A stretch of 63,779 nt of DNA, counting the filler, from Nemertoderma westbladi (taxonomy: Eukaryota; Animalia; Xenacoelomorpha): NCBI GenBank assembly GCA_032718475.1. It is 3 parts of 3 records of this genome, joined end to end, with 100 filler letters (N's around TTAATTAATTAA, not from the genome) between each part and the next. Parts side by side here need not be neighbours in the genome. Positions count along the whole stretch, not along the records: positions 1 to 25,873 come from JAUCBJ010002997.1; 2 more parts are not named here. One strand, 5' to 3'. Both the position numbers and the translations under genes were made by a program. The notes under the pieces are model-generated. The model was not told where the DNA came from and searched no databases. It saw only the letters and a list, made by a program, of their open reading frames with translations. Numbering within the stretch: the stretch's first letter is position 1; each line of letters begins with the position of its first letter. Of this stretch, positions 1 through 63,779 are shown one piece after another.

Positions 1-2523
1 CAAACCCCCGAACCACGGTTAACCACCCTCGCAAGCGAGGTTAACGACAACGAGACGAACCAGGAGGTATCGTTCGATGTCACACCGTTAAACGTCGGAT
101 TCCCGTGGACGGAGCCAAACGACGTAGAAGAAGACGACGGGGACGAACTTGAAACTTTGGACACGATGTTCGCAACTTTTTCAGTAAACCAGTCAAGAAG
201 AGGAGACTCTGCGGTAGTAAGAAAACTGTTTGGGGGAGACGTGAGCGCGGGCCCAACTCCTCAACCACTGGTAAACTCGAGTACACCGATTGTACTCGGA
301 CCAAGTATAAGCCTTCCAGTTACCAATACCGGTACATCACCCGAACTGAGGGTACAGAACCCGACGGACACACCGAGGAGAGAGGGGTTGTTAACTTTAA
401 ACCTAACCCGGCTGCAACGGGAGGAACCAATAAATCGAAGAATTCCAGGGTACGAAAGAGTTTCTCCACCGCCAACAGCGATACCACTAGAATACAAACC
501 AGTGAAGATCCCCAGTAAATGGAGATATGTCGCGCCTGTGTGCGATAACCCAACCATTGAAAGCACGATCTCCGAGCTCCACAAAACGATAGAGAAAGAG
601 ATGAAACACGTAGGCAAAAAGACTAAAAACAGAAACATTTCTGAGGAGCACCACAAATGTTTAAAGAACCTAAAGAATAACAAAGACATAGCGATTGTAC
701 AAGGAGACAAGACGGGAAACGTCATCATAGTAGATGAGGAAATTAAACAAAAAGAAATTGCCAGAATTTTGACAGATGAGGATACATATAAGAAACTTCC
801 CTGGGACCCAACTAATAAGTACCTAAAACACCTAAAAGACACTTTCCGGCTTATGGATCTCAACGAAGGACCTCTTAAAGACTTCTTACACGTGAAACGA
901 CCAGCGATGGGATATGTATATCCCCTTTTTAAAGACCATAAGGATCGAGACCAATGGATCGACTGGGGCAATGGGATCTCCGCACCGAAGGCGAGGCTTA
1001 TCGTCTCGACTACGGGAACTCTCGTCGAACGTCCCGCAAAACTGCTGGACTCACTCATACAGCCACTACTGTTACGAATGCCACATTATGCCAAAGATTC
1101 AAAATCGGTGAAAGAGAGGATTCCCGTAGGATCATACCCCAGGGCGACTTTTATGTCCCTAGATGTAGTGGAAATGTACCCTTCAATATCCTTTGAAGTC
1201 GCTGTTGAAGGGATTACCGCCGCCGTAAGGGAGAATGAGGACATTTTAGATAAAACGGGGTATACTTTAGATCAAATTATTCAGCTGTTAATGTTTGTAG
1301 TATCCCACACATATTTTAAGTTTAAAGAGGGATTTTACGTACTGACCAAGGGGTTGGGTATGGGTGTACCGGCGGCGAAGGCGATTGCCGTTTTAGCCGT
1401 CCACCGCCTACACACCCACGTGGGCCTTATCACCATGTACGGTGCCATCTTTTTCCATACCTTTGTAGACGATGGTGAAGCCATTTTCGATTACGCCGTA
1501 TCGGATCGAACCAAAGAGAACATTATATCTGAGTATAATAACGCGGGGAGGGAAGTGTTTGGAACCGATGACATTAAGTTTACATTTGAATTTTCAAACA
1601 CTACATCCGTATTTTTGGATATGGAACTGTATAAATCAGTACGGGGTGAAATAAAAACCCGAGTGTATTTTAAACCACTTTCGCGGAAGTTACCCGTTCC
1701 TTATTTAAGTAACCATGACAACCAGTTACTGAAATCAGTGGTTAGAGGCCAATTGTTACGATTTTGGCGCCTGACCGGCGGGGTAGGGGGTGTTGATTAT
1801 GAATCTGCGAGGGATCGGTACCTCACAGACTGTTGGGTGTCGGGATATCCGCAGGAGTTCCTAGAGCGACTCCGAGAAATAAAGTGGGATAAACGACGGA
1901 CCCCTCGAAACAGAAATGACGAGAGGGGTGGGGATTGCTTTTATTTCAAAATTGATGGAACTTTTAGACCGTGCGTAAAGACTGTGTTGGTCAACAACAA
2001 ACGCGCCTTAGCCGAGGTAGGGGCTAAGGTTATTGTCACGAAGAGAGGTGGACTAAACTTGGGGAATTCCTTGATAGTGAAACGCGACTCATCAAGAGGA
2101 CAGGGAAACGCACCATGTGGACGCGGGGGGTGCCTTACGTGCCCGTTTTTGTTTGACCTTCCTGTACTACCATGGGGTGATCGTGTTACGGGCTCTTTCT
2201 CGTGTGTATCGTCAAATGTATTATATGCAATCACGTGCAAAGACCACCCGGGGGGTTTTTATATTGGCCAGACCGAGCAAAAGCTGGCCGAGAGAGTATC
2301 TAAACATAAATCGGTCATAAACGGGTATAGGAAACAACCACCCCAAGATTACCATGAACTAGCAGAGTTTTTATTGTGCGAACACTTCCGTATGTGCCCT
2401 TGGGAGAGTTTTAGGATCACGGTTTTTCGCCAATTCCGGGACAACAAATCAAGAGTACATGCGGAAGCGAATTATATTTTTCAGTTCAACCCCCCGTGGA
2501 ACAAAGTGAGACCAGCTGTATAG
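1..2523 (+). mobile_element. Penelope-like retroelement ORF (reverse transcriptase + Cys-rich linker + GIY-YIG endonuclease), Neptune-like; frame open from the window edge
   Basis: Frame 1 has no stop from position 1 to TAG at 2521-2523. PLE RT motifs QGDKTGNVIIVD, YPLFKDHK, RLIVS, SLDVVEMYPSI, GLGMG, FVDD, FLDM, VYFKP. Linker CGRGGCLTC...FSC. GIY-YIG NVLYAITC...FYIGQT...ERVSKH. Confidence 0.95.
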
Positions 2524-2559
2524 TTGTATATTTATCAACTCATTATTTTTAGTGTAATA

Positions 2560-3830
2560 CCCCGGGGAACTAAATGATCTTACAGTGTTATTTGATGCAA
2601 TATGTAGTTATAATGCTAATAATTTTGGAAACTTCCAGTCTTTTCTACAGTACGTTTTCCTGTGGTATATATTTTTTTATGCTGAAACAGTTCCACCCTA
2701 CTTAACTTCCAGTCTTTTCTACAGTACGTTTTCCTGTGGTTTATATTTTTTTATGCTGAAACAGTTCCACCCTACTTAACTTCCAGTTTTTTCTACAGTA
2801 CGTTTTCCTTGTGGTTTATATAAATTTTTTTATGCTGAAACAGTTCCACCCTACTGTACAATACGAATACTGGTGGGCTTTGCCTACACATTGACTCAAA
2901 TGTCCCAACTCAAATTTTACATACAGTACATGTGTGCTGAAAATACCGTATGTTTTTCATTGGAAATACAAGGTTATAACGGCCGCATTCTTTCACGATT
3001 GGTTATCGTGCTTGTAACACCCCGGGGAACTAAGTGATTTTACAGTGTTATTTGATGCAATATGTAGTTATAATGCAAATATTTTGTAACTTCCGGTTTT
3101 TTCTACAGTACGTTTTCCCTGTGATAGAAGCTCCACCCTACTGTACAATATGAATCCCGTTTGGTCTTGCCTACATTTTCATTTAAATGCCCCAACTCTA
3201 ATTTTACATACAGTACATGTGTGCTGAAAATACCTACGTTTTCCTTGTGGTTTATATTTTTATGCTGAAACAGTTCCACCCTACTGTACAATGTGAAAGC
3301 TGATGGGCTTTGCCTACACATTGACTCAAATGTCCCAACTCAAATTTTACATACAGTACATGTGTGCTGAAAATTCCGTATGTTTTTTCATTGGAGATAC
3401 AAGGTTATAACGGCCGCGTTTTTTCATGATTGGTTATCGTGCTTGTAACACCCCGGGGAACTAATTGATTTTACAGTGTTATTTGATGCAATATGTAGTT
3501 ATAATGCTAATATTTGGTAAATTGCCGGTTTTTTCTACAGTACGTTTTCCTTGATTGGTTATCGTGCTTGTAACACCCTGTAGAATAAAATGATTTTACA
3601 GTGTTATTGGGCGAAATTGTAGTCATAATGCTAATAACTTTATACGTCCGGTCTTTTTCTACAGTACGTTTTCCTTGTGGCCCGAAACGTTACTGAAATA
3701 AATTTATTGTCCTATATTTAATTGGACCCATCCTACTACTGTTATACTGTAGCTGTAATAAATGCCCCCTACTGTACAATATGAATGTCCGTCTGATTTT
3801 CTCCTACATACTCTACTGATTTAAATTTTG
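2560..3830 (+). repeat. Nested tandem duplications (short ~75-bp units and longer ~430-470-bp units) 3' of the PLE ORF; probable 3' UTR/pseudo-LTR
   Basis: Recurrent ccccggggaactaa..tgattttacagtgttatttgatgcaatatgtagttataatgc (~2560, ~3020, ~3450, degenerate ~3575) and ctacagtacgttttcc..atgctgaaacagttccaccctac blocks. Confidence 0.85.
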
Positions 3831-3986
3831 TTGATTTAACGTCTCAACATTAATTGCTTGTACCAAGGTACCGGTACTGCAGTACTGCCGGCTACTGCAG
3901 TAGTGAGTTGAAACTCTGTAATTATCAGATTACAGTAATGTAGTTGGTTCGATTTAGTAGTACGATAGAGCTTGTTGTTGTTGCGA

Positions 3987-4022
3987 ACCCTGAGGATGCC
4001 CCGAGGGGCGAAATTAATTGGT
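3987..4022 (+). ncRNA. Minimal type I hammerhead ribozyme of the kind found in PLE pseudo-LTRs
   Basis: ACC-CTGAGGA-T-GCCC(cgag)GGGC-GAAA-TTAA-TT-GGT: complete core boxes, 4-bp stem II, palindromic stem III, 3-bp stem I; same strand as the PLE, ~1.5 kb downstream of its stop. Confidence 0.75.
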
Positions 4023-4224
4023 AATTGAATTATATTTTATTGATATTATACATTACTGCATTATATGGGCGTGTAAAACTCCAACTGAAATAGTTTTTTA
4101 TCATTAAGTTACAACAATTACTACACTGGAGCCTTTCTCTCTACCTAAAGGTAGAGAGAACTCTACCTCAGCGCCAACGTGCTGGGCTTTACTTACACTC
4201 AGCCTGCCTGTATTCACTGACTTT

Positions 4225-4383
4225 CTTGAGACGCATCTTAAAGGGCACTGGCCTTAAAGATGCGGATGATCTAGCAAATGTCATGGGTGATAGGGAGTTG
4301 TGGCGGTGCAATTTTGTTGACAAGCCGGCACAGCATTCTTAAAAATGCAGCTGCAATGCAGCATGCCGATCCTAGTAGTAGTA
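4225..4383 (+). mobile_element. 3' terminal fragment of RTE-like LINE with (TAG)n tail
   Basis: Near-identical to the 3' end of the 37929-38560 copy (GL.DADDLANVMGDRELWR.NFVDKPAQHS*); ends in tagtagtag. Confidence 0.8.
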
Positions 4384-5589
4384 TTCACTGGCTGTGATTG
4401 ACAAGCCAACGTGCCTCAGCAGTTCCTTTCATGAATACCGCAGTTTTTACTTGGCCATTTTGGTAATTTTGGCCGCCAAAATGACCAAGTTAATGTTTAT
4501 TGGGATTGGGACTGTAGTAGTGCTTCAAGTTTACTTAAGGCCAATTAGGCCAACTTTGTACATACTGTAGAGTCCATTATAGGGATATAGGGAGGGAGCT
4601 TGTTTGGTTTAATACAATCTGATTGTCACCTACTCACCATATCGCATCGCCTTCCTGTTACGGGAGGCGATCCCTGGGGCACTTCCTCACCCAGAAAATC
4701 AATATGTCACCTCAAGACAGTTATTAACCAAAATGGAAAATCTATTAGCACCCCGATTATATAAGCCAAACCCAAAGATTAACTTACAACCAAGGCGCCT
4801 TGCCAAAGTAACTAAATTGGAAGTCAGATGACCGCGCAAGCTATTCATTGTGTACTAAATGTTAAGGTTATTGTATTCATGTATATTTATTGATATGGTG
4901 CATTGCATATAACCCAACCTTATTATAGGTAAAGCCTTAGCCAATAGATAGTGAGAGAGGGATTAATCAGGAAAGACAGCGATTAATCAACAAGGTATCA
5001 GCCAATAGTAGAGCAGCGCAGCGCCGATCCGAGAGAGGGCTGTTGCGCTGTCAGTCAGAGAGGTAACAGCCCGTGGGGTAAGGATTTACCTCTGGGACCT
5101 GTATTAGGCAAAATAGCAGTAGCTGTGTAGGCCCACCAGTACTGTGCACGGTACAAGACCCGAAATTTAGCCTACATCTGTAAATAATACACGGTTTCGC
5201 GGTACAAGACCATATAAATTAGACCACCATCTGTAAAATGCTCGCGTGAGTTCAGGTGTTGCACAGATGTCAGGATGTGCTGATTCTATATCATGCACTA
5301 GGCCTAACGGATTCTGGTAGCCTGGAACTAGAGCACTACAAAAACTGATGCGACAGAGCGAGGTACAGTTAGCCTAATATTTCTCGGAGGCTGGTCCGAT
5401 AACACTCAACGCATTGTTTGGTTGGTCATTGACATTACCGGTATTGCATTACAGTGTACATTATTACATACGGATTAGTATGGATTGAGAAATTGGATAT
5501 ATTTGGACGTCAATGGATGGATAGGTTTGGTTTGAGAAACTAATATCACGTAGGCCTACCGAATCATATCTTTGCGTTAATTATTACTA

Positions 5590-5890
5590 GATCCACTGGC
5601 CCCCAGCCACCTTCAACAAACCATCATTGCCGGGGGGCACTCAGCTGAGGGGGCGGAGCGCATTAAAAACTCTAAGTATCGCGACCTAATGGACCGGGAC
5701 CATTTCTTTCACCCCGTGGCCTTTGAGACCTTTGGGCGCCCTGGTCCAGAGACATCCACCTTCCTCCGGGAGATCGGGGCTCGTCTCCACAGTGCCATCC
5801 ACGAACCGCGGTCACACCAGTTTCTGCTCCAAGCGCCTGGAGATGGCAATTTTGGTTGGTAATGCAGCCTCAGTCATGGGGACAGCAACC
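5590..5890 (+). mobile_element. Relic of the restriction-like endonuclease C-terminus of a CRE-type non-LTR retrotransposon
   Basis: Translates, with a frameshift, to AERIKNSKYRDL..FHPVAFETFG..G..TSTFLREIGARL...RSHQFLLQ/RLEMAILVGNAASVMGT, the K..KY / P.A.ETxG / QR....GNA pattern of this domain. Confidence 0.75.
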
Positions 5891-8419
5891 AGGCCGACCA
5901 TCGGTCTAGTCGGGGACTGAAGAGCCGAAACAAATCGAAATAGTTGCCAATGGCAGAATGGAATGGAGTCACCAACGGGATGACGGCCGAAATATTCAAT
6001 ATTCAATACTATATCTTATGCAATCTCAAATATTCAATGTTCGATCCCTAGATGGGGCAGTACTGTTTGGGCACAGTGCTGCAACCCCGGCACTAGCCCA
6101 ACCCCGGCTTTCATCCTTCAGTGGTCTATTGGGAACCAAGGCAACTTGGGAAACAGAGTGGAAGGGTTTACTGTGGAAGATCACCCATGGTGGTGAACAG
6201 GTATTCCTTGGCTTAACGAGCCTAAAAGATTCTCCCATTCAAATATTCAATTCGGTACTGTACCTTCAATTCAATATTCAATCTTAGTATTATTTCTGTG
6301 CTTCGTTATTTAATAATGTGATTAGATAAAAAAATTAATTAATGAAATATAATTCATCTGTTAATTATTACAAAAAAAAAATCCAACATTATATTAACAT
6401 TTATATAGTTTTGAATTAAATGTTTCGAAATCAAGAGTCATTCAATGAACTTATACAGCAGTGTCATATCGCGTATCCCTTGGTTTAATCACTATTCTTT
6501 ATTCAGTATAACTGAATCCTGGCCCACCGCCTTCACCCTCCACTGATAATTTAAAATCGTAACTAATTCAATCTTTGACTAAATTATACCAAACTTGGTA
6601 AACATGTAATCTTGTCTATCGGTTAAAATAAACACAACTTGCTAAAGTTTCCCCTATAATGTTTTTTCCTATAGAACAGGATGCAGTTTTATTTCAGTAG
6701 TAAACAAGCTGTTATTTGCGTCGATTTTCACCTGGAGAGGGAAGAATATTGATTGCCCCCCCCCCCCCCCCCCTACCTGCAGTTAAGTGAAAATATTTCG
6801 GCACCATTTAATTTTATTATCACGGTCGCACATCAAGTAGTCTGTCAAAAGATACAATTCATTATAAACATAACAAAATTAATTATAATAATTCTAAAAA
6901 TATAAGGCAGATTTTCCTAAAGTTAGCTCTTTAGTCTTTAGCAATCTTACTTATAGACTTATAATATTATTTAAAGATATACAAGACTTATAAAATAATT
7001 GATGTTGAATAATTATTATTAAGATTAAAATATATTATTAGGAATTCGAAGAAAGCAACTTGTATTGAGTTAGTATTGGCAAGTTAATCTCACAAACCAG
7101 TCTAGTCTAACTTTAGAGTAGCCTTGTTCGCATTGTTCCAGGTTTAGGCCTATAGATTCCACCGTCTTCGTTCCAGGTTTAATACTGTAATAAACTCCGT
7201 TATCCGTCTCGATCGCTTCGCTATGCATCATCTTACTGCGTTTAATAAACTCCATCGCCTTCCTGTCATTCTCTGTTTTGTAGATTACTTCGCCATCGTC
7301 TGATCGCTTTGGTTGCGTGTTTAATACTGTAATAGACTCCGTCGCCATCGTATCGTTCTGGATACATTGAATAGACTCCATTGTCCATCGCGATCGTTTC
7401 ATTGTTTACGTTTAATTGACTCTGTCGCCTCTTCGGATTATGGATTAGGAATCCGGCCGGGTTTCGTAGATTCCGCCATCGTTCAGCAGTTCAGTGCTTT
7501 TAATCAAAGCCAGAATTCCGGCACCGGCACCACGACCAACGATTTCGGAAGTAACAGACTCCGTCAACAACACTCGGGGTTTAAAAAATACAACTATTAT
7601 CGGCAACTTGTAACTGGGCAATCATCTATCTGATAGTTGAAAAGACTGTCTGACAGTTGGTATCAGACTATCTGATAGTTAGCGCCCCATGGGTAAATCC
7701 TTACCCCATGGGCCGTTACCTCTCTGACTGACAGCGCAACAGCCCCTATAGGCCGATCCCCCATTAGTCATTGAAGCAATAACCAAAACCCCTCTCAAAC
7801 TATAGTATAGTAGTTTATACTGCTGTAATATCAATTTATAGATAAGTCACATCTGGCTCTCAACCCTGAGAATGGGCTTTAGTTTTTAACGGTATTTGTA
7901 TCATAAGGAGATAATTCTCGAAGATTGTGAAAAATATAAGTAGTTCGTTTCGTTATGTATAATATAAAAGAATATGTATAAAATTATAAATATATTTCAA
8001 AGGCTAAGTGCCAACATTGTCAACAATCTTGATACCTAAGACAGTAAGGATGTGTGATAACTCTAACTATAGATTAAGATTCAATTAAACTATAATTTCA
8101 GTATAATATTAATAATAGGCCTACATCAGTACCGGTACTGACAATCAAAGCAGTAACAACATACCTAAGTGTACAGTACAGTGTATATGCACATCACAAA
8201 TACATGCATAATTAATTGAATGTGCCCCCCCCCCCCCCATTTTTTGGTTTGTTCAATATCTTTTTTTTTAATAATCCTATTTAGGGACCCCCCACTTAAC
8301 TAGGACAGCTATGCTTAGATGATTCACCTCTACTGATAATCTTTTATTAATTGCACGTGGGCCTAATAATTTAATGTACAAACTCTCTAAAATTAGCCTA
8401 CCGTATAAATCTGTGACCC

Positions 8420-11400
8420 TCCCTATAACTGACTCCTGATCCCATACTGGTATGTGTCTGTTTCGACGTGGTGTCCCGCCAGCTCAGATGCTTTAGACCT
8501 ACGGTGCCGTATGTCACTATCGTGCTGCTCGATGCGGATGTCTAAACTGTACTTAGTCTGGCCAATGTATAAATCTCCACAGGTACAGGGTTTCTGATAT
8601 ACGACCCCAGGTAGCACAAGACGTCCACGAAAGAAATTGAACGTTCATATTTGGTACTTTTTTTATGCGAATCTGAACATCAATGAAATATTGTTCAAAA
8701 TAGGTAAAAATTGCTGACGTTGTGAGCAATTTACCAAATTGTGACGTTCACATTAGGTAATTTAACGTCCTAACTTTAAAGAAATTGAATATGAACCAAA
8801 ACAAACGAATATTGAACGTTCAAATTGCGTCCAGTTATGCGTTCATTTCTTTGTACCTAAATATGTACGTTGTTTGAACATTTATGAACGTTCAAACATA
8901 ATTTAATTTAACTTGTTATGTCAATGGCATGTTCAAACTTGTTCGTGATACAATTATCTGACTATTTATTATTGTGCAATTATTTTTTATGTTGGTTAGC
9001 CTACTCCTTGTATGGTTGGTGTGGTTCCGCTTAGTTATAAATGGACTAATGGTTCATTCTCAATACAAAACAATTACTTTAAGTAATCGAAAAATTATTC
9101 ACACAACAAAACATTGATAACCAATACAATGCTGACGCATTTTTAAACATTTTAAACAACAAATAACATCAAAATTTGACAAAGGTGATTCTACTGATTA
9201 CTAAAGTTAATACACTAGTACTACTGTATGTCACGAAAAATTGTAATAAAATTATTAGAATATATTAGGCCTATTGAACCAAGAAAATAACAAACAAAGA
9301 AAACCGCAAAAGTTTGTCTATTTTGATACCAACTGACCAAATACCATTACATTTTGTTGAGATAAATCGGATATATGGGCGTTGGAATGTTCAAACTTCT
9401 ATCATGCGTAGGGTAATTTTTTTAATCGCAAAACATTATTTTTTATTTTACAAATTTATCATATTATATAAAAGTTTCTTACGTTTCAATTGCTTTTTGT
9501 ATGTATTATTGCCTTATTGCATAGATACAAAATTTCAAATATCAATTATAAGGTCATAAAATTAATTAATTTTTTTAAGATTCATCAATATGAATAATCT
9601 ATTTTGGCTGGAAATAAGATAAAATACAGAAATCTAACTAATCCAATGCGAATTTGTGGATCATCACCATAATATATCATGGATACTCTTATATCACTAT
9701 CGATTAAATAATTTCATATATACCCTGATGCTTCCTTCTCTAAATGTATAGGGTATTGTAGGTGTAGGGCCGTAGGATAGGGTGTAGGGATTGGATAAGG
9801 TAGGCTAACCCCCCCCCCCCCCTCCCCCCTCCCCTCTCTACACAGAACATGCACCAACAAACAGTGATTGGTTGGTCTCACGTTAAATTTTTACGTTTAT
9901 TCAACCTAATATGGACCTATAACACACCAGAAATGAACGTCTAGTGAACACGTTATTTGAACATAGATTGCCTGTGGTCTCTTTTACGTTCAATTGCCCG
10001 TTCATATTACGGTACTTCTGACGGCCAACTTTGAACTATTGAACGTTTAGCATCAATAGCATCTTATGGGAGAAATACAACGTCATATGAACATAAATCC
10101 AGAACGTCTGGACGAATAATGAACGTAAATTTACCGTAAATTTACGTAATTGTGCTACCTGGGACATTCCTAGGTGGGCATCTTGGTTTATGTCAACAAT
10201 TATGGCAATATGTAAGTTTCCTTCCTGTAACTGTATATGTCCCAATGTTGTATTTTTTTACAAATGTGTTCTATTTGTTCCGTCAATCCCTTAATGTATG
10301 GAAGTTCTATGTTTTATACCTCTGGGCGTGTTCGCTGTGTTATTATATCCTCCTTAGGTATTGGTTTGTCGAATTTGTTGTTGACCTTATGAGAATTATG
10401 CATAATGCGAGTAGGGTACCCATTGGATTTTAGAGTGTATGCTAATTCCTATTGTGTGCGCCCCCTAGAGTCTAGATTTGAACATAATCTGTTGGTTCTA
10501 AAATAATCCACTACATACATATCTTGGGGTGATGGTTGGAACTAAAATGTAAATAACGGTTGGAATGGGTAGGTTTATGGTAAACTGTAGTAGATAAGGA
10601 ACCATTTTAATGTAACTAAGGTATCTAGAAAAGCGAATTCACCTTTGGAATTTTGCTTATCTGCAGTAAATTGCACATCACTACAGTATGTAGGCTGTTA
10701 GATAGTAAGATTTCGATATCATTAATATTTACAATGCACCAAGTGTCGTCGACATACCTATACCAAGTTTCAGGCAAAAAAGTTTCGAGCCCTGTCTTCT
10801 AAGCTAAACATAAACAGACAACACAATATGGGTGAAATGGGATTTACCATTGCGAGCCCTTTCACTAGTTCATAAATACAGTCACCATAAGAATAGGCAC
10901 TCTGCTCTAGAACATATTGGAACATATGCAACAAAATTCGAAAAGTGTCTACTGTGTTACCTGTACGTTCCGTAAACTCGGAATCGTTAAGAACAATATC
11001 TACTGCACATTTTTCCGCTTAACCTTTAGGAATGTTACCGAACATCAAATTAAACCTGTATGGTATCAACGTCTTTGATATTTACCTACAGGGTTGCTAG
11101 GTAACTTACTAAACTTAGATTCATCCCCTAAAATCTTTTCCATTTTCTCCTGATAATCAGATTTATTTAAGATGACAGTTTTATTGCCCTTATCCGCTGG
11201 GCGAATTATATTAGACTCGTCGCATGCAATACTATCTATTGCATCCCACTCATCTTCATTTAAATTAGCGTTAATAGGTGTACCTCTTCAAGTTTTCGAT
11301 AATACTTAAGAGTTTCGTGTCTAAAAGTTGCACCAATGCTGCCCCCTAATTGTTTAGAGGCCTTTTCTAGGGGAACAACAAAATCAGGCTCCGATACCTT

Positions 11401-11640
11401 TTTGGGTGTAGGTTCAAAGAGTAGGTTCTAAGACATCATGCTCTGTTTTTGTAAGAATTCGATTACTCTTATTAACGACAGTCTTTGGTGCAGTGGTTTA
11501 ACTTCTACCTGTAAAATTACATTGTTTTGTACGTAGCCAATCTAGTTTATATTTCATTTTTACGATATCTAACGATATCTAACCAATCAATATCTAACGA
11601 ATTAGTTATTAGCTAATGCGTAAAAGGGTCGCACAATCCA
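8420..11640 (-). mobile_element. Degenerate Penelope-like element (RT at ~10410-11640; GIY-YIG at ~8420-8605), split by a TIR transposon
   Basis: Minus-strand remnants PADKGNKTVILNKSDY, GLAM.NPISP, WYRYVDDTW, AFLDTLV, STTVYHKPTHSNRYLHFSSNH; GIY-YIG NVVYQKPCTCGDLYIGQT..L..RI.QH. Many stops and frameshifts. Confidence 0.85.
8606..10163. mobile_element. Non-autonomous TIR DNA transposon, CMC/EnSpm(CACTA)-like
   Basis: 14-bp perfect TIR CCCAGGTAGCACAA / TTGTGCTACCTGGG, 2-bp TSD AC (8604-8605, 10164-10165), many subterminal gaacgt(tca) repeats, no transposase ORF. Superfamily inferred from the TSD length and subterminal repeats. Confidence 0.85.
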
Positions 11641-11806
11641 GGTAGTAACCAATAAGAACTGCATACAGCGTGATTAACTTTTTACTATTATTATTTACTT
11701 TCGTATTCAACCAAAGATTCACTACATTTAGAAATACCTAATTTAGTGTATGACATTTCTGCTCATTGTGCGTAACTCCGTTTTAAATTTAACCGGGCAC
11801 TAACAT

Positions 11807-13357
11807 GTGGACTTTATAATGATCCCATTCGACTTCACCACCCTCCCCTTTCGCATTGAAGCCAAGCGAAGAGGAGAAACGAACCACGTTTCTAAAGGAA
11901 CCCGGACAACCCAACGGAGAGAAACCAACCCGTTTAAAATCTCCACTAACACATCACAAGTGACAAATATCTCAGCCACGATCAACCTTATAAATCGCCG
12001 TTACATGGTCTTCGCCAAAGTAATCCCAGTAAGAATTCAAGGGGTCGGCAAATCCTTGACGACACTCGCGTTCCTTGATAACGGGTCGGACGGAACCATC
12101 ATCGACCGGGATTTCCTCGAGCAACTCGGCCTAGACTATAAACCTTGCAAACGGCCCATACAAACTATCACCGACCACAGAGAGGTAGAATCCGGGGAGG
12201 TGCAACTCCAGATGGAAGGGGTAATGAAGGGCTACGAGACGGTTAAGATGACCATCAAGAACGCCTTAGTACACACAGACCTCCGAGTGCAGTTCCGACA
12301 ATCAGCCGAGTACGCCCCCCTCATACAGCTGGACCGAGACGACGTGGATCTAAGGTGCCCGCCGTTGGATGTAAACCGCATCACCCTACTGATCGGACTT
12401 GATACACCGGAACTACACATACCCACCAGAGACGTCGCCCGATCTATAAAGCAGGATGACGGCTTTTACGCTGAACGAACAATAATGGGATGGACACTCT
12501 GCGGCATCAAGGAAGAGACTACCGACACCTATACATACCTTCCTAAATGTCAGATTAAAGAAAATGCAACATCCGTGGGTTATTGCTCAGCTACAGACCT
12601 GGGCGAGGAATTATTCCTTGAGACCGAGAAATCCCAGCAGGAGCTGACCAAATACTTTAATCTAGAGACCCAAGAGTTTGCCGAGAAGGACGAGAATCCG
12701 TCCGAGGAAGATCAATATTGTATCGACATTTTTGATCAGGCAACGTTCAAAGACGGACATTGGTGCTCGCCCATGCTTTGGTGGCTAGTAATGTTGTTGA
12801 TGATAATAATGACGTGGATAACATTGACACCATTAATGGGAGAGTATGGACTAATCTGCCGTAATACCCGGATGGCGAACGCCTCGGTTGAGTCCCTCAC
12901 ACCCAACCACCTACTGGGAAGACCCAAGACCCATATTCCTCCAGAAATAATGTTTCCGGATCCCAACGATATCGCGAGACATACATATTGGAAGAAGGCC
13001 CAAGCGTTGGCAGCGCATTGGTGGAGAATCTGGGCCCAGGAGTACCTCATAACCCTCCGGACCAGGAGGAAGTGGAACAACACCTACAGGAATGTCGAAG
13101 TTGGCGACATGGTGCTGGTCAAAGAAGACCTCAGAGACCGCGTCCACTGGCCTGTGGCGCGAGTCGTGGCAATACAACCGAGCAAAGACGGACTTGCGAG
13201 GACTGTGACGATACGAACGGCAAAGGGCCACTACCAACGCCCTATCCAGAGGCTGTGCCTTCTTGAAGGCAATGACAGCGGTGACTCTACGAGAGGTGAT
13301 AAGTTTCCTACTCAAGATCCTGCTGCAGACATTGGTGACAAACCTAAACCCGTTTAA
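11807..13357 (+). pseudogene. Bel/Pao pol remnant: aspartic protease fused in frame to integrase C-terminal region; RT, RNase H and integrase core missing
   Basis: AFLDNGSDGTII and ITLLIGLD protease motifs; LTPNHLL..YWKKAQALA..WWRIWAQEYL..L..R.KW..N..VGD.VLVK..WPVARV..SKDG..R.V.IRT..RPIQRLC typical of the Bel/Pao integrase C-terminus. Confidence 0.88.
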
Positions 13358-14479
13358 ACCCTTCTCATCATGTTGACAAACTCTTTTAAACTGTGATTTA
13401 TTGACAATGAAAATGGACCCCCCTTAAACCAACTGTAACCACGCAATGGTATTTGTGTTTCCTCGTGTGTTATGTGGAGTCCAGCGTCACCCTGCAGATG
13501 TTTCGACTGACGCAGGGTCGTTTATGTATTGTTTACCCTGATTTTGGTCATCGGGACCAATGACATTGGATTATTGGAAATGGTAAAGATTTGAAGTGGA
13601 ATTCATTGTATCCATTGTAGTATGTTATGTTGTCCGTTGCGTGCGCAGTTCGGGGCGTAGGCGGTGTAACTAGTCCAGCTGTAGATCCCGGATTGCCGCG
13701 CAACACCCCCTTTATCCCGTTATTCTGGTGGGTCCATGGTGCATCCACATGACTTCGACGATAGAGGGTTTTATGTTTCTCAGTCGCGTTATTCTGGTGG
13801 GACCGTTGCGTGGATTTTGGGGCATAAGCGGTGTAACTAGTCCAGCTGTAGATCCCAGAATGTTGCGTAACCCCATCCCACATGACTTCGTCGGCTGAGC
13901 TTTATGTTGTTGGGAGTGTTATTCTGGTGGGTCCCTGGTGCATTCCACGTGACTTCACTTCCAGCGTCTTCATTGTCCGTTACGTGTGCAGTTTGGGGCG
14001 TAGGCGGTGTAACTAGCCCAGCTGTAGATCCCAGATTGACGCGTAACACCCCTTCCACAACGAAAATTTCCCAAAGAAGATGATTGAATGTAGTTGGAAA
14101 TGATGAAAAGAAACAGACGACATTACTATAAACCGAATGATGACGCGTATGATGATGAAAATGTAATGATGCGCACCCTGGTGCTGCGCTTATAACAAAT
14201 GATGATAGCCGGGGGGCTATAACCCCAATGATGATGTGGAAATAAATGGAAATGTGAAATAAATGTGAAATAAATGGTGGAACTAAATGATGAAATGTGT
14301 TGAAATAAATGAAATGTGATGAAATAATAATGAGAAATGAAAAAAGACAAAAAAAGGTATAAAAAGTCTAAAGAAAAGAATTGGAAACAAGAAAAGGACA
14401 TAAAAAGTCATAAAAACTGTTTCAGACTTTCTGGACTTATAATTAACTGATCTAATTTGTAACGGACATAATCGTAAAT

Positions 14480-16927
14480 ATGGACCCAAATCGCCAAATT
14501 ATCGGCGAATTACGTAATACGATAGATCTACTGGAATATCCGCAACCTGGATCCCCTAACTTTGATACGAATTGGAATGCCCTGATAAATGAGAACGTGC
14601 GAGTCGTTAAATTCACCGGGCGAGAGGGACCGGATTCCCGGAACCTACGAGAGCTCCGGTTGGCCGATGCTAGTACGAGACTGAAAAGAACTCGGAACGC
14701 AAAGGCAACCGGATGGGACGAGTCGTCGTTCTGGGAAACTTTCCGGCAAAGCGTCTACAAATCCCGATGTTTGATATACGACAACGAAGGAAACGCGACG
14801 CCCACCTCGAAAGCGATTACGTTGGCGAGATGTCAAAGTTTCGTCGACGACAAGAGTACGTACCTCGCCCACTGGGGAAACCTGTCGGAGTGTACGGCGA
14901 CGCTACGAGAGGAACGTATATCGATCATCCAGAATTGCGACGACTACCAGGAAAAGTACGGGTCGAAAAAATATGGTCGATCCTTGGTCGTCGTCCTCGG
15001 AACCCTGGACGGTTTGGTATTGGTGTGTCGAATATTTCCGACACCCAGACAGGAAGTGCAGGCAGCCGGAGCGATCTGGTTACTACCTCCGGAAATCCAA
15101 AAGATCCTTTTCGACTTCGACGTCATTAAAATCGGGTCGGATATAAAGGCGGACGTCCGGAATGACTACGCGAACGCTCCTTCAGGAAGAGACCGACGAG
15201 ACGACCTCAACGCCCTTAGCCATTGCGTCGACACTCAAACGCTATTAGCCTGGTTACGATTCGCTGAGTTCATGCGAGGATTCCGAGAGGTGAGACCGAC
15301 GAAATCCGGGATCGGCTACCTCGCTGTGCTAAACGGCGGCATCGACTTCAAACCCCAGAAATTCCGGGATTATAATAAAATATATGGTGGATACCCGGGA
15401 TTAGAAATAAAGAGCGAGCGAGAGGGTCGATGGAAGGACGTTGAGAGAAAGTGGACGATACACCAAAGGTGGGAGAATCTGGATCGACGGAACTACATCT
15501 ACGTCGTTATGGAATCATACACCGTCGCTAAGTTTATCTGTAAAACTCTCGATAACCTCATTACGGCGGTTCCTCTTTCCTTCGTCGACTACGACTGGAA
15601 CGAGGTTATAAACCACGCATTCAAAGCGGTCGAGAACATTACACCGGGAGAGACGAAAACGCTAGCCGTTATCGATTCCTGGGACGAGAGTGGACCTTAC
15701 GACATCCCTACGATTACCGATCTTCTCGGTGCGGAGGAGCCTCTGATTTCTTCGGAAGGGGAAGAACTATGGCTACATGAGGGTGTCCTACTCTCCACCC
15801 CGAAGCGACAACTCGAGCCGGAGGCCGCTTACCAACCGGCCGCCAAACGGATTGCTTCGGCCGAACCTACGACGGAAGCAGGCATATTATCCCCACTCGG
15901 CTCCGGTAGCCCTGCGAGGGAGTTAATCACCACCTCCGCGTTGAGCGACTTCGGCGATATATGCCAAAGGTTATCACCATATCCTTTCCCGGGAGGCGAA
16001 GACTGGTCTTCGGAGATTCCGAGTACCAGCAACCAACGGCCCCGCTCAGCGATACTGGTTGAAAAGGGTCCCAGCGCTGCGCCGACTCCCGACGATCTCC
16101 TCGGTATCCCTCGGTCGAAAACCCCGGCACCTCTTCGCCGACCAGCGGTGGCTACTACACCCTCCGTTCCTCAGGATCCTATGCGACTAACCCGTTGGTA
16201 CGCCGAGCAAACCGAATGGATCCACCGCCAGAAACGGTCGTCCGAGTTGAGACCGACGGGACACAAAGAAGGTTATCGGAGCGAGGACCTACTACGCAAA
16301 AGCCCAGCCTTCCGCGGGCTACCGACCACCGCGAATATTCAGAAGAGCGACCGACGACTCGAGTATTACGTCGGCGTCCCGATTCCGATATTCCCCGGTC
16401 GAGAGATGCAGTTGGAGGTGTGCGGTAACTGCGGTTCGGAGCAGTGCCCACGCGGTAGAAGGAATCGGGTTACCGATTCATGCCTCCAGCTCCTCGGGAT
16501 ACTTTATTGCCCATACTGCGCGACATCGGGCCACGACGTTTCCGTCTGTCCGATCCTATATAACCTCTGCACCACGTGCGGTTTCCGTGGACATTCCGCT
16601 AGCCCCCGCTGCTATATCAAATGTCCTACCAAAGACGTTACCGCTATGGGAAATATGGTCATGTTTGAAACATACGCAAACAGCCACATAAAGACCAAGG
16701 TTCGGAGAAACGCTCGGATTATCGCGCAGGAGATGGCGTGCGGGTATTTCTCCTTCCCGGAACGCCTCCACACGACGGCCACGCTGCCTTTCCATTGCGT
16801 GGATCTGTTGCTGAGCGCCGGATTATTCGGCCCATTCGAAGTCATTAGACGCTTATACTCGTATAAAGAGGAGTTCGGTGACGGAAAGTGGTTCCTAGAG
16901 GCGCGCAACACCGAGTTGGAAAGATGA
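14480..16927 (+). CDS. 815-aa retrotransposon accessory protein: DEDDy (WRN/EXD-like) 3'-5' exonuclease-like domain, Pro/Ser-rich linker, C-terminal Cys/His zinc knuckles
   Basis: Uninterrupted ATG-TGA ORF. LPPEIQKILFDFDVIKIGSDIKAD (ExoII-like), CVDTQTL, SGIGYLA, RWENLDRRNYIYVVMESY (ExoIII-like); CPYCATSGHDVSVC and CTTCGFRGHSASPRC knuckles plus CGNC..C. Confidence 0.7.
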   Translation: MDPNRQIIGELRNTIDLLEYPQPGSPNFDTNWNALINENVRVVKFTGREGPDSRNLRELRLADASTRLKRTRNAKATGWDESSFWETFRQSVYKSRCLIYDNEGNATPTSKAITLARCQSFVDDKSTYLAHWGNLSECTATLREERISIIQNCDDYQEKYGSKKYGRSLVVVLGTLDGLVLVCRIFPTPRQEVQAAGAIWLLPPEIQKILFDFDVIKIGSDIKADVRNDYANAPSGRDRRDDLNALSHCVDTQTLLAWLRFAEFMRGFREVRPTKSGIGYLAVLNGGIDFKPQKFRDYNKIYGGYPGLEIKSEREGRWKDVERKWTIHQRWENLDRRNYIYVVMESYTVAKFICKTLDNLITAVPLSFVDYDWNEVINHAFKAVENITPGETKTLAVIDSWDESGPYDIPTITDLLGAEEPLISSEGEELWLHEGVLLSTPKRQLEPEAAYQPAAKRIASAEPTTEAGILSPLGSGSPARELITTSALSDFGDICQRLSPYPFPGGEDWSSEIPSTSNQRPRSAILVEKGPSAAPTPDDLLGIPRSKTPAPLRRPAVATTPSVPQDPMRLTRWYAEQTEWIHRQKRSSELRPTGHKEGYRSEDLLRKSPAFRGLPTTANIQKSDRRLEYYVGVPIPIFPGREMQLEVCGNCGSEQCPRGRRNRVTDSCLQLLGILYCPYCATSGHDVSVCPILYNLCTTCGFRGHSASPRCYIKCPTKDVTAMGNMVMFETYANSHIKTKVRRNARIIAQEMACGYFSFPERLHTTATLPFHCVDLLLSAGLFGPFEVIRRLYSYKEEFGDGKWFLEARNTELER

Positions 16928-17259
16928 ACCGATATGATCCCGATGCCATCGAAAGGCAGAGCCGCCAGGAGACAAGCCGAAGCGTTGCTCACGATGGATG
17001 TTTGACGCTCCCCTTCCAGCTCTAGCGATCGACGAGAGTCGATGGGCGAAGAGGAGAAAGGCGTATCAGAGAAAGAAATAGTGGATCGGGATATTCCAGG
17101 AACATTTATTGAACATTTATTTTTATACATATATATATACATAAACTCTAGGCCAAATTAATCAAGACTATGCAATATTAAATTTGGATTTTTTATATTG
17201 GGAATGACCTACGCAAACTCAATCTACCGATAGACCTCACGAAGGTCATTGGGGGGGAC

Positions 17260-18458
17260 TGTTCGCGGTATTTCAACTTTTCATAACGCGAGTTGAATAT
17301 TTTTTGTATTTATTTAAAATGATTATTCCGATATCACTACTGGGTGCGGGACCATGGGTTTTGGGCACATTCTATGGACTGGGGGCGATTTATGGGCGAA
17401 TATTGGGGCGACTTACAGGGTACGGGAATAATTTCATGTTTATAAGGGCCAGGGGTGGGAGGCAAAGTTAAGCAGTATTCAGGTTAGCCTGAGTACTATT
17501 AGGCCCTGGCCAACTTCCTGTTGCCTGTAGAGGTGGATTTGGTAACGTGCCAGGCCTAAAGGACAAGGACTGCCCTTAGCGGTCCCTGGCCAACAGCAGT
17601 TATTACGAGCCTGAAAAGGACATCGGAACGCCAGCTGCTTGTGTCAGGGACTTGCGACGGGAAACGACACGACAGACCCCTAGCCAAGCCGTACTGGTTC
17701 TCGATGATCGTTCCCTTCGGGGTTCGTGAGGGGTGGGAAGGACACGCGAAAGGGTCTACCGACTAACAGAGGAAGGGTTTGACGAGGACTGCCCTTAGCG
17801 GTCTCTGGTCAACAGCAGTTATTACGAGCCTGAAAAGGACATCGGAACGCCGGCTGCTTGTACCAGGGATTTGCGACGGGAACCGACGACAGACCCCTTA
17901 GCCAAGCCGTACTGGTTCTCGATGATCGTTCCCTTCGGGGTTCGTGAGGTGTGGGACGGACACGCGACGGGGTCGAAAGACAAAGGACTGGACTCTACTG
18001 GCCTACCTACTGTTCGGAGCAGTTTCTCGGCTGCCGAAGCGACTACGAGCCTGAATAAGAACTCGGAAAGCCTAGGTGGTTGGGTCTCTGCGATGAACCG
18101 ACGGACCCCTAGCCAAGCCGTACTGGTTTTCGATGATCGAACCCTTCGGGGTTCGGGAGGGGTGGGACGGACACGCGAACGGGTCCACCGACACGACAGA
18201 CTCCTAGCCAAGCCGTACTGGTTCTCGATGACCGATCCCTTCGGGGTTCGAGAGGGGTGGTACGGATACGCGACAGAGTCTACCGACTGGACCGACCCTT
18301 AGCCAAGCCGTGCTGGTTCTCGATGAAAGATCCCTTCGGGGTTCGGGAGTGGTGGAACGGACACGCGACAGGGTCGACCGACACCGACACTACGGCACCA
18401 AGACTAGGACCGCGGGAAAATCTGGGGAACATTAGTTAGGCTAAAATCTGAGCGAACA
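17260..18458 (+). repeat. 3' LTR (~1.2 kb) containing five ~84-nt stem-loop repeats and a ~220-bp internal duplication
   Basis: TG...CA ends with 7-bp terminal inverted repeat TGTTCGC/GCGAACA; G-rich PPT immediately upstream. Confidence 0.8.
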
Positions 18459-18739
18459 GTGGGTAATTAGATAATATACTGTAGGGATTTATATTGTCGT
18501 GTATAATTATTGTGAATATTTGGTGTATATTGATTTGGGGAAGCCCAATTAATTCTCAATCAAGGTTCAGTGAGATTAGCTCAAGGTTCAACTGTAGGGA
18601 AGTTACATTAAAGCGTATATCCAACCAATGCAGCTTTTTCTCAACCGCAATCTTGCATTTAGGAACATTCCTTCTCCACAATCAATATCCGGTGACTGGC
18701 CGGGATTCCGTGGTCTGTAAAATTCCGCCTCCAGCATCA

Positions 18740-19250
18740 GCGTTTTTCCCCCATGGTGTCGGGAATAACGGCAACAAAGGGACTGTCGCGCCGGACACCC
18801 CACCAAAGTAGATATCATGGTCGGAGAGATCTCCAAAAGGATCTATGGGACTAGCATTTGTCTGATTAACCGTAGGCAATGGGGAATCGTAACTGATCTC
18901 ATTGAGCACGTTCAGGCTTGGTTGAGCCCACCAGTTGTTCGAGTTGAACTATAGGGAAGGGATAGTCCTTCCGGACACCCCACCAAGGTAGATATCGTGA
19001 TTGGAGAGATCTCCAAAAGGATCTACAGGACTAGCACTCGTCGGATTAACCATAGGCAATGGCGAATCGGAACTGAACTCGTTGCGTGCATCCAGACGTT
19101 GTAGAGCCCACGAGTTTAACTGTAGGGACGGGATAGTCGTTCCAAACAACCCACCAAGGTAGATATCGCGATTGGAGATATCTACGAAAGTATCATTCAT
19201 GGTGTTCATCTCGTTAAGCGCATCCAGACATGGTTGAGCCCATGAGTTTA
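18740..19250 (-). repeat. About three diverged ~170-bp repeats reading as a peptide repeat (PFGDLS.HDIY.GG.SG.T.P.L) in a stop-interrupted minus-strand frame
   Basis: ORFs 18682-18909 and 18949-19209 share the repeated peptide and lie in one frame separated by a stop. Confidence 0.6.
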
Positions 19251-20232
19251 ACTCTCAAAAGATTTCGTCAGGGTCAGGAGGCGTGGTCCCTGTAGGCCTA
19301 CCCCTACATGTACCTGATCTCAATCCTCCTGGTCTGGATGGATCCTGTACATATTCGAGTCTCGTCAATCTCATGACTGGGGTCGTACTACATATGTCGT
19401 ATTTGTATCATCAACGGTATTTTGTATCTCAGTGCAGATATCAGATTCAGACTTGTGCTTTTACTGGCTTTTACTGGTTTAATGGTTTATTACCTATGAT
19501 ATTTCTATTTTACATGGAAGGAAGAACAAGAAGCAAGTTTTCCTAAGATCTATGTCACAAATCCATCACTACAGATCCACGAGAACAAACCAAACTCTCA
19601 AACTCAAGCGAACGGTAACCTGCCGCGCATGTGTTCTTAGATCTAGCCGGCTACAGCGACACTCCCAGATTCAGGGTTTTAGCCAAATTAATCATTATCA
19701 GAGAGGATTGAATCAATCGATCAAACGATTGAATCGATCAGGTATTTACCCTCCTTGGGAAAGGTTAGCTACCACACTGCCCGCCAAGAGAAAATTGGGG
19801 AAAAAAAATTGGGAAATTACAATGTCCCAAATTTCCAGACCTCAGCATTAATTGTATTATTCCCGGTTGTGTTTAGTGTTGCATTGATACTAAGTTTGTT
19901 TTCGAGGCTAGTTAGCCAGGCCACAGAATTGGTGTCAGGGAGGTTTGACAAGAACACATCACCCCCAGCTAACTTTAAAATATGCCTTTTTGTTAGCAAA
20001 ATGACTCATATGCCAGGCCATTACTGCACCAGGTGATGCTTTTAGAATACTGTAGAATGTAAACATCTGATAGATAGATTCACATACCCTTGATGGGATG
20101 ATGGACAGTTGGCCTTATTTTTAGAGAAATAACCGAATCCTGGTTAAATACATTTATTATTGACTTCCAATGATAATAAATATTTGTCATCTCTAGTATT
20201 CAGTTGGAGGGCAATATTGTATAATTGATATC

Positions 20233-23200
20233 ATGAATCTAGATCCAACAATGGCAAAGAGTGCATTTGAATTAAGAAAAAAAGAAAGCCAAGTTCCTTG
20301 GATATGTAGTTGCAGACTAAATATGGCAGTTGTTGCATTCTTTGGATGCGTTTCACTCTATGCCCTGCGTATCAATATTTCAGTTGCGATATTATGCATG
20401 GTTCGGGATATGGAGGGTGATAATTTAAACTCTTCCGATTTAACACCAACTTTGAATTCTAACAACACTGAATCAAACGTTTGTGAAGCTGTCCAAGACA
20501 TGTCTGAGACACTTAAAGTTATTAAGGGTGAGTTTGACTGGTCACATGATATAAAGGGTTACATTCTGAGTTCATTCTTCTGGGGTTATCTCGTGACCCA
20601 GATACCAGGAGGTTGGTTGGCTGAAAGATATAGTGCGAAGTATATTATTCTCATATGTATGGTGTGTAAATCAATTGCCACATTCTTGTGTCCTATAGCA
20701 GCTAAATTGCACTGGGGATACCTATTGGCTATGCGCGTAGTAATCGGATTGGCAGGGGGTGTCTGGTTTCCTGCCCTTCACTGTATCATTGGTAATTGGA
20801 GCCCCCCATGGGAATGCAGTACAATAGGTGCCATCGCGTGGTCGGGGATGCAGATAGGCAACGTTATTGGTCTATCATTGTCTGGAGTCTTGTGCCAGTA
20901 TGGATTTGACGGAGGATGGCCTAGCATATTCTACTTGATGGGGGCTGGCAATATAATATGGTGCATCAGTTGGTACTTTCTTGTCTTCGATTCACCACGT
21001 AAACATCCTAGAATTTCCGAAATCGAATATATATATATAAAAGAAAGCATTGCGAAAGAAAAAAGAATCAGTGGTGTCCGTGGCCCTACTCCTTGGAAAG
21101 CCATCTTTACATCAGTGCCATTCTGGGCTCTGCTAATTACCCAAACTTGCTGCCACTTTGGGGATTACATGCTACTGACTCAACTGCCTTCCTATATGAA
21201 CGAAGTCCTCCAATTTGATATAAAGAGCAATGGATTCTATTCTGCATTACCTTATATTGGATTCTTTATTATGATAAATGTTGGGGGTCAATTGTCTGAT
21301 CAACTTCGAGAAAGAAAGATACTCAGTACATCGCAGACGAGAAAGGTCAGATAATCTAACTTAAATTACATTTATATCTTTAATTGCCATTCTGCATTGC
21401 AACTGCTTTAAGAATGCTTTGATCGAAATGACCTTCATGAGATTATTCGCTCTTTCAAGGACAGTGTCCTTTAATTAAGAGATGTCCACAACATGGGATG
21501 TCCACCATGCTTATTCTCTCCATGAGGCTGCGAAATCACAAGATTGTGCAACGTAAGGAAAGCTTGAAAAGTTGATAATTATATTTTATTTATATTTATA
21601 TTTAACGTCAAGCTACTAATAGTAAAAAACCGTACCGGTAGGTATGTACAACAATAAGTAAAGAAAAATCGACTGGAGACCCAGACATGCATGTAATAGT
21701 GATCTGCTGACTGCAGACAGCTGATCGGTAGTTTGTTTGAACGCGTTAGACAACACCAGGACAGTACAGCCAATGATGGGAGTGAGCAGGGCAAGACTGT
21801 GCACCACCACATCACGACGCACCGTGGCGAGCCCAATACACATTAGCTGACTAACTGGCGTGAGCTTTTTAAACATTTCAAAGTTATTGCTAGGCACCCA
21901 CTGCGGCCTGTTCTGCAAAAGCTTGAAATTTACTATATTCGCATGCGCCAGCCAGTTATCAACAAGCAGAAACGTGATTGGCATAAGTGTGTGCTTAGTT
22001 AACTAGTTAACCCCATCACACTTTGCCTGTTCTTCTTATTTGGGAACTTCACTCTACTGTCGTCCTGCTAGCTTGAGCATCCTGAGGAAGCCCGCTGTAT
22101 TGGGGCGAAACCTACCGATCAGCTGTCTGCAGTCAGCTGATCACTATTACATGCATGTCTGGGTCATAACAAATTTGGTACACACACTTTGAATAAACAT
22201 TGGAATCAGAAAATTCACGGTGGTCTTCGCTTTTCAATTCTCATAAGATTAATTTTTTTTTTCGCTTTACCTTCTATGCTATTTCTCTTGCTTTGTCTTT
22301 CTTGGTGTGCTTCTTTTGTGCAGTAATCTTTCACTTAAAAATATCTTGTACATGTGAGTAGATTATTTTCACTCATTTTCCATACAAATATCATGGACGC
22401 GGCGCAGTCCAACTCAAATTTCGAGTATTTCAATGAAATCCACGAACTAGTGGCACTTGCTACTATGTGGATTTCATTCGAATTCGGATCCTCACCCAAT
22501 AATTAAATGTATCTATCTATATTACTTTATTTCGTGTTTGCTATCGTGCTGGTGCTGGGTCTGTCGTACCATATTTTATTGGAATTATTAAAGTTCAAGT
22601 TCAAAGTTCAAGTTCAAGTTCAAAGGGTATCCAGTCGATTTTTATTTACTTGTTGTACATACCTAGCGGTACGGTTTTTCACTATTAGTAGCTTGACGTT
22701 AAATATAAATATAAATAAAATATAATTGTGCAATGGTTGGTCATCACAGCGAAAACAATGACCTACAATGTGGGGGTGAATATGTTCCAGTGTTGGAGGA
22801 CCAAATTGACTCCTCCAATGGTTGGAGGTGCATGTGCATTGAACTTGACCCAATGAACCCAGTGAAGCATGCTTGTGTATGTATCTTGGACAGCCAAATC
22901 AATGCTGCCCATAACTTTCCCTTACGTACCTTTTGTCCATCACCCTAAAGTATGTGCCAATTATAGCTGTATAACTTAGTATTTTATTTCTTTATTATGA
23001 TTAATATTTTATTAGGTAATGAACTCTATTGGATCTGTGTGCCCTGCCATATTTCTCGTTGCCACCAGCTACATGACTTGTAATCAAGGTGCAACCGCGG
23101 TCGCTCTGTTGACTATTGGCGTCTCATTTAGTGGATTCCAATATGGCGGTGGTTTCCTTGTGAATCACATCGACCTCGCCAGAAAGTACGCCGGAACTCT

Positions 23201-23450
23201 CCTGGGCATAACCAACACATTCGCCTCCATCAGCGGGATCATCGCCCCAAACATCGTGAGCGCGATCACTGTGGATAAAACGCGCGACCAATGGCAGACT
23301 GTGTTCTACATGACAGCTGGGGTTTACCTTGTCGGGGCAGTTATATTCATTGTATTGGGTGATGGAGAAACACAGCCCTGGGCTACCAATGACTACACTG
23401 TTGATTTAAATGTTGTTGATGATAAGGAAGCAGCTGAAACAAAATTCTAG
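20233..23450 (+). CDS. SLC17 / sialin-like MFS anion:cation symporter; exons 20233-21345 and 23016-23450 (~515 aa)
   Basis: YALRINISVAILCM, GYILSSFFWGYLVTQIPGGWLA, GGWPSIFY, PRKHPRISEIE, TPWKAIFTSVPFWA, NHIDLARKYAGTLLGITNT. Phase-0 intron GT(21346)...AG(23015) joins TRK|VMNSIG. Confidence 0.93.
21470..22960 (-). mobile_element. Decayed RTE-like LINE fragment in the SLC17 intron, interrupted by a ~1.17-kb insertion (21552-22724) with nested inverted repeats
   Basis: 21470-21551 and 22725-22960 align consecutively to the 38060-38370 LINE copy; ATTGTGCAA is duplicated at 21543-21551 and 22725-22733. Confidence 0.7.
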
Positions 23451-25873
23451 CGTACAGTACTCCATTGGCATGGTTATCAATCAGTCTCTAGCATAATATT
23501 TTTATGGAAAAGGTTATGGACAATCTCGTTATATATTTGGTTAATATTATCTTTTCAAATTTTGACTTTTTTCGATTTTTTTTGCTCTTAATTAACTCTT
23601 CGGACACATTGTGCTTCTAATATTTGTTTTATTTACTTTCCCGAAGTGCGGTGATTCTGGTTTTAAGTTATTTTGGATATTTTAAGTAAAATAATATGAG
23701 CATATATTATAATATATTCATGCTTTGTGTTGGACTACAATAATTAATTATGTGTATATTGGAGGTGCCCAGCAAGCACCAAACATTAGTTAGTGTTTTA
23801 GCTTCGTATTTAGCATCAGATAATTTATGAATATTTTACATGATTTTAATAAGCGTTATGCAGTCAATAAATTTGAGGGATTCTCAAAAACATTTGGCGC
23901 TGAAGAATGTTTCGTTTTATGTTTTGTATCCCTAGTAACTATAATTCTTATTGGGTTAAGTTAAGTTGAAAAGGTAAAGTTATTTATTATCTATCGTTCT
24001 ATTAAAAATACGGATGATACTTGGTGGGAAAGTTCCTCAGCATGTTAACTGTTGTTGATAAGTTAATGTGCCTTACGAAGCGAGAGAGGTATGATTCAAG
24101 CAGAAAATGGCGCCGGTTGGTCGCATGCGAAACCTACTTTCGTTTATTGACTTGGTTAGAGATCACCATCCCTGCAACAACCTGATCCTAATCCCCTTCA
24201 TATTTTCATTTACTTTTACAAATTCTTTAAACCAGACCGGCTACTATTCTGAGCCATAGACTCGGTATAAGAAAATACTTGCCTGTGAGTATCGTGTTCC
24301 AAATATTGGTAGGATAACTCAAACTTGTCAAGGCAGATGATAACAAACTACCTGATGATTGGACATGTGTGCTCTTGTGTACCAGTTTACCAATTTACAA
24401 TAAAATTATATTATATTTATCAAACTACTTTTTAAAGTTTTAATGGGTTTATCAAACCAAACTACATGGATATCCAGACAATTAAAATAAAATAAAACGT
24501 TCCATGAGTAACATGACTAACTCCATATTATCTTATCAAAATTTCGTCGTGACTGTTAATAATGCCACTATATTGGAAGCACTGCAATCTTCCCAGCTAC
24601 CCCCCCCCCCCCCCCCCCTCCCACCTTAAGTTTGTTTGTGCATTGTAGTACAGTCAATATACTTAAAGTCACAGATTGTAGCTTTGAATAATAATTTACG
24701 ATTATTAAATAGTGAATCCTTCTGCCATGCTATATGATTTCCTACAATATATACATATACATGGATATCCCGCTAGGGGATATAACACATGCAGTTACAT
24801 GTAACAGTCTCTTTCGAACCCTCTGAGTCATTCTTCAGACTCCCTATGTATTTCGATTCTTCGTAAACTCTAAAACCCAACCTAATCAATTAATTATTTA
24901 TTTATTTTAATTCAATAATATACATGTGGGAATTCTTGTATTTTTGTAAATGTATGATTTCTATTGAAATGCAGCACTAATAGTATTCATGTCAAAAATA
25001 CTGAATGAATAGCTACGTATAAGTTAAAACTTATAAATATAACACAATAAATAATGAACTCAATAACATTGGGGAGGGGGAGTAAATAAATTTACGAAAG
25101 AAATTTTACAAAATTGATGTGGTGCATATTATTTAGGGAAACATATTATTAATAAAGTGCACAAACGAGACAAAAAACACATGGGTGTCAATAGGCATAG
25201 TAGTTTTTCATTTGGAAAGATAGAGCGATAGCTGTAGTGCCTTCGTTACCATAGCAACACTTCAATAGTTTCTCTAAAAATTTTCATGTTTTCGATCAAA
25301 ATTACAACCAGTTTAAGCCCAACAGTTAATCGCCATTCTGATTGCTAAGCTTTCAAAGAAATTGCTGTAGTCCATAGAAACGGGTCATTAATTCAAATTG
25401 CCCAAGGTGTCAAAGTCCATAAATCACTTTTTTATGTTAAGAGGGACCCCTAGACACCAAAACATCCAAAAAATGTAATCCGTCCAAAAATTTTCGGTTA
25501 GGCCAAAAAGAGGTACGTGGCTGCCGGACTAATAGTTGCAATTTGTTTATAATAAATTTTAATAGTAAATTTTGTGAGTGGGCATATAGAAACAGCAATA
25601 CATAATGGAACATTAGTTGCTAAACATAAATTTATTAATGTTCCTAGTATAGGCCTATTTAATTATTTACAAATATTAAATAATTATTATTAAAATGATT
25701 AAATTGATAGTTTTCGTAACGTTTGCTGTTTCTGCTATATCTGCTATAGGATTGAAGTGTTATAGTCCGCAGCCAGTCATATTTGAGGATTGCTTTGTCT
25801 GTTTGGTAAGTGGTACAAACAATTTCATCTATGATATAAAAAAGATATCCTAAAAAAGCCTTTAAAAAACATG

Positions 25874-25973
25874 NNNNNNNNNNNNNNNNNNNNNNNNNNN
25901 NNNNNNNNNNNNNNNNNTTAATTAATTAANNNNNNNNNNNNNNNNNNNNNNNNNNNNNNNNNNNNNNNNNNNN
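25874..25973. other. Artificial contig-joining spacer
   Basis: 44 N + TTAATTAATTAA (stops in all six frames) + 44 N; identical to the spacer at 57335-57434. Confidence 0.95.
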
Positions 25974-26090
25974 AGCAAATGTCATGGATGATAGGGAGTT
26001 GTGGCGGTGCAATTTTGTTGACAAGCCGGCACAGCATTCTTAAAAATGCAGCTGCAATGCAGCATGCCGATCCTAGTAGTAGTAGTAGTA
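25974..26090 (+). mobile_element. 3' end of RTE-like LINE with (TAG)n tail
   Basis: Matches 4273-4383; ends in cctagtagtagtagtagtag. Confidence 0.8.
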
Positions 26091-26515
26091 GGTCTGTGTT
26101 TTGTACCTGGGGGGTCTGTGTTTTGTACCTGAGGGGGTCTGTGTTTTGTACCTCAGTACCTGGGGGGGTCTGTGTTTTGTACCTGGGGGGTCTGTGTTTT
26201 GTACCTGGGGGGGTCTGTGTTTTGTACCTGGGGGGGTCTGTGTTTTGTACCTGGGGGGGTCTGTGTTTTGTACCTGGGGGGGTCTGTGTTTTGTACCTGG
26301 GGGGGTCTGTGTTTTGTACCTGGGGGGGTCTGTGTTTTGTACCTGGGGGGGTCTGTGTTTTGTACCTGGGGGGGTCTGTGTTTTGTACCTGGGGGGGTCT
26401 GTGTTTTGTACCTGGGGGGGTCTGTGTTTTGTACCTGGGGGGGTCTGTGTTTTGTACCTGGGGGGGTCTGTGTTTTGTACCTGGGGGTCTGGGGTCTTGG
26501 GTCTGTGTTTTGTAC
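26091..26515. repeat. 23-bp minisatellite (tctgtgttttgtacctggggggg)n
   Basis: Direct tandem units, ~18 copies, beginning right at the LINE tail. Confidence 0.97.
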
Positions 26516-27000
26516 ACAACCATGGTTTTATACTTTATTCTAGATATTAATTTGTTTTATTTAGCAAACGTTTAACACTTTAGTTTGTTTGTAGAGGGCC
26601 GGGGGGTCTATTGTCCGAGGATGGGGGCTACTGTCCTAGAACATCTTTTTGTATAATGTAGTTCCGGCCAATATTCATAGCTATATATAAAGTCTAAGCC
26701 ACTCTTCATACTTATAAGTTTAGATGTTGGTCATTAAAAATAATTTAACATTTTCTATAGCGCCAAGTGAGCGCGTCACTTTTGTCTAGGATATTATTAA
26801 TTACAAACTCGAATCGATCTTAGCCACCGAGGCTATAATAATTCAAGATTATGTTCATTTCTTTTTATTAACAAGTAAATTTACCTTCAGCATGGAGATA
26901 GCAGTCACTACTGGTCTTCTCTGGATGATGGAAATTACAATAGCAATGAGGTCTGTAATACTGCGTGGTCGTGTATTATTTCTTTAGTTATTTGTGAAAA

Positions 27001-30000
27001 CTACTCTGTCCCCCCAACCCGATGGTAGTGTACCACTCTGTCCTCCAACCCCGATGGTAGTGTACCACTCGTCCTCCAACGCTGATGGTAGTGTACCACT
27101 CGTCCCCCCAACCCGATGGTAGTGTACCACTCGTCCCCCCAACCCGAAGGCAGTGTACCACTCGTCCCCCCAACCCGATGGCAGTGTACCACTCGTCCCC
27201 CCAACCCGATGGTAGTGTACCACTCTGTCCTCCAACCCCGATGGTAGTGTACCCCTCTGTCCTCCAACCCCGATGGCAGTGTACCACTCTGTCCCCCCAA
27301 CCCCGATGGTAGTGTACCACTCGTCCCCCCAACCCCTATGGTAGTGTACCCCTCTGTCCTCCAACCCCGATGGCAGTGTACCACTCTGTCCCCCCAACCC
27401 CGATGGTAGTGTACCACTCGTCCCCCCAACCCCTATGGTAGTGTACCACTCTGTCCCCCCAACCCCGATGGCAGTGTACCACTCTGTCCCCCCAACCCCG
27501 ATGGTAGTGTACCACTCGTCCCCCCAACCCCTAGGGTAGTGTACCACTCGTCCCGCCAACCCCGATGGTAGTGTACTACTCTGTCCCCCCAACCCGAGGG
27601 TAGTGTACCACTCAGTCCCTCCAACCCCTAGGGTAGTGTACCACTCGTCCCCCCAACCCGATGGTAGTGTACCACTCTGTCCCCCCAACCCCGATGGTAG
27701 TGTACCACTCTGTCCCTCCAACCCCTAGGGTAGTGTACCACTCGTCCCCCCAACCCGATGGTAGTGTACCACTCTGTCCCCCCAACCCCGATGGCAGTGT
27801 ACCACTCTGTCCCCCCAACCCCTAGGGTAGTGTACCACTCGTCCCCCCAACTCCTAGGGTAGTGTACCACTCGTCCTCCAACCCCGATGGTAGTGTTCCA
27901 CTCTGTCCCCCCAACCCCTATGGTAGTGTACCACTCTGTCCCCCCAACCCCGATGGCAGTGTACCACTCTGTCCCCCCAACCCCGATGGTAGTGTACCAC
28001 TCGTCCGCCCAACCCCTAGGGTAGTGTACCACTCGTCCCCCCAACCCCTAGGGTAGTGTACCACTCGTCCTCCAACCCCGATGGTAGTGTACCACTCTGT
28101 CTCCCCAACCCCGATGGTAGTGTACCACTCTGTCCCCCCAACCCCGATGGTAGTGTACCACTCGTCCCCCCAACCCCTAGGGTAGTGTACCACTCGTACC
28201 CCCAACCCCTATGGTTGTGTACCACTCTTTCCCCCCAACCCGATGGTAGTGTACCACTCTGTCCCCCCAACCCCGATGGTAGTGTACCACTCTGTCCTCC
28301 AACCCCGATGGTAGTGTACCACTCTGTCTCCCCAACCCCGATGGCAGTGTACCACTCTGTCCCCCCAACCCCGATAGTAGTGTACCACTCGTCCCCTCAA
28401 CCCCTATGGTAGTGTACCACTCTGTCCCCCAACAACGATGGCAGTGTACCACTCTGTCCCCCCAACCCCGATGGTAGTGTACCACTCGTCCCCCCAACCC
28501 CTAGGGTAGTGTACCACTCGTCCCCCCAACCCCTAGGGTAGTGTACCACTCGTCCTCCAACCCCGATGGTAGTGTACCACTCTGTCCCCCCAACCCCGAT
28601 GGTAGTGTACCACTCTGTCCTCCAACCCCGATGGTAGTGTACCACTCTGTCCCCCAACCCCGATGGCAGTGTACCACTCTGTCCCCCCAACCCCGATAGT
28701 AGTGTACCACTCGTCCCCCCAACCCCGATGGTAGTGTACCACTCTGTCCCTCCAACCCCGATGGTAGTGTACCACTCTGTCCCCCCAACCCCGATGGCAG
28801 TGTACCACTCTGTCCCCCCAACCCCGATGGTAGTGTACCACTCTGTCCCCCCAACCCCGATGGTAGTGTACCACTCGTCCCCCCACCCCTAGGGTAGTGT
28901 ACCACTCTGTCCTCCAACCCCGATGGTAGTGTACCACTCTGTCCCCCCAACCTCGATGGCAGTGTACCACTCTGTCCCCCCAACCCCGATGGCAGTGTAC
29001 CACTCTGTCCCCTCAACCCCGATGGTAGTGTACCACTCGTCCCCCCAACCCCTAGGGTAGTGTGCCACTCTGTCCTCCAACCCCTATGGTAGTGTACCAC
29101 TCTGTCCCCCCAACCCCGATGGTAGAGTACCACTCTGTCCTCCAACCCCGATGGTAGTGTACCACTCGTCCTCCAACCCCGATGGTAGTGTACCACTCTG
29201 TCCCCCAACCTCGATGGTAGTGTACCACTCTGTCCTCCAACTCCGATGGTAGTGTACCACTCTATCCCCAACCCCGATGGCAATGTGCCACTCTGTCCCC
29301 CAACCTCGATGGTAGTGTACCACTATGTCTCCCAAATCCTATGGAAGTGTACCACTCTGTCCCCCAACACCGATGGTAGGTTGGTGGCTTGGTGCCACTC
29401 TGTCCCCCAACACCGATGGTAGGTTGGTGGCTTGGTGCCACTCTGTCCCCCAACACCGATGGTAGGTTGGTGGCTTGGTGCCACTCTGTCCCCCAACACC
29501 GATGGTAGGTTGGTGGCTTGGTGCCACTCTGTCCTCCAACACCGATGGTAGGTTGGTGGCTTGGTGCCACTCTGTCCCCCAACACCGATGGTAGGTTGGT
29601 GGCTTGGTGCCACTCTGTCCCCCAACACCGATGGTAGGTTGGTGGCTTGGTGCCACTCTGTCCCCCACCACCGATGGTAGGTTGGTGGCTTGTTACCACT
29701 CTGTCCCCCAACACTGATGGCAGTGTACCACTATGTCTCCCAAATCCTATGGAAGTGTACCACTCTGTCCCCCAGCACCGATGGTAGGTTGGTGGCTTGG
29801 TGCCACTCTGTCCCCCAACACCGATGGTAGGTTGGTGGCTTGGTGCCACTCTGTCCCCCAACACCGATGGTAGGTTGGTGGCTTGGTGCCACTCTGTCAT
29901 CCAACACCGATGGTAGGTTGGTGGCTTGGTGCCACTTTGTCCCCCAACACCGATGGTAGGTTGGTGGCTTGGTGCCACTCTGTCCTCCAACACCGATGGT

Positions 30001-33000
30001 AGGTTGGTGGCTTGGTGCCACTTTGTCCTCCAACACCGATGGTAGGTTGGTGGCTTGGTGCCACTTTGTCCTCCAACACCGATGGTAGGTTGGTGGCTTG
30101 GTGCCACTTTGTCCTCCAACACCGATGGTAGGTTGGTGGCTTGGTGCCACTTTGTCCCCCAACACCGATGGTAGGTTGGTGGCTTGGTGCCACTCTGTCC
30201 TCCAACACCGATGGTAGGTTGGTGGCTTGGTGCCACTTTGTCCTCCAACCCCGATGGTAGGTTGGTGGCTTGGTGCCACTCTGTCCTGCAACACCGATGG
30301 TAGGTTGGTGGCTTGGTGCCACTTTGTCCTCCAACACCGATGGTAGGTTGGTGGCTTGGTGCCACTCTGTCCCCCAACACCGATGGTAGGTTGGTGGCTT
30401 GGTGCCACTCTGTCCTCCAACACCGATGGTAGGTTGGTGGCTTGTTACCACTCTGTCCCCCAACACTGATGGCAGTGTACCACTATGTCTCCCAAATCCT
30501 ATGGAAGTGTACCACTCTGTCCCCCAACACCGATGGTATGTTGGTGGCTTGTTACCACTCTGTCCCCCAACACTGATGGCAGTGTACCACTATGTCTCCC
30601 AAATCCTATGGAAGTGTACCACTCTGTCCCCCAACACCGATGGTAGGTTGGTGGCTTGGTGCCACTCTGTCCCCCAACACCGATGGTAGGTTGGTTGCTT
30701 GGTGCCACTCTGTCCCCCAACACCGATGGTAGGTTGGTGGCTTGGTGCCACTCTATCCCCCAACACCGATGGTAGGTTGGTGGCTTGGTGCCACTTTGTC
30801 CTCCAACCCCGATGGTAGGTTGGTGGCTTGGTGCCACTCTGTCCCCCAACACCGATGGTAGGTTGGTGGCTTGTTACCACTCTGTCCCCCAACACCGATG
30901 GTAGGTTGGTGGCTTGTTACCACTCTGTCCCCCAACACTGATGGCAGTGTACCACTATGTCTCCCAAATCCTATGGAAGTGTACCACTCTGTCCCCCAAC
31001 ACCGATGGTAGGTTGTTGGCTTGGTGCCACTCTGTCCCCCAACACCGATGGTAGGTTGGTTGCTTGGTGCCACTCTGTCCCCCAACACCGATGGTAGGTT
31101 GGTGGCTTGGTGCCACTCTGTCCCCCAACACCGATGGTAGGTTGGTGGCTTGGTGCCACTCTGTCCCCCAACACCGATGGTAGGTTGGTGGCTTGGTGCC
31201 ACTTTGTCCTCCAACCCCGATGGTAGGTTGGTGGCTTGGTGCCACTCTGTCCCCCAACACCGATGGTAGGTTGGTGGCTTGTTACCACTCTGTCCCCCAA
31301 CACTGATGGCAGTGTACCACTATGTCTCCCAAATCCTATGGAAGTGTACCACTCTGTCCCCCAGCACCGATGGTAGGTTGGTGGCTTGGTGCCACTCTGT
31401 CCCCCAACACCGATGGTAGGTTGGTGGCTTGGTGCCACTCTGTCCCCCAACACCGATGGTAGGTTGGTCGCTTGGTGCCACTCTGTCCCCCAACACCGAT
31501 GGTAGGTTGGTGGCTTGGTGCCACTCTGTCCTCCAACACCGATGGTAGGTTGGTGGCTTGGTGCCACTCTGTCACCCAACACCGATGGTAGGTTGGTTGC
31601 TTGGTGCCACTCTGTCCCCCAACACCGATGGTAGGTTGGTGGCTTGGTGCCACTCTATCCCCCAACACCGATGGTAGGTTGGTGGCTTGGTGCCACTTTG
31701 TCCTCCAACCCCGATGGTAGGTTGGTGGCTTGGTGCCACTCTGTCCCCCAACACCGATGGTAGGTTGGTGGCTTGTTACCACTCTGTCCCCCAACACCGA
31801 TGGTAGGTTGGTGGCTTGTTACCACTCTGTCCCCCAACACTGATGGCAGTGTACCACTATGTCTCCCAAATCCTATGGAAGTGTACCACTCTGTCCCCCA
31901 ACACCGATGGTAGGTTGTTGGCTTGGTGCCACTCTGTCCCCCAACACGATGGTAGGTTGGTTGCTTGGTGCCACTCTGTCCCCCAACACCGATGGTAGGT
32001 TGGTGGCTTGGTGCCACTCTGTCCCCCAACACCGATGGTAGGTTGGTGGCTTGGTGGCACTCTGTCCCCCAACACTGATGGTAGGTTGGTGGCTTGGTGC
32101 CACTTTGTCCTCCAACCCCGATGGTAGGTTGGTGGCTTGGTGCCACTCTGTCCCCCAACACCGATGGTAGGTTGGCGGCTTGTTACCACTCTGTCCCCCA
32201 ACACTGATGGCAGTGTACCACTATGTCTCCCAAATCCTATGGAAGTGCACCACTCTGTCCCCCAGCACCGATGGTAGGTTGGTGGCTTGGTGCCACTCTG
32301 TCCCCCAACACCGATGGTAGGTTGGTGGCTTGGTGCCACTCTGTCCTCCAACACCGATGGTAGGTTGGTGGCTTGGTGCCACTTTGTCCCCCAACACCGA
32401 TGGTAGGTTGGTGGCTTGGTGCCACTCTGTCCTCCAACACCGATGGTAGGTTGGTGGCTTGGTGCCACTCTGTCCTCCAACACCGATGGTAGGTTGGTGG
32501 CTTGGTGCCACTTTGTCCTCCAACACCGATGGTAGGTTGGTGGCTTGGTGCCACTCTGTCCCCCAACACCGATGGTAGGTTGGTGGCTTGGTGCCACTCT
32601 GTCCCCCAACACCGATGGTAGGTTGGTGGCTTGGTGCCACTCTGTCCCCCAACACTGATGGTAGGTTGGTGGCTTGGTGCCACTTTGTCCTCCAACCCCG
32701 ATGGTAGGTTGGTGGCTTGGTGCCACTCTGTCCCCCAACACCGATGGTAGGTTGGTGGCTTGTTACCACTCTGTCCCCCAACACTGATGGCAGTGTACCA
32801 CTATGTCTCCCAAATCCTATGGAAGTGTACCACTCTGTCCCCCAGCACCGATGGTAGGTTGGTGGCTTGGTGCCACTCTGTCCCCCAACACCGATGGTAG
32901 GTTGGTGGCTTGGTGCCACTCTGTCCTCCAACACCGATGGTAGGTTGGTGGCTTGGTGCCACTTTGTCCCCCAACACCGATGGTAGGTTGGTGGCTTGGT

Positions 33001-34257
33001 GCCACTCTGTCCTCCAACACCGATGGTAGGTTGGTGGCTTGGTGCCACTCTGTCCCCCAACACCGATGGTAGGTTGGTGGCTTGGTGCCACTCTGTCCCC
33101 CAACACCGATGGTAGGTTGGTGGCTTGGTGCCACTCTGTCCTCCAACACCGATGGTAGGTTGGTGGCTTGTTGCCACTTTGTCCCCCAACACCGATGGTA
33201 GGTTGGTGGCTTGGTGCCACTCTGTCCTCCAACACCGATGGTAGGTTGGTGGCTTGGTGCCACTCTGTCCTCCAACACCGATGGTAGGTTGGTGGCTTGG
33301 TGCCACTTTGTCCTCCAACACCGATGGTAGGTTGGTGGCTTGGTGCCACTTTGTCCTCCAACCCCGATGGTAGGTTGGTGGCTTGGTGCCACTTTGTCCT
33401 CCAACCCCGATGGTAGGTTGGTGGCTTGGTGCCACTCTGTCCCCCAACACCGATGGTAGGTTGGTGGCTTGGTGCCACTCTGTCCTCCAACACCGATGGT
33501 AGGTTGGTGGCTTGGTGCCACTTTGTCCTCCAACCCCGATGGTAGGTTGGTGGCTTGGTGCCACTCTGTCCTCCAACATCGATGGTAGGTTGGTGGCTTG
33601 GTGCCACTTTGTCCTCCAACACCGATGGTAGGTTGGTGGCTTGGTGCCACTCTGTCCCCCAACACCGATGGTAGGTTGGTGGCTTGGTGCCACTCTGTCC
33701 TCCAACACCGATGGTAGGTTGGTGGCTTGGTGCCACTCTGTCCCCCAACACCGATGGTAGGTTGGTGGCTTGGTGCCACTCTGTCCTCCAACATCGATGG
33801 TAGGTTGGTGGCTTGGTACCACTCTGTCCTCCAACCCCGATGGTAGGTTGGTGGCTTGGTGCCACTCTGTCCCCCAACACCGATGGTAGGTTGGTGGCTT
33901 GGTGCCACTCTGTCCTCCAACACCGATGGTAGGTTGGTGGCTTGGTGCCACTCTGTCCCCCAACACCGATGGTAGGTTGGTGGCTTGGTACCACTCTGTC
34001 CTCCAACACCGATGGTAGGTTGGTGGCTTGGTGCCACTCTGTCCTCCCACCGATGGTAGGTTGGTGGCTTGGTGCCACTCTGTCCCCCAACACCGATGGT
34101 AGGTTGGTGGCTTGGTGCCACTCTGTCCCCCAACACCGATGGTAGGTTGGTGGCTTGGTACCACTCTGTCCCCCAACCCCGATGGTAGGTTGGTGGCTTG
34201 GTGCCACTCTGTCCCCCAACACCGATGGTAGGTTGGTGGCTTGGTGCCACTTTGTCC
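27001..34257. repeat. 7.3-kb composite satellite: 31-33-bp units (27001-~29340) then related 43-bp units (~29350-34257)
   Basis: gatggtagtgtaccactctgtccccccaacccc versus gatggtaggttggtggcttggtgccactctgtcccccaacacc. Confidence 0.97.
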
Positions 34258-35729
34258 TTCTCTGACATTGGGCCTACAGGTAGAATCAACGGACCACACC
34301 TGAAATAAACGTGTTTAAGTTCAGTCTAATATTCTATTGTTTTAGTTGACTTTATTTATTTTGCAGTTAAACTAATACATCAATCATATTTTGTAATACA
34401 ACATTATAAGAATATTAAATTAAATATTCACTTTTAATAACAATTTCAATATCTTATTGTTATTTTGGTTAGATTTATGGAATATAGATTTTATTTATTT
34501 CTGGGGAATTAATTTCGCACTACCAAATCTCCAGTGCGAAATTATGTATCAGTAAGTCCCTACGCCATACGATTTCAATGTATGTCCAGTAAGTCACCGC
34601 GTCATTCTAAATATAATCCTATGACGTCATACGAATAAACTCTATTACTATTTCACAATAATATGTACCTAATACTTACAAAATAATGAAATTGGTTTAT
34701 GATTTAGTGTTATGATTCGAACCAACGGTCTTTACACATTTTTTTAATTATCATTGTGATGCTTACATGTTACAAGGTTGTTCTAGAAACTTTAAATGCA
34801 TCTATCAAATAAATACCCGCAAATAAATAAAATTAGATTCGCAATTTTTCGTAATTAGCACTTTAAAGTTTTACAGCCCTCGTTTTGTTATACGAGGGTT
34901 ATACAACATCACTCGCGCCGTAACGCTATATAAAGTGCTATTTTATGAACAATGATGTATAAAGTTATATCAAACTCCATATCATTGAATTTTTATTGTC
35001 ATTTTTTTTAAATATATTAGTGTAATATTCTATTGGGTAGTCCGGGCGAATGTACCGATACTCAAAATCTCGAGAAAACCAAAGTAACTATAACTACTTT
35101 ATTGTTTAAAGGTTTTAATTTCTAAGTTATATATTGAGTTTGCGCTTTTTAACCTTCCTTCCTATACAGTGTATTTTTGATAGTTACATTTTTGTTTTAT
35201 TTTGCTTCACTTCCGTGTAGTGGTATACACAATACGGAACTCGAAACGCTAAGAAGCAGGTAATCCCAACATCAATAATGTACCTTATAACTCAATGTAT
35301 TCACATCTGTGTCGTGTGCTTCAGCCCTTTATTTTCCAAACTAACTTTTTGTAAACTCTTATCCTTCCCCTATTTTTTATTATTATTATTTCGGAACGGT
35401 TGTGTGGGCCGTCCATAGCCTATATATCATGTTATATCATATTTGTATAATAAGATAAATATGAAACGGTATATAACACAAAAATAGGAAACATATAAAG
35501 TAAACTAAGTCAAGTCAAGTAAAGTCTCTTGTTTTTGGATGGTGTACTATTGAGACAGATAAGTGAACTTATAGATTGTCCCAGTAGTAAAAATTGGAGA
35601 TGGTTGTGGAAAAAATACATTCTGATATAAAGCCTGAAAGATTGGACGTTGAAATACTCAGTACGCGAGAAAAACACTACGCCCCACAATATACTATCCT
35701 ATATCGACAAACCTACATGAAAACATTAA

Positions 35730-36955
35730 CATTGGTGTCACTACTGAGATAAAACAAGTAACAATTATTAGCCACTAACGTTGGTGCCACTATTAAGATT
35801 AAACAAGTAACACCAAACATAGGTGCCACTATTGTGATAATGCCAGTAACACCTAACATTTGTGCAACTACTGAGATAAAACAAGTAACAATTATTAGCC
35901 CCTAACATTGGTGCCACTATTAAGATTAAACAAGTAACACGAAACATAGGTGCCACTATTGTGATAATGCCAGTAACACCTAACATTTGTGCAACTACTG
36001 AGATAAAACAAGTAACAATTATTAGCCCCTAACATTGGTGCCACTATTGAGATTAAACAAGTAACACCACCAAACATTGGTGCCACTGTTGTGATAATGC
36101 CAGTAACACCTAACATTTGTGCAACTACTGAGATAAAACAAGTAACAATTATTAGCCCCTAACATTTGTGCCACTATTGAGATTAAACAAGTAACACCAA
36201 ACATAGGTGCCACTATTGTGATAATGCCAGTAACACCTAACATAGGTGCCACTATTGGGATAATACCAGTGACACCTAACATTTGTGCAACTACTGAGAT
36301 AAAACAAGTAACAATTATTAGCCCCTAACATTGGTGCCACTATTGAGATTAAACAAGTAACACCACCAAACATTGGTGCCACTGTTGTGATAATGCCAGT
36401 AACACCTAACATTTGTGCAACTACTGAGATAAAACAAGTAACAATTATTAGCCCCTAACATTTGTGCCACTATTGAGATTAAACAAGTAACACCAAACAT
36501 AGGTGCCACTATTGTGATAATGCCAGTAACACCTAACATTTGTGCAACTACTGAGATAAAACAAGTAACAATTATTAGCCCCTAACATTGGTGCCACTAT
36601 TGAGATTAAACAAGTAACACCAAACATAGGTGCCACTATTGTGATAATGCCAGTAACACCTAACATTTGTGCAACTACTGAGATAAAACAAGTAACAATT
36701 ATTAGCCCCTAACATTTGTGCCACTATTGAGATTAAACAAGTAACACCAAACATAGGTGCCACTATTGTGATAATGCCAGTAACACCTAACATAGGTGCC
36801 ACTATTGGGATAATACCAGTAACACCTAACATTTGTGCAACTACTGAGATAAAACAAGTAACAATTATTAGCCCCTAACATTTGTGCCACTATTGAGATT
36901 AAACAAGTAACACCAAACATTGTTGCCACTATTGAGATAAAGCCAGTAATCAACA
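35730..36955. repeat. Satellite with ~127-166-bp higher-order units built from ~39-49-bp subrepeats
   Basis: Recurring aacat(a/t)ggtgccactatt(gaga/gtga)ta...gtaacacc subunits; the repeated short ORFs have ~127/130/166-bp offsets. Confidence 0.95.
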
Positions 36956-36967
36956 ATAATTTTCCAG

Positions 36968-37588
36968 GTTTATTCTATGCCGCAACAACTTCACGTTGTG
37001 GAACACAACTACGACGACAATGAAGAGAATGTCGAGGGCGGTACAACTCAGGATGACCTTCTAGACGAGGAAACTGCACTGAATCTCAGTCGTCCCGAAG
37101 AGGACAGAGTCACAGCAGCTGAGAAAAATAAACATCTGCAGGCCCAGTTGGCGGTGAGTTGGCCAAAATTATTACAGTTCCAAACATCTGCAGGCCCAGT
37201 TGGCGGTGAGTTTGCCAAAATTATTACAGTTCCAAACATCTACAGGCCCAGTTGGCGGTGAGTTGGCCAAAATTATTACAGTTCCATTTGTTGTGATTTT
37301 GTATTAAACGATCTATATTATCTACTAAATCTATTTACATTTTTGTTCGATCCTAGTCAAAGTTTCAGTTTCAAACAATGAGATCAATTTATCAAATTGT
37401 ATGTATTCTTCACTTTTATTTCCTTGTAGAGTTTGAGCGTGGAGTTAGAGAAATCCGGACAAAAGCAAACTCAATACGATGTTATCTTCCGAGAGAACAT
37501 GCGTAAGGGACAGGACAAATACAAGACGCTGAAACAGATCAGACAGGGGAATACGAAACAGCGTATAGATGAATTCGAGTCAATGTAA
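36968..37588 (+). CDS. Moe: Last two coding exons (36968-37153, 37430-37588) of an ERM-family (ezrin/radixin/moesin) gene
   Basis: [21 protein letters not shown]|SLSVELE...[33 protein letters not shown], the conserved ERM actin-binding tail; AG/GT boundaries, both exons phase 0. Upstream exons not recognised in this contig. Confidence 0.93.
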
Positions 37589-37928
37589 ACCTAGGATCTA
37601 ACTAATCCCGTTAGTTAGAATGGTTAGTTAGTGCAATTAGTTTACAATGAGTTAGTTTACAATGAATATTTACATAGTGCAGTAAGGAATAAGTTAGTTA
37701 ATTCGTTATTTAGTTAGATTGTCAAATTCTACTTACGGGTCATTATCACTAAAAGTGCCCCAAACACTGTCTTGACTTGTGTCAATGCCTTAATGTTGGA
37801 AGTTTGACAAAAACCAAGTATATACCATACGAAAGGAAATTGTATTTCCAATTTCGTCAACATTTTTTCAATTACAGAAAATATATTATGGGTTCTAAAA
37901 ATTAATTTATATGGTAAACAAAATGGCT

Positions 37929-38560
37929 ACTACTACTCACGATCGGCATGTTGCATTGTAGCTGCATTTCTAAGAATGCTGTGCCGGCTTGTCGACAAAA
38001 TTGCGCCGCCACAACTCCCTATCCCCCATGACATTTGCTAGATCATCCGCATCTTCAAGGCCAGTGTCCTTTAAGATGCGTCTCAAGAAAGTCATGGGCT
38101 GTCCACCATGCTTATTCACTCCATGAGGCTGCCAAAGTACAAGATTATGCACTGGCTGGTCCTCATGGCGAAAGCAATGTCCTGCAAAGCGGAGGCGATT
38201 TTGTTCTAGTGTCAAGCTTGGGGGAACCAATGAGACACCTCCAATGTTATATAGTGTCTGGTTGGAGATGTGTGCATTGTACTTGACACAATGAACCCGG
38301 CGTAGCATTCTTGTGAATGTGCCATCCAGAGATTTGGTGTCCTCAGCAGTTAGAGCCCAGCATGGACTCCCGTAGAGGAGTACTGGAACTACTGCTGCTC
38401 TAAATAATCGGACCTTAAGTTTCCGATTAATTCTCGGTGACTTCCAAATCCTGGAAAGCCTATTCAAGGCTGCCCATGCCTTTCCCTTTCGTGTTCGAAG
38501 GTCCTCACCTGACTTCCGGATCCATGATCCCAGGTAACAGAAGTCGTCCACATGCTTAAG
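37929..38560 (-). mobile_element. 5'-truncated RTE-like LINE (end of RT, C-terminal domain, (TAG)n tail)
   Basis: DDFCYLGSWI, RKGKAWAAL..L..IWKS, LKVRLF.A.V..VLLYG...W.LT, LDGTFTRMLR, RLRFAGHCFRH, DRELWR; ctactactact at the left end. Confidence 0.88.
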
Positions 38561-38799
38561 TACTATATGCTTTAGCTAGTAAAGTACCGGTGCTAAAAGC
38601 CAGTACCTACTCGAACTCGACTGCGTTTGTTTGTAATATATTCCTTATATAGTTCGTATATCCTTTTTTGTGGATTAAACAAATATTTTATTAACTATTA
38701 TACACAGCGTTGTTGCTTTTTTTAATCAAAGGACACAGTAGTACTCTCATTATTATAGTGTTAGTATTAGTCGAATATTATCACTAAACATGCTGTTTC

Positions 38800-39178
38800 A
38801 AAAATATCAATGATTGCATCGTTCAGTTTGCCCTGCAAGCATTAATTGCAATTAATAAGCTACTGAACTAGTTCGCCCTCTAGCGGAATAGCCTTCTTTG
38901 AAAGACACAGCTGATAGGCATGTACATATCTGAAATGCGGGGACATTTATTGTTTAGACATGTAGCCCCCTCGCGACCGACATGCGAACTGTAGAAAGTC
39001 TGTCTGTATGTAAACTTTCTAACCGTTTTTCATAGACTACAAAGTTTTACTTTAAGAAAGTAGGTAGTTCCTGATAATTAGTTTTCAAATAATAGACCGA
39101 CCGACAGACAGACACTAGGTTGAGAGAGTGGTACCCGTATGCTAAGTTCGCTTACTTGCGTGGTTCGCCCCACAGTAA
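38800..39178 (-). mobile_element. Partial reverse-orientation copy of the Helentron/HINE-like element family
   Basis: Reverse complement begins ttactgtggggcgaaccacg..cttagc, then a (gtct)n tract and the ccgctagagggcg repeat motif. Confidence 0.6.
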
Positions 39179-39879
39179 CTCGTATTACAACCCCCCCCCC
39201 CCCCCCCCCCCACTCCCCTTACAGTATCTATTTTAGATATGCTATTCGTATTTCGTATGAATTCAGAAAGCAGAATAGGCCTGCTGTAACTGTGGTTACA
39301 GTAGGCCTATTAGGAAATAATATGGATGGGGGGCAGTTTTTCAACACACTGTGACTTTTAGAATTTATGCCATAATCATATGTTAAAAAAACAGTTGGGA
39401 GGGGGGGAGGGGGGGGGGGGGGGGTGGATTCGTTACATGTTACATGAAGGACGCACTTTCAACGCTATTATTTTCTTTTAATGTTTCTAAAAGAGCTTGT
39501 CGACTACCACTATTGCGTTCGTCTCAAAAGACCTTTCAATTAAAATATAGTTTTCCATATCTGAAAACTTTTTTAAAAAACCTCTGTTTGGCCACTTTTA
39601 TAGAGATTGACGCGATACTTAATTTCGTAGCTGTTACTTAACTTTCTTGTTTTAGTAAGTTAAGTACAGTCAGTTAATTTGTTAGTTGAATTTTTTATTT
39701 TTTCACAGTAATAAGACACAGAGATTATAAATATATTACGCAAACGATAATAAAACTCAAAGCTCAAGAAATGTGTTCGGTAGGACGTATTGATGCCAGC
39801 CTGGATGCACTAAAAATAATAACAAAATTGGTCAAAAAAAACAACCGAATACAGACACAATCACTAATGATGTGACCAA

Positions 39880-39980
39880 TTGTGGGGCGAGCCACGAAGT
39901 TGGCGGAGCCTTAGCGAATTGACACTGTTAGGGGGTGGGTCAATTTATGCAAATAGTTGTCGTCGTCGTCGTCGTCGTTG

Positions 39981-40012
<32 letters not shown>

Positions 40013-41480
40013 GTCGTCGTCGTCGTCGTCGTTACGATTTTGACATGCTAATAACTTTGTCGGATTTAAAGCTGCCAAGTTGAAAATTTGTAGGTATCAA
40101 TATGAGCAAAAGTTGAGATTTTTGAGAGACTTTCAGACACCATCAGTGCAATGGTCTCCCGCTAGAGGGCCACATGTCTAAACATTAAATGCCCTCCCAT
40201 TTCTTTGCTTTTAATCCGTTTAAGCTGAAACTTGGCAGATATGTATTAGACCATTAGCTGTGACTTTCAAAGGAGGCGAATCCATCTGCAGTTCTCCAGT
40301 CTGCCGCTAGAGGGCCAAAGGTCTGAAAGTGAAATCGTTATCGTTGTTACGATTTTGACATGCTAATAACTTTGTCGGATTTAAAGCTGCCAAGTTGAAA
40401 ATTTGTAGGTATCAATATGAGCAAAAGTTGAGATTTTTGAGAGACTTTCAGACACCATCAGTGCAATGGTCTCCCGCTAGAGGGCCACATGTCTAAACAT
40501 TAAATGGCCACCCATTTCTTTGCTTTTAATCCGTTTAAGCTGAAACTTGGGAAGTATGTACTAGACCATTAGCTGTAAATTTCAAAGGAGGCTAATCTGT
40601 CTGCAGTTCTCCAGTCTGCCGCTAGAGGGCGAAATGTCCCGAATGTGAAATTATTCTTCCATTTAGTTGTTTATGATCTGATTACGCTGAAACTTGTCAT
40701 ATATGTACTAGATGACATCCTGAGTCTTTGTGTGGATTGTAATCGGTCCGAAGTTTTCCAGTCTGCCGGTAGAGGGCCACATGTCTAAACATTAAATGGC
40801 CACCCATTTCTTTGCTTTTAATCCGTTTAAGCTGAAACTTGGGAAGTATGTACTAGACCATTAGCTGTAAATTTCAAAGGAGGTTAATCTGTCTGCAGTT
40901 CTCCAGTCTGCCGCTAGAGGGCGAAATGTCCCGAATGTGAAATTATTTTTCCATTTAGTTGTTTATGATCTGATTACGCTGAAACTTGTCATATATGTAC
41001 TAGAAGACATCCTAAGTCTTTGTGTGGACAGTAATCGGTCCGGAGTTTTCGAGTCTGCCGCTAGAGGGCGAAATGTAGGAAAGTGATAACCTTCGCGAAT
41101 TCCTTGATCTTAATCTATTTAAGCTGAATTTTGGAATATACAGTACCGGTATGTACTAGACCACATGCCTCGTCTTTGTGAGGAAGGTGATCGATCCGTA
41201 GTTCTTTAATATGCCGCTAGAGGGCTAAATGTATGAAAGTGAAAACCTTCCAACATTTCGTTATTTATGATCCGTCAATCGGAAACTTGGTAGATATGTA
41301 ATAGACCATAGGCTGTGGCTTTGTAGGGAAACTAATCCTTCCTTCTTCAGTTACCCAGTCTCCCGCTAGAGGGTTAACGTTTTCCGGGAAAATCTTCTCC
41401 TATGTTTTTATAATCCTTTCGAGTTGATACTTAGCATTAACTCATTTCACGTGCTGCGCGAAGGCCCCACTTCGTGTAAT
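39880..41480 (+). mobile_element. Non-autonomous Helentron/HINE-like element with (CGT)n microsatellite and central array of nine ~145-170-bp repeats
   Basis: Ends tgtggggcgagccacgaagt ... cgtgctgcgcgaaggccccac (gtggggc/gccccac inverted), shared with 43915-44535. Layout of subterminal inverted repeat, microsatellite and array. Class assignment is inference. Confidence 0.65.
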
Positions 41481-43008
41481 AAAATGTTTATAGTTTATTA
41501 TTTTATTCAAACTATTAATTACCTGGTTTTTTTAATGTTTTTTTTTTTTCAATTACAGATGATGTTTCTGATGCCATGTTTCCAGTGCTGTAAATACAAA
41601 CTGTAATTGGTTAATTAACACAAAAACTATATAAATTGGGTAAAACACTTAGTAATTGGATACCCATTAATATTTGTTGGCATTGGAACTGTGCAAACCA
41701 TATTTCTCGCATCTATAATCAGTTAATCTGCTCCGATTTGCTTTAACGCCTGTGCCTTTGTAATCAAGTTGATTGAACTATTTGCTTACCCAATACTTAC
41801 ATACCGTTAGTCCAGTTCCATACTAATTATTTGTTTCCAAAATAATCATTATCTGAAGGCTGTAGTAACTAATTAATTTTGTTTAAGGGTTATATATTTA
41901 TGTATAATTAATTACGAACATAGTTCAATATATAATTGTGGTCTGTGGTGACAGCGGAAATAGGGAAGGAAATAAATAACGCCCAACTTTCGGTGTTTGA
42001 CGATTTTAACTTTCAACAGCTCAATTATTGTGTCATTGTGCACAACATGTAACTTTTGTTTGTCCTAATTGGTGTTTATTACGCCACTTAACCAAGTTGT
42101 ACCTCCGTCTATATCTGTGTACTTTATTTTTTATGGTATAGTTTAGCTCAAACCGCTCAATTTATTGCCCAACAATTTAATATTTTACAACATATTTGTT
42201 GGGATTCACACTTATTTCGACGATGGAATTTCATCATTACTGGTATGATAGTAATTTATTAAAGTCTTACGTTCGATAACTCATTTGATTTACCCGTGTA
42301 TTGTTACATAATTTATAGTTTAACGTTTGCATTAGTTGCAAGTGGGTCTATCTATCCTCCAATTTTAACCTGTCGATTAACAGTTCATGTTTTTATTTTT
42401 TGCTGACTTTATTGTCACACCATATTTCTATGAGGCAATTAGCACCGGTACCAAAAATAATAATCTTATTTATTATTATCGGCCAAAATTATGTGTAATT
42501 TCTTATTTTATATTTTATAAGATAGTTGAATTTATTCATTTCGGTTCCTAATTTGTTATTTTCCAGCCTGCAGTAATGGAAACTCATATAAATATATTTG
42601 GAATTTAGTTATTGTTTGGATTACATTACGCGTGAGTTATTGTTTGCAGCTCGTATCATGTGCTTGGTATTATACCTATCCCCATTAATAATTAATTATA
42701 TGCTTGTAATATTTGACAGTGGTTATCGCAGGCTAATTGGTGTTATTACCTGTAGCCCTATTAATTCGACTTTGTTCCAGTTCCCATCGTTATGCACACA
42801 CGGGTTCATTATTTCGGTACGTATTGCTACTGTTTTGTGCTCGATTTTACCACAATTTATCTATTTAAACAGTTTGTAGCTGTCAATCAATATTATTAGA
42901 ATACTAATCGGGATTTAAATAATAATATGGATTATTGACATTAAATATTTTAGTGAAACTTTTGAGAAACTCAAAGACTTTCTCATAACAATAAACACGT
43001 TATTCTCA

Positions 43009-43218
<210 letters not shown>

Positions 43219-43914
43219 TCAATGTTTTTAGAAATCTTAATGATTTTTCATTAAATTTCAAACACTCCCCAGAGGGCCAGAGGAAACTGCTACTGATGTA
43301 ACGACTATTTATAAATGCAAGGCAGATGAGATGGATATACAGTAGTAGCTAATTTCGTTAAGACACTCTTAAAGAAATTACAAATCCGTAAAGGGCCTTC
43401 TTGCCGGGCTCGAACCCAACACTTCTGGTGCCAGATTACCGAATTCAAAGCAAGTGATTAAATTAAATCAGAGACAAGGAGGACGAAATTTATGAAAATC
43501 CTATATGGGGAATTAATATTCACAATAAACAATATTGTGACGAGTGTCCTACATTCTATATAACCACGAAAATTTGGAAAGCTTGTAAGTAAAATTACCA
43601 TTATTTATTGTAACGCACTTACGTACAAATTTCCAATTAAATTAAACTTAGTGACCCATTAATTTTCGCGAAATTTAAAGCACGACTTCTGCCTACTTAT
43701 GACAAGATGTTGAAATTTTATACACAATTTATTATTATTTATGCACAATTATTAATTAGGGTCATATAATCACCATTTTAATGACTAGGTCCATTATTAG
43801 AAGAAGGAAGTAATAAAAATAAACAATCATGTTAGTTTTACTCCTAGTAGTATGTATGTACACCATCTCCGAAGGTGGCCATCAGGGACGCCGCAGTGTC
43901 CCGGCAACAATTTA

Positions 43915-44535
43915 CTGTGGGGCGAGCCACGAAGTGAGGGAAGTCTTAGCATATGGGTGCCACTAACGAGTTGTCTGTCGTCGTCGTCTAATTTTGATCG
44001 CTAATATCTCGGTTGTTCCTTTATGAAATTAAACGAAATTTGGTACTTATATAGTCCGGCAAAAGTTTAGAAAGAATCTGGAGTTTGGTAAAAAAAAAAC
44101 GAACGAACGCAACGAGTTTACAGTGGATACGAGTCTCATCCATCTGCCATAAATCACCAGTTACACTCACAGTTTCTAGACTTTATATAGTTATAAAAGT
44201 TATAAAGTTAGTCTCCGTTAAGGAAAATTATTGTAAGACAAAACAGGACGAGCGCAACGAGGCTAATGAAGGAGAAGAGTATATATTGTAAAACTAAAAA
44301 TGTCATACTTAACTTAAATAGCCCTAGTTAAGGTTTACAAATGACAGTTAAAGTGTGTAAGGGCAAACTGAAGTGGATCTCTGTTTTTACAACTAGTTTA
44401 TTACAAACTAATTTCATCGCCTTCACTCATATATATTTTGGGAAAGACGGTTGTCGTATATCTAATAGAGATTAGTATATAATGTACTTTCTAATACAGG
44501 CTCTCGTGCTGCGCGAAGGCCCCACGAACGTGTAA
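43915..44535 (+). mobile_element. Short copy of the same HINE-like family, lacking the central array
   Basis: Same 5' (tgtggggcgagccacgaagt) and 3' (cgtgctgcgcgaaggccccac) ends and a short gtc tract. Confidence 0.65.
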
Positions 44536-47500
44536 CCTGTAATATTGAAGTAGTTGTTACATCTCCCGACTGACTTTTTAGATGTTTGATTTAAGAAATA
44601 CCCGCTGAAATGCAGAATGTTAGAAAACTCACGCGATCTCACTTTAATTTAAAATATGCAAATAATCAGGGGGGTTCCAGCCAGGCCACTGAATTAAGTA
44701 ATTAAGACACCACTTTATATTCCAGGACTTGACCTTTATTGCTCAAACTTGTTTGTCAAGCCACCATTTTACATAACATTTGTATTACAGTTCCTCTCTA
44801 CAGCAGTAGAAAGAAATGATTGTAATTTTAATTATTATGAGGCGGCTTGTAAAGGACGTGAGATGGAAGGAAAGAATGAAGTGCGTGGGCGTCCCTAGCA
44901 ACCATTTTATTTGGACCAATCAGGAGTGTCGTGCAGTTGGAATGATGCTGTTAGCTGCAGTAATGTTCCCCATCATAACACTGTCCTTAGCTAATCCTAT
45001 ACCATCCATCCTGAGTAGCTGAGTTCACTGTACCTACACCAGTATGAAGTATCTCCCTGCACATTGGATCACAGCCAATGACGATAGGAATAATAGAAAG
45101 CTGCAGGAATTATTATTGGAAAGCAAATCATTGCATTTTATGTGTGTAACAGCTAGTGCTTTATTGTTTTGCTGACAGTATTAATTGCCTATACTGTCTT
45201 ATATTGAGCACAGACTGGTGACTGGTAGACATAATGTATAACTGGTATGTGGAAGTAGGTCAACAGATACTGCATTTCTCTATTTCAATTCCGTCAAGTA
45301 ATCTGTTTACCGGTAGGATATCATTATTATTAAGTGCACCAAACCTACTGTAGGTCAGGCTGTACTGCTCTGCTGCTGTAGCACATGCTGACATGGTCAT
45401 GCCATATGGTGTTCATTTTGGTGTACTGTACTGAGACTGACTGTTTAATTATAGTATAACGGATCAGGGCACACTAATATAGGATGCAGATTTATGGGGT
45501 TTCTTGTCTCGTTAACTTACAGTAGGCCCTACAAACATAAGTTATGGATCTATGTTAATTTACCGTAGGCCCATCCCATACACCATAGCTGCATAGTGTC
45601 TCATTAGTATTAATATTATGCATATTATACTATCATCCCTTGCCTTCTTTAGTTCTTTATTGCACTGAGTCAGTCCGTTACTTCGTCATTGAATAAAGTA
45701 ACACCTTTACTGAGTATTCGAGTCAAGTCAGCAAGTCACACTGTGGGTGGCTCGCCTCTCACACTGTGGGTGGCTTGCATCTCACACACTATCTGACTAT
45801 GGGTGGCTCGCGTCTCACACTGTGGCTGTGGGTGGCTCGCGCTCACCACTCACACACTATGGGTGGCTCGCCTCTCACATATTGTAGTTTTTAAGACTTC
45901 ACACTGCACGTTGCATAAATAAGCTGCACTGTTTAGTCGGCTAGTCTACTAGTAGGATACAGTAATAGGATTTTCTAGGAAAACTCATTTCAAATAATAT
46001 TACTTATTACATAGCAAGTATAGTATGAATTACTTTTTACGGAAATATATAGTATGAATTAGGCTACTTTATTACGGAAATATAGTCAGATAGTACGACT
46101 TTATTTCTTATTCTGGTGTTGGAAACTCTTATCTCATGTATCTACTTAAGTTTTATATCTATCAATCTATCCCTTATGGCCCTATCCGTTCTAAATTTAT
46201 TTATCAATCAATAGGCAATTGTATTTTATTTTTTGAGAATTTTGTAGAATAAATTACTATATTACAACATATCCTGGAAATAGAAGAAGTCAACATAAAG
46301 TTAATATTGCTAAATAGAATAATAATTATTACAATCTGTGTGGGTATATATGCCTTACAGCTGTAGTTGGTTCCCCTGCCAGGCAGAAATGCGTCTGGGC
46401 GGCCCAGACTGGGCCTACCAGGCACCAGGCTGAATTATTATTAGTGTTTTTATATTTTTAACATAACTGCATAATTAACCCTGAAACACGAACGAGGGCA
46501 GGATGGTGTAATCCGTATGGGCGTAATAATTAAAAAACCATTTACCTGCGTGAGGGACCCTATTATTTGTTTACTGTGTTGGTTGCTAAGCAGCAATTTA
46601 ACATTTTATCATTCTGAGGCCAGTTTAGGAGGAAGTAAGCTTTAGCTTTATAAGTAAACCTTCTTCTCCCCTGTCAGTGCCAGTCATCATAAATGGCACC
46701 CCCGGTGGTATCATTATGATTGTAATTGTAAATTGATGAATAAATACCATATGCCCTCATTCTATAATAATGGAAGCCACTGCCTTGGCAATAATAATAA
46801 ATACCACACTACTACCGGTATGTAGTTTTTATTAGGCTTATTCTACATAATATTGATTTAATAATTTATTTTATTCTTAAATTGTTACTTTTTCGCTTAA
46901 ATTTACCCCAAAATCGGGAGAAAAAGTTGCACTTTTTTCCCCAGGGAAAAAAGTAACGCATAGGATTGCATTGATTTTACTTTTTTTCCTGGCGAAAATA
47001 GTAAAATAAAATATTTTTGGTGGAATTTCTTAAATATTATTAAATGTGGTGAAAGAACATCGACGTAGAAAACAGAAAAGGTTTGCACGTAATTTGAGCA
47101 AAATCCATGCCGCACTCAAAAGTTAAGACAAATTTAGTGTCTGCGCGGCGTACTCCAAAATGGTACTCAATATCCAATATTGGTTTATATTGTTAAGCGG
47201 TTTTTTCGTTACGTAATAAATATTCGAGAACATATAAATGATTTAACATTGAGTAAGACAGCATTTATTTTATAACACTATATCGCTGTACGTTTTATTA
47301 AGGAATTAAGCAACAAAACAGTATCAATTTAAGAATACAATTACGTATTACATGGAAAAAAACGTGGAACCATTTTTTTTCAATATTCTCTCGACCCTTT
47401 ATTAACCTCGTTCACGCTCGGTAAATAAAATGCCTCGAGAATAGTGAAAAAAAGTTATACTTTTTTCCCATGTAATAAATAATTATATTTATCTATAAAA

Positions 47501-47575
47501 AACTAGTACTGTTGATTGGATGTTCGTTGTTGAATTTCTCGAAATAATTTGCACCCAGTTCGGGGTTGTTCGTTT

Positions 47576-49543
47576 ATGTGGCAACGAGAATCCTCGCTCA
47601 GCGCCGCAGACGACGTCACAGCGCCACTAATGAACACCGAACCGCTGCCGGCGGTGGACCGGGAGGTGGACTGGGCCCGTTACGGGCTGGACGGGCCCGC
47701 GACGCCCGCACAACCCGCTCACACGGGCGTCCACGACCTCTTCCACGAGGATAAACTCTCGTCGTCCTCCGGAGAACAGAAACCCTGGTGGAAGTCGAAC
47801 TTCTTCGTGCGGGAACCCGTTCTGTTCGGCACCTGGGATGGGGTATTCACCTCCGCGATGCTAAATATATTCGGGGTTGTTATCTTCTTGCGAACCGGAT
47901 GGGTTGTGGGCAACGCTGGGATCGGGTTATCCCTTCTAATCATCGTACTTACTTTAGCGGTCGCGCTTATAGCGGCTTTGAGCGCGATTGGAATCTGCGA
48001 GAGACTCAACCTCCCGGCAGGAGGGGTCTACACTCTACTTAGTAGCGTTTTAGGTGCTCAAATAGCGGCTTCTATTGGCGCTGTTTATTGTTTCGCCCAG
48101 GCTGTCGCAGCCGCGTTGTACTGTACCGGTTTCGGGGAGTCTATGGCGGGGGTTTTCGGTATCGAAGACAACACCTGGGCCATCCGCGGTATCGGAATCG
48201 GGGTGCTGCTACTTCTATTGGCTATTAACATCGCGGGTGTTAAGTGGGTGGTTAAGTTACAACTCGCTCTGCTTCTAATCCTACTGGTTTCTGTTCTTGA
48301 CTTCGCCGTGGGAACTTTCGTTCACACCGACACCTCGCAGGGTTTCTGGGGATACAGTCGCAGTTTGCTTAGCAACAACACCAAACCGGACTACAACGTC
48401 GGACAGACTTTCTTCACGGTATTCGGGGTTTTCTTCCCTACCGCTACCGGAGTCTTCGCCGGTATCAACATGTCCGGCGACCTTCGCAATCCGCGCGCAT
48501 CAATCCCCAACGGGACGTTAATGGCCATCGCCGTCAGCGGATTCCTCTACATCCTCCACGTGGTCATGCTCGGGGCCACCTGCACGCGCGACGCTCTCAA
48601 ACACAACTACCTTATCGCGGAGATCGTTAGCGTCGTCGGGGTCCTGTGGTTGATGGGTCTCTATATATCCTCGTTGTCGTCCACTCTGGGCGCGGTTTAC
48701 GGGGCCCCGCGTATACTGCAAGTGATCGCCCAGGAACGCAGCATTCCCATCATAGAATTCCTCGGAAAAGGCCGCGGAACTAATAACGAACCGATATATG
48801 CTACTCTAGTTGTTTGTTTCATCGCACTTTGTTTCATTCTCATAGGTCATATAAACACTTTAGCACCGATTGTGACTCTCCCATTTATGTTGACTTACTG
48901 CGCCGTCGATTATTCTTACTTCGCTCTCGCGATGACGTACGATAGACTCTTAGAAGGGGGCCGTGTTGACCCCCAACAGAAGGGGGAAACAACCTCCCTA
49001 GTAGGGGGCGACAGTAAGCCCCCTACCCCATTGATAGAGGAACTCCCCCCTAACGAGCCGCCCCCCAGCTACGATTCGGTCTCCGCGAGTCCAACCCACA
49101 GCGATGGGGGGGACAAAGGGGGCGCCGTCAGCCCCCCGTACAAGCTGGATATATACCGGATGCCCAACAGCTGGTACAGTTCCATGTGCAACCGCTGGGT
49201 GTCGCTAATAGGCGCCGTCGGGTCTATAGTCATTATGTTCCTTATCGAGTGGACCTATACTTTGGTGTTGGTCGCTCTAACAATGTTACTGCATCTCTAC
49301 GTGCTGAAGGCCAGTTCGGGTTTAACAACGGGAGCCAATCAATTCGAGTTAATCGAATGGATTAAAGGTCTAAGGAAGCACGCTAGATGGCGTAGGAACG
49401 GGTACGAGCAGGTTAAGGTTATGACGCAGAGTCCCATACCCGAGATTTCTACGACGCAGTTAACCGAAGATGGGGACGACTACAAAGGTAGAGGTCGATA
49501 CCATCACTCCTCTAAACTAAAGGGGACCGATTATGACGGATGA
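47576..49543 (+). CDS. SLC12A8: Solute carrier family 12 member 8 (CCC9)-like transporter, single coding exon
   Basis: KPWWKSNFFVREPVLFGTWDGVFTS..LNIFGVVIFLRTGW.VGNAG, FFTVFGVFFPTATGVFAGINMSGDL..P..SIP.GT, GAPRILQ, CNRWVSLIGA. First ATG at 47576; true start may lie in an upstream exon. Confidence 0.9.
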   Translation: MWQRESSLSAADDVTAPLMNTEPLPAVDREVDWARYGLDGPATPAQPAHTGVHDLFHEDKLSSSSGEQKPWWKSNFFVREPVLFGTWDGVFTSAMLNIFGVVIFLRTGWVVGNAGIGLSLLIIVLTLAVALIAALSAIGICERLNLPAGGVYTLLSSVLGAQIAASIGAVYCFAQAVAAALYCTGFGESMAGVFGIEDNTWAIRGIGIGVLLLLLAINIAGVKWVVKLQLALLLILLVSVLDFAVGTFVHTDTSQGFWGYSRSLLSNNTKPDYNVGQTFFTVFGVFFPTATGVFAGINMSGDLRNPRASIPNGTLMAIAVSGFLYILHVVMLGATCTRDALKHNYLIAEIVSVVGVLWLMGLYISSLSSTLGAVYGAPRILQVIAQERSIPIIEFLGKGRGTNNEPIYATLVVCFIALCFILIGHINTLAPIVTLPFMLTYCAVDYSYFALAMTYDRLLEGGRVDPQQKGETTSLVGGDSKPPTPLIEELPPNEPPPSYDSVSASPTHSDGGDKGGAVSPPYKLDIYRMPNSWYSSMCNRWVSLIGAVGSIVIMFLIEWTYTLVLVALTMLLHLYVLKASSGLTTGANQFELIEWIKGLRKHARWRRNGYEQVKVMTQSPIPEISTTQLTEDGDDYKGRGRYHHSSKLKGTDYDG

Positions 49544-50499
49544 GTCATTGAATCTAAATGGTTGACATCCAGGTTGGTCTCTGTACCCAGTGGGGCTACT
49601 CAGTGTTGGCTGAGTTCTCGTATAAAGGACGTTTATCTAGTTTTAAATCACTAAATCCAATATTTGTATTTAAAAGTTAATATTTATTTGCTTTAATTGT
49701 TTCAAAACCAATAATTTATGTTGCAAATTGCAATATTTCTTTGGTGAAAAGCCACATTGGTGCAAAAAATAGTCAAATATAAAATAAATATGAACTAAAT
49801 AATGAATTTGGGTAATAATTAATATTTATTTATATTAAGTATTACTAGCTGGCATTAATTTATCGACATTTGTTGCCCCTCTGTGCCGGGCTGGGTACAG
49901 CAGACCAACATCCGTTCGCTTGTTGTTCCATGTGCTCCGTATTTATCTTGGTGTTAAATTATAATAATTATTTTTATTATTTTGCTGCAATCTTGTCTAA
50001 CTAACTAGCTAGTTGTAATAATAATTTATTATTTAGTTTACTCAATTTCGGTAAGAACTGTCTATATTATATATTAATTATTCTATATTTGTAACCCTTA
50101 TATATTAATATTATTAGTTATACCGATTTGTGATTTCGGAATAATATATTTCCCCACCCAGTGCAGTATCGAGTATATAGTATCGAGTATCGAGTATATA
50201 TATAGTATTTTTTTGTATTTGTCTTATATTATAGGCCTTTATAGGCTGATACATTTAGTGCATTGTTTATGTTTACTTTCTCAATGTAGTGTTTATTGTT
50301 ATTTATTATGTCTGAAATGAGAAAATTTATATTCCGTGGTGATTATTGGAAAATTCGTCAGCTCTGGTCCCTCTGTGGTGATTTTTACCCCCAAATTTTG
50401 TCTGAAGTAAAATAATCGTTTTCGGCTGTTGAAATTTGTAAAAGTTATTTATTTAAGTATGATCTATAAATAACTGTTTCAGTAAGTTGTTTATCAACT

Positions 50500-50985
50500 G
50501 TAGTGTGTATGTACACTAGTGTGTATGTACACTAGTGTGTATGTACACTAGTGTGTATGTACACTAGTGTGTATGTACACTAGTGTGTATGTACACTAGT
50601 GTGTATGTACACTAGTGTGTATGTACACTAGTGTGTATGTACACTAAGTGTGTATGTACACTAGTGTGTATGTACACTAGTGTGTATGTACACTAGTGTA
50701 CACTAGTGTGTATGTACACTAGTGTGTAGTGTATGTACACTAGTGTGTATGTACACTAGTGTGTATGTACACTAGTGTGTATGTACACTAGTGTACATTA
50801 GTGTGTATGTACACTAGTGTGTATGTACACTAGTGTGTAGTGTATGTACACTAGTGTGTATGTACACTAGTGTGTATGTACACTAGTGTACACTAATGTG
50901 TATGTACACTAGTGTGTATGTACACTAGTGTGTATGTACACTAGTGTACACTAGTGTGTGTGTATGTACACTAGTGTGTATGTGT
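50500..50985. repeat. 14-bp minisatellite (gtgtatgtacacta)n rich in short palindromes
   Basis: Tandem units containing TGTACA and ACTAGT palindromes. Confidence 0.95.
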
Positions 50986-53900
50986 AATGGTTACAAGTAC
51001 ACAGTTAGTTTAGTTCGATTCTATTCTGCAGTGAGGCTGGTGTGCGAAAAAATTGTTGCGCTGAAACACATTTTGAAATTATGCCGTCATTGGCTGCTTT
51101 TTAGCTTAAGATTACCGGTACCTCACTACTCACTGGTTGCCCGCGTTCTTATTACATCTGCTTCCACAAACGACTGCGCTGGGACTGACTTTATTAAATC
51201 GATTCAGATTTGTAGTTTATTTGAATGGATTCTATTTTTTATTAAGTTGGTAGAGCGTTGGACTTTGAATCTCTAGGTACCGAGCCCACTTGCTAGTGAA
51301 TTTTTTTGGTAGTAAGATTGGTAGTATGTCATTCAAGGAGACAGTTCATGCGTTAGTAGACGGGGACCTTTTCGCGACTTCTCCCTGAAGATTTGCTTCC
51401 CCCGTTCGCTCTCCGCATAATTCAGGTAATCTTGTAATCCCTTACTCAGTGATTTATTCTACTAGCCAAACAATTGTTTTGCGTTCCACCTCCTATATTA
51501 CCCAGTTGCAGATTTATTTAATATATTTTATTTTAATTAATTTACAAAAGTTCTGTGAAAATAAATGTTCAAACCTGTCGCTCTAATATCTTGGAAATAT
51601 TCAAGTTATATAAAAATGGAAATCGGTTTAATATGATTTTCCACAGGAAATCGGTTTAATATGATTTTCCACAGGAAATCGGTTTAATATGATTTTTCAC
51701 AATGTTTCGTTTGTGTGCTTCTATTTTTTCCCACAACCCGTTAAGACGTATGGATGTGGCTGCTTATGATTACAGGTAAGTACAGTTAAACTGATGGATG
51801 GATGACAGACAGATAGGTGTGGTGGGTATTGTTTGGATATGTGCCCTTACAGCTCAAGCAGGTGTATCATCTATCTATATGTTATGTATTATACCCTATG
51901 TTATTTAAGTTAAACTAATTTAACTTTTATCAAACATATATAATTTATTGTTGACCGATAAATACACTCGCCGCGAATCACCAGAGTTGAATTATAAAGG
52001 CCATTGCAATTACTAATATTTGTAATTGATATATATATATCTTGCTTCATCGCCGTGTTAGGAATTATATTTAGTGGAACCTGTACTTAAAATGTGTAAT
52101 TTATTGTGTAAACAAAAGTTAATATTTTAGTGTTAAATATTCATCAGTTATTAATAATAATGTTTAAAAAAATATAGTAATTTTTAAATGTTGATTATTA
52201 TCTAGTAGGGCTATTTGAATATATATAATTGGCCTCACCAAATCACTAATCTACTATATTCTGGGCCTAAGTAAGTAGCCTAATAGCAGACCTTCTTTCT
52301 ACTGTTATATTTCACTTTGTAGTTTTCCCCCTCAATTGAAGAATACCAAATTGCTGAATATAACCAAAACAATCAACGAATTAGTCGATTCGATTCAACG
52401 AATCGAACGCGACTCACTTAATTAAGTAGGCCTACAAGGCCCTTAACTCAATTTTTATCATTTTACAGAGAAGCAAAAACTGTTTATTTTTGATGTAATA
52501 CGACATCTTTTCGTGAAATTTTTTCAATAATTATCAAATATTTGCTTTAGAAATACAATGATGATATAAAATAAGTAGTTCTTATGGGTGGGGGGGGGGG
52601 GGGGGGGGGGGGTGTAGATATCGGAGATGCGTCTTGTTTACGCATCAAATTTTTGTTGACTAGGATTTAGGGCTTTACATTTTTATCACGTAATGGAATA
52701 TGTACAAAATACTGAAAAACATTTCGGTAAGTATATTATAGTATAATGGATTTAGGGCCGCTTGTGCAAAAATATGAAAATCAATTGGAGTTAGGGCCCA
52801 TGTTTGAAGAGGTTACATTGTATTTATGGCTCTTTTACAAAAAATTGGGAACTAATTTGAATTAGGTATCATATTTAAACACCCATATCTCTAATTTAAT
52901 TAGCTGGAACTTTTCAAGAATACCACCATTGGATATAGCGATGTCGATTTGATGTCGAGCGTTTAGAAGAGCCTTTAGGTACCTATATAATATAGGAGAC
53001 TGTATTATTTGCTACAAACAAATACAATAAGTGCTGAATCTAACCAAAACGAAATATTGTATGTGCAGCAGTACAGGTTATAAGATAAAAATAAGCGATA
53101 TAAAACACTTAAAAGGGAGAAATTAAAACAAATCCAAATTCTTCGTATATAAATTTTCAATACAATTCTGACCGAAAATTGAAAACCTGGTATTCTTAAC
53201 ATGGGCGACATTCTGAGTTGTACTTGGCTTCACGGATGAATAGGCCGCTTCAGTGGCGCAGCCATAGGGGAGATATGTTGTCCCCACAACATATCATATG
53301 TCCCCAGCACTTTTTACACTTTGTATATTCAATTTAAATTTCAAATGTGTAATATTATGGTTTTGTTCAGAAATGGAAAAAATGAGAAAGGCCGACACCT
53401 TTAATTACAGTTGCATTAACAGCTCAACTCCAATTCATTTATAAATTTCAAATAATCATAACTAACTCTGCTAGGGTATTACATTATAACTATTAACTCC
53501 TACGTACATTTTAATCCTTCCCAACCCTGTAGCATATTTCCAAACACCATGGAATGTTTTTGCACGACAATATAAGTCACTTTATAATATAAGGTGTATT
53601 TCCATAACCCCACAATTTCGTAATATATTGTTTTGGTAAGAATAACTAAAATAAATTAAATGATAATAAAATGTGTTAATTTCCTGTGTCGAGATAACAA
53701 CTCGCCTTCGCTTTCAATCTACAAGAAGGTATTTTTAAATGAGACAGGGGGGGGGGGGGGGGGGGAAACTCGACGCAAATCCCATCTTGGCGAATTAATA
53801 TCCCGCCTCAATGTTAAATTCTCAATTTAGGGAAAGGAGCAGGTTACAGTGGCACGTTATTTTAACCAAAACAATAAACTAAGCACAATAGAACAGGTTA

Positions 53901-54801
53901 CAGTTTTATTTTTGAGAATAATCAGCTGTTATTTGCGTCGAATTTCCCCTGGAGAGGGATGAATCTTTATTGTGTCCAGTTTCCTCCCCTATCTGTTTTA
54001 AATAGGTATCTCTTTCGACATTTTTATCTTAGAGGGTTTGTTGGTAACGATGGGGAGATGTCGTTGTTACAGGGAAACTAATTCTTTGTTGAGCAAAATT
54101 ATATTTGGAATCCATCATCGAGATCTTTCGTTCTCCACCAACGAATCACTTTTAAGGTTGAAGAATAATTGAGTTGTAATTGGTTCAAACGTCAATCTGA
54201 AGAAAGCCAGGTTTTCACTTTTCAGTCGAAATTTTATTGTAATTGTATATCTGAAGAATTTGGACTTTTTTAATTTCTCATTAGGCCTACTAAGTATTAT
54301 ATAGCGCTATTTCTATATTTTAAACACTTTTTCAAACGCTTGTAGCTAAAGAAGGAAAGCGAAAATGAAGATTCTGACTCACCTAGTGAGGAGGGAGGTG
54401 AAATTATCGATGTTTCAAATTTCATACAATCTCATTAAGATTTGTAGAAAAACATTGTGTGTGGGGGGGTGGGGGGGGGGGGGGGGAGTAATGCAGGACC
54501 TAACATAATTTTATCGTCCCCCCCACTTTTTGGAACGTGGCTGCGCCCCTGGGCCGCTTGTTTAACCGTTACCTACTGTAAGAATTGCCTCAGAATGCCA
54601 ATCAATAGTGTCAAAAGACAAAGAAAAGATAGTTATAATAATAATGATCTTTAATAAATGTAATATTTAATATGAAACTATTATATGGTAGGTAAATAAC
54701 TCCAACCACCGTCACATCACCGATAATAATGAAATGATATTATTAAAAACAATTTTAACAATTTCCTTAAAAGCCAAGGAAATATTATGCATGCTCAATC
54801 C

Positions 54802-56169
54802 TTATAACCCCACAGTCTCAATGGTACAATTAACCCTTGACCTCTCAGCAGCAAACACCAACTTATGTGACCGAAATGTGTCTGCAATAGGAACCATGGA
54901 CTTGTCACCATTTGCGATGGCTTTAGTAAATGCGTTTGTCAAAAAAAAGTCAGCACCGTCATGTCCCCATCTCTTTGTTGTAGGAGCTATACGATCATCG
55001 TCAACTATTCTTTGTTTCTTCAGAACAAAATCATAGACAGTAATACCCTTTTCTGCAGATCCGTCCCAATTCAACTCACCTCTGGTCCCACAAATCTTTG
55101 TACTTCTATGGGTATGTGGAGTGAATGCATTCATTGTCATAGAAACTGTAGTTCCATTCTCGAATTCCATGTTTACCATCTGGTGATCACAAACATCATT
55201 GTCACAGGAATAAACACAACGACCGTATGGACCGGTTGATAGGGCTTCTGTGAGGGCAGCCCTGTATCCCTGTGGGTGATCTTCTATATCACAAACCACA
55301 GACCTTGGCCATCTAGGATGACTACAATCTCCTTGAAGGTAAATCTTTTGAGCCGAATAGGGACAACCCGCTTCCACTGGGCATTCGAAACACCTGTCCG
55401 CAGCTCCTTCTGGTTTCTGGGACTCCTTGAAGTGATATAAACCCCCGAATGATTGAATCTTCGTGCACCTTCTGTCACCCATCCAGTACATGATAAGGTC
55501 AATGTCATGGCAACACTTTGCCAAAAGGGAGAAGGTACTTGATTTGATATTTCTCCAGTTTCCTCTTACATAGCTGTGTGCAAAGTGCCAAAAACCAATA
55601 TTTTCTGTGTGATTTATCGTGACAATGTCACCCAACTCACCACTCTCAATGATTTCTCTGATCTTGAGACATGGAGGATGATACCTAAGAACATGACAAA
55701 CAGCAACTATTTCATCTCTACCTGAAAACTCTTTGGCCATAATATCACACTCCTCTTCTGATACTGACATCGGTTTCTCCAATAACAAGTGATAGCCCTT
55801 CCTAATAAATGCAATGGCTGGTTCCATATGAAGTTTGTCTGGAGTTGTAATTACTGCACAATCAGCCATTTTATCCATTGCAGCTAATTCTCTCCAGTCA
55901 GCTACAACTAAGTTGTTTGGTAGACCAAACTTCACACCAACTCTTTCTCGTCTATGTTGCAAAGGATCTGCAACCGCAACTACCTTCATTCGTTTTGGAA
56001 AGTTAATAGCAAACTCCCAATATGTTTTTGATCTTTGTCCTGCCCCTACAATGATGGCAGTGACCTGCCTTGATATAGGCCCATCTATATTTGCCCACTG
56101 CTCCTCTATGGTGTTGTCAGTGCACTCAGTGGCATGATGATCACCAATATTCAATATATTTACATCCAT
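54802..56169 (-). CDS. Gfo/Idh/MocA-family NAD(P)-dependent oxidoreductase, single coding exon
   Basis: IIVGAGQRS Rossmann motif, ITTPDKLH, LLLEKPM, VCHVLRY, WHFAHSYVRGNWR, KCCHDIDL, GPYGRCVY.CDNDVCDHQ, GHDGAD. Confidence 0.92.
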   Translation of the reverse strand: MDVNILNIGDHHATECTDNTIEEQWANIDGPISRQVTAIIVGAGQRSKTYWEFAINFPKRMKVVAVADPLQHRRERVGVKFGLPNNLVVADWRELAAMDKMADCAVITTPDKLHMEPAIAFIRKGYHLLLEKPMSVSEEECDIMAKEFSGRDEIVAVCHVLRYHPPCLKIREIIESGELGDIVTINHTENIGFWHFAHSYVRGNWRNIKSSTFSLLAKCCHDIDLIMYWMGDRRCTKIQSFGGLYHFKESQKPEGAADRCFECPVEAGCPYSAQKIYLQGDCSHPRWPRSVVCDIEDHPQGYRAALTEALSTGPYGRCVYSCDNDVCDHQMVNMEFENGTTVSMTMNAFTPHTHRSTKICGTRGELNWDGSAEKGITVYDFVLKKQRIVDDDRIAPTTKRWGHDGADFFLTNAFTKAIANGDKSMVPIADTFRSHKLVFAAERSRVNCTIETVGL

Positions 56170-57334
56170 CGTGAAAGGTAATTTATGTTTTCACAGGAAC
56201 ATATTATCACTTGTATTGAAACATATCACACTAATTAAAATCATTTAAAAAGTACGTAGTAGGTCATTTAAAAGAAGTCATTTAATGGTACTCAGCAAAC
56301 TTCGCCCGCGACCAATAGTAGACCTAATATATATGTACTGTACAGTACACGTACAGTAGGCATTGGCATATATACAGTACTTTCTAATTTCTATATATTA
56401 TACTTTCTATACACTGACCAGCGTACTTTGCCAGATGTGCTTCTGTTTGGTTTATAATTATAATATGTGCAATTGTTTTTATTATTGCTCTGGCGACATT
56501 AATAACATAACATAACACAATATAACATAACAATCTTCGCCCTCAAAATGAGCAACTATCGCCCGGCGGAAACCTTCGCCCGCAACTCCGAGCATTCTTC
56601 GCCCAATAAACAATTATTGTTTTGGTTAGAAAAAGCCGTCTCTGTAACCTGCTCCTTTCCCTCAATTAGTAACACCATCGTTTATTGTTTTGGTTAGAAA
56701 AAGCCGTCTCTGTAACCTGCTCCTTTCCCTCAATTTGTCACTAAAATGGTTACTAACACAAACATTATTGGGTGAAGGTTGCTCGCGGGCGAAGATTGCC
56801 TTGCGGGCGAAGGTTTCCCACGGGAAAAGGTTGTACGCGGGCGAAGATTGGACGCGGGCGAAGGTTGTACGCGGACGAAGGTACGTGGGCGAAGATTGCA
56901 CCCAACCCCTAATATGGCGCTAGGCAAAAACTCCCCGCCCCCTTATGGGCAATCTCGCCTGGGGCATCGAAACTACAGTTCTGTATTGTTAATTGATTGA
57001 TATTTTCCAAATATTGAGCGCAAGTTGGGTAATATCACATTTGAGGCTCAGTGGTAAGAAATTTTTCGGTCTATTCCCCTATGCCCATGGCGAACCACTT
57101 ATACTTCTGTAGATTTTTACTAATTCCTAAAAATATCCCTAATCCTAAAAAAAATTATAATTCCACAATTCCAAAAATATGCACTGAATAATAATTGCTT
57201 AATACTGTAATAATAATTTTCGTAATTGACTTAAAAAGGCCTATAATTATTTATAATTACATTGGGGTCCGACCTATTATATACTGGTATTTGTATACTA
57301 CAGTACTATCTATATATATAGGGCCTACTAATAT

Positions 57335-57434
57335 NNNNNNNNNNNNNNNNNNNNNNNNNNNNNNNNNNNNNNNNNNNNTTAATTAATTAANNNNNNNNNN
57401 NNNNNNNNNNNNNNNNNNNNNNNNNNNNNNNNNN
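57335..57434. other. Artificial contig-joining spacer
   Basis: 44 N + TTAATTAATTAA + 44 N. Confidence 0.95.
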
Positions 57435-59169
57435 ATATCATATCCAAATAACTATGATTTTCAGCGTTTTCCGATGCGGACAAATTATCTTTTTGATTTA
57501 GGTTTAAGGTAGAAAAAATATCATTGTTATAGAGAGAAACAATTTTTGAATTTTGGGGAATCATTTTGAAAAGATGAGTGGTCATAATGACAATGCCCTT
57601 TGATTGGCAATGCCTTATGCAGTTATCACACAATTTCTTTGCAACACTGCTATCAACAGCGGCAATGGGATCATCCATGATATATATATTGGCTTTGGAG
57701 TAAACGGCTCTTGCTAGAGAAATACGCGCCTTTTGACCTCCAGACAATGAGATACCTTTCTCACCAACCAATGTATTATCACCTTCTGTAAAGAGCAAAA
57801 GGTCCAGTGTCAAACAACACATATCAATAACTTCTTGATACCATTCATCTTCAAAAGAATGTCCCAATAATATGTTTTCTCTTACTGTACCTGAAAATAT
57901 GAATGGGGTTTGTGATACATAAGCAAGTTTCCCACTCTTGTTAATATAACCTGTTTCTAATGGCAACTCTCCTAGCAAAGCTTGCAGTAACGTCGTCTTT
58001 CCAGAACCAACTGGTCCTATCACATATACTATCTCACCAAAATTCACTTGGAATGAAACATCATGTATAACATATCCATTGGTAGTTGACCATCTTATAG
58101 AAATATTTATTGCATTTATATATATATCGGATGGGTGGGCCTTTTTTAATGATTGCAGATCATTGTTACATTCCGCAATGCTGTTAAGGTTACAAGTAAA
58201 ACCGACCAATTTGTCTATTCTTTGAGTAACTGCATGCAATTCCCCAAAATCGCGCAGGGCAACAACAAAACCAATTACAGTGCTGATTAAGTTGGCTAGA
58301 ATAATGGTAGAACTGACAAGTACAATCATATCGAATTGATAGCCAAGTGATGTATGGAGAACGAAAAGACAGAACAAAACTATAGTGATATATGCAAAGT
58401 TTAACTCTGTATAGAATGAATGACAATACATTATTTTACAGATTTGGGAGAATTCTTTGCTCCGTACGTTTTCTAAAACTTTTACAAATAGTTCCTCCCA
58501 TGCATAGGCTTTAACAGCTTTTATGCCAACCAAGATTTCACTTAGCAGTGTGATACGTCTGTCTGTTAACAATTGAGCTCTACCGCGCAGAATAGAGAAC
58601 AGCTTCGCAAGACTCATACTCAAAGGAAGAACCAAGATTACAAGAAACATCCCAAAAATACCAGATAATTCCAAATAGTAATACATTAGTGGAAAGCTGA
58701 GAATAATTACAACTGGTGTTGCAATTATATGTGTGCCAACTGTTGCAATTTCATCAAATCTCCCAACATCTGAAGACAATAAATTTGTATAAAGTCCAAT
58801 TGTGGTTTCATGAATTTCCATTGTGTTTAATGTTAAGAGTTTTCTGTATTTGAGACAACTACATCCAACTCTCAGCTTTGTACACAACAATGTAAAGTAA
58901 AATGTAGAATTAGTCATGGCGATTGTTGATATAATTGATGCAATGGCAATTATTCCGCAATCTAGCAATGCCATATCTCGTGAAATGTTGGTATCATCTT
59001 TCAAGTAGTAGACAATCAATCGTTCTAGGAATATCACACGAACCACAAGTATTGCGTCATTTAATGCGTGTAAGAAGCCACAGAAAACGAATTCCTTGTA
59101 ATACACTCTAATTAATGTTGAGACTATATTTAGTTTATACAATCTTGTTGATACTCTGCCTTTGTCAGC
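57435..59169 (-). CDS. ABCC/MRP4-like ABC transporter, TMD1 + NBD1 in one large exon, cut by the contig end
   Basis: NLLSSDVGRFD, TDRRITLLSEILVGIKAVKAYAWE, Walker A GPVGSGKTT, Q-loop YVSQTP, signature LSGGQKARISLARAVY, Walker B IYIMDDP. Likely acceptor ttatttgcag|GCT at 59169. Confidence 0.9.
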
Positions 59170-59589
59170 CTGCAAATAATTAACAATAAAATCATTAAAT
59201 TGGGAGTTTATAAATATATATCTAATATATATATAAAAACTGCAGTACAGAAACATACAGTATTAGCTACATCATTAGGATTCAGGATCATAGCCAGGAG
59301 AGAGAGCGGCCAACAATTCTGTGAGTCCCTTTCCTGATGACCTTTCTGGCCCTTACCCTGGCAGGTCAGATTGTGAGGGGGGAGGGGGATTCTTGAATTG
59401 GAGGCTACTCTCATGTTCCACCCCGACCAAGACCAACCAAGCCATTGGTGAACCTACAGTGATAGTGTCAACCGAAATTCAGTCTATCTTCAGGACTTCA
59501 TCTCTGGAAATTGATTGTTCTCGGCTGGGATCCAGTTCAAGAAGAGAACTGCAAAGCTGTGGATACATACTTTTACCCAGTGGTCAATA

Positions 59590-62130
59590 TTCTGTAGAGA
59601 TAGTCCGATAGACCATATTCTGTTTCGTAGGAAATTATGGAGCTCTGTACAAGACTAGTAGTGCATTTACACTTAGACCCTTATCCAGTGATCACCATCA
59701 TATTGTGGCTTAAGGTAAGACTTAGTCTCCACACTGCAAAACTAAGAAATCTACCTTGTCATTGATTGATTGGTCCTTGATTGGTCCAATGATTGGAGGA
59801 TTTGGTTTCATACTAGAAGTGAGCAACAGGTAGGAGAACCTTGCATCTGAGGCAACAGATCATTGTGAGGGCTATACTGCCTTCACAAAGGCAGTTAAGA
59901 CAGCAGCTGCGAAAACAGTTAATGCATACCCTCAAAGCAGGAAAGAGGCACCCTGGACAGAGCACCGAATTTGGAAGTGCCGAGAACATCCCACTAAGGC
60001 ACAGAAAGAGTCCTGAATCAAACAGACTACAGTGGCTAAGAATTTAAATATGACTGCATCTAGGTGCATGAACTGGCAGTACTCTGATACTGATAAAATC
60101 TATAGGAGCTTATCAACCAGTAGGTTGATGCCGTTATTGATGCCATCGACAGCAGGCAATCATCCCAGGCATAGAACTCGATCAACTTGCTAACTGGGCG
60201 GAAAAGCCAATCAACCACCAGGATTAATGCAGATTTACCAGCCGATCACCTCAATGGTTGGAAGGCCTACCTTTAAAATCTCCTCAATAATGACAGGTTA
60301 GTATGTCTCTAGCATCTTTCCATGCAGTGGGAGTCCCCATTGCGAGCCGATGTAATTTTTGTTTAGCTGGCAGGGTTTAATTTCATTGTAGCTGATAATG
60401 ACATAATGACTGTCTGATACTTTCTGATGTAAAAGTCTGAAATGGACCTACTGGTACCTATTACTAGTACGAACAACCTGAACATGCTGAAGCTTTTCAT
60501 ACTAGTACTACTACTACTATAATCGGCCTGCTGCATTGAAACTGCACATTGAGATGCTTTGCCAGCTTTACAAAAACATTTTATCCCCACCATGTAATCC
60601 ACAATTGGCAAACAAGCATGCATTAATAATGCTTTGCTGGCATATCAACAAAGTTGCACTGCCACAACTCCCTATACCCATGATATTATCTACATCTTCA
60701 ACGCCAGTGTCCTTTATGTGGCGTCTCACGAAAGTCGTGGGCTGTCCACCATGCTTATTTTCTCCATGGGGCTGTATGTACAAGATTGTGCACAGGCTGT
60801 TCCTCATGGCTAAAACAATGCCCTGAAAAGCGGAGGCGGCACTGTTCTAGTGTGAAGCTTGGGGGAACCAATGAGATTCCTTCACTTCTCAGCAAAGTAG
60901 ATATCCAATGGGAATATCTGGGACTACAGATTCAGACACTTTTACTTCTATAAAGTTATCAGGCAATACCCTGTCATTATTGAGGAGCTTTCGAAAGTGG
61001 GCCTTCCAACCATTGAAGTGATCGGCTGGTGATTCGGCCTTAACCTTGCTTTTTCGAGTACCTCCAGAGAAGTACATCTATGGAACTTTTCGGGGAATGT
61101 CGTTAAATCTCGATTACTGCAAAGTTAGAGAATAGAATTCTATTAAATCGCATCAGTGATCCCATTAAGAGACTGCTACGCAGAAATCAAAATAGGTTCT
61201 GTAAAGGTCGTGGGTACATGGAGCCCATTTTAGCACTTAGAAGGATAATTGAAGAGTTATAAAAAAAGATGGACGGACAGGCTGTTATCTTTGTTGACTT
61301 CTTCAAGGCCCTTGATTCAGTCTGTCGCTCATGTATGTTTAGCATACTTTTTAATTATATGGGATGCCTGATGAAATTATTGCAGCGATCAGATCAGTAT
61401 ACAATGGTGCGACTACATTTGAGTCTACTGTTGATGGTGACATAGATCCATTCAAAGTGTTGCGGGCAATCCTTCAGGGTGACACACTTCCGCCATTCGT
61501 ATTCATAATAGTGGTTGAATATGTTCTACGCCTTGGCTCCAGAAGTCGAGGAAATCCAGCCAAGGACCTAACTGATACATTCTTTTCTGATGAATTAGGT
61601 ATGCTCGCAGAGTTACTAGAGGGAGCCCAACGGCTCTTCAGCTCGTTAGAACAGGATGTATCTAGTGTTGGTCTTTTTCGTTAACTCCAAGAAGACCAAA
61701 ATTTCGACTGTTAACTTTGAAAGACCTCAAGAAATATCTGATCGTATGAGCATAAGCTCAACAGATGGTATGCTTGAGTATGTGGACGACTTCTGTTATC
61801 TGGGATCATGGATCCGGAAGTCAGGTGAGGACCTTCGAATACGTAAGGGAAAGGCATGGGCAGCCTTGAATAGGCTTTCCACGATATGGAATTCACACAG
61901 AATAAATTATAAACTTAAGGTCCGATTATTTAGAGCAGCAATAGGCCTACCAGTACTCCTCTATGGGAGTCCATGCTGGGCTTTAACTGCTGAAGACACC
62001 ATATCTCTGGATCGCCCATTCACAATAATGATATTTCGGGTTCACTGTGTCAAGTGCATACATGCACACATCTCCAAGCTCCAACCACACACTATATACA
62101 TTAGAGGTGTCTCATTGGTTTATCCCCAAA
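59590..62130. mobile_element. Cluster of scrambled RTE-like LINE fragments: + 59590-60300 (end of APE domain and linker), - 60500-61045, + 61200-62130 (RT)
   Basis: IDHILF...SDHH..VRLSL; IFVDFFKALDSV, ILQGDTLPPFVFIIV, NSKKTK, DDFCYLGSWIRKSGEDL shared with 37929-38560. Confidence 0.8.
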
Positions 62131-62509
62131 GCTCCTCTTCCCCATGTGGTCATACAGACCATCCGTCATCGTAAAATCGGTACCAGCAACTGGCTTTCCA
62201 AATCAAATAAATTAATTTTATCTTTATTTTGGTTACTGCGCTCCAACACACTAGTTACACCCGCGTTAATAATCTTAATAGGTTGTTGGTTGTTTCACCG
62301 CAAAGGTTTAAAAGCGTTGGTGTCATTTAGAATGTCGTTATGAACTTTCCCAATGTATCTGGCCCGGTCCATAATAGCAAAAACGCCACTTTTATCTCCT
62401 TTCTTAATGATAATTTATTTATTAGATTTACGTTTAATTAGTGCACGTTCCTCTGTTTGAGATAAGTTTCTAGTAGGTCACTGTGACGAATGCGTGAGTT
62501 GAAATTGCG

Positions 62510-62787
62510 GGCCCATGTGAAGAATACCAGACTTTCTGCCGTTATATTTCACTTTGCAGTTACCCCCATGTGAAGAATACCAGGTTTTCACCAAGACCAC
62601 AGGTTACAGAAGGGCTGAATCTAACCAAAACAATAAACGAATTAGTATATGTACAGGTTATAAGACAGAAAAAAGCGCTATAAAACACTTAATAAAGATA
62701 AATTAAAAAAAATAAAAAATCTTCATATATAAAATTCCAATAAAAAGTCGACCGAAAAGTGAAATCCTGGTATTCTTCACATGGGCG
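62510..62787. mobile_element. MITE with 20-bp TIR and 8-9-bp TSD; related, more decayed copy at ~52260-53208
   Basis: gcccatgtgaagaataccag (62511-62530) / ctggtattcttcacatgggc (62767-62786); gaaattgcg at 62501-62509 and 62787-62795. Confidence 0.85.
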
Positions 62788-63779
62788 AAATTGCGTAAAC
62801 ATTTACATTATCGAATCCTTGAGATCTCCGAAATTCCGTTCTAGTTGTGCAAAAATGGTGTCTGGTGGTGGGTGGGTATTGATACACATTTAGAAATTGA
62901 ATTATTCGAAGTAGATTTGGTTGTTGGTTTTCTGACAGGATTGTATCAGTACTGATACCAAGGGCACCAGTAGTGGTAACAAAGGAACTGCTACCAGCAA
63001 CTGCGCCGGTCGATGAACCAGCAGTGTAACTAGCAGTGGTAGGCATAACCACAGCAATCGTGGCGGTGATACCGGATGTTATGCGACACTAATACAGCAA
63101 GTTGCTCCAGCAGTAGTGCAAATAACCTTTCCGCTAATATTTATCGCATTACGTTCTTCTGTCTGTCTGTCTGTTCCGCTCTCCAACGCGCTCTGTACAC
63201 GTAACATTCTAGGCTGATGATGATCTCTTCCATTGCGATTGGTCGAGGGTCCGCTGGGTTGCGAACTGTACGCCTTTACTATCTCTTTGCATACTGTACC
63301 ACGTGGCACAGTTTTGTAATTCATCTGTATGTTTGAGTCAGGTTTGTTGGGAAAACCGAGATTTCGTGACATTTCCTAAAATTTAATGGGCTATCCAAAA
63401 GAACAAACGCCATTTACATGGCTATATTAGTTTTCGTGCTGTGGTCCCTTTCTGGCACCCATCTCCAGTATTTTTCTTGCTAAAATTTTCAAAAGGTTTT
63501 ATGACTCACTAAAATTTATTTATTTGCGGTATATAGCGGTTTTTTGGATGATCTGATCACGATTATAGAACTCAAATATAACATTAGAGAACATTCTTGG
63601 TAATTTTGAATGTGCCCTCTGGGGCTCGAAAAAAAACAAGTGTGCAAATTTGATAATGAAAAATCACCCCAAAATCAAATTGATTTTATGACCATATACG
63701 TTTTTTTGGATGCTGATCACGAATATGACACTTATTGACTTAAAATATATCGTACATTGTTGATTAGGGAATTTTTGGA

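Follow-up and report, generated by a model that had tools for sequence, protein, structure and literature searches.

Juno and Vesta, LTR retrotransposons of bdelloid rotifers, are gypsy-like elements. Like Athena/Terminon they carry a third open reading frame, ORF3, with a DEDDy exonuclease domain (PMC5408684; also PMC6431247 and PMC6338049), as a preliminary description of the locus reported here had stated and as the accessible text of PMC5408684 bears out. In that text the bdelloid ORF3s are produced from a separate transcript. They resemble our gene in being a third ORF behind pol, in their RNase D-like DEDDy fold, in having no transmembrane segment, and in a non-canonical acidic set. They differ in the set itself, DEED there and D-E-D-E here, and in the carrier, which here is Bel/Pao. 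Nor does the accessible description in PMC5408684 include the three-knuckle module or the long linker present here.

The third genes reported for Bel/Pao elements are env-like, or there is none (PMC8742986); the same holds for those named in the accessible parts of further accounts, e.g. F-like in Roo and chuvirus/gB-like elsewhere (PMC3118150, PMC13524379, PMC12440569). They share with our gene the slot between pol and the 3′ LTR, but encode membrane glycoproteins, whereas a soluble nucleic-acid protein is predicted here. No exonuclease ORF in Bel/Pao is described in the literature searched; Repbase, subscription journals and supplements, outside that scope, may hold some. Two further exonucleases also invite comparison. 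In Trypanosoma brucei RNase D (TbRND; PDB 7c45, 7c42) a DEDD exonuclease is followed by CCHC knuckles, as here, and our family profile matches both parts. According to the available portion of PMC7797062, TbRND is a host enzyme that trims guide RNAs in mitochondria; its knuckles, four in number and all canonical, provide the binding to RNA and strongly increase cleavage, and its linker measures 28 aa, against ~250 aa between exonuclease and knuckles in our protein. The similarity is weak, and convergence is its probable source. The EXD2/WRN type (PDB 6k17) gives the best exonuclease-only profile match and the best fold match, with the motifs in order; it differs in its canonical Asp at ExoIII and in having no knuckles, and the scores are weak.

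How does the locus in Nemertoderma westbladi compare? The window, by which we mean the whole stretch of 63,779 nt analysed (GCA_032718475.1; positions 1–25,873 are JAUCBJ010002997.1), contains the following features.

11828–13357, plus strand: gag-pol remnant, 5′-truncated, with aspartyl protease and integrase C-terminus (DUF5641); reverse transcriptase, RNase H and integrase core missing
13358–14479, plus strand: non-coding spacer containing a stretch rich in A/T and short internal repeats, with many indels among copies
14480–16927, plus strand: ORF3, 815 aa, with a DEDDy-like exonuclease domain, a low-conservation linker and a zinc-knuckle module
17251–17258, plus strand: short, G-rich polypurine tract of 8 nt, recognised from its sequence
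17260–18776, plus strand: presumed 3′ LTR, TG...CA, ~1.5 kb, with internal repeats of 95 and ~220 bp and a provisional end

The stop-free frame extends from 14456 to 16927 and the ATG at 14480 opens ORF3. Among 500 shuffles of 13358–17260 no frame exceeds 289 aa, so the uninterrupted 815-aa sense-strand ORF first claimed for this locus stands. The same is true of the claim that it is not env. A hydropathy scan found neither the signal peptide (N-terminal maximum −0.18) nor the membrane anchor of an env-like glycoprotein; the sole hydrophobic window (2.08, aa 168–186) is a beta-hairpin of the exonuclease core. A Pfam search of ORF3 gave no match. There is thus no capsid match to suggest a retrotransposon Gag, nor is there any pol downstream, which agrees with the earlier view that ORF3 is not the gag of a nested element.

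Bel/Pao elements are marked in Pfam by DUF1759, Peptidase_A17 and DUF5641. The ORF upstream of ORF3 (11804–13357) fuses an aspartyl protease (E 4e-5) with DUF5641 (E 1e-28), which we take to be the integrase C-terminus typical of Bel/Pao. Since neither reverse transcriptase nor Pao-peptidase has a Pfam match in this ORF, and the protease is joined to DUF5641, we conclude that pol is gutted, as had been noted, yet ORF3 remains open. With pol gutted and no LTR pair, the window copy is not a complete autonomous element; it is a deleted derivative, truncated at its 5′ end and internally deleted.

Where does the element end? A TG at 17260 lies just past the purine tract, and the LTR end was set, presumptively, at 18776, a CA at the start of a flanking 180-bp repeat. 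Self-comparison of the window revealed no second LTR and no LTR pair, and the window holds neither a 5′ LTR nor a target duplication that would bound the element. The LTR is thus deduced from the polypurine tract, the TG...CA ends and contig depth. ORF3 had been placed between an integrase C-terminus and a polypurine tract plus LTR; DUF5641 and the tract bear this out, while the LTR, being unpaired, is presumed only. A stretch of 30–39 bases of ORF3 (14663–14700) recurs within the repeats of this presumed LTR at 17601–17631, 17820–17850 and 18033–18071 (85–87% identity, E 4e-6 to 2e-4), and could represent an RNA signal common to both or sequence captured from ORF3. We did not accept the joint 14700–17866 as a sign of deletion, 30–39 bases being common to both sides.

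Other copies were compared through contigs of runs X1, X3 and X4 mapped on the window. The summed depth of X1 and X3 contigs, which is not a copy number, climbs near 11828, where other copies continue into unlike sequence, lies at ~18,000–38,000 from 13012 through ORF3, is higher still over the presumed LTR and drops in the bin 18523–19023; that of a neighbouring host exon is 29–53. Contigs of X1 alone number 2912 on ORF3 and fall in all identity bands. ORF3 is therefore a multi-copy family.

Other features of the window include decayed reverse-transcriptase fragments on the minus strand at 10000–11500 (three pieces, no Pfam match), presumably Penelope-like by their motifs. A long single frame at 20197–21354 encodes an MFS transporter (MFS_1, E 4e-44), which we take to be SLC17-like, and ends at a repeat insertion near 21440–21550. 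Satellite arrays of 32 and 43 bp occupy 27003–34257, with more arrays at 35727–36949 and 50501–50983.

Is ORF3 a regular part of such elements? A phmmer search of 1.84 billion representatives returned eight matches (E 4e-13 to 1e-3, 29–36% identity), none with a useful name or Pfam domain. Among the homologues, the N-terminal domain and the Cys/His module occur together in P0001, P0002, P0003, P0005 and P0006; P0008 has the former alone, and P0004, P0007 and P0009, which may be fragments, the latter alone. Support in a nine-sequence tree is weak. Relatives were found in none of 104 candidates from viral contigs and none of 62 from prokaryote genomes. Word-index protein searches, one spanning proteins of at least 1795 aa and another missing known homologues, likewise found none, an outcome of little weight. 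The phmmer matches in the PDB, just DJ-1-like and antibody entries at E 0.1 or worse, were rejected.

We then turn to the genomic setting. Loci were scanned with alignment A5 of four homologues and picked by knuckle-region patterns, not by pol. Five of 139 candidates were confirmed (L001–L005), and in three of these the homologue lies downstream of Bel/Pao pol on the same strand (Peptidase_A17: L003, E 9e-44; L004, 2e-37; L005, 4e-44). L003 carries DUF1759, protease, RVT_1, Peptidase_A17, Integrase_H2C2 and DUF5641; in L004 and L005 Peptidase_A17 and an integrase precede the homologue. L005 is flanked by direct repeats of 407 bp (3–409 and 10458–10864, 94% alike), the first of which is followed by a PBS-like stretch. 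L004 and L005, 77% alike, form one family in which ORF3 is frameshifted in both; each also has an ORF upstream of gag (65–808 and 553–1344, respectively) with no Pfam match. L003 is distant from this family and from the window. The arrangement is therefore common to three distant lineages. Judged from L003–L005 together with the window, which contributes protease and DUF5641, the lineage has gag-pol of the Bel/Pao type, whose order is PR-RT-RH-IN; paired LTRs and the PBS-like stretch are seen in L005, the window itself having the PPT and one presumed LTR.

The remaining loci qualify the expectation that homologues always sit between Bel/Pao pol and the LTR: it is borne out behind pol in three of five, but L001 and L002 are without pol. 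L001, a 3.7-kb contig with no upstream sequence, encodes P0002 (79–2022), whose exonuclease is degenerate and whose knuckle module is doubled. L002 (16.7 kb) has the homologue and no gag-pol; at 8214–11277 an open 642-aa homologue lies between degenerate direct repeats, perhaps a derivative consisting of the gene alone or the retrocopy of a subgenomic RNA.

Might ORF3 then be a mere passenger, whether a piece of a host gene or a separate, nested element's gag, that does nothing for the Bel/Pao element? Such a view could appeal to L002 and to the unbounded state of the element in the window. It has to contend with a slot shared by three distant lineages, once inside paired LTRs, with the absence of a capsid domain and of a pol behind ORF3, with an X4 contig that links the protease region to ORF3, and with the purifying selection described below. 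We regard it as very improbable and already largely refuted. That ORF3 is cargo of a Bel/Pao lineage, as first proposed, we hold to be close to certain, the same slot recurring in L003–L005. It is a conserved accessory gene of that lineage; nuclease cargo itself is already known from other LTR groups.

What does the gene encode? Its product divides as follows.

14732–15622, plus strand: exonuclease-like domain, aa ~85–381, with predicted site D101, E103, D225, Y341 and E345
14789–14959, plus strand: insertion of ~55 aa between ExoI and the next strand
15677–16369, plus strand: weakly constrained Pro/Ser/acidic linker, aa ~400–630
16421–16849, plus strand: three zinc knuckles (aa 648–711) and a conserved segment after them (to aa ~790)

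A family profile of eight homologous domains, built without the window, matches nine RNase D/PolA exonuclease domains at 93% probability (E 3.5e-7) over 145 columns, from ExoI through ExoIII. With the window as master the same comparison gives 84.5% over 67 core columns, against 0.1% for the reversed control. Searched against the PDB, the family profile matches trypanosome RNase D in both parts (E 5e-4) and also EXD2 (E 0.0026); in the ESM Atlas 24 of 30 matches are PF01612 (score 0.91). An HMM of homologues only matches the window at aa 157–381 (E 1e-26). The structural models are poor. An AlphaFold model from seven sequences reached a pLDDT of 45, its best part being the helix and strand that bear ExoI, and a single-sequence fold reached 33. 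The top fold match of the former model is EXD2 at Z 5.4, below the trusted range (rmsd 3.6 over 77 residues), and Foldseek with it returned nothing at E 0.001. On the profile evidence we consider a DEDD-type fold, which the preliminary description had proposed, highly probable.

The motifs it cited are present: KIGSDIKAD at aa 217–225, with the ExoII Asp at D225, and YVVME at aa 341–345, where ExoIII reads Y341-x3-E345 in place of the canonical Y-x3-D. Its Glu for Asp at ExoIII is thus correct, and on this substitution we class the domain by sequence as DEDDy-like, not canonical. The statement that there is no clear ExoI DxE, on the other hand, does not survive. ExoI is D101-N-E103, upstream of the ~55-aa insertion and outside the aa ~120–370 then considered; WGNLSE, the candidate offered, sits in the insertion and is matched by no homologue. 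An ungapped helix-plus-ExoI profile made without the window ranks aa 85–103 top (14 of 5000 shuffles). Two alignments place D101 and E103 alike, while one of the three misplaces them. ExoI and ExoII are 124 aa apart in the window and 64–76 aa apart in five homologues, the insertion being longer than the matching stretch in any aligned homologue. Within it, aa 145–157 (14912–14950) looks like the homologues' pre-ExoI strand (52 of 5000 shuffles). Given this likeness and the one misaligned ExoI, the N-terminal fold may be rearranged, possibly because the N-terminal module of the domain was duplicated or reordered long ago.

Egalitarian, Exuperantia and EXD1 are inactive DEDD folds that bind RNA. 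Is ORF3 another such pseudonuclease, an adaptor whose dead exonuclease fold and knuckles bind the element's RNA for export, localisation or packaging? Loss of the acidic residues, as in EXD1, Egalitarian, Exuperantia and Maelstrom, is not seen here. All four acidic residues are kept in six of ten domains (window, P0001, P0005, P0006, P0008 and L003), and in the window and these five homologues, at 20–30% identity, the Tyr is kept too. The ExoIII acid is Glu in the window, P0001 and P0005, the last two having intact ExoI and ExoII, and Asp in P0006, P0008, L002 and L003. The remaining four domains (P0002, P0003, L002 and L004) are without one or more of the acidic residues, and since P0002, P0003 and L002 are still open they speak for an adaptor, as do the ExoIII Glu, the long insertion after ExoI, a knuckle module that is the most conserved part and is doubled in P0002, and knuckles without recognisable exonuclease in the possibly fragmentary P0004, P0007 and P0009. 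Against this view, catalytic codons show just one listed change, and that is silent. The adaptor proposed in the preliminary description remains a rival, some members having lost residues, but we do not favour it and judge it unlikely, because its missing-ExoI basis fails and the ExoIII Glu recurs in intact homologues. By its motifs the product is more likely a working, or at least metal-binding, nuclease; that the predicted metal site is functional seems to us slightly favoured.

Of the tandem CCHC knuckles first reported, three do follow, at aa 648–711, as CX2CX4CX11C, CX2CX4HX4C and CX2CX4HX5C, but only the middle one is canonical. Their module has the most invariant columns of the family. 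Their PDB profile matches include the knuckles of Lin28 and of nucleocapsid, and in the ESM Atlas the leads for this region (DUF8363, zf-CCHC) score under 0.9.

Is ORF3 maintained by selection? Copies differ at 434 substitution places in ORF3, of which the 40 best supported, and so not a random draw, were classed. In aa 1–400, 13 of 17 listed changes are silent, where a sixfold bias to transitions would lead one to expect a fraction of 0.30 (p 8e-5). Of the 21 in the linker, 9 are silent and 12 are replacements, and in the C-terminal part neither of two is silent. Indel places number 6 per 434 substitution places in ORF3 and 215 per 1171 elsewhere in 7000–22000 (p 2e-20), a background obtained by subtraction that takes in unrelated repeats. 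The six are all in two X4 contigs and are frame-neutral in sum; the four listed in the exonuclease region all fall inside the ~55-aa insertion. One piece of 835 bases has 164 differences and zero gaps. We read this pattern as purifying selection on ORF3. As to expression, the sense-strand start of an X4 contig (~85% identical), at 14546, carries an adapter-like end, which we assume to be a cDNA template-switch oligo; this is a weak hint that a related copy is transcribed in sense. X4 leaves uncovered two low-copy flanks that X1 and X3 do cover, which is compatible with cDNA and proves nothing.

How might such a protein act? Our best reading, which as a whole falls somewhat short of an even chance, is that ORF3 is a Bel/Pao third gene for a predicted DEDDy-like 3′–5′ exonuclease with three knuckles that trims RNA. 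The protein would be read from a subgenomic RNA and act free of Gag-Pol. Its exonuclease domain would likely bind metal and trim RNA 3′ ends, while the knuckles may hold single-stranded RNA and pass the end on to the catalytic site, a division of labour that we take as likeliest by analogy with TbRND, in which knuckles raise both binding and cleavage. The likeliest targets would be small or antisense RNAs matching the element, favoured because a protein that is free of Gag-Pol is well placed to act in trans; their loss would make host silencing weaker, which would benefit all copies in trans. The window copy is immobile by itself, its ORF3 probably having been constrained while the lineage was active and later deletions having spared the frame. 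We think RNA rather than DNA the probable substrate, and give silencing RNAs as the target roughly an even chance.

Alternatively, an active nuclease might work on the DNA side, brought into the particle by its knuckles to trim or proofread cDNA ends before integration or during reverse transcription. The nearest folds include EXD2 and PolA proofreading domains, the knuckles resemble those of nucleocapsid, and DEDDy enzymes work on RNA and on ssDNA (accessible text of PMC5408684). But ORF3 stands apart from the packaged polyprotein as an ORF of its own, 1.1 kb behind pol, the sole solved exonuclease-plus-knuckle match is an RNase, and most Bel/Pao elements replicate without such a gene (PMC8742986). 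We find this alternative distinctly improbable.

Carried further, the RNA-trimming reading would have an old Bel/Pao branch of aquatic invertebrates possess its own small-RNA-destroying, knuckle-guided D-E-D-E ribonuclease as a trans-acting suppressor of silencing, and derivatives with the gene alone, L002 among them, could spread or persist as helpers; in this extended form it is speculative and rather unlikely. Since the family has no Pfam model, annotation pipelines miss ORF3. Its members offer a natural test of whether a Glu at ExoIII supports catalysis. The locus extends nuclease cargo to the Bel/Pao superfamily, where an exonuclease-plus-knuckle gene has been retained across distant lineages, and provides one soluble protein for studying why DEDD nucleases are carried by retroelements at all, a question left open in the available text of PMC5408684.

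Follow-up and report, generated by a model that had tools for sequence, protein, structure and literature searches.

Structured hairpin repeats in the LTR of a Nemertoderma westbladi BEL/Pao retrotransposon and their possible role in protein docking

The window, a stretch of 63,779 nt (filler included) from the Nemertoderma westbladi assembly GCA_032718475.1, carries a retrotransposon copy that on the + strand reads in the order pol, an 815-aa ORF (ORF3), purine tract and LTR, with a host 180-bp repeat after 18776. The upstream ORF at 11804..13357 (+) is a pol remnant in which Pfam recognized an aspartyl protease (Asp_protease_2, E 4.3e-05) joined to DUF5641 (E 1.1e-28), and because this joining is a mark of BEL/Pao pol the ORF was assigned to that group. 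A polypurine tract was located from the sequence at 17251..17258 (+), and sequence together with contig depth placed the LTR, 1,517 bases with the ends TGTT..AACA, at 17260..18776 (+), so that pol, tract and the TG..CA LTR together match the BEL/Pao arrangement. Reverse transcriptase, RNase H and the integrase core gave no match in the element copy of the window, and neither a second LTR nor a 5' LTR was found within it. Low contig depth around the pol junction suggests that other copies of the element differ there. At 11828, a different LTR-like end was joined in some contigs of run X3.

Identity to the host repeat was 34/40 just after 18776 and 15/40 just before it; the low-copy tandem repeat of ~180 bp that is joined to the LTR end spans 18777-19250. 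Summed contig depth, which is not equal to copy number, was ~4,500-49,000 over the element, 51,000-195,000 over the LTR and ~80-300 over the flanks in three DNA runs, and in the DNA runs X1 and X3 the LTR reached ~2-4 times the depth over the ORF. The retrotransposon family is high-copy, and its LTRs outnumber its interiors. The purine tract, the TGTT..AACA ends, the host-repeat junction at 18776 and the excess of LTR depth bore out the initial annotation, which had placed a set of structured repeats inside an LTR. We infer the U3/R borders from sequence features: TATA-like sites lie at 17441 and about 18500, and the sole poly(A)-signal hexamer on the + strand of the LTR is ATTAAA at 18607, 3' of the repeats. 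Since this hexamer lies downstream of the array, the array would fall within the 3' end of the RNA whichever TATA-like site is used. Elsewhere in the window we observed about 100 copies of a 43-nt satellite (29220-34300), long single-frame host ORFs for an MFS transporter, an amino-acid permease and a GFO/IDH/MocA oxidoreductase (20197-21354, 47534-49543 and 54802-56190, respectively) and 16-nt tandem repeats in opposite orientations that form a large inverted repeat (50500-50950).

ORF3 (14480..16927, +) is predicted to encode a DEDDy-type exonuclease domain, a low-complexity linker and three Cys/His knuckles (648-705). It was covered at a depth like that of pol and is therefore present in many family members. 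ORF3 had no match in Pfam, none at E < 0.1 in a sequence search of the PDB and none in a homolog search of a 5.8-billion set, and protein scans of viral contigs found no relatives. Among 1.84 billion representatives, eight proteins were related at E <= 0.001, all without a useful name or a Pfam family. Several of the eight have the same layout of exonuclease and triple knuckle, and the ORF3 of the window has an insertion of ~55 aa after the first acidic motif. A model of the domain, with a pLDDT of 52.8, matched Egalitarian and EXD2 in Foldseek (E 6.7e-05 to 2e-04) and Nibbler (Z 9.8, rmsd 4.4, 194 aligned), WRN exo, RNase D and Rrp6 (Z 8-9.8) in structural comparison; all 18 of the 18 matches with Z >= 8 were DnaQ-fold chains, the quality of the model being moderate. 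For ORF3, Atlas pointed to PF01612 with a score of 0.91, the family being present on 50% of the cluster, and its leads for the knuckle region were all under 0.9. Residues D101, E103, D225, Y341 and E345 align with the acidic motifs of four relatives, with the last acidic residue being E rather than D and the first motif lying outside the aligned range of the model. ORF3 is thus a predicted DEDDy-type 3'-5' exonuclease with zinc knuckles, and by this prediction not a Rev/Rec-like adaptor.

In the bdelloid LTR elements Juno and Vesta, pol is likewise followed by a DEDDy-like ORF3 that precedes the 3' LTR (PMC5408684). The element described here differs in belonging to BEL/Pao, in the fusion of ORF3 to three Cys/His knuckles and in its flanking hairpin arrays; the available sections of PMC5408684 mention no RNA structure. 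The same sections leave the function of the exonuclease ORF3s open and propose that similar ORF3s process the 3' ends of retrotransposon RNA. A connection of C. elegans Cer13 with an exonuclease was not borne out by a search. The leader upstream of ORF3 (14060..14479, +) is unstructured and contains eight RTGATGA motifs where 1.1 were expected, a number reached in 0/1000 shuffles; they could be box C-like elements, GAY repeats or start-stop elements. The leader also has 29 ATGs 5' of the ORF3 start.

Within the LTR, ten hairpins follow one another at 17473-18376, in the order of a small one, B0, B1, A1, B2, A2, B3, A3, A4 and A5. The five A hairpins are the repeats of about 84 bases reported initially, and all five were found where they had been placed: copy 1 at 17674..17757, copy 2 at 17891..17975, copy 3 at 18103..18186, copy 4 at 18198..18281 and copy 5 at 18293..18376 (all +). 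In their alignment, 72/97 columns are invariant, and the invariance claimed for the internal-loop strands and for the apical CCC-TTCG-GGG held apart from one C/T change at unit position 70. The covariation described for the closing stem is present but thin, with three double changes in two columns: the terminal pair is A-U, G-C or C-G, and the fifth pair is C-G or U-A. Copy 4 has a double change in this stem, whereas in copy 2 the stem is shifted by one, with the terminal pair lost and an inner pair gained; copy 2 also has one mismatch in the canonical stem. Double changes are confined to the closing stem, and the other helices of the unit have none. The inner pairing proposed earlier, TTCTCGA/TCGRGAG, is possible as a rival register but cannot form fully in copies 1 and 2, and it is interrupted by the T at unit position 54; across three DNA runs, this T made up 65-74% of the depth in contigs.

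When the columns of the A alignment were shuffled, at least three compensated cells appeared in 5/500 cases and at least two such pairs in 41/500. Stem cells were paired in 88.9% of cases, compared to 30-52% in slid controls. With the same number of differences placed at random, the probability of reaching the observed compensation was 0.0002-0.007 when four of the five copies served in turn as reference, but 0.34 when copy 2 did. If the terminal pair is left out of the closing stem, a single double change remains (P about 0.2); this test omitted four variable positions, and the random-placement test that includes them is the more reliable. Singly, the A copies were mostly not more stable than shuffles (z of +0.25, -0.42, -1.19, -2.44 and -0.66 for A1-A5), copy 4 being the exception, and the array folded as a whole gave a z of -0.41 as the repeats cross-paired. 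The A unit alone offers modest support for selection on structure. Beyond these five, a covariance model detected no A copy in the window; the matches ranked next (<=23 bits) fell in an unrelated AT-rich inverted repeat, and it matched B0 weakly. A motif pattern scan returned 46 metagenome matches and one viral match, all single and none aligning to the LTR in blastn; these 47 loci were dismissed as chance, the covariance model giving one weak match (E 0.91) among them.

A small perfect hairpin at 17473..17497 (+; z -4.4) opens the array and is followed by B0, a short B-like hairpin at 17500..17558 (+; z -1.79). B1 at 17573..17661 (+; z -3.5) has a long stem and an apical CC-UGAAAA-GG, B2 at 17792..17880 (+; z -2.85) differs from it at six positions, and B3 at 18012..18098 (+) has diverged, with a z of -2.66 on the + strand versus +0.31 on the - strand. 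B1-B3 all fold better on the sense strand than on the opposite one. With helices set by hand, 6/6 differences between B1 and B2 keep the pairing, one as a double change and the rest as G.U exchanges, although this is not significant on its own (P 0.09-0.13). A basal UA-GC / GC-GA loop is common to A and B, and the basal UUA-GC / GC-GAC loop of B1 is identical to that of A copy 2.

A third structured family, the C hairpins, lies between pol and ORF3 at 13636-13704, 13805-13872 and 13979-14047 (+), with z values of -3.41, -1.81 and -3.49 on the + strand and about 0 on the - strand. The first and third copies differ by two double changes (P 0.009). The C hairpins (13636-14047) have an invariant core with a symmetric GUA/GUA loop, and nearby Rfam hits were sub-threshold. 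They could serve as an IRES, a splicing signal or a packaging signal. The fold was lower on the + strand in 17/20 windows of the LTR array and 12/14 of the C region, compared to 22/52 of ORF3. The G.U pairs of the hairpins become mismatches on the - strand, and because G.U wobbles keep the stems in the B and C families, the sense RNA strand is indicated. Selection on sense-strand RNA structure, which had been argued from double changes between the A copies, is therefore likely, but it is the three unrelated hairpin families taken jointly and the strand bias that support it more than the A copies do.

All five A copies have an invariant GAUGA opposite an invariant GA, which can be read as a kink-turn (k-turn): a GAU bulge, a G.A and an A.G pair, a variable pair between unit positions 35 and 54 and the UUCG-capped stem. 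In A copy 1 the bulge would be 17703-17705, and GA 17706-17707 would face GA 17728-17729 (+). The 35.54 pair, 3b.3n in k-turn terms, is U.U, U.U, U.G, C.A and A.G in A1-A5; by published k-turn rules, units with C.A and A.G would be expected to fold with Mg2+ only, and the one with U.G to require protein. On the other side of the bulge, this register pairs C-G, U.G and C-G; the C-G at -1b/-1n is present in 5/5 copies and all three positions are paired in 3/5, with other registers lower in energy. A 3-nt bulge followed by G.A and A.G was found in 5/5 copies and fits the standard definition (PMC8191799), and most k-turns have C-G at -1 (PMC5579392). In this register, the A units would resemble a standard k-turn in the bulge, the G.A/A.G pairs, the C-G at -1b/-1n and a 3b.3n pair that is U.U or otherwise non-Watson-Crick. 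They differ from it in having no standard C or D box (RTGATGA is absent from the LTR), in a weak, G.U-rich canonical stem with competing registers and in being present as five copies in a retrotransposon.

A strict k-turn pattern was matched by copies 1 and 4 (2/5) and a loose one also by copy 3 (3/5), compared to 2-12/5000 and 185-219/5000 shuffles, respectively; the pattern was set after the sequence had been seen, and together the five copies amount to a single observation. The whole window contained three strict hits, two of them being A copies 1 and 4. In ViennaRNA, no copy exceeded P 0.015 for the k-turn register; copies 1-3 were dominated by a Watson-Crick register (0.90-0.96) and copies 4 and 5 by the TTCTCGA/TCGRGAG register (0.91 and 0.69). 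The competing registers lay 2-6 kcal/mol below that of the k-turn, in a nearest-neighbour energy model that has no k-turn term. In X1, X3 and X6, a variant with other bases just ahead of the bulge has a mismatch in the Watson-Crick register but remains paired in that of the k-turn, although this was read by eye and a slid register would also be possible. On this evidence, it is close to an even call that each A unit forms a k-turn. If the Watson-Crick register holds instead, the loop would display GAUGAY, a listed SRSF7 motif, and docking of a protein would still fit.

Variation among family copies was read from contigs placed on A copy 3 (863, 217, 32 and 2 contigs in four runs). The resulting table covers the central part of the unit, with the closing stem and the GA pairs outside its reach; it is blind near the ends, where a majority difference at 18129 was missed, and it seemingly reports one letter per place. 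Within that central part, only five places, unit positions 35, 36, 38, 39 and 54, were variable at >= 1%, and all five are mismatches or 3b/4b/3n positions. Position 35 was C in 32-58% of depth in three DNA runs. None of positions 40-53, with CCC-TTCG-GGG-TTCG, was variable at that threshold in the three DNA runs (863, 217 and 32 contigs), and the mismatch at 18350 in A copy 5 is confined to this one genomic copy. The number of A units also varies: the LTR of a contig from X6, a run that may be RNA, has a single one, and joints that skip or add units were seen in X1, X3 and X4. A joint between 14700 and 17866 was rejected as a deletion, as it looks like a mis-mapped hairpin variant; a 20-mer is common to ORF3 and B3.

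The hairpins are separated by nine single-stranded linkers within 17559..18420 (+) that are A/C-rich and T-poor. They contain 21 GAC in 176 nt against a shuffled mean of 4.4, and 0/5000 shuffles reached 21, an excess that is overstated as the spacers are related by tandem duplication. Seven GGAC and nine DRACH were also counted, the latter matched in 132/5000 shuffles. In the available part of PMC9022966, GACGAC, GAYGAY and AAAGACAAA are listed as motifs of SRSF9, SRSF7 and SRSF10, respectively, GAY binding is ascribed to the SRSF7 zinc knuckle, and SR proteins are described as recruiting NXF1.

A scan of 17450-18450 against Rfam matched the repeats to no known family: two unrelated sub-threshold hits were returned (mir-7957, E 2.4; Atu_C10, E 2.2), and twister, pistol, HDV-like, hairpin and hatchet ribozymes gave no match. 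A box C/D snoRNA was rejected, with no RTGATGA in the LTR and no Rfam hit. Eukaryotic SECIS elements combine a core quartet with a helix of 11-12 bp and an apical AA. The A unit shares with them an AUGA-N / N-GA core in what would be a 3' UTR, and ORF3 ends in TGA, but its upper helix is short (about 8 bp), its loop is UUCG without an apical AA and there was no Rfam hit, so that a SECIS was also rejected. Among retroviral elements, the MPMV CTE, the IAP RTE and the MusD MTE are read by host proteins and lie upstream of the 3' LTR; in that position they differ from the array, which has no Rfam match to them. All three are named in PMC11379458, whose available part describes no k-turn in them, and the array resembles them as a rod-like RNA with conserved internal loops that host proteins would read. 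The same source describes the HERV-K(HML-2) RcRE, a 433-nt fold that lies in U3, and the MER11 CTE, and here the likeness extends to a structured RNA encoded in U3, an element with an extra ORF and an expected location at the RNA 3' end. In contrast to the RcRE, the array belongs to a BEL/Pao element, consists of ten short rods instead of one 433-nt fold and is accompanied by a predicted exonuclease with knuckles and not by a Rev-like adaptor; in sequence, the two were compared via Rfam alone.

Our preferred reading, to which we assign a probability of roughly 0.45, is that the array acts as a multimeric cis-acting platform for protein docking in the 3' end of the element RNA, similar to an RcRE or a CTE. 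The ORF3 prediction also admits a different relation between the hairpins and the protein, in which array and element-encoded 3'-5' exonuclease would be partners, with the array blocking digestion by ORF3 or the host exosome and so protecting the RNA or leaving defined, stable fragments. Other RNAs, for example the small RNAs of silencing, would then be what the nuclease attacks. The matches of the ORF3 model to Nibbler, WRN exo, RNase D and Rrp6, the acidic residues aligned with four relatives, the hairpin arrays on both sides of ORF3, its presence in many family members and the 3'-end processing proposed in the available part of PMC5408684 all speak for such a partnership. It is nevertheless unlikely, given the pLDDT of only 52.8, the middling Z scores, the E in place of D and the unaligned first motif. 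The same fold also binds RNA without catalysis in Egalitarian and EXD1, and simple hairpins without pseudoknots are, to our knowledge, not known as roadblocks for 3'-5' enzymes.

In another account, the repeats would act at the level of DNA as enhancers in U3, or would be tandem duplications that are nearly neutral, and their hairpins would be left over from an ancestral unit. Four of the five A copies fold no more stably than shuffled sequences, one unit suffices in the X6 contig, and the - strand also has the motif of the C-GAA-G mini-hairpin, which is stable in DNA. Tandem repeats are in addition common in U3 and act in transcription, according to the accessible part of PMC3601003. We nonetheless consider this account improbable, as the double changes and G.U exchanges on the sense strand in three families and a strand bias confined to the arrays speak against it. 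The A unit could also be a cassette for a small RNA, either related to Pol III genes or derived from a tRNA, or else resemble a miRNA precursor, and foamy viruses do carry small-RNA cassettes in U3. The A-box pattern TRGYNNARNNG, which has a frequency of 0.43 per kb in the window, occurs in 5/5 units; the match begins at position 8 or 9 of the unit and, as in a tRNA, comes after a stem of 6-7 bp, and GTTCG follows ~41 nt later. Yet a full B box was found at the expected place in 0/5 units (GTTCRA only in copy 4), a T4 run after the unit in 0/5, ARAGORN found no tRNA, and a typical miRNA precursor would have more regular stems. A type 2 Pol III gene was therefore rejected, and the whole class of small-RNA cassettes seems quite improbable. 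The suggestion of a ribozyme fared no better. The tandem G.A pairs by the UUCG-closed stem recall hammerhead domain 2, which has tandem G.A pairs, a variant subfamily has a hammerhead-like heptamer before the stem, and the internal loops are large and invariant, all of which would suit an undescribed self-cleaving ribozyme or a hammerhead derivative. The hammerhead core of CUGANGA, GAAA, NUH and three helices was however not found: CUGANGA is absent from both strands of the LTR in the window, no GAAA follows the stem and there is no third helix. No Rfam ribozyme matched at E <= 10 or, in another scan, at E <= 5, and the LTR is part of the reverse transcription template, which cleavage there would sever, making self-cleavage very improbable.

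We therefore retained the protein-docking platform, which was also the first of the roles suggested initially, and its candidate site, the k-turn, and its SR-type linkers can now be named. The A repeats would be one of two hairpin classes in an expandable LTR array, which would be transcribed, the only poly(A) hexamer being downstream of it. Every A unit would present a predicted k-turn and two irregular internal loops, and a host protein of the L7Ae family, for example Snu13/15.5K, would bind the k-turn. Proteins of the SR type or with zinc knuckles, known as adaptors of NXF1, would be recruited by the GAC-rich linkers, and the assembled platform would help the unspliced transcript to be exported and stabilized. 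That the element's own exonuclease/knuckle protein is one of the ligands, as had been proposed for the adjacent accessory protein, is conceivable but doubtful. A more elaborate version, which we regard as a rather long shot, would have a U3 k-turn array borrow host Snu13, and SR or knuckle proteins through the GAC linkers, to label the RNA for protection and export, while a 3'-5' exonuclease encoded by the element would leave array-bearing RNA intact, in a manner of RNA control like that of complex retroviruses.

The position, strand bias, stem conservation and copy-number variation of the array were observed directly, and the array is real and probably functional. A structured cis element in an LTR and an exonuclease ORF3 are each already known, whereas we found no report in the open-access literature of these motif families, of structured arrays in a BEL/Pao LTR, of a k-turn candidate in an LTR or of such motifs paired with an exonuclease-knuckle protein in BEL/Pao. 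A single high-copy family here combines three families of structured RNA with a k-turn prediction that can be tested and a candidate nuclease, all of which bear on how invertebrate LTR retrotransposons export and protect unspliced RNA.
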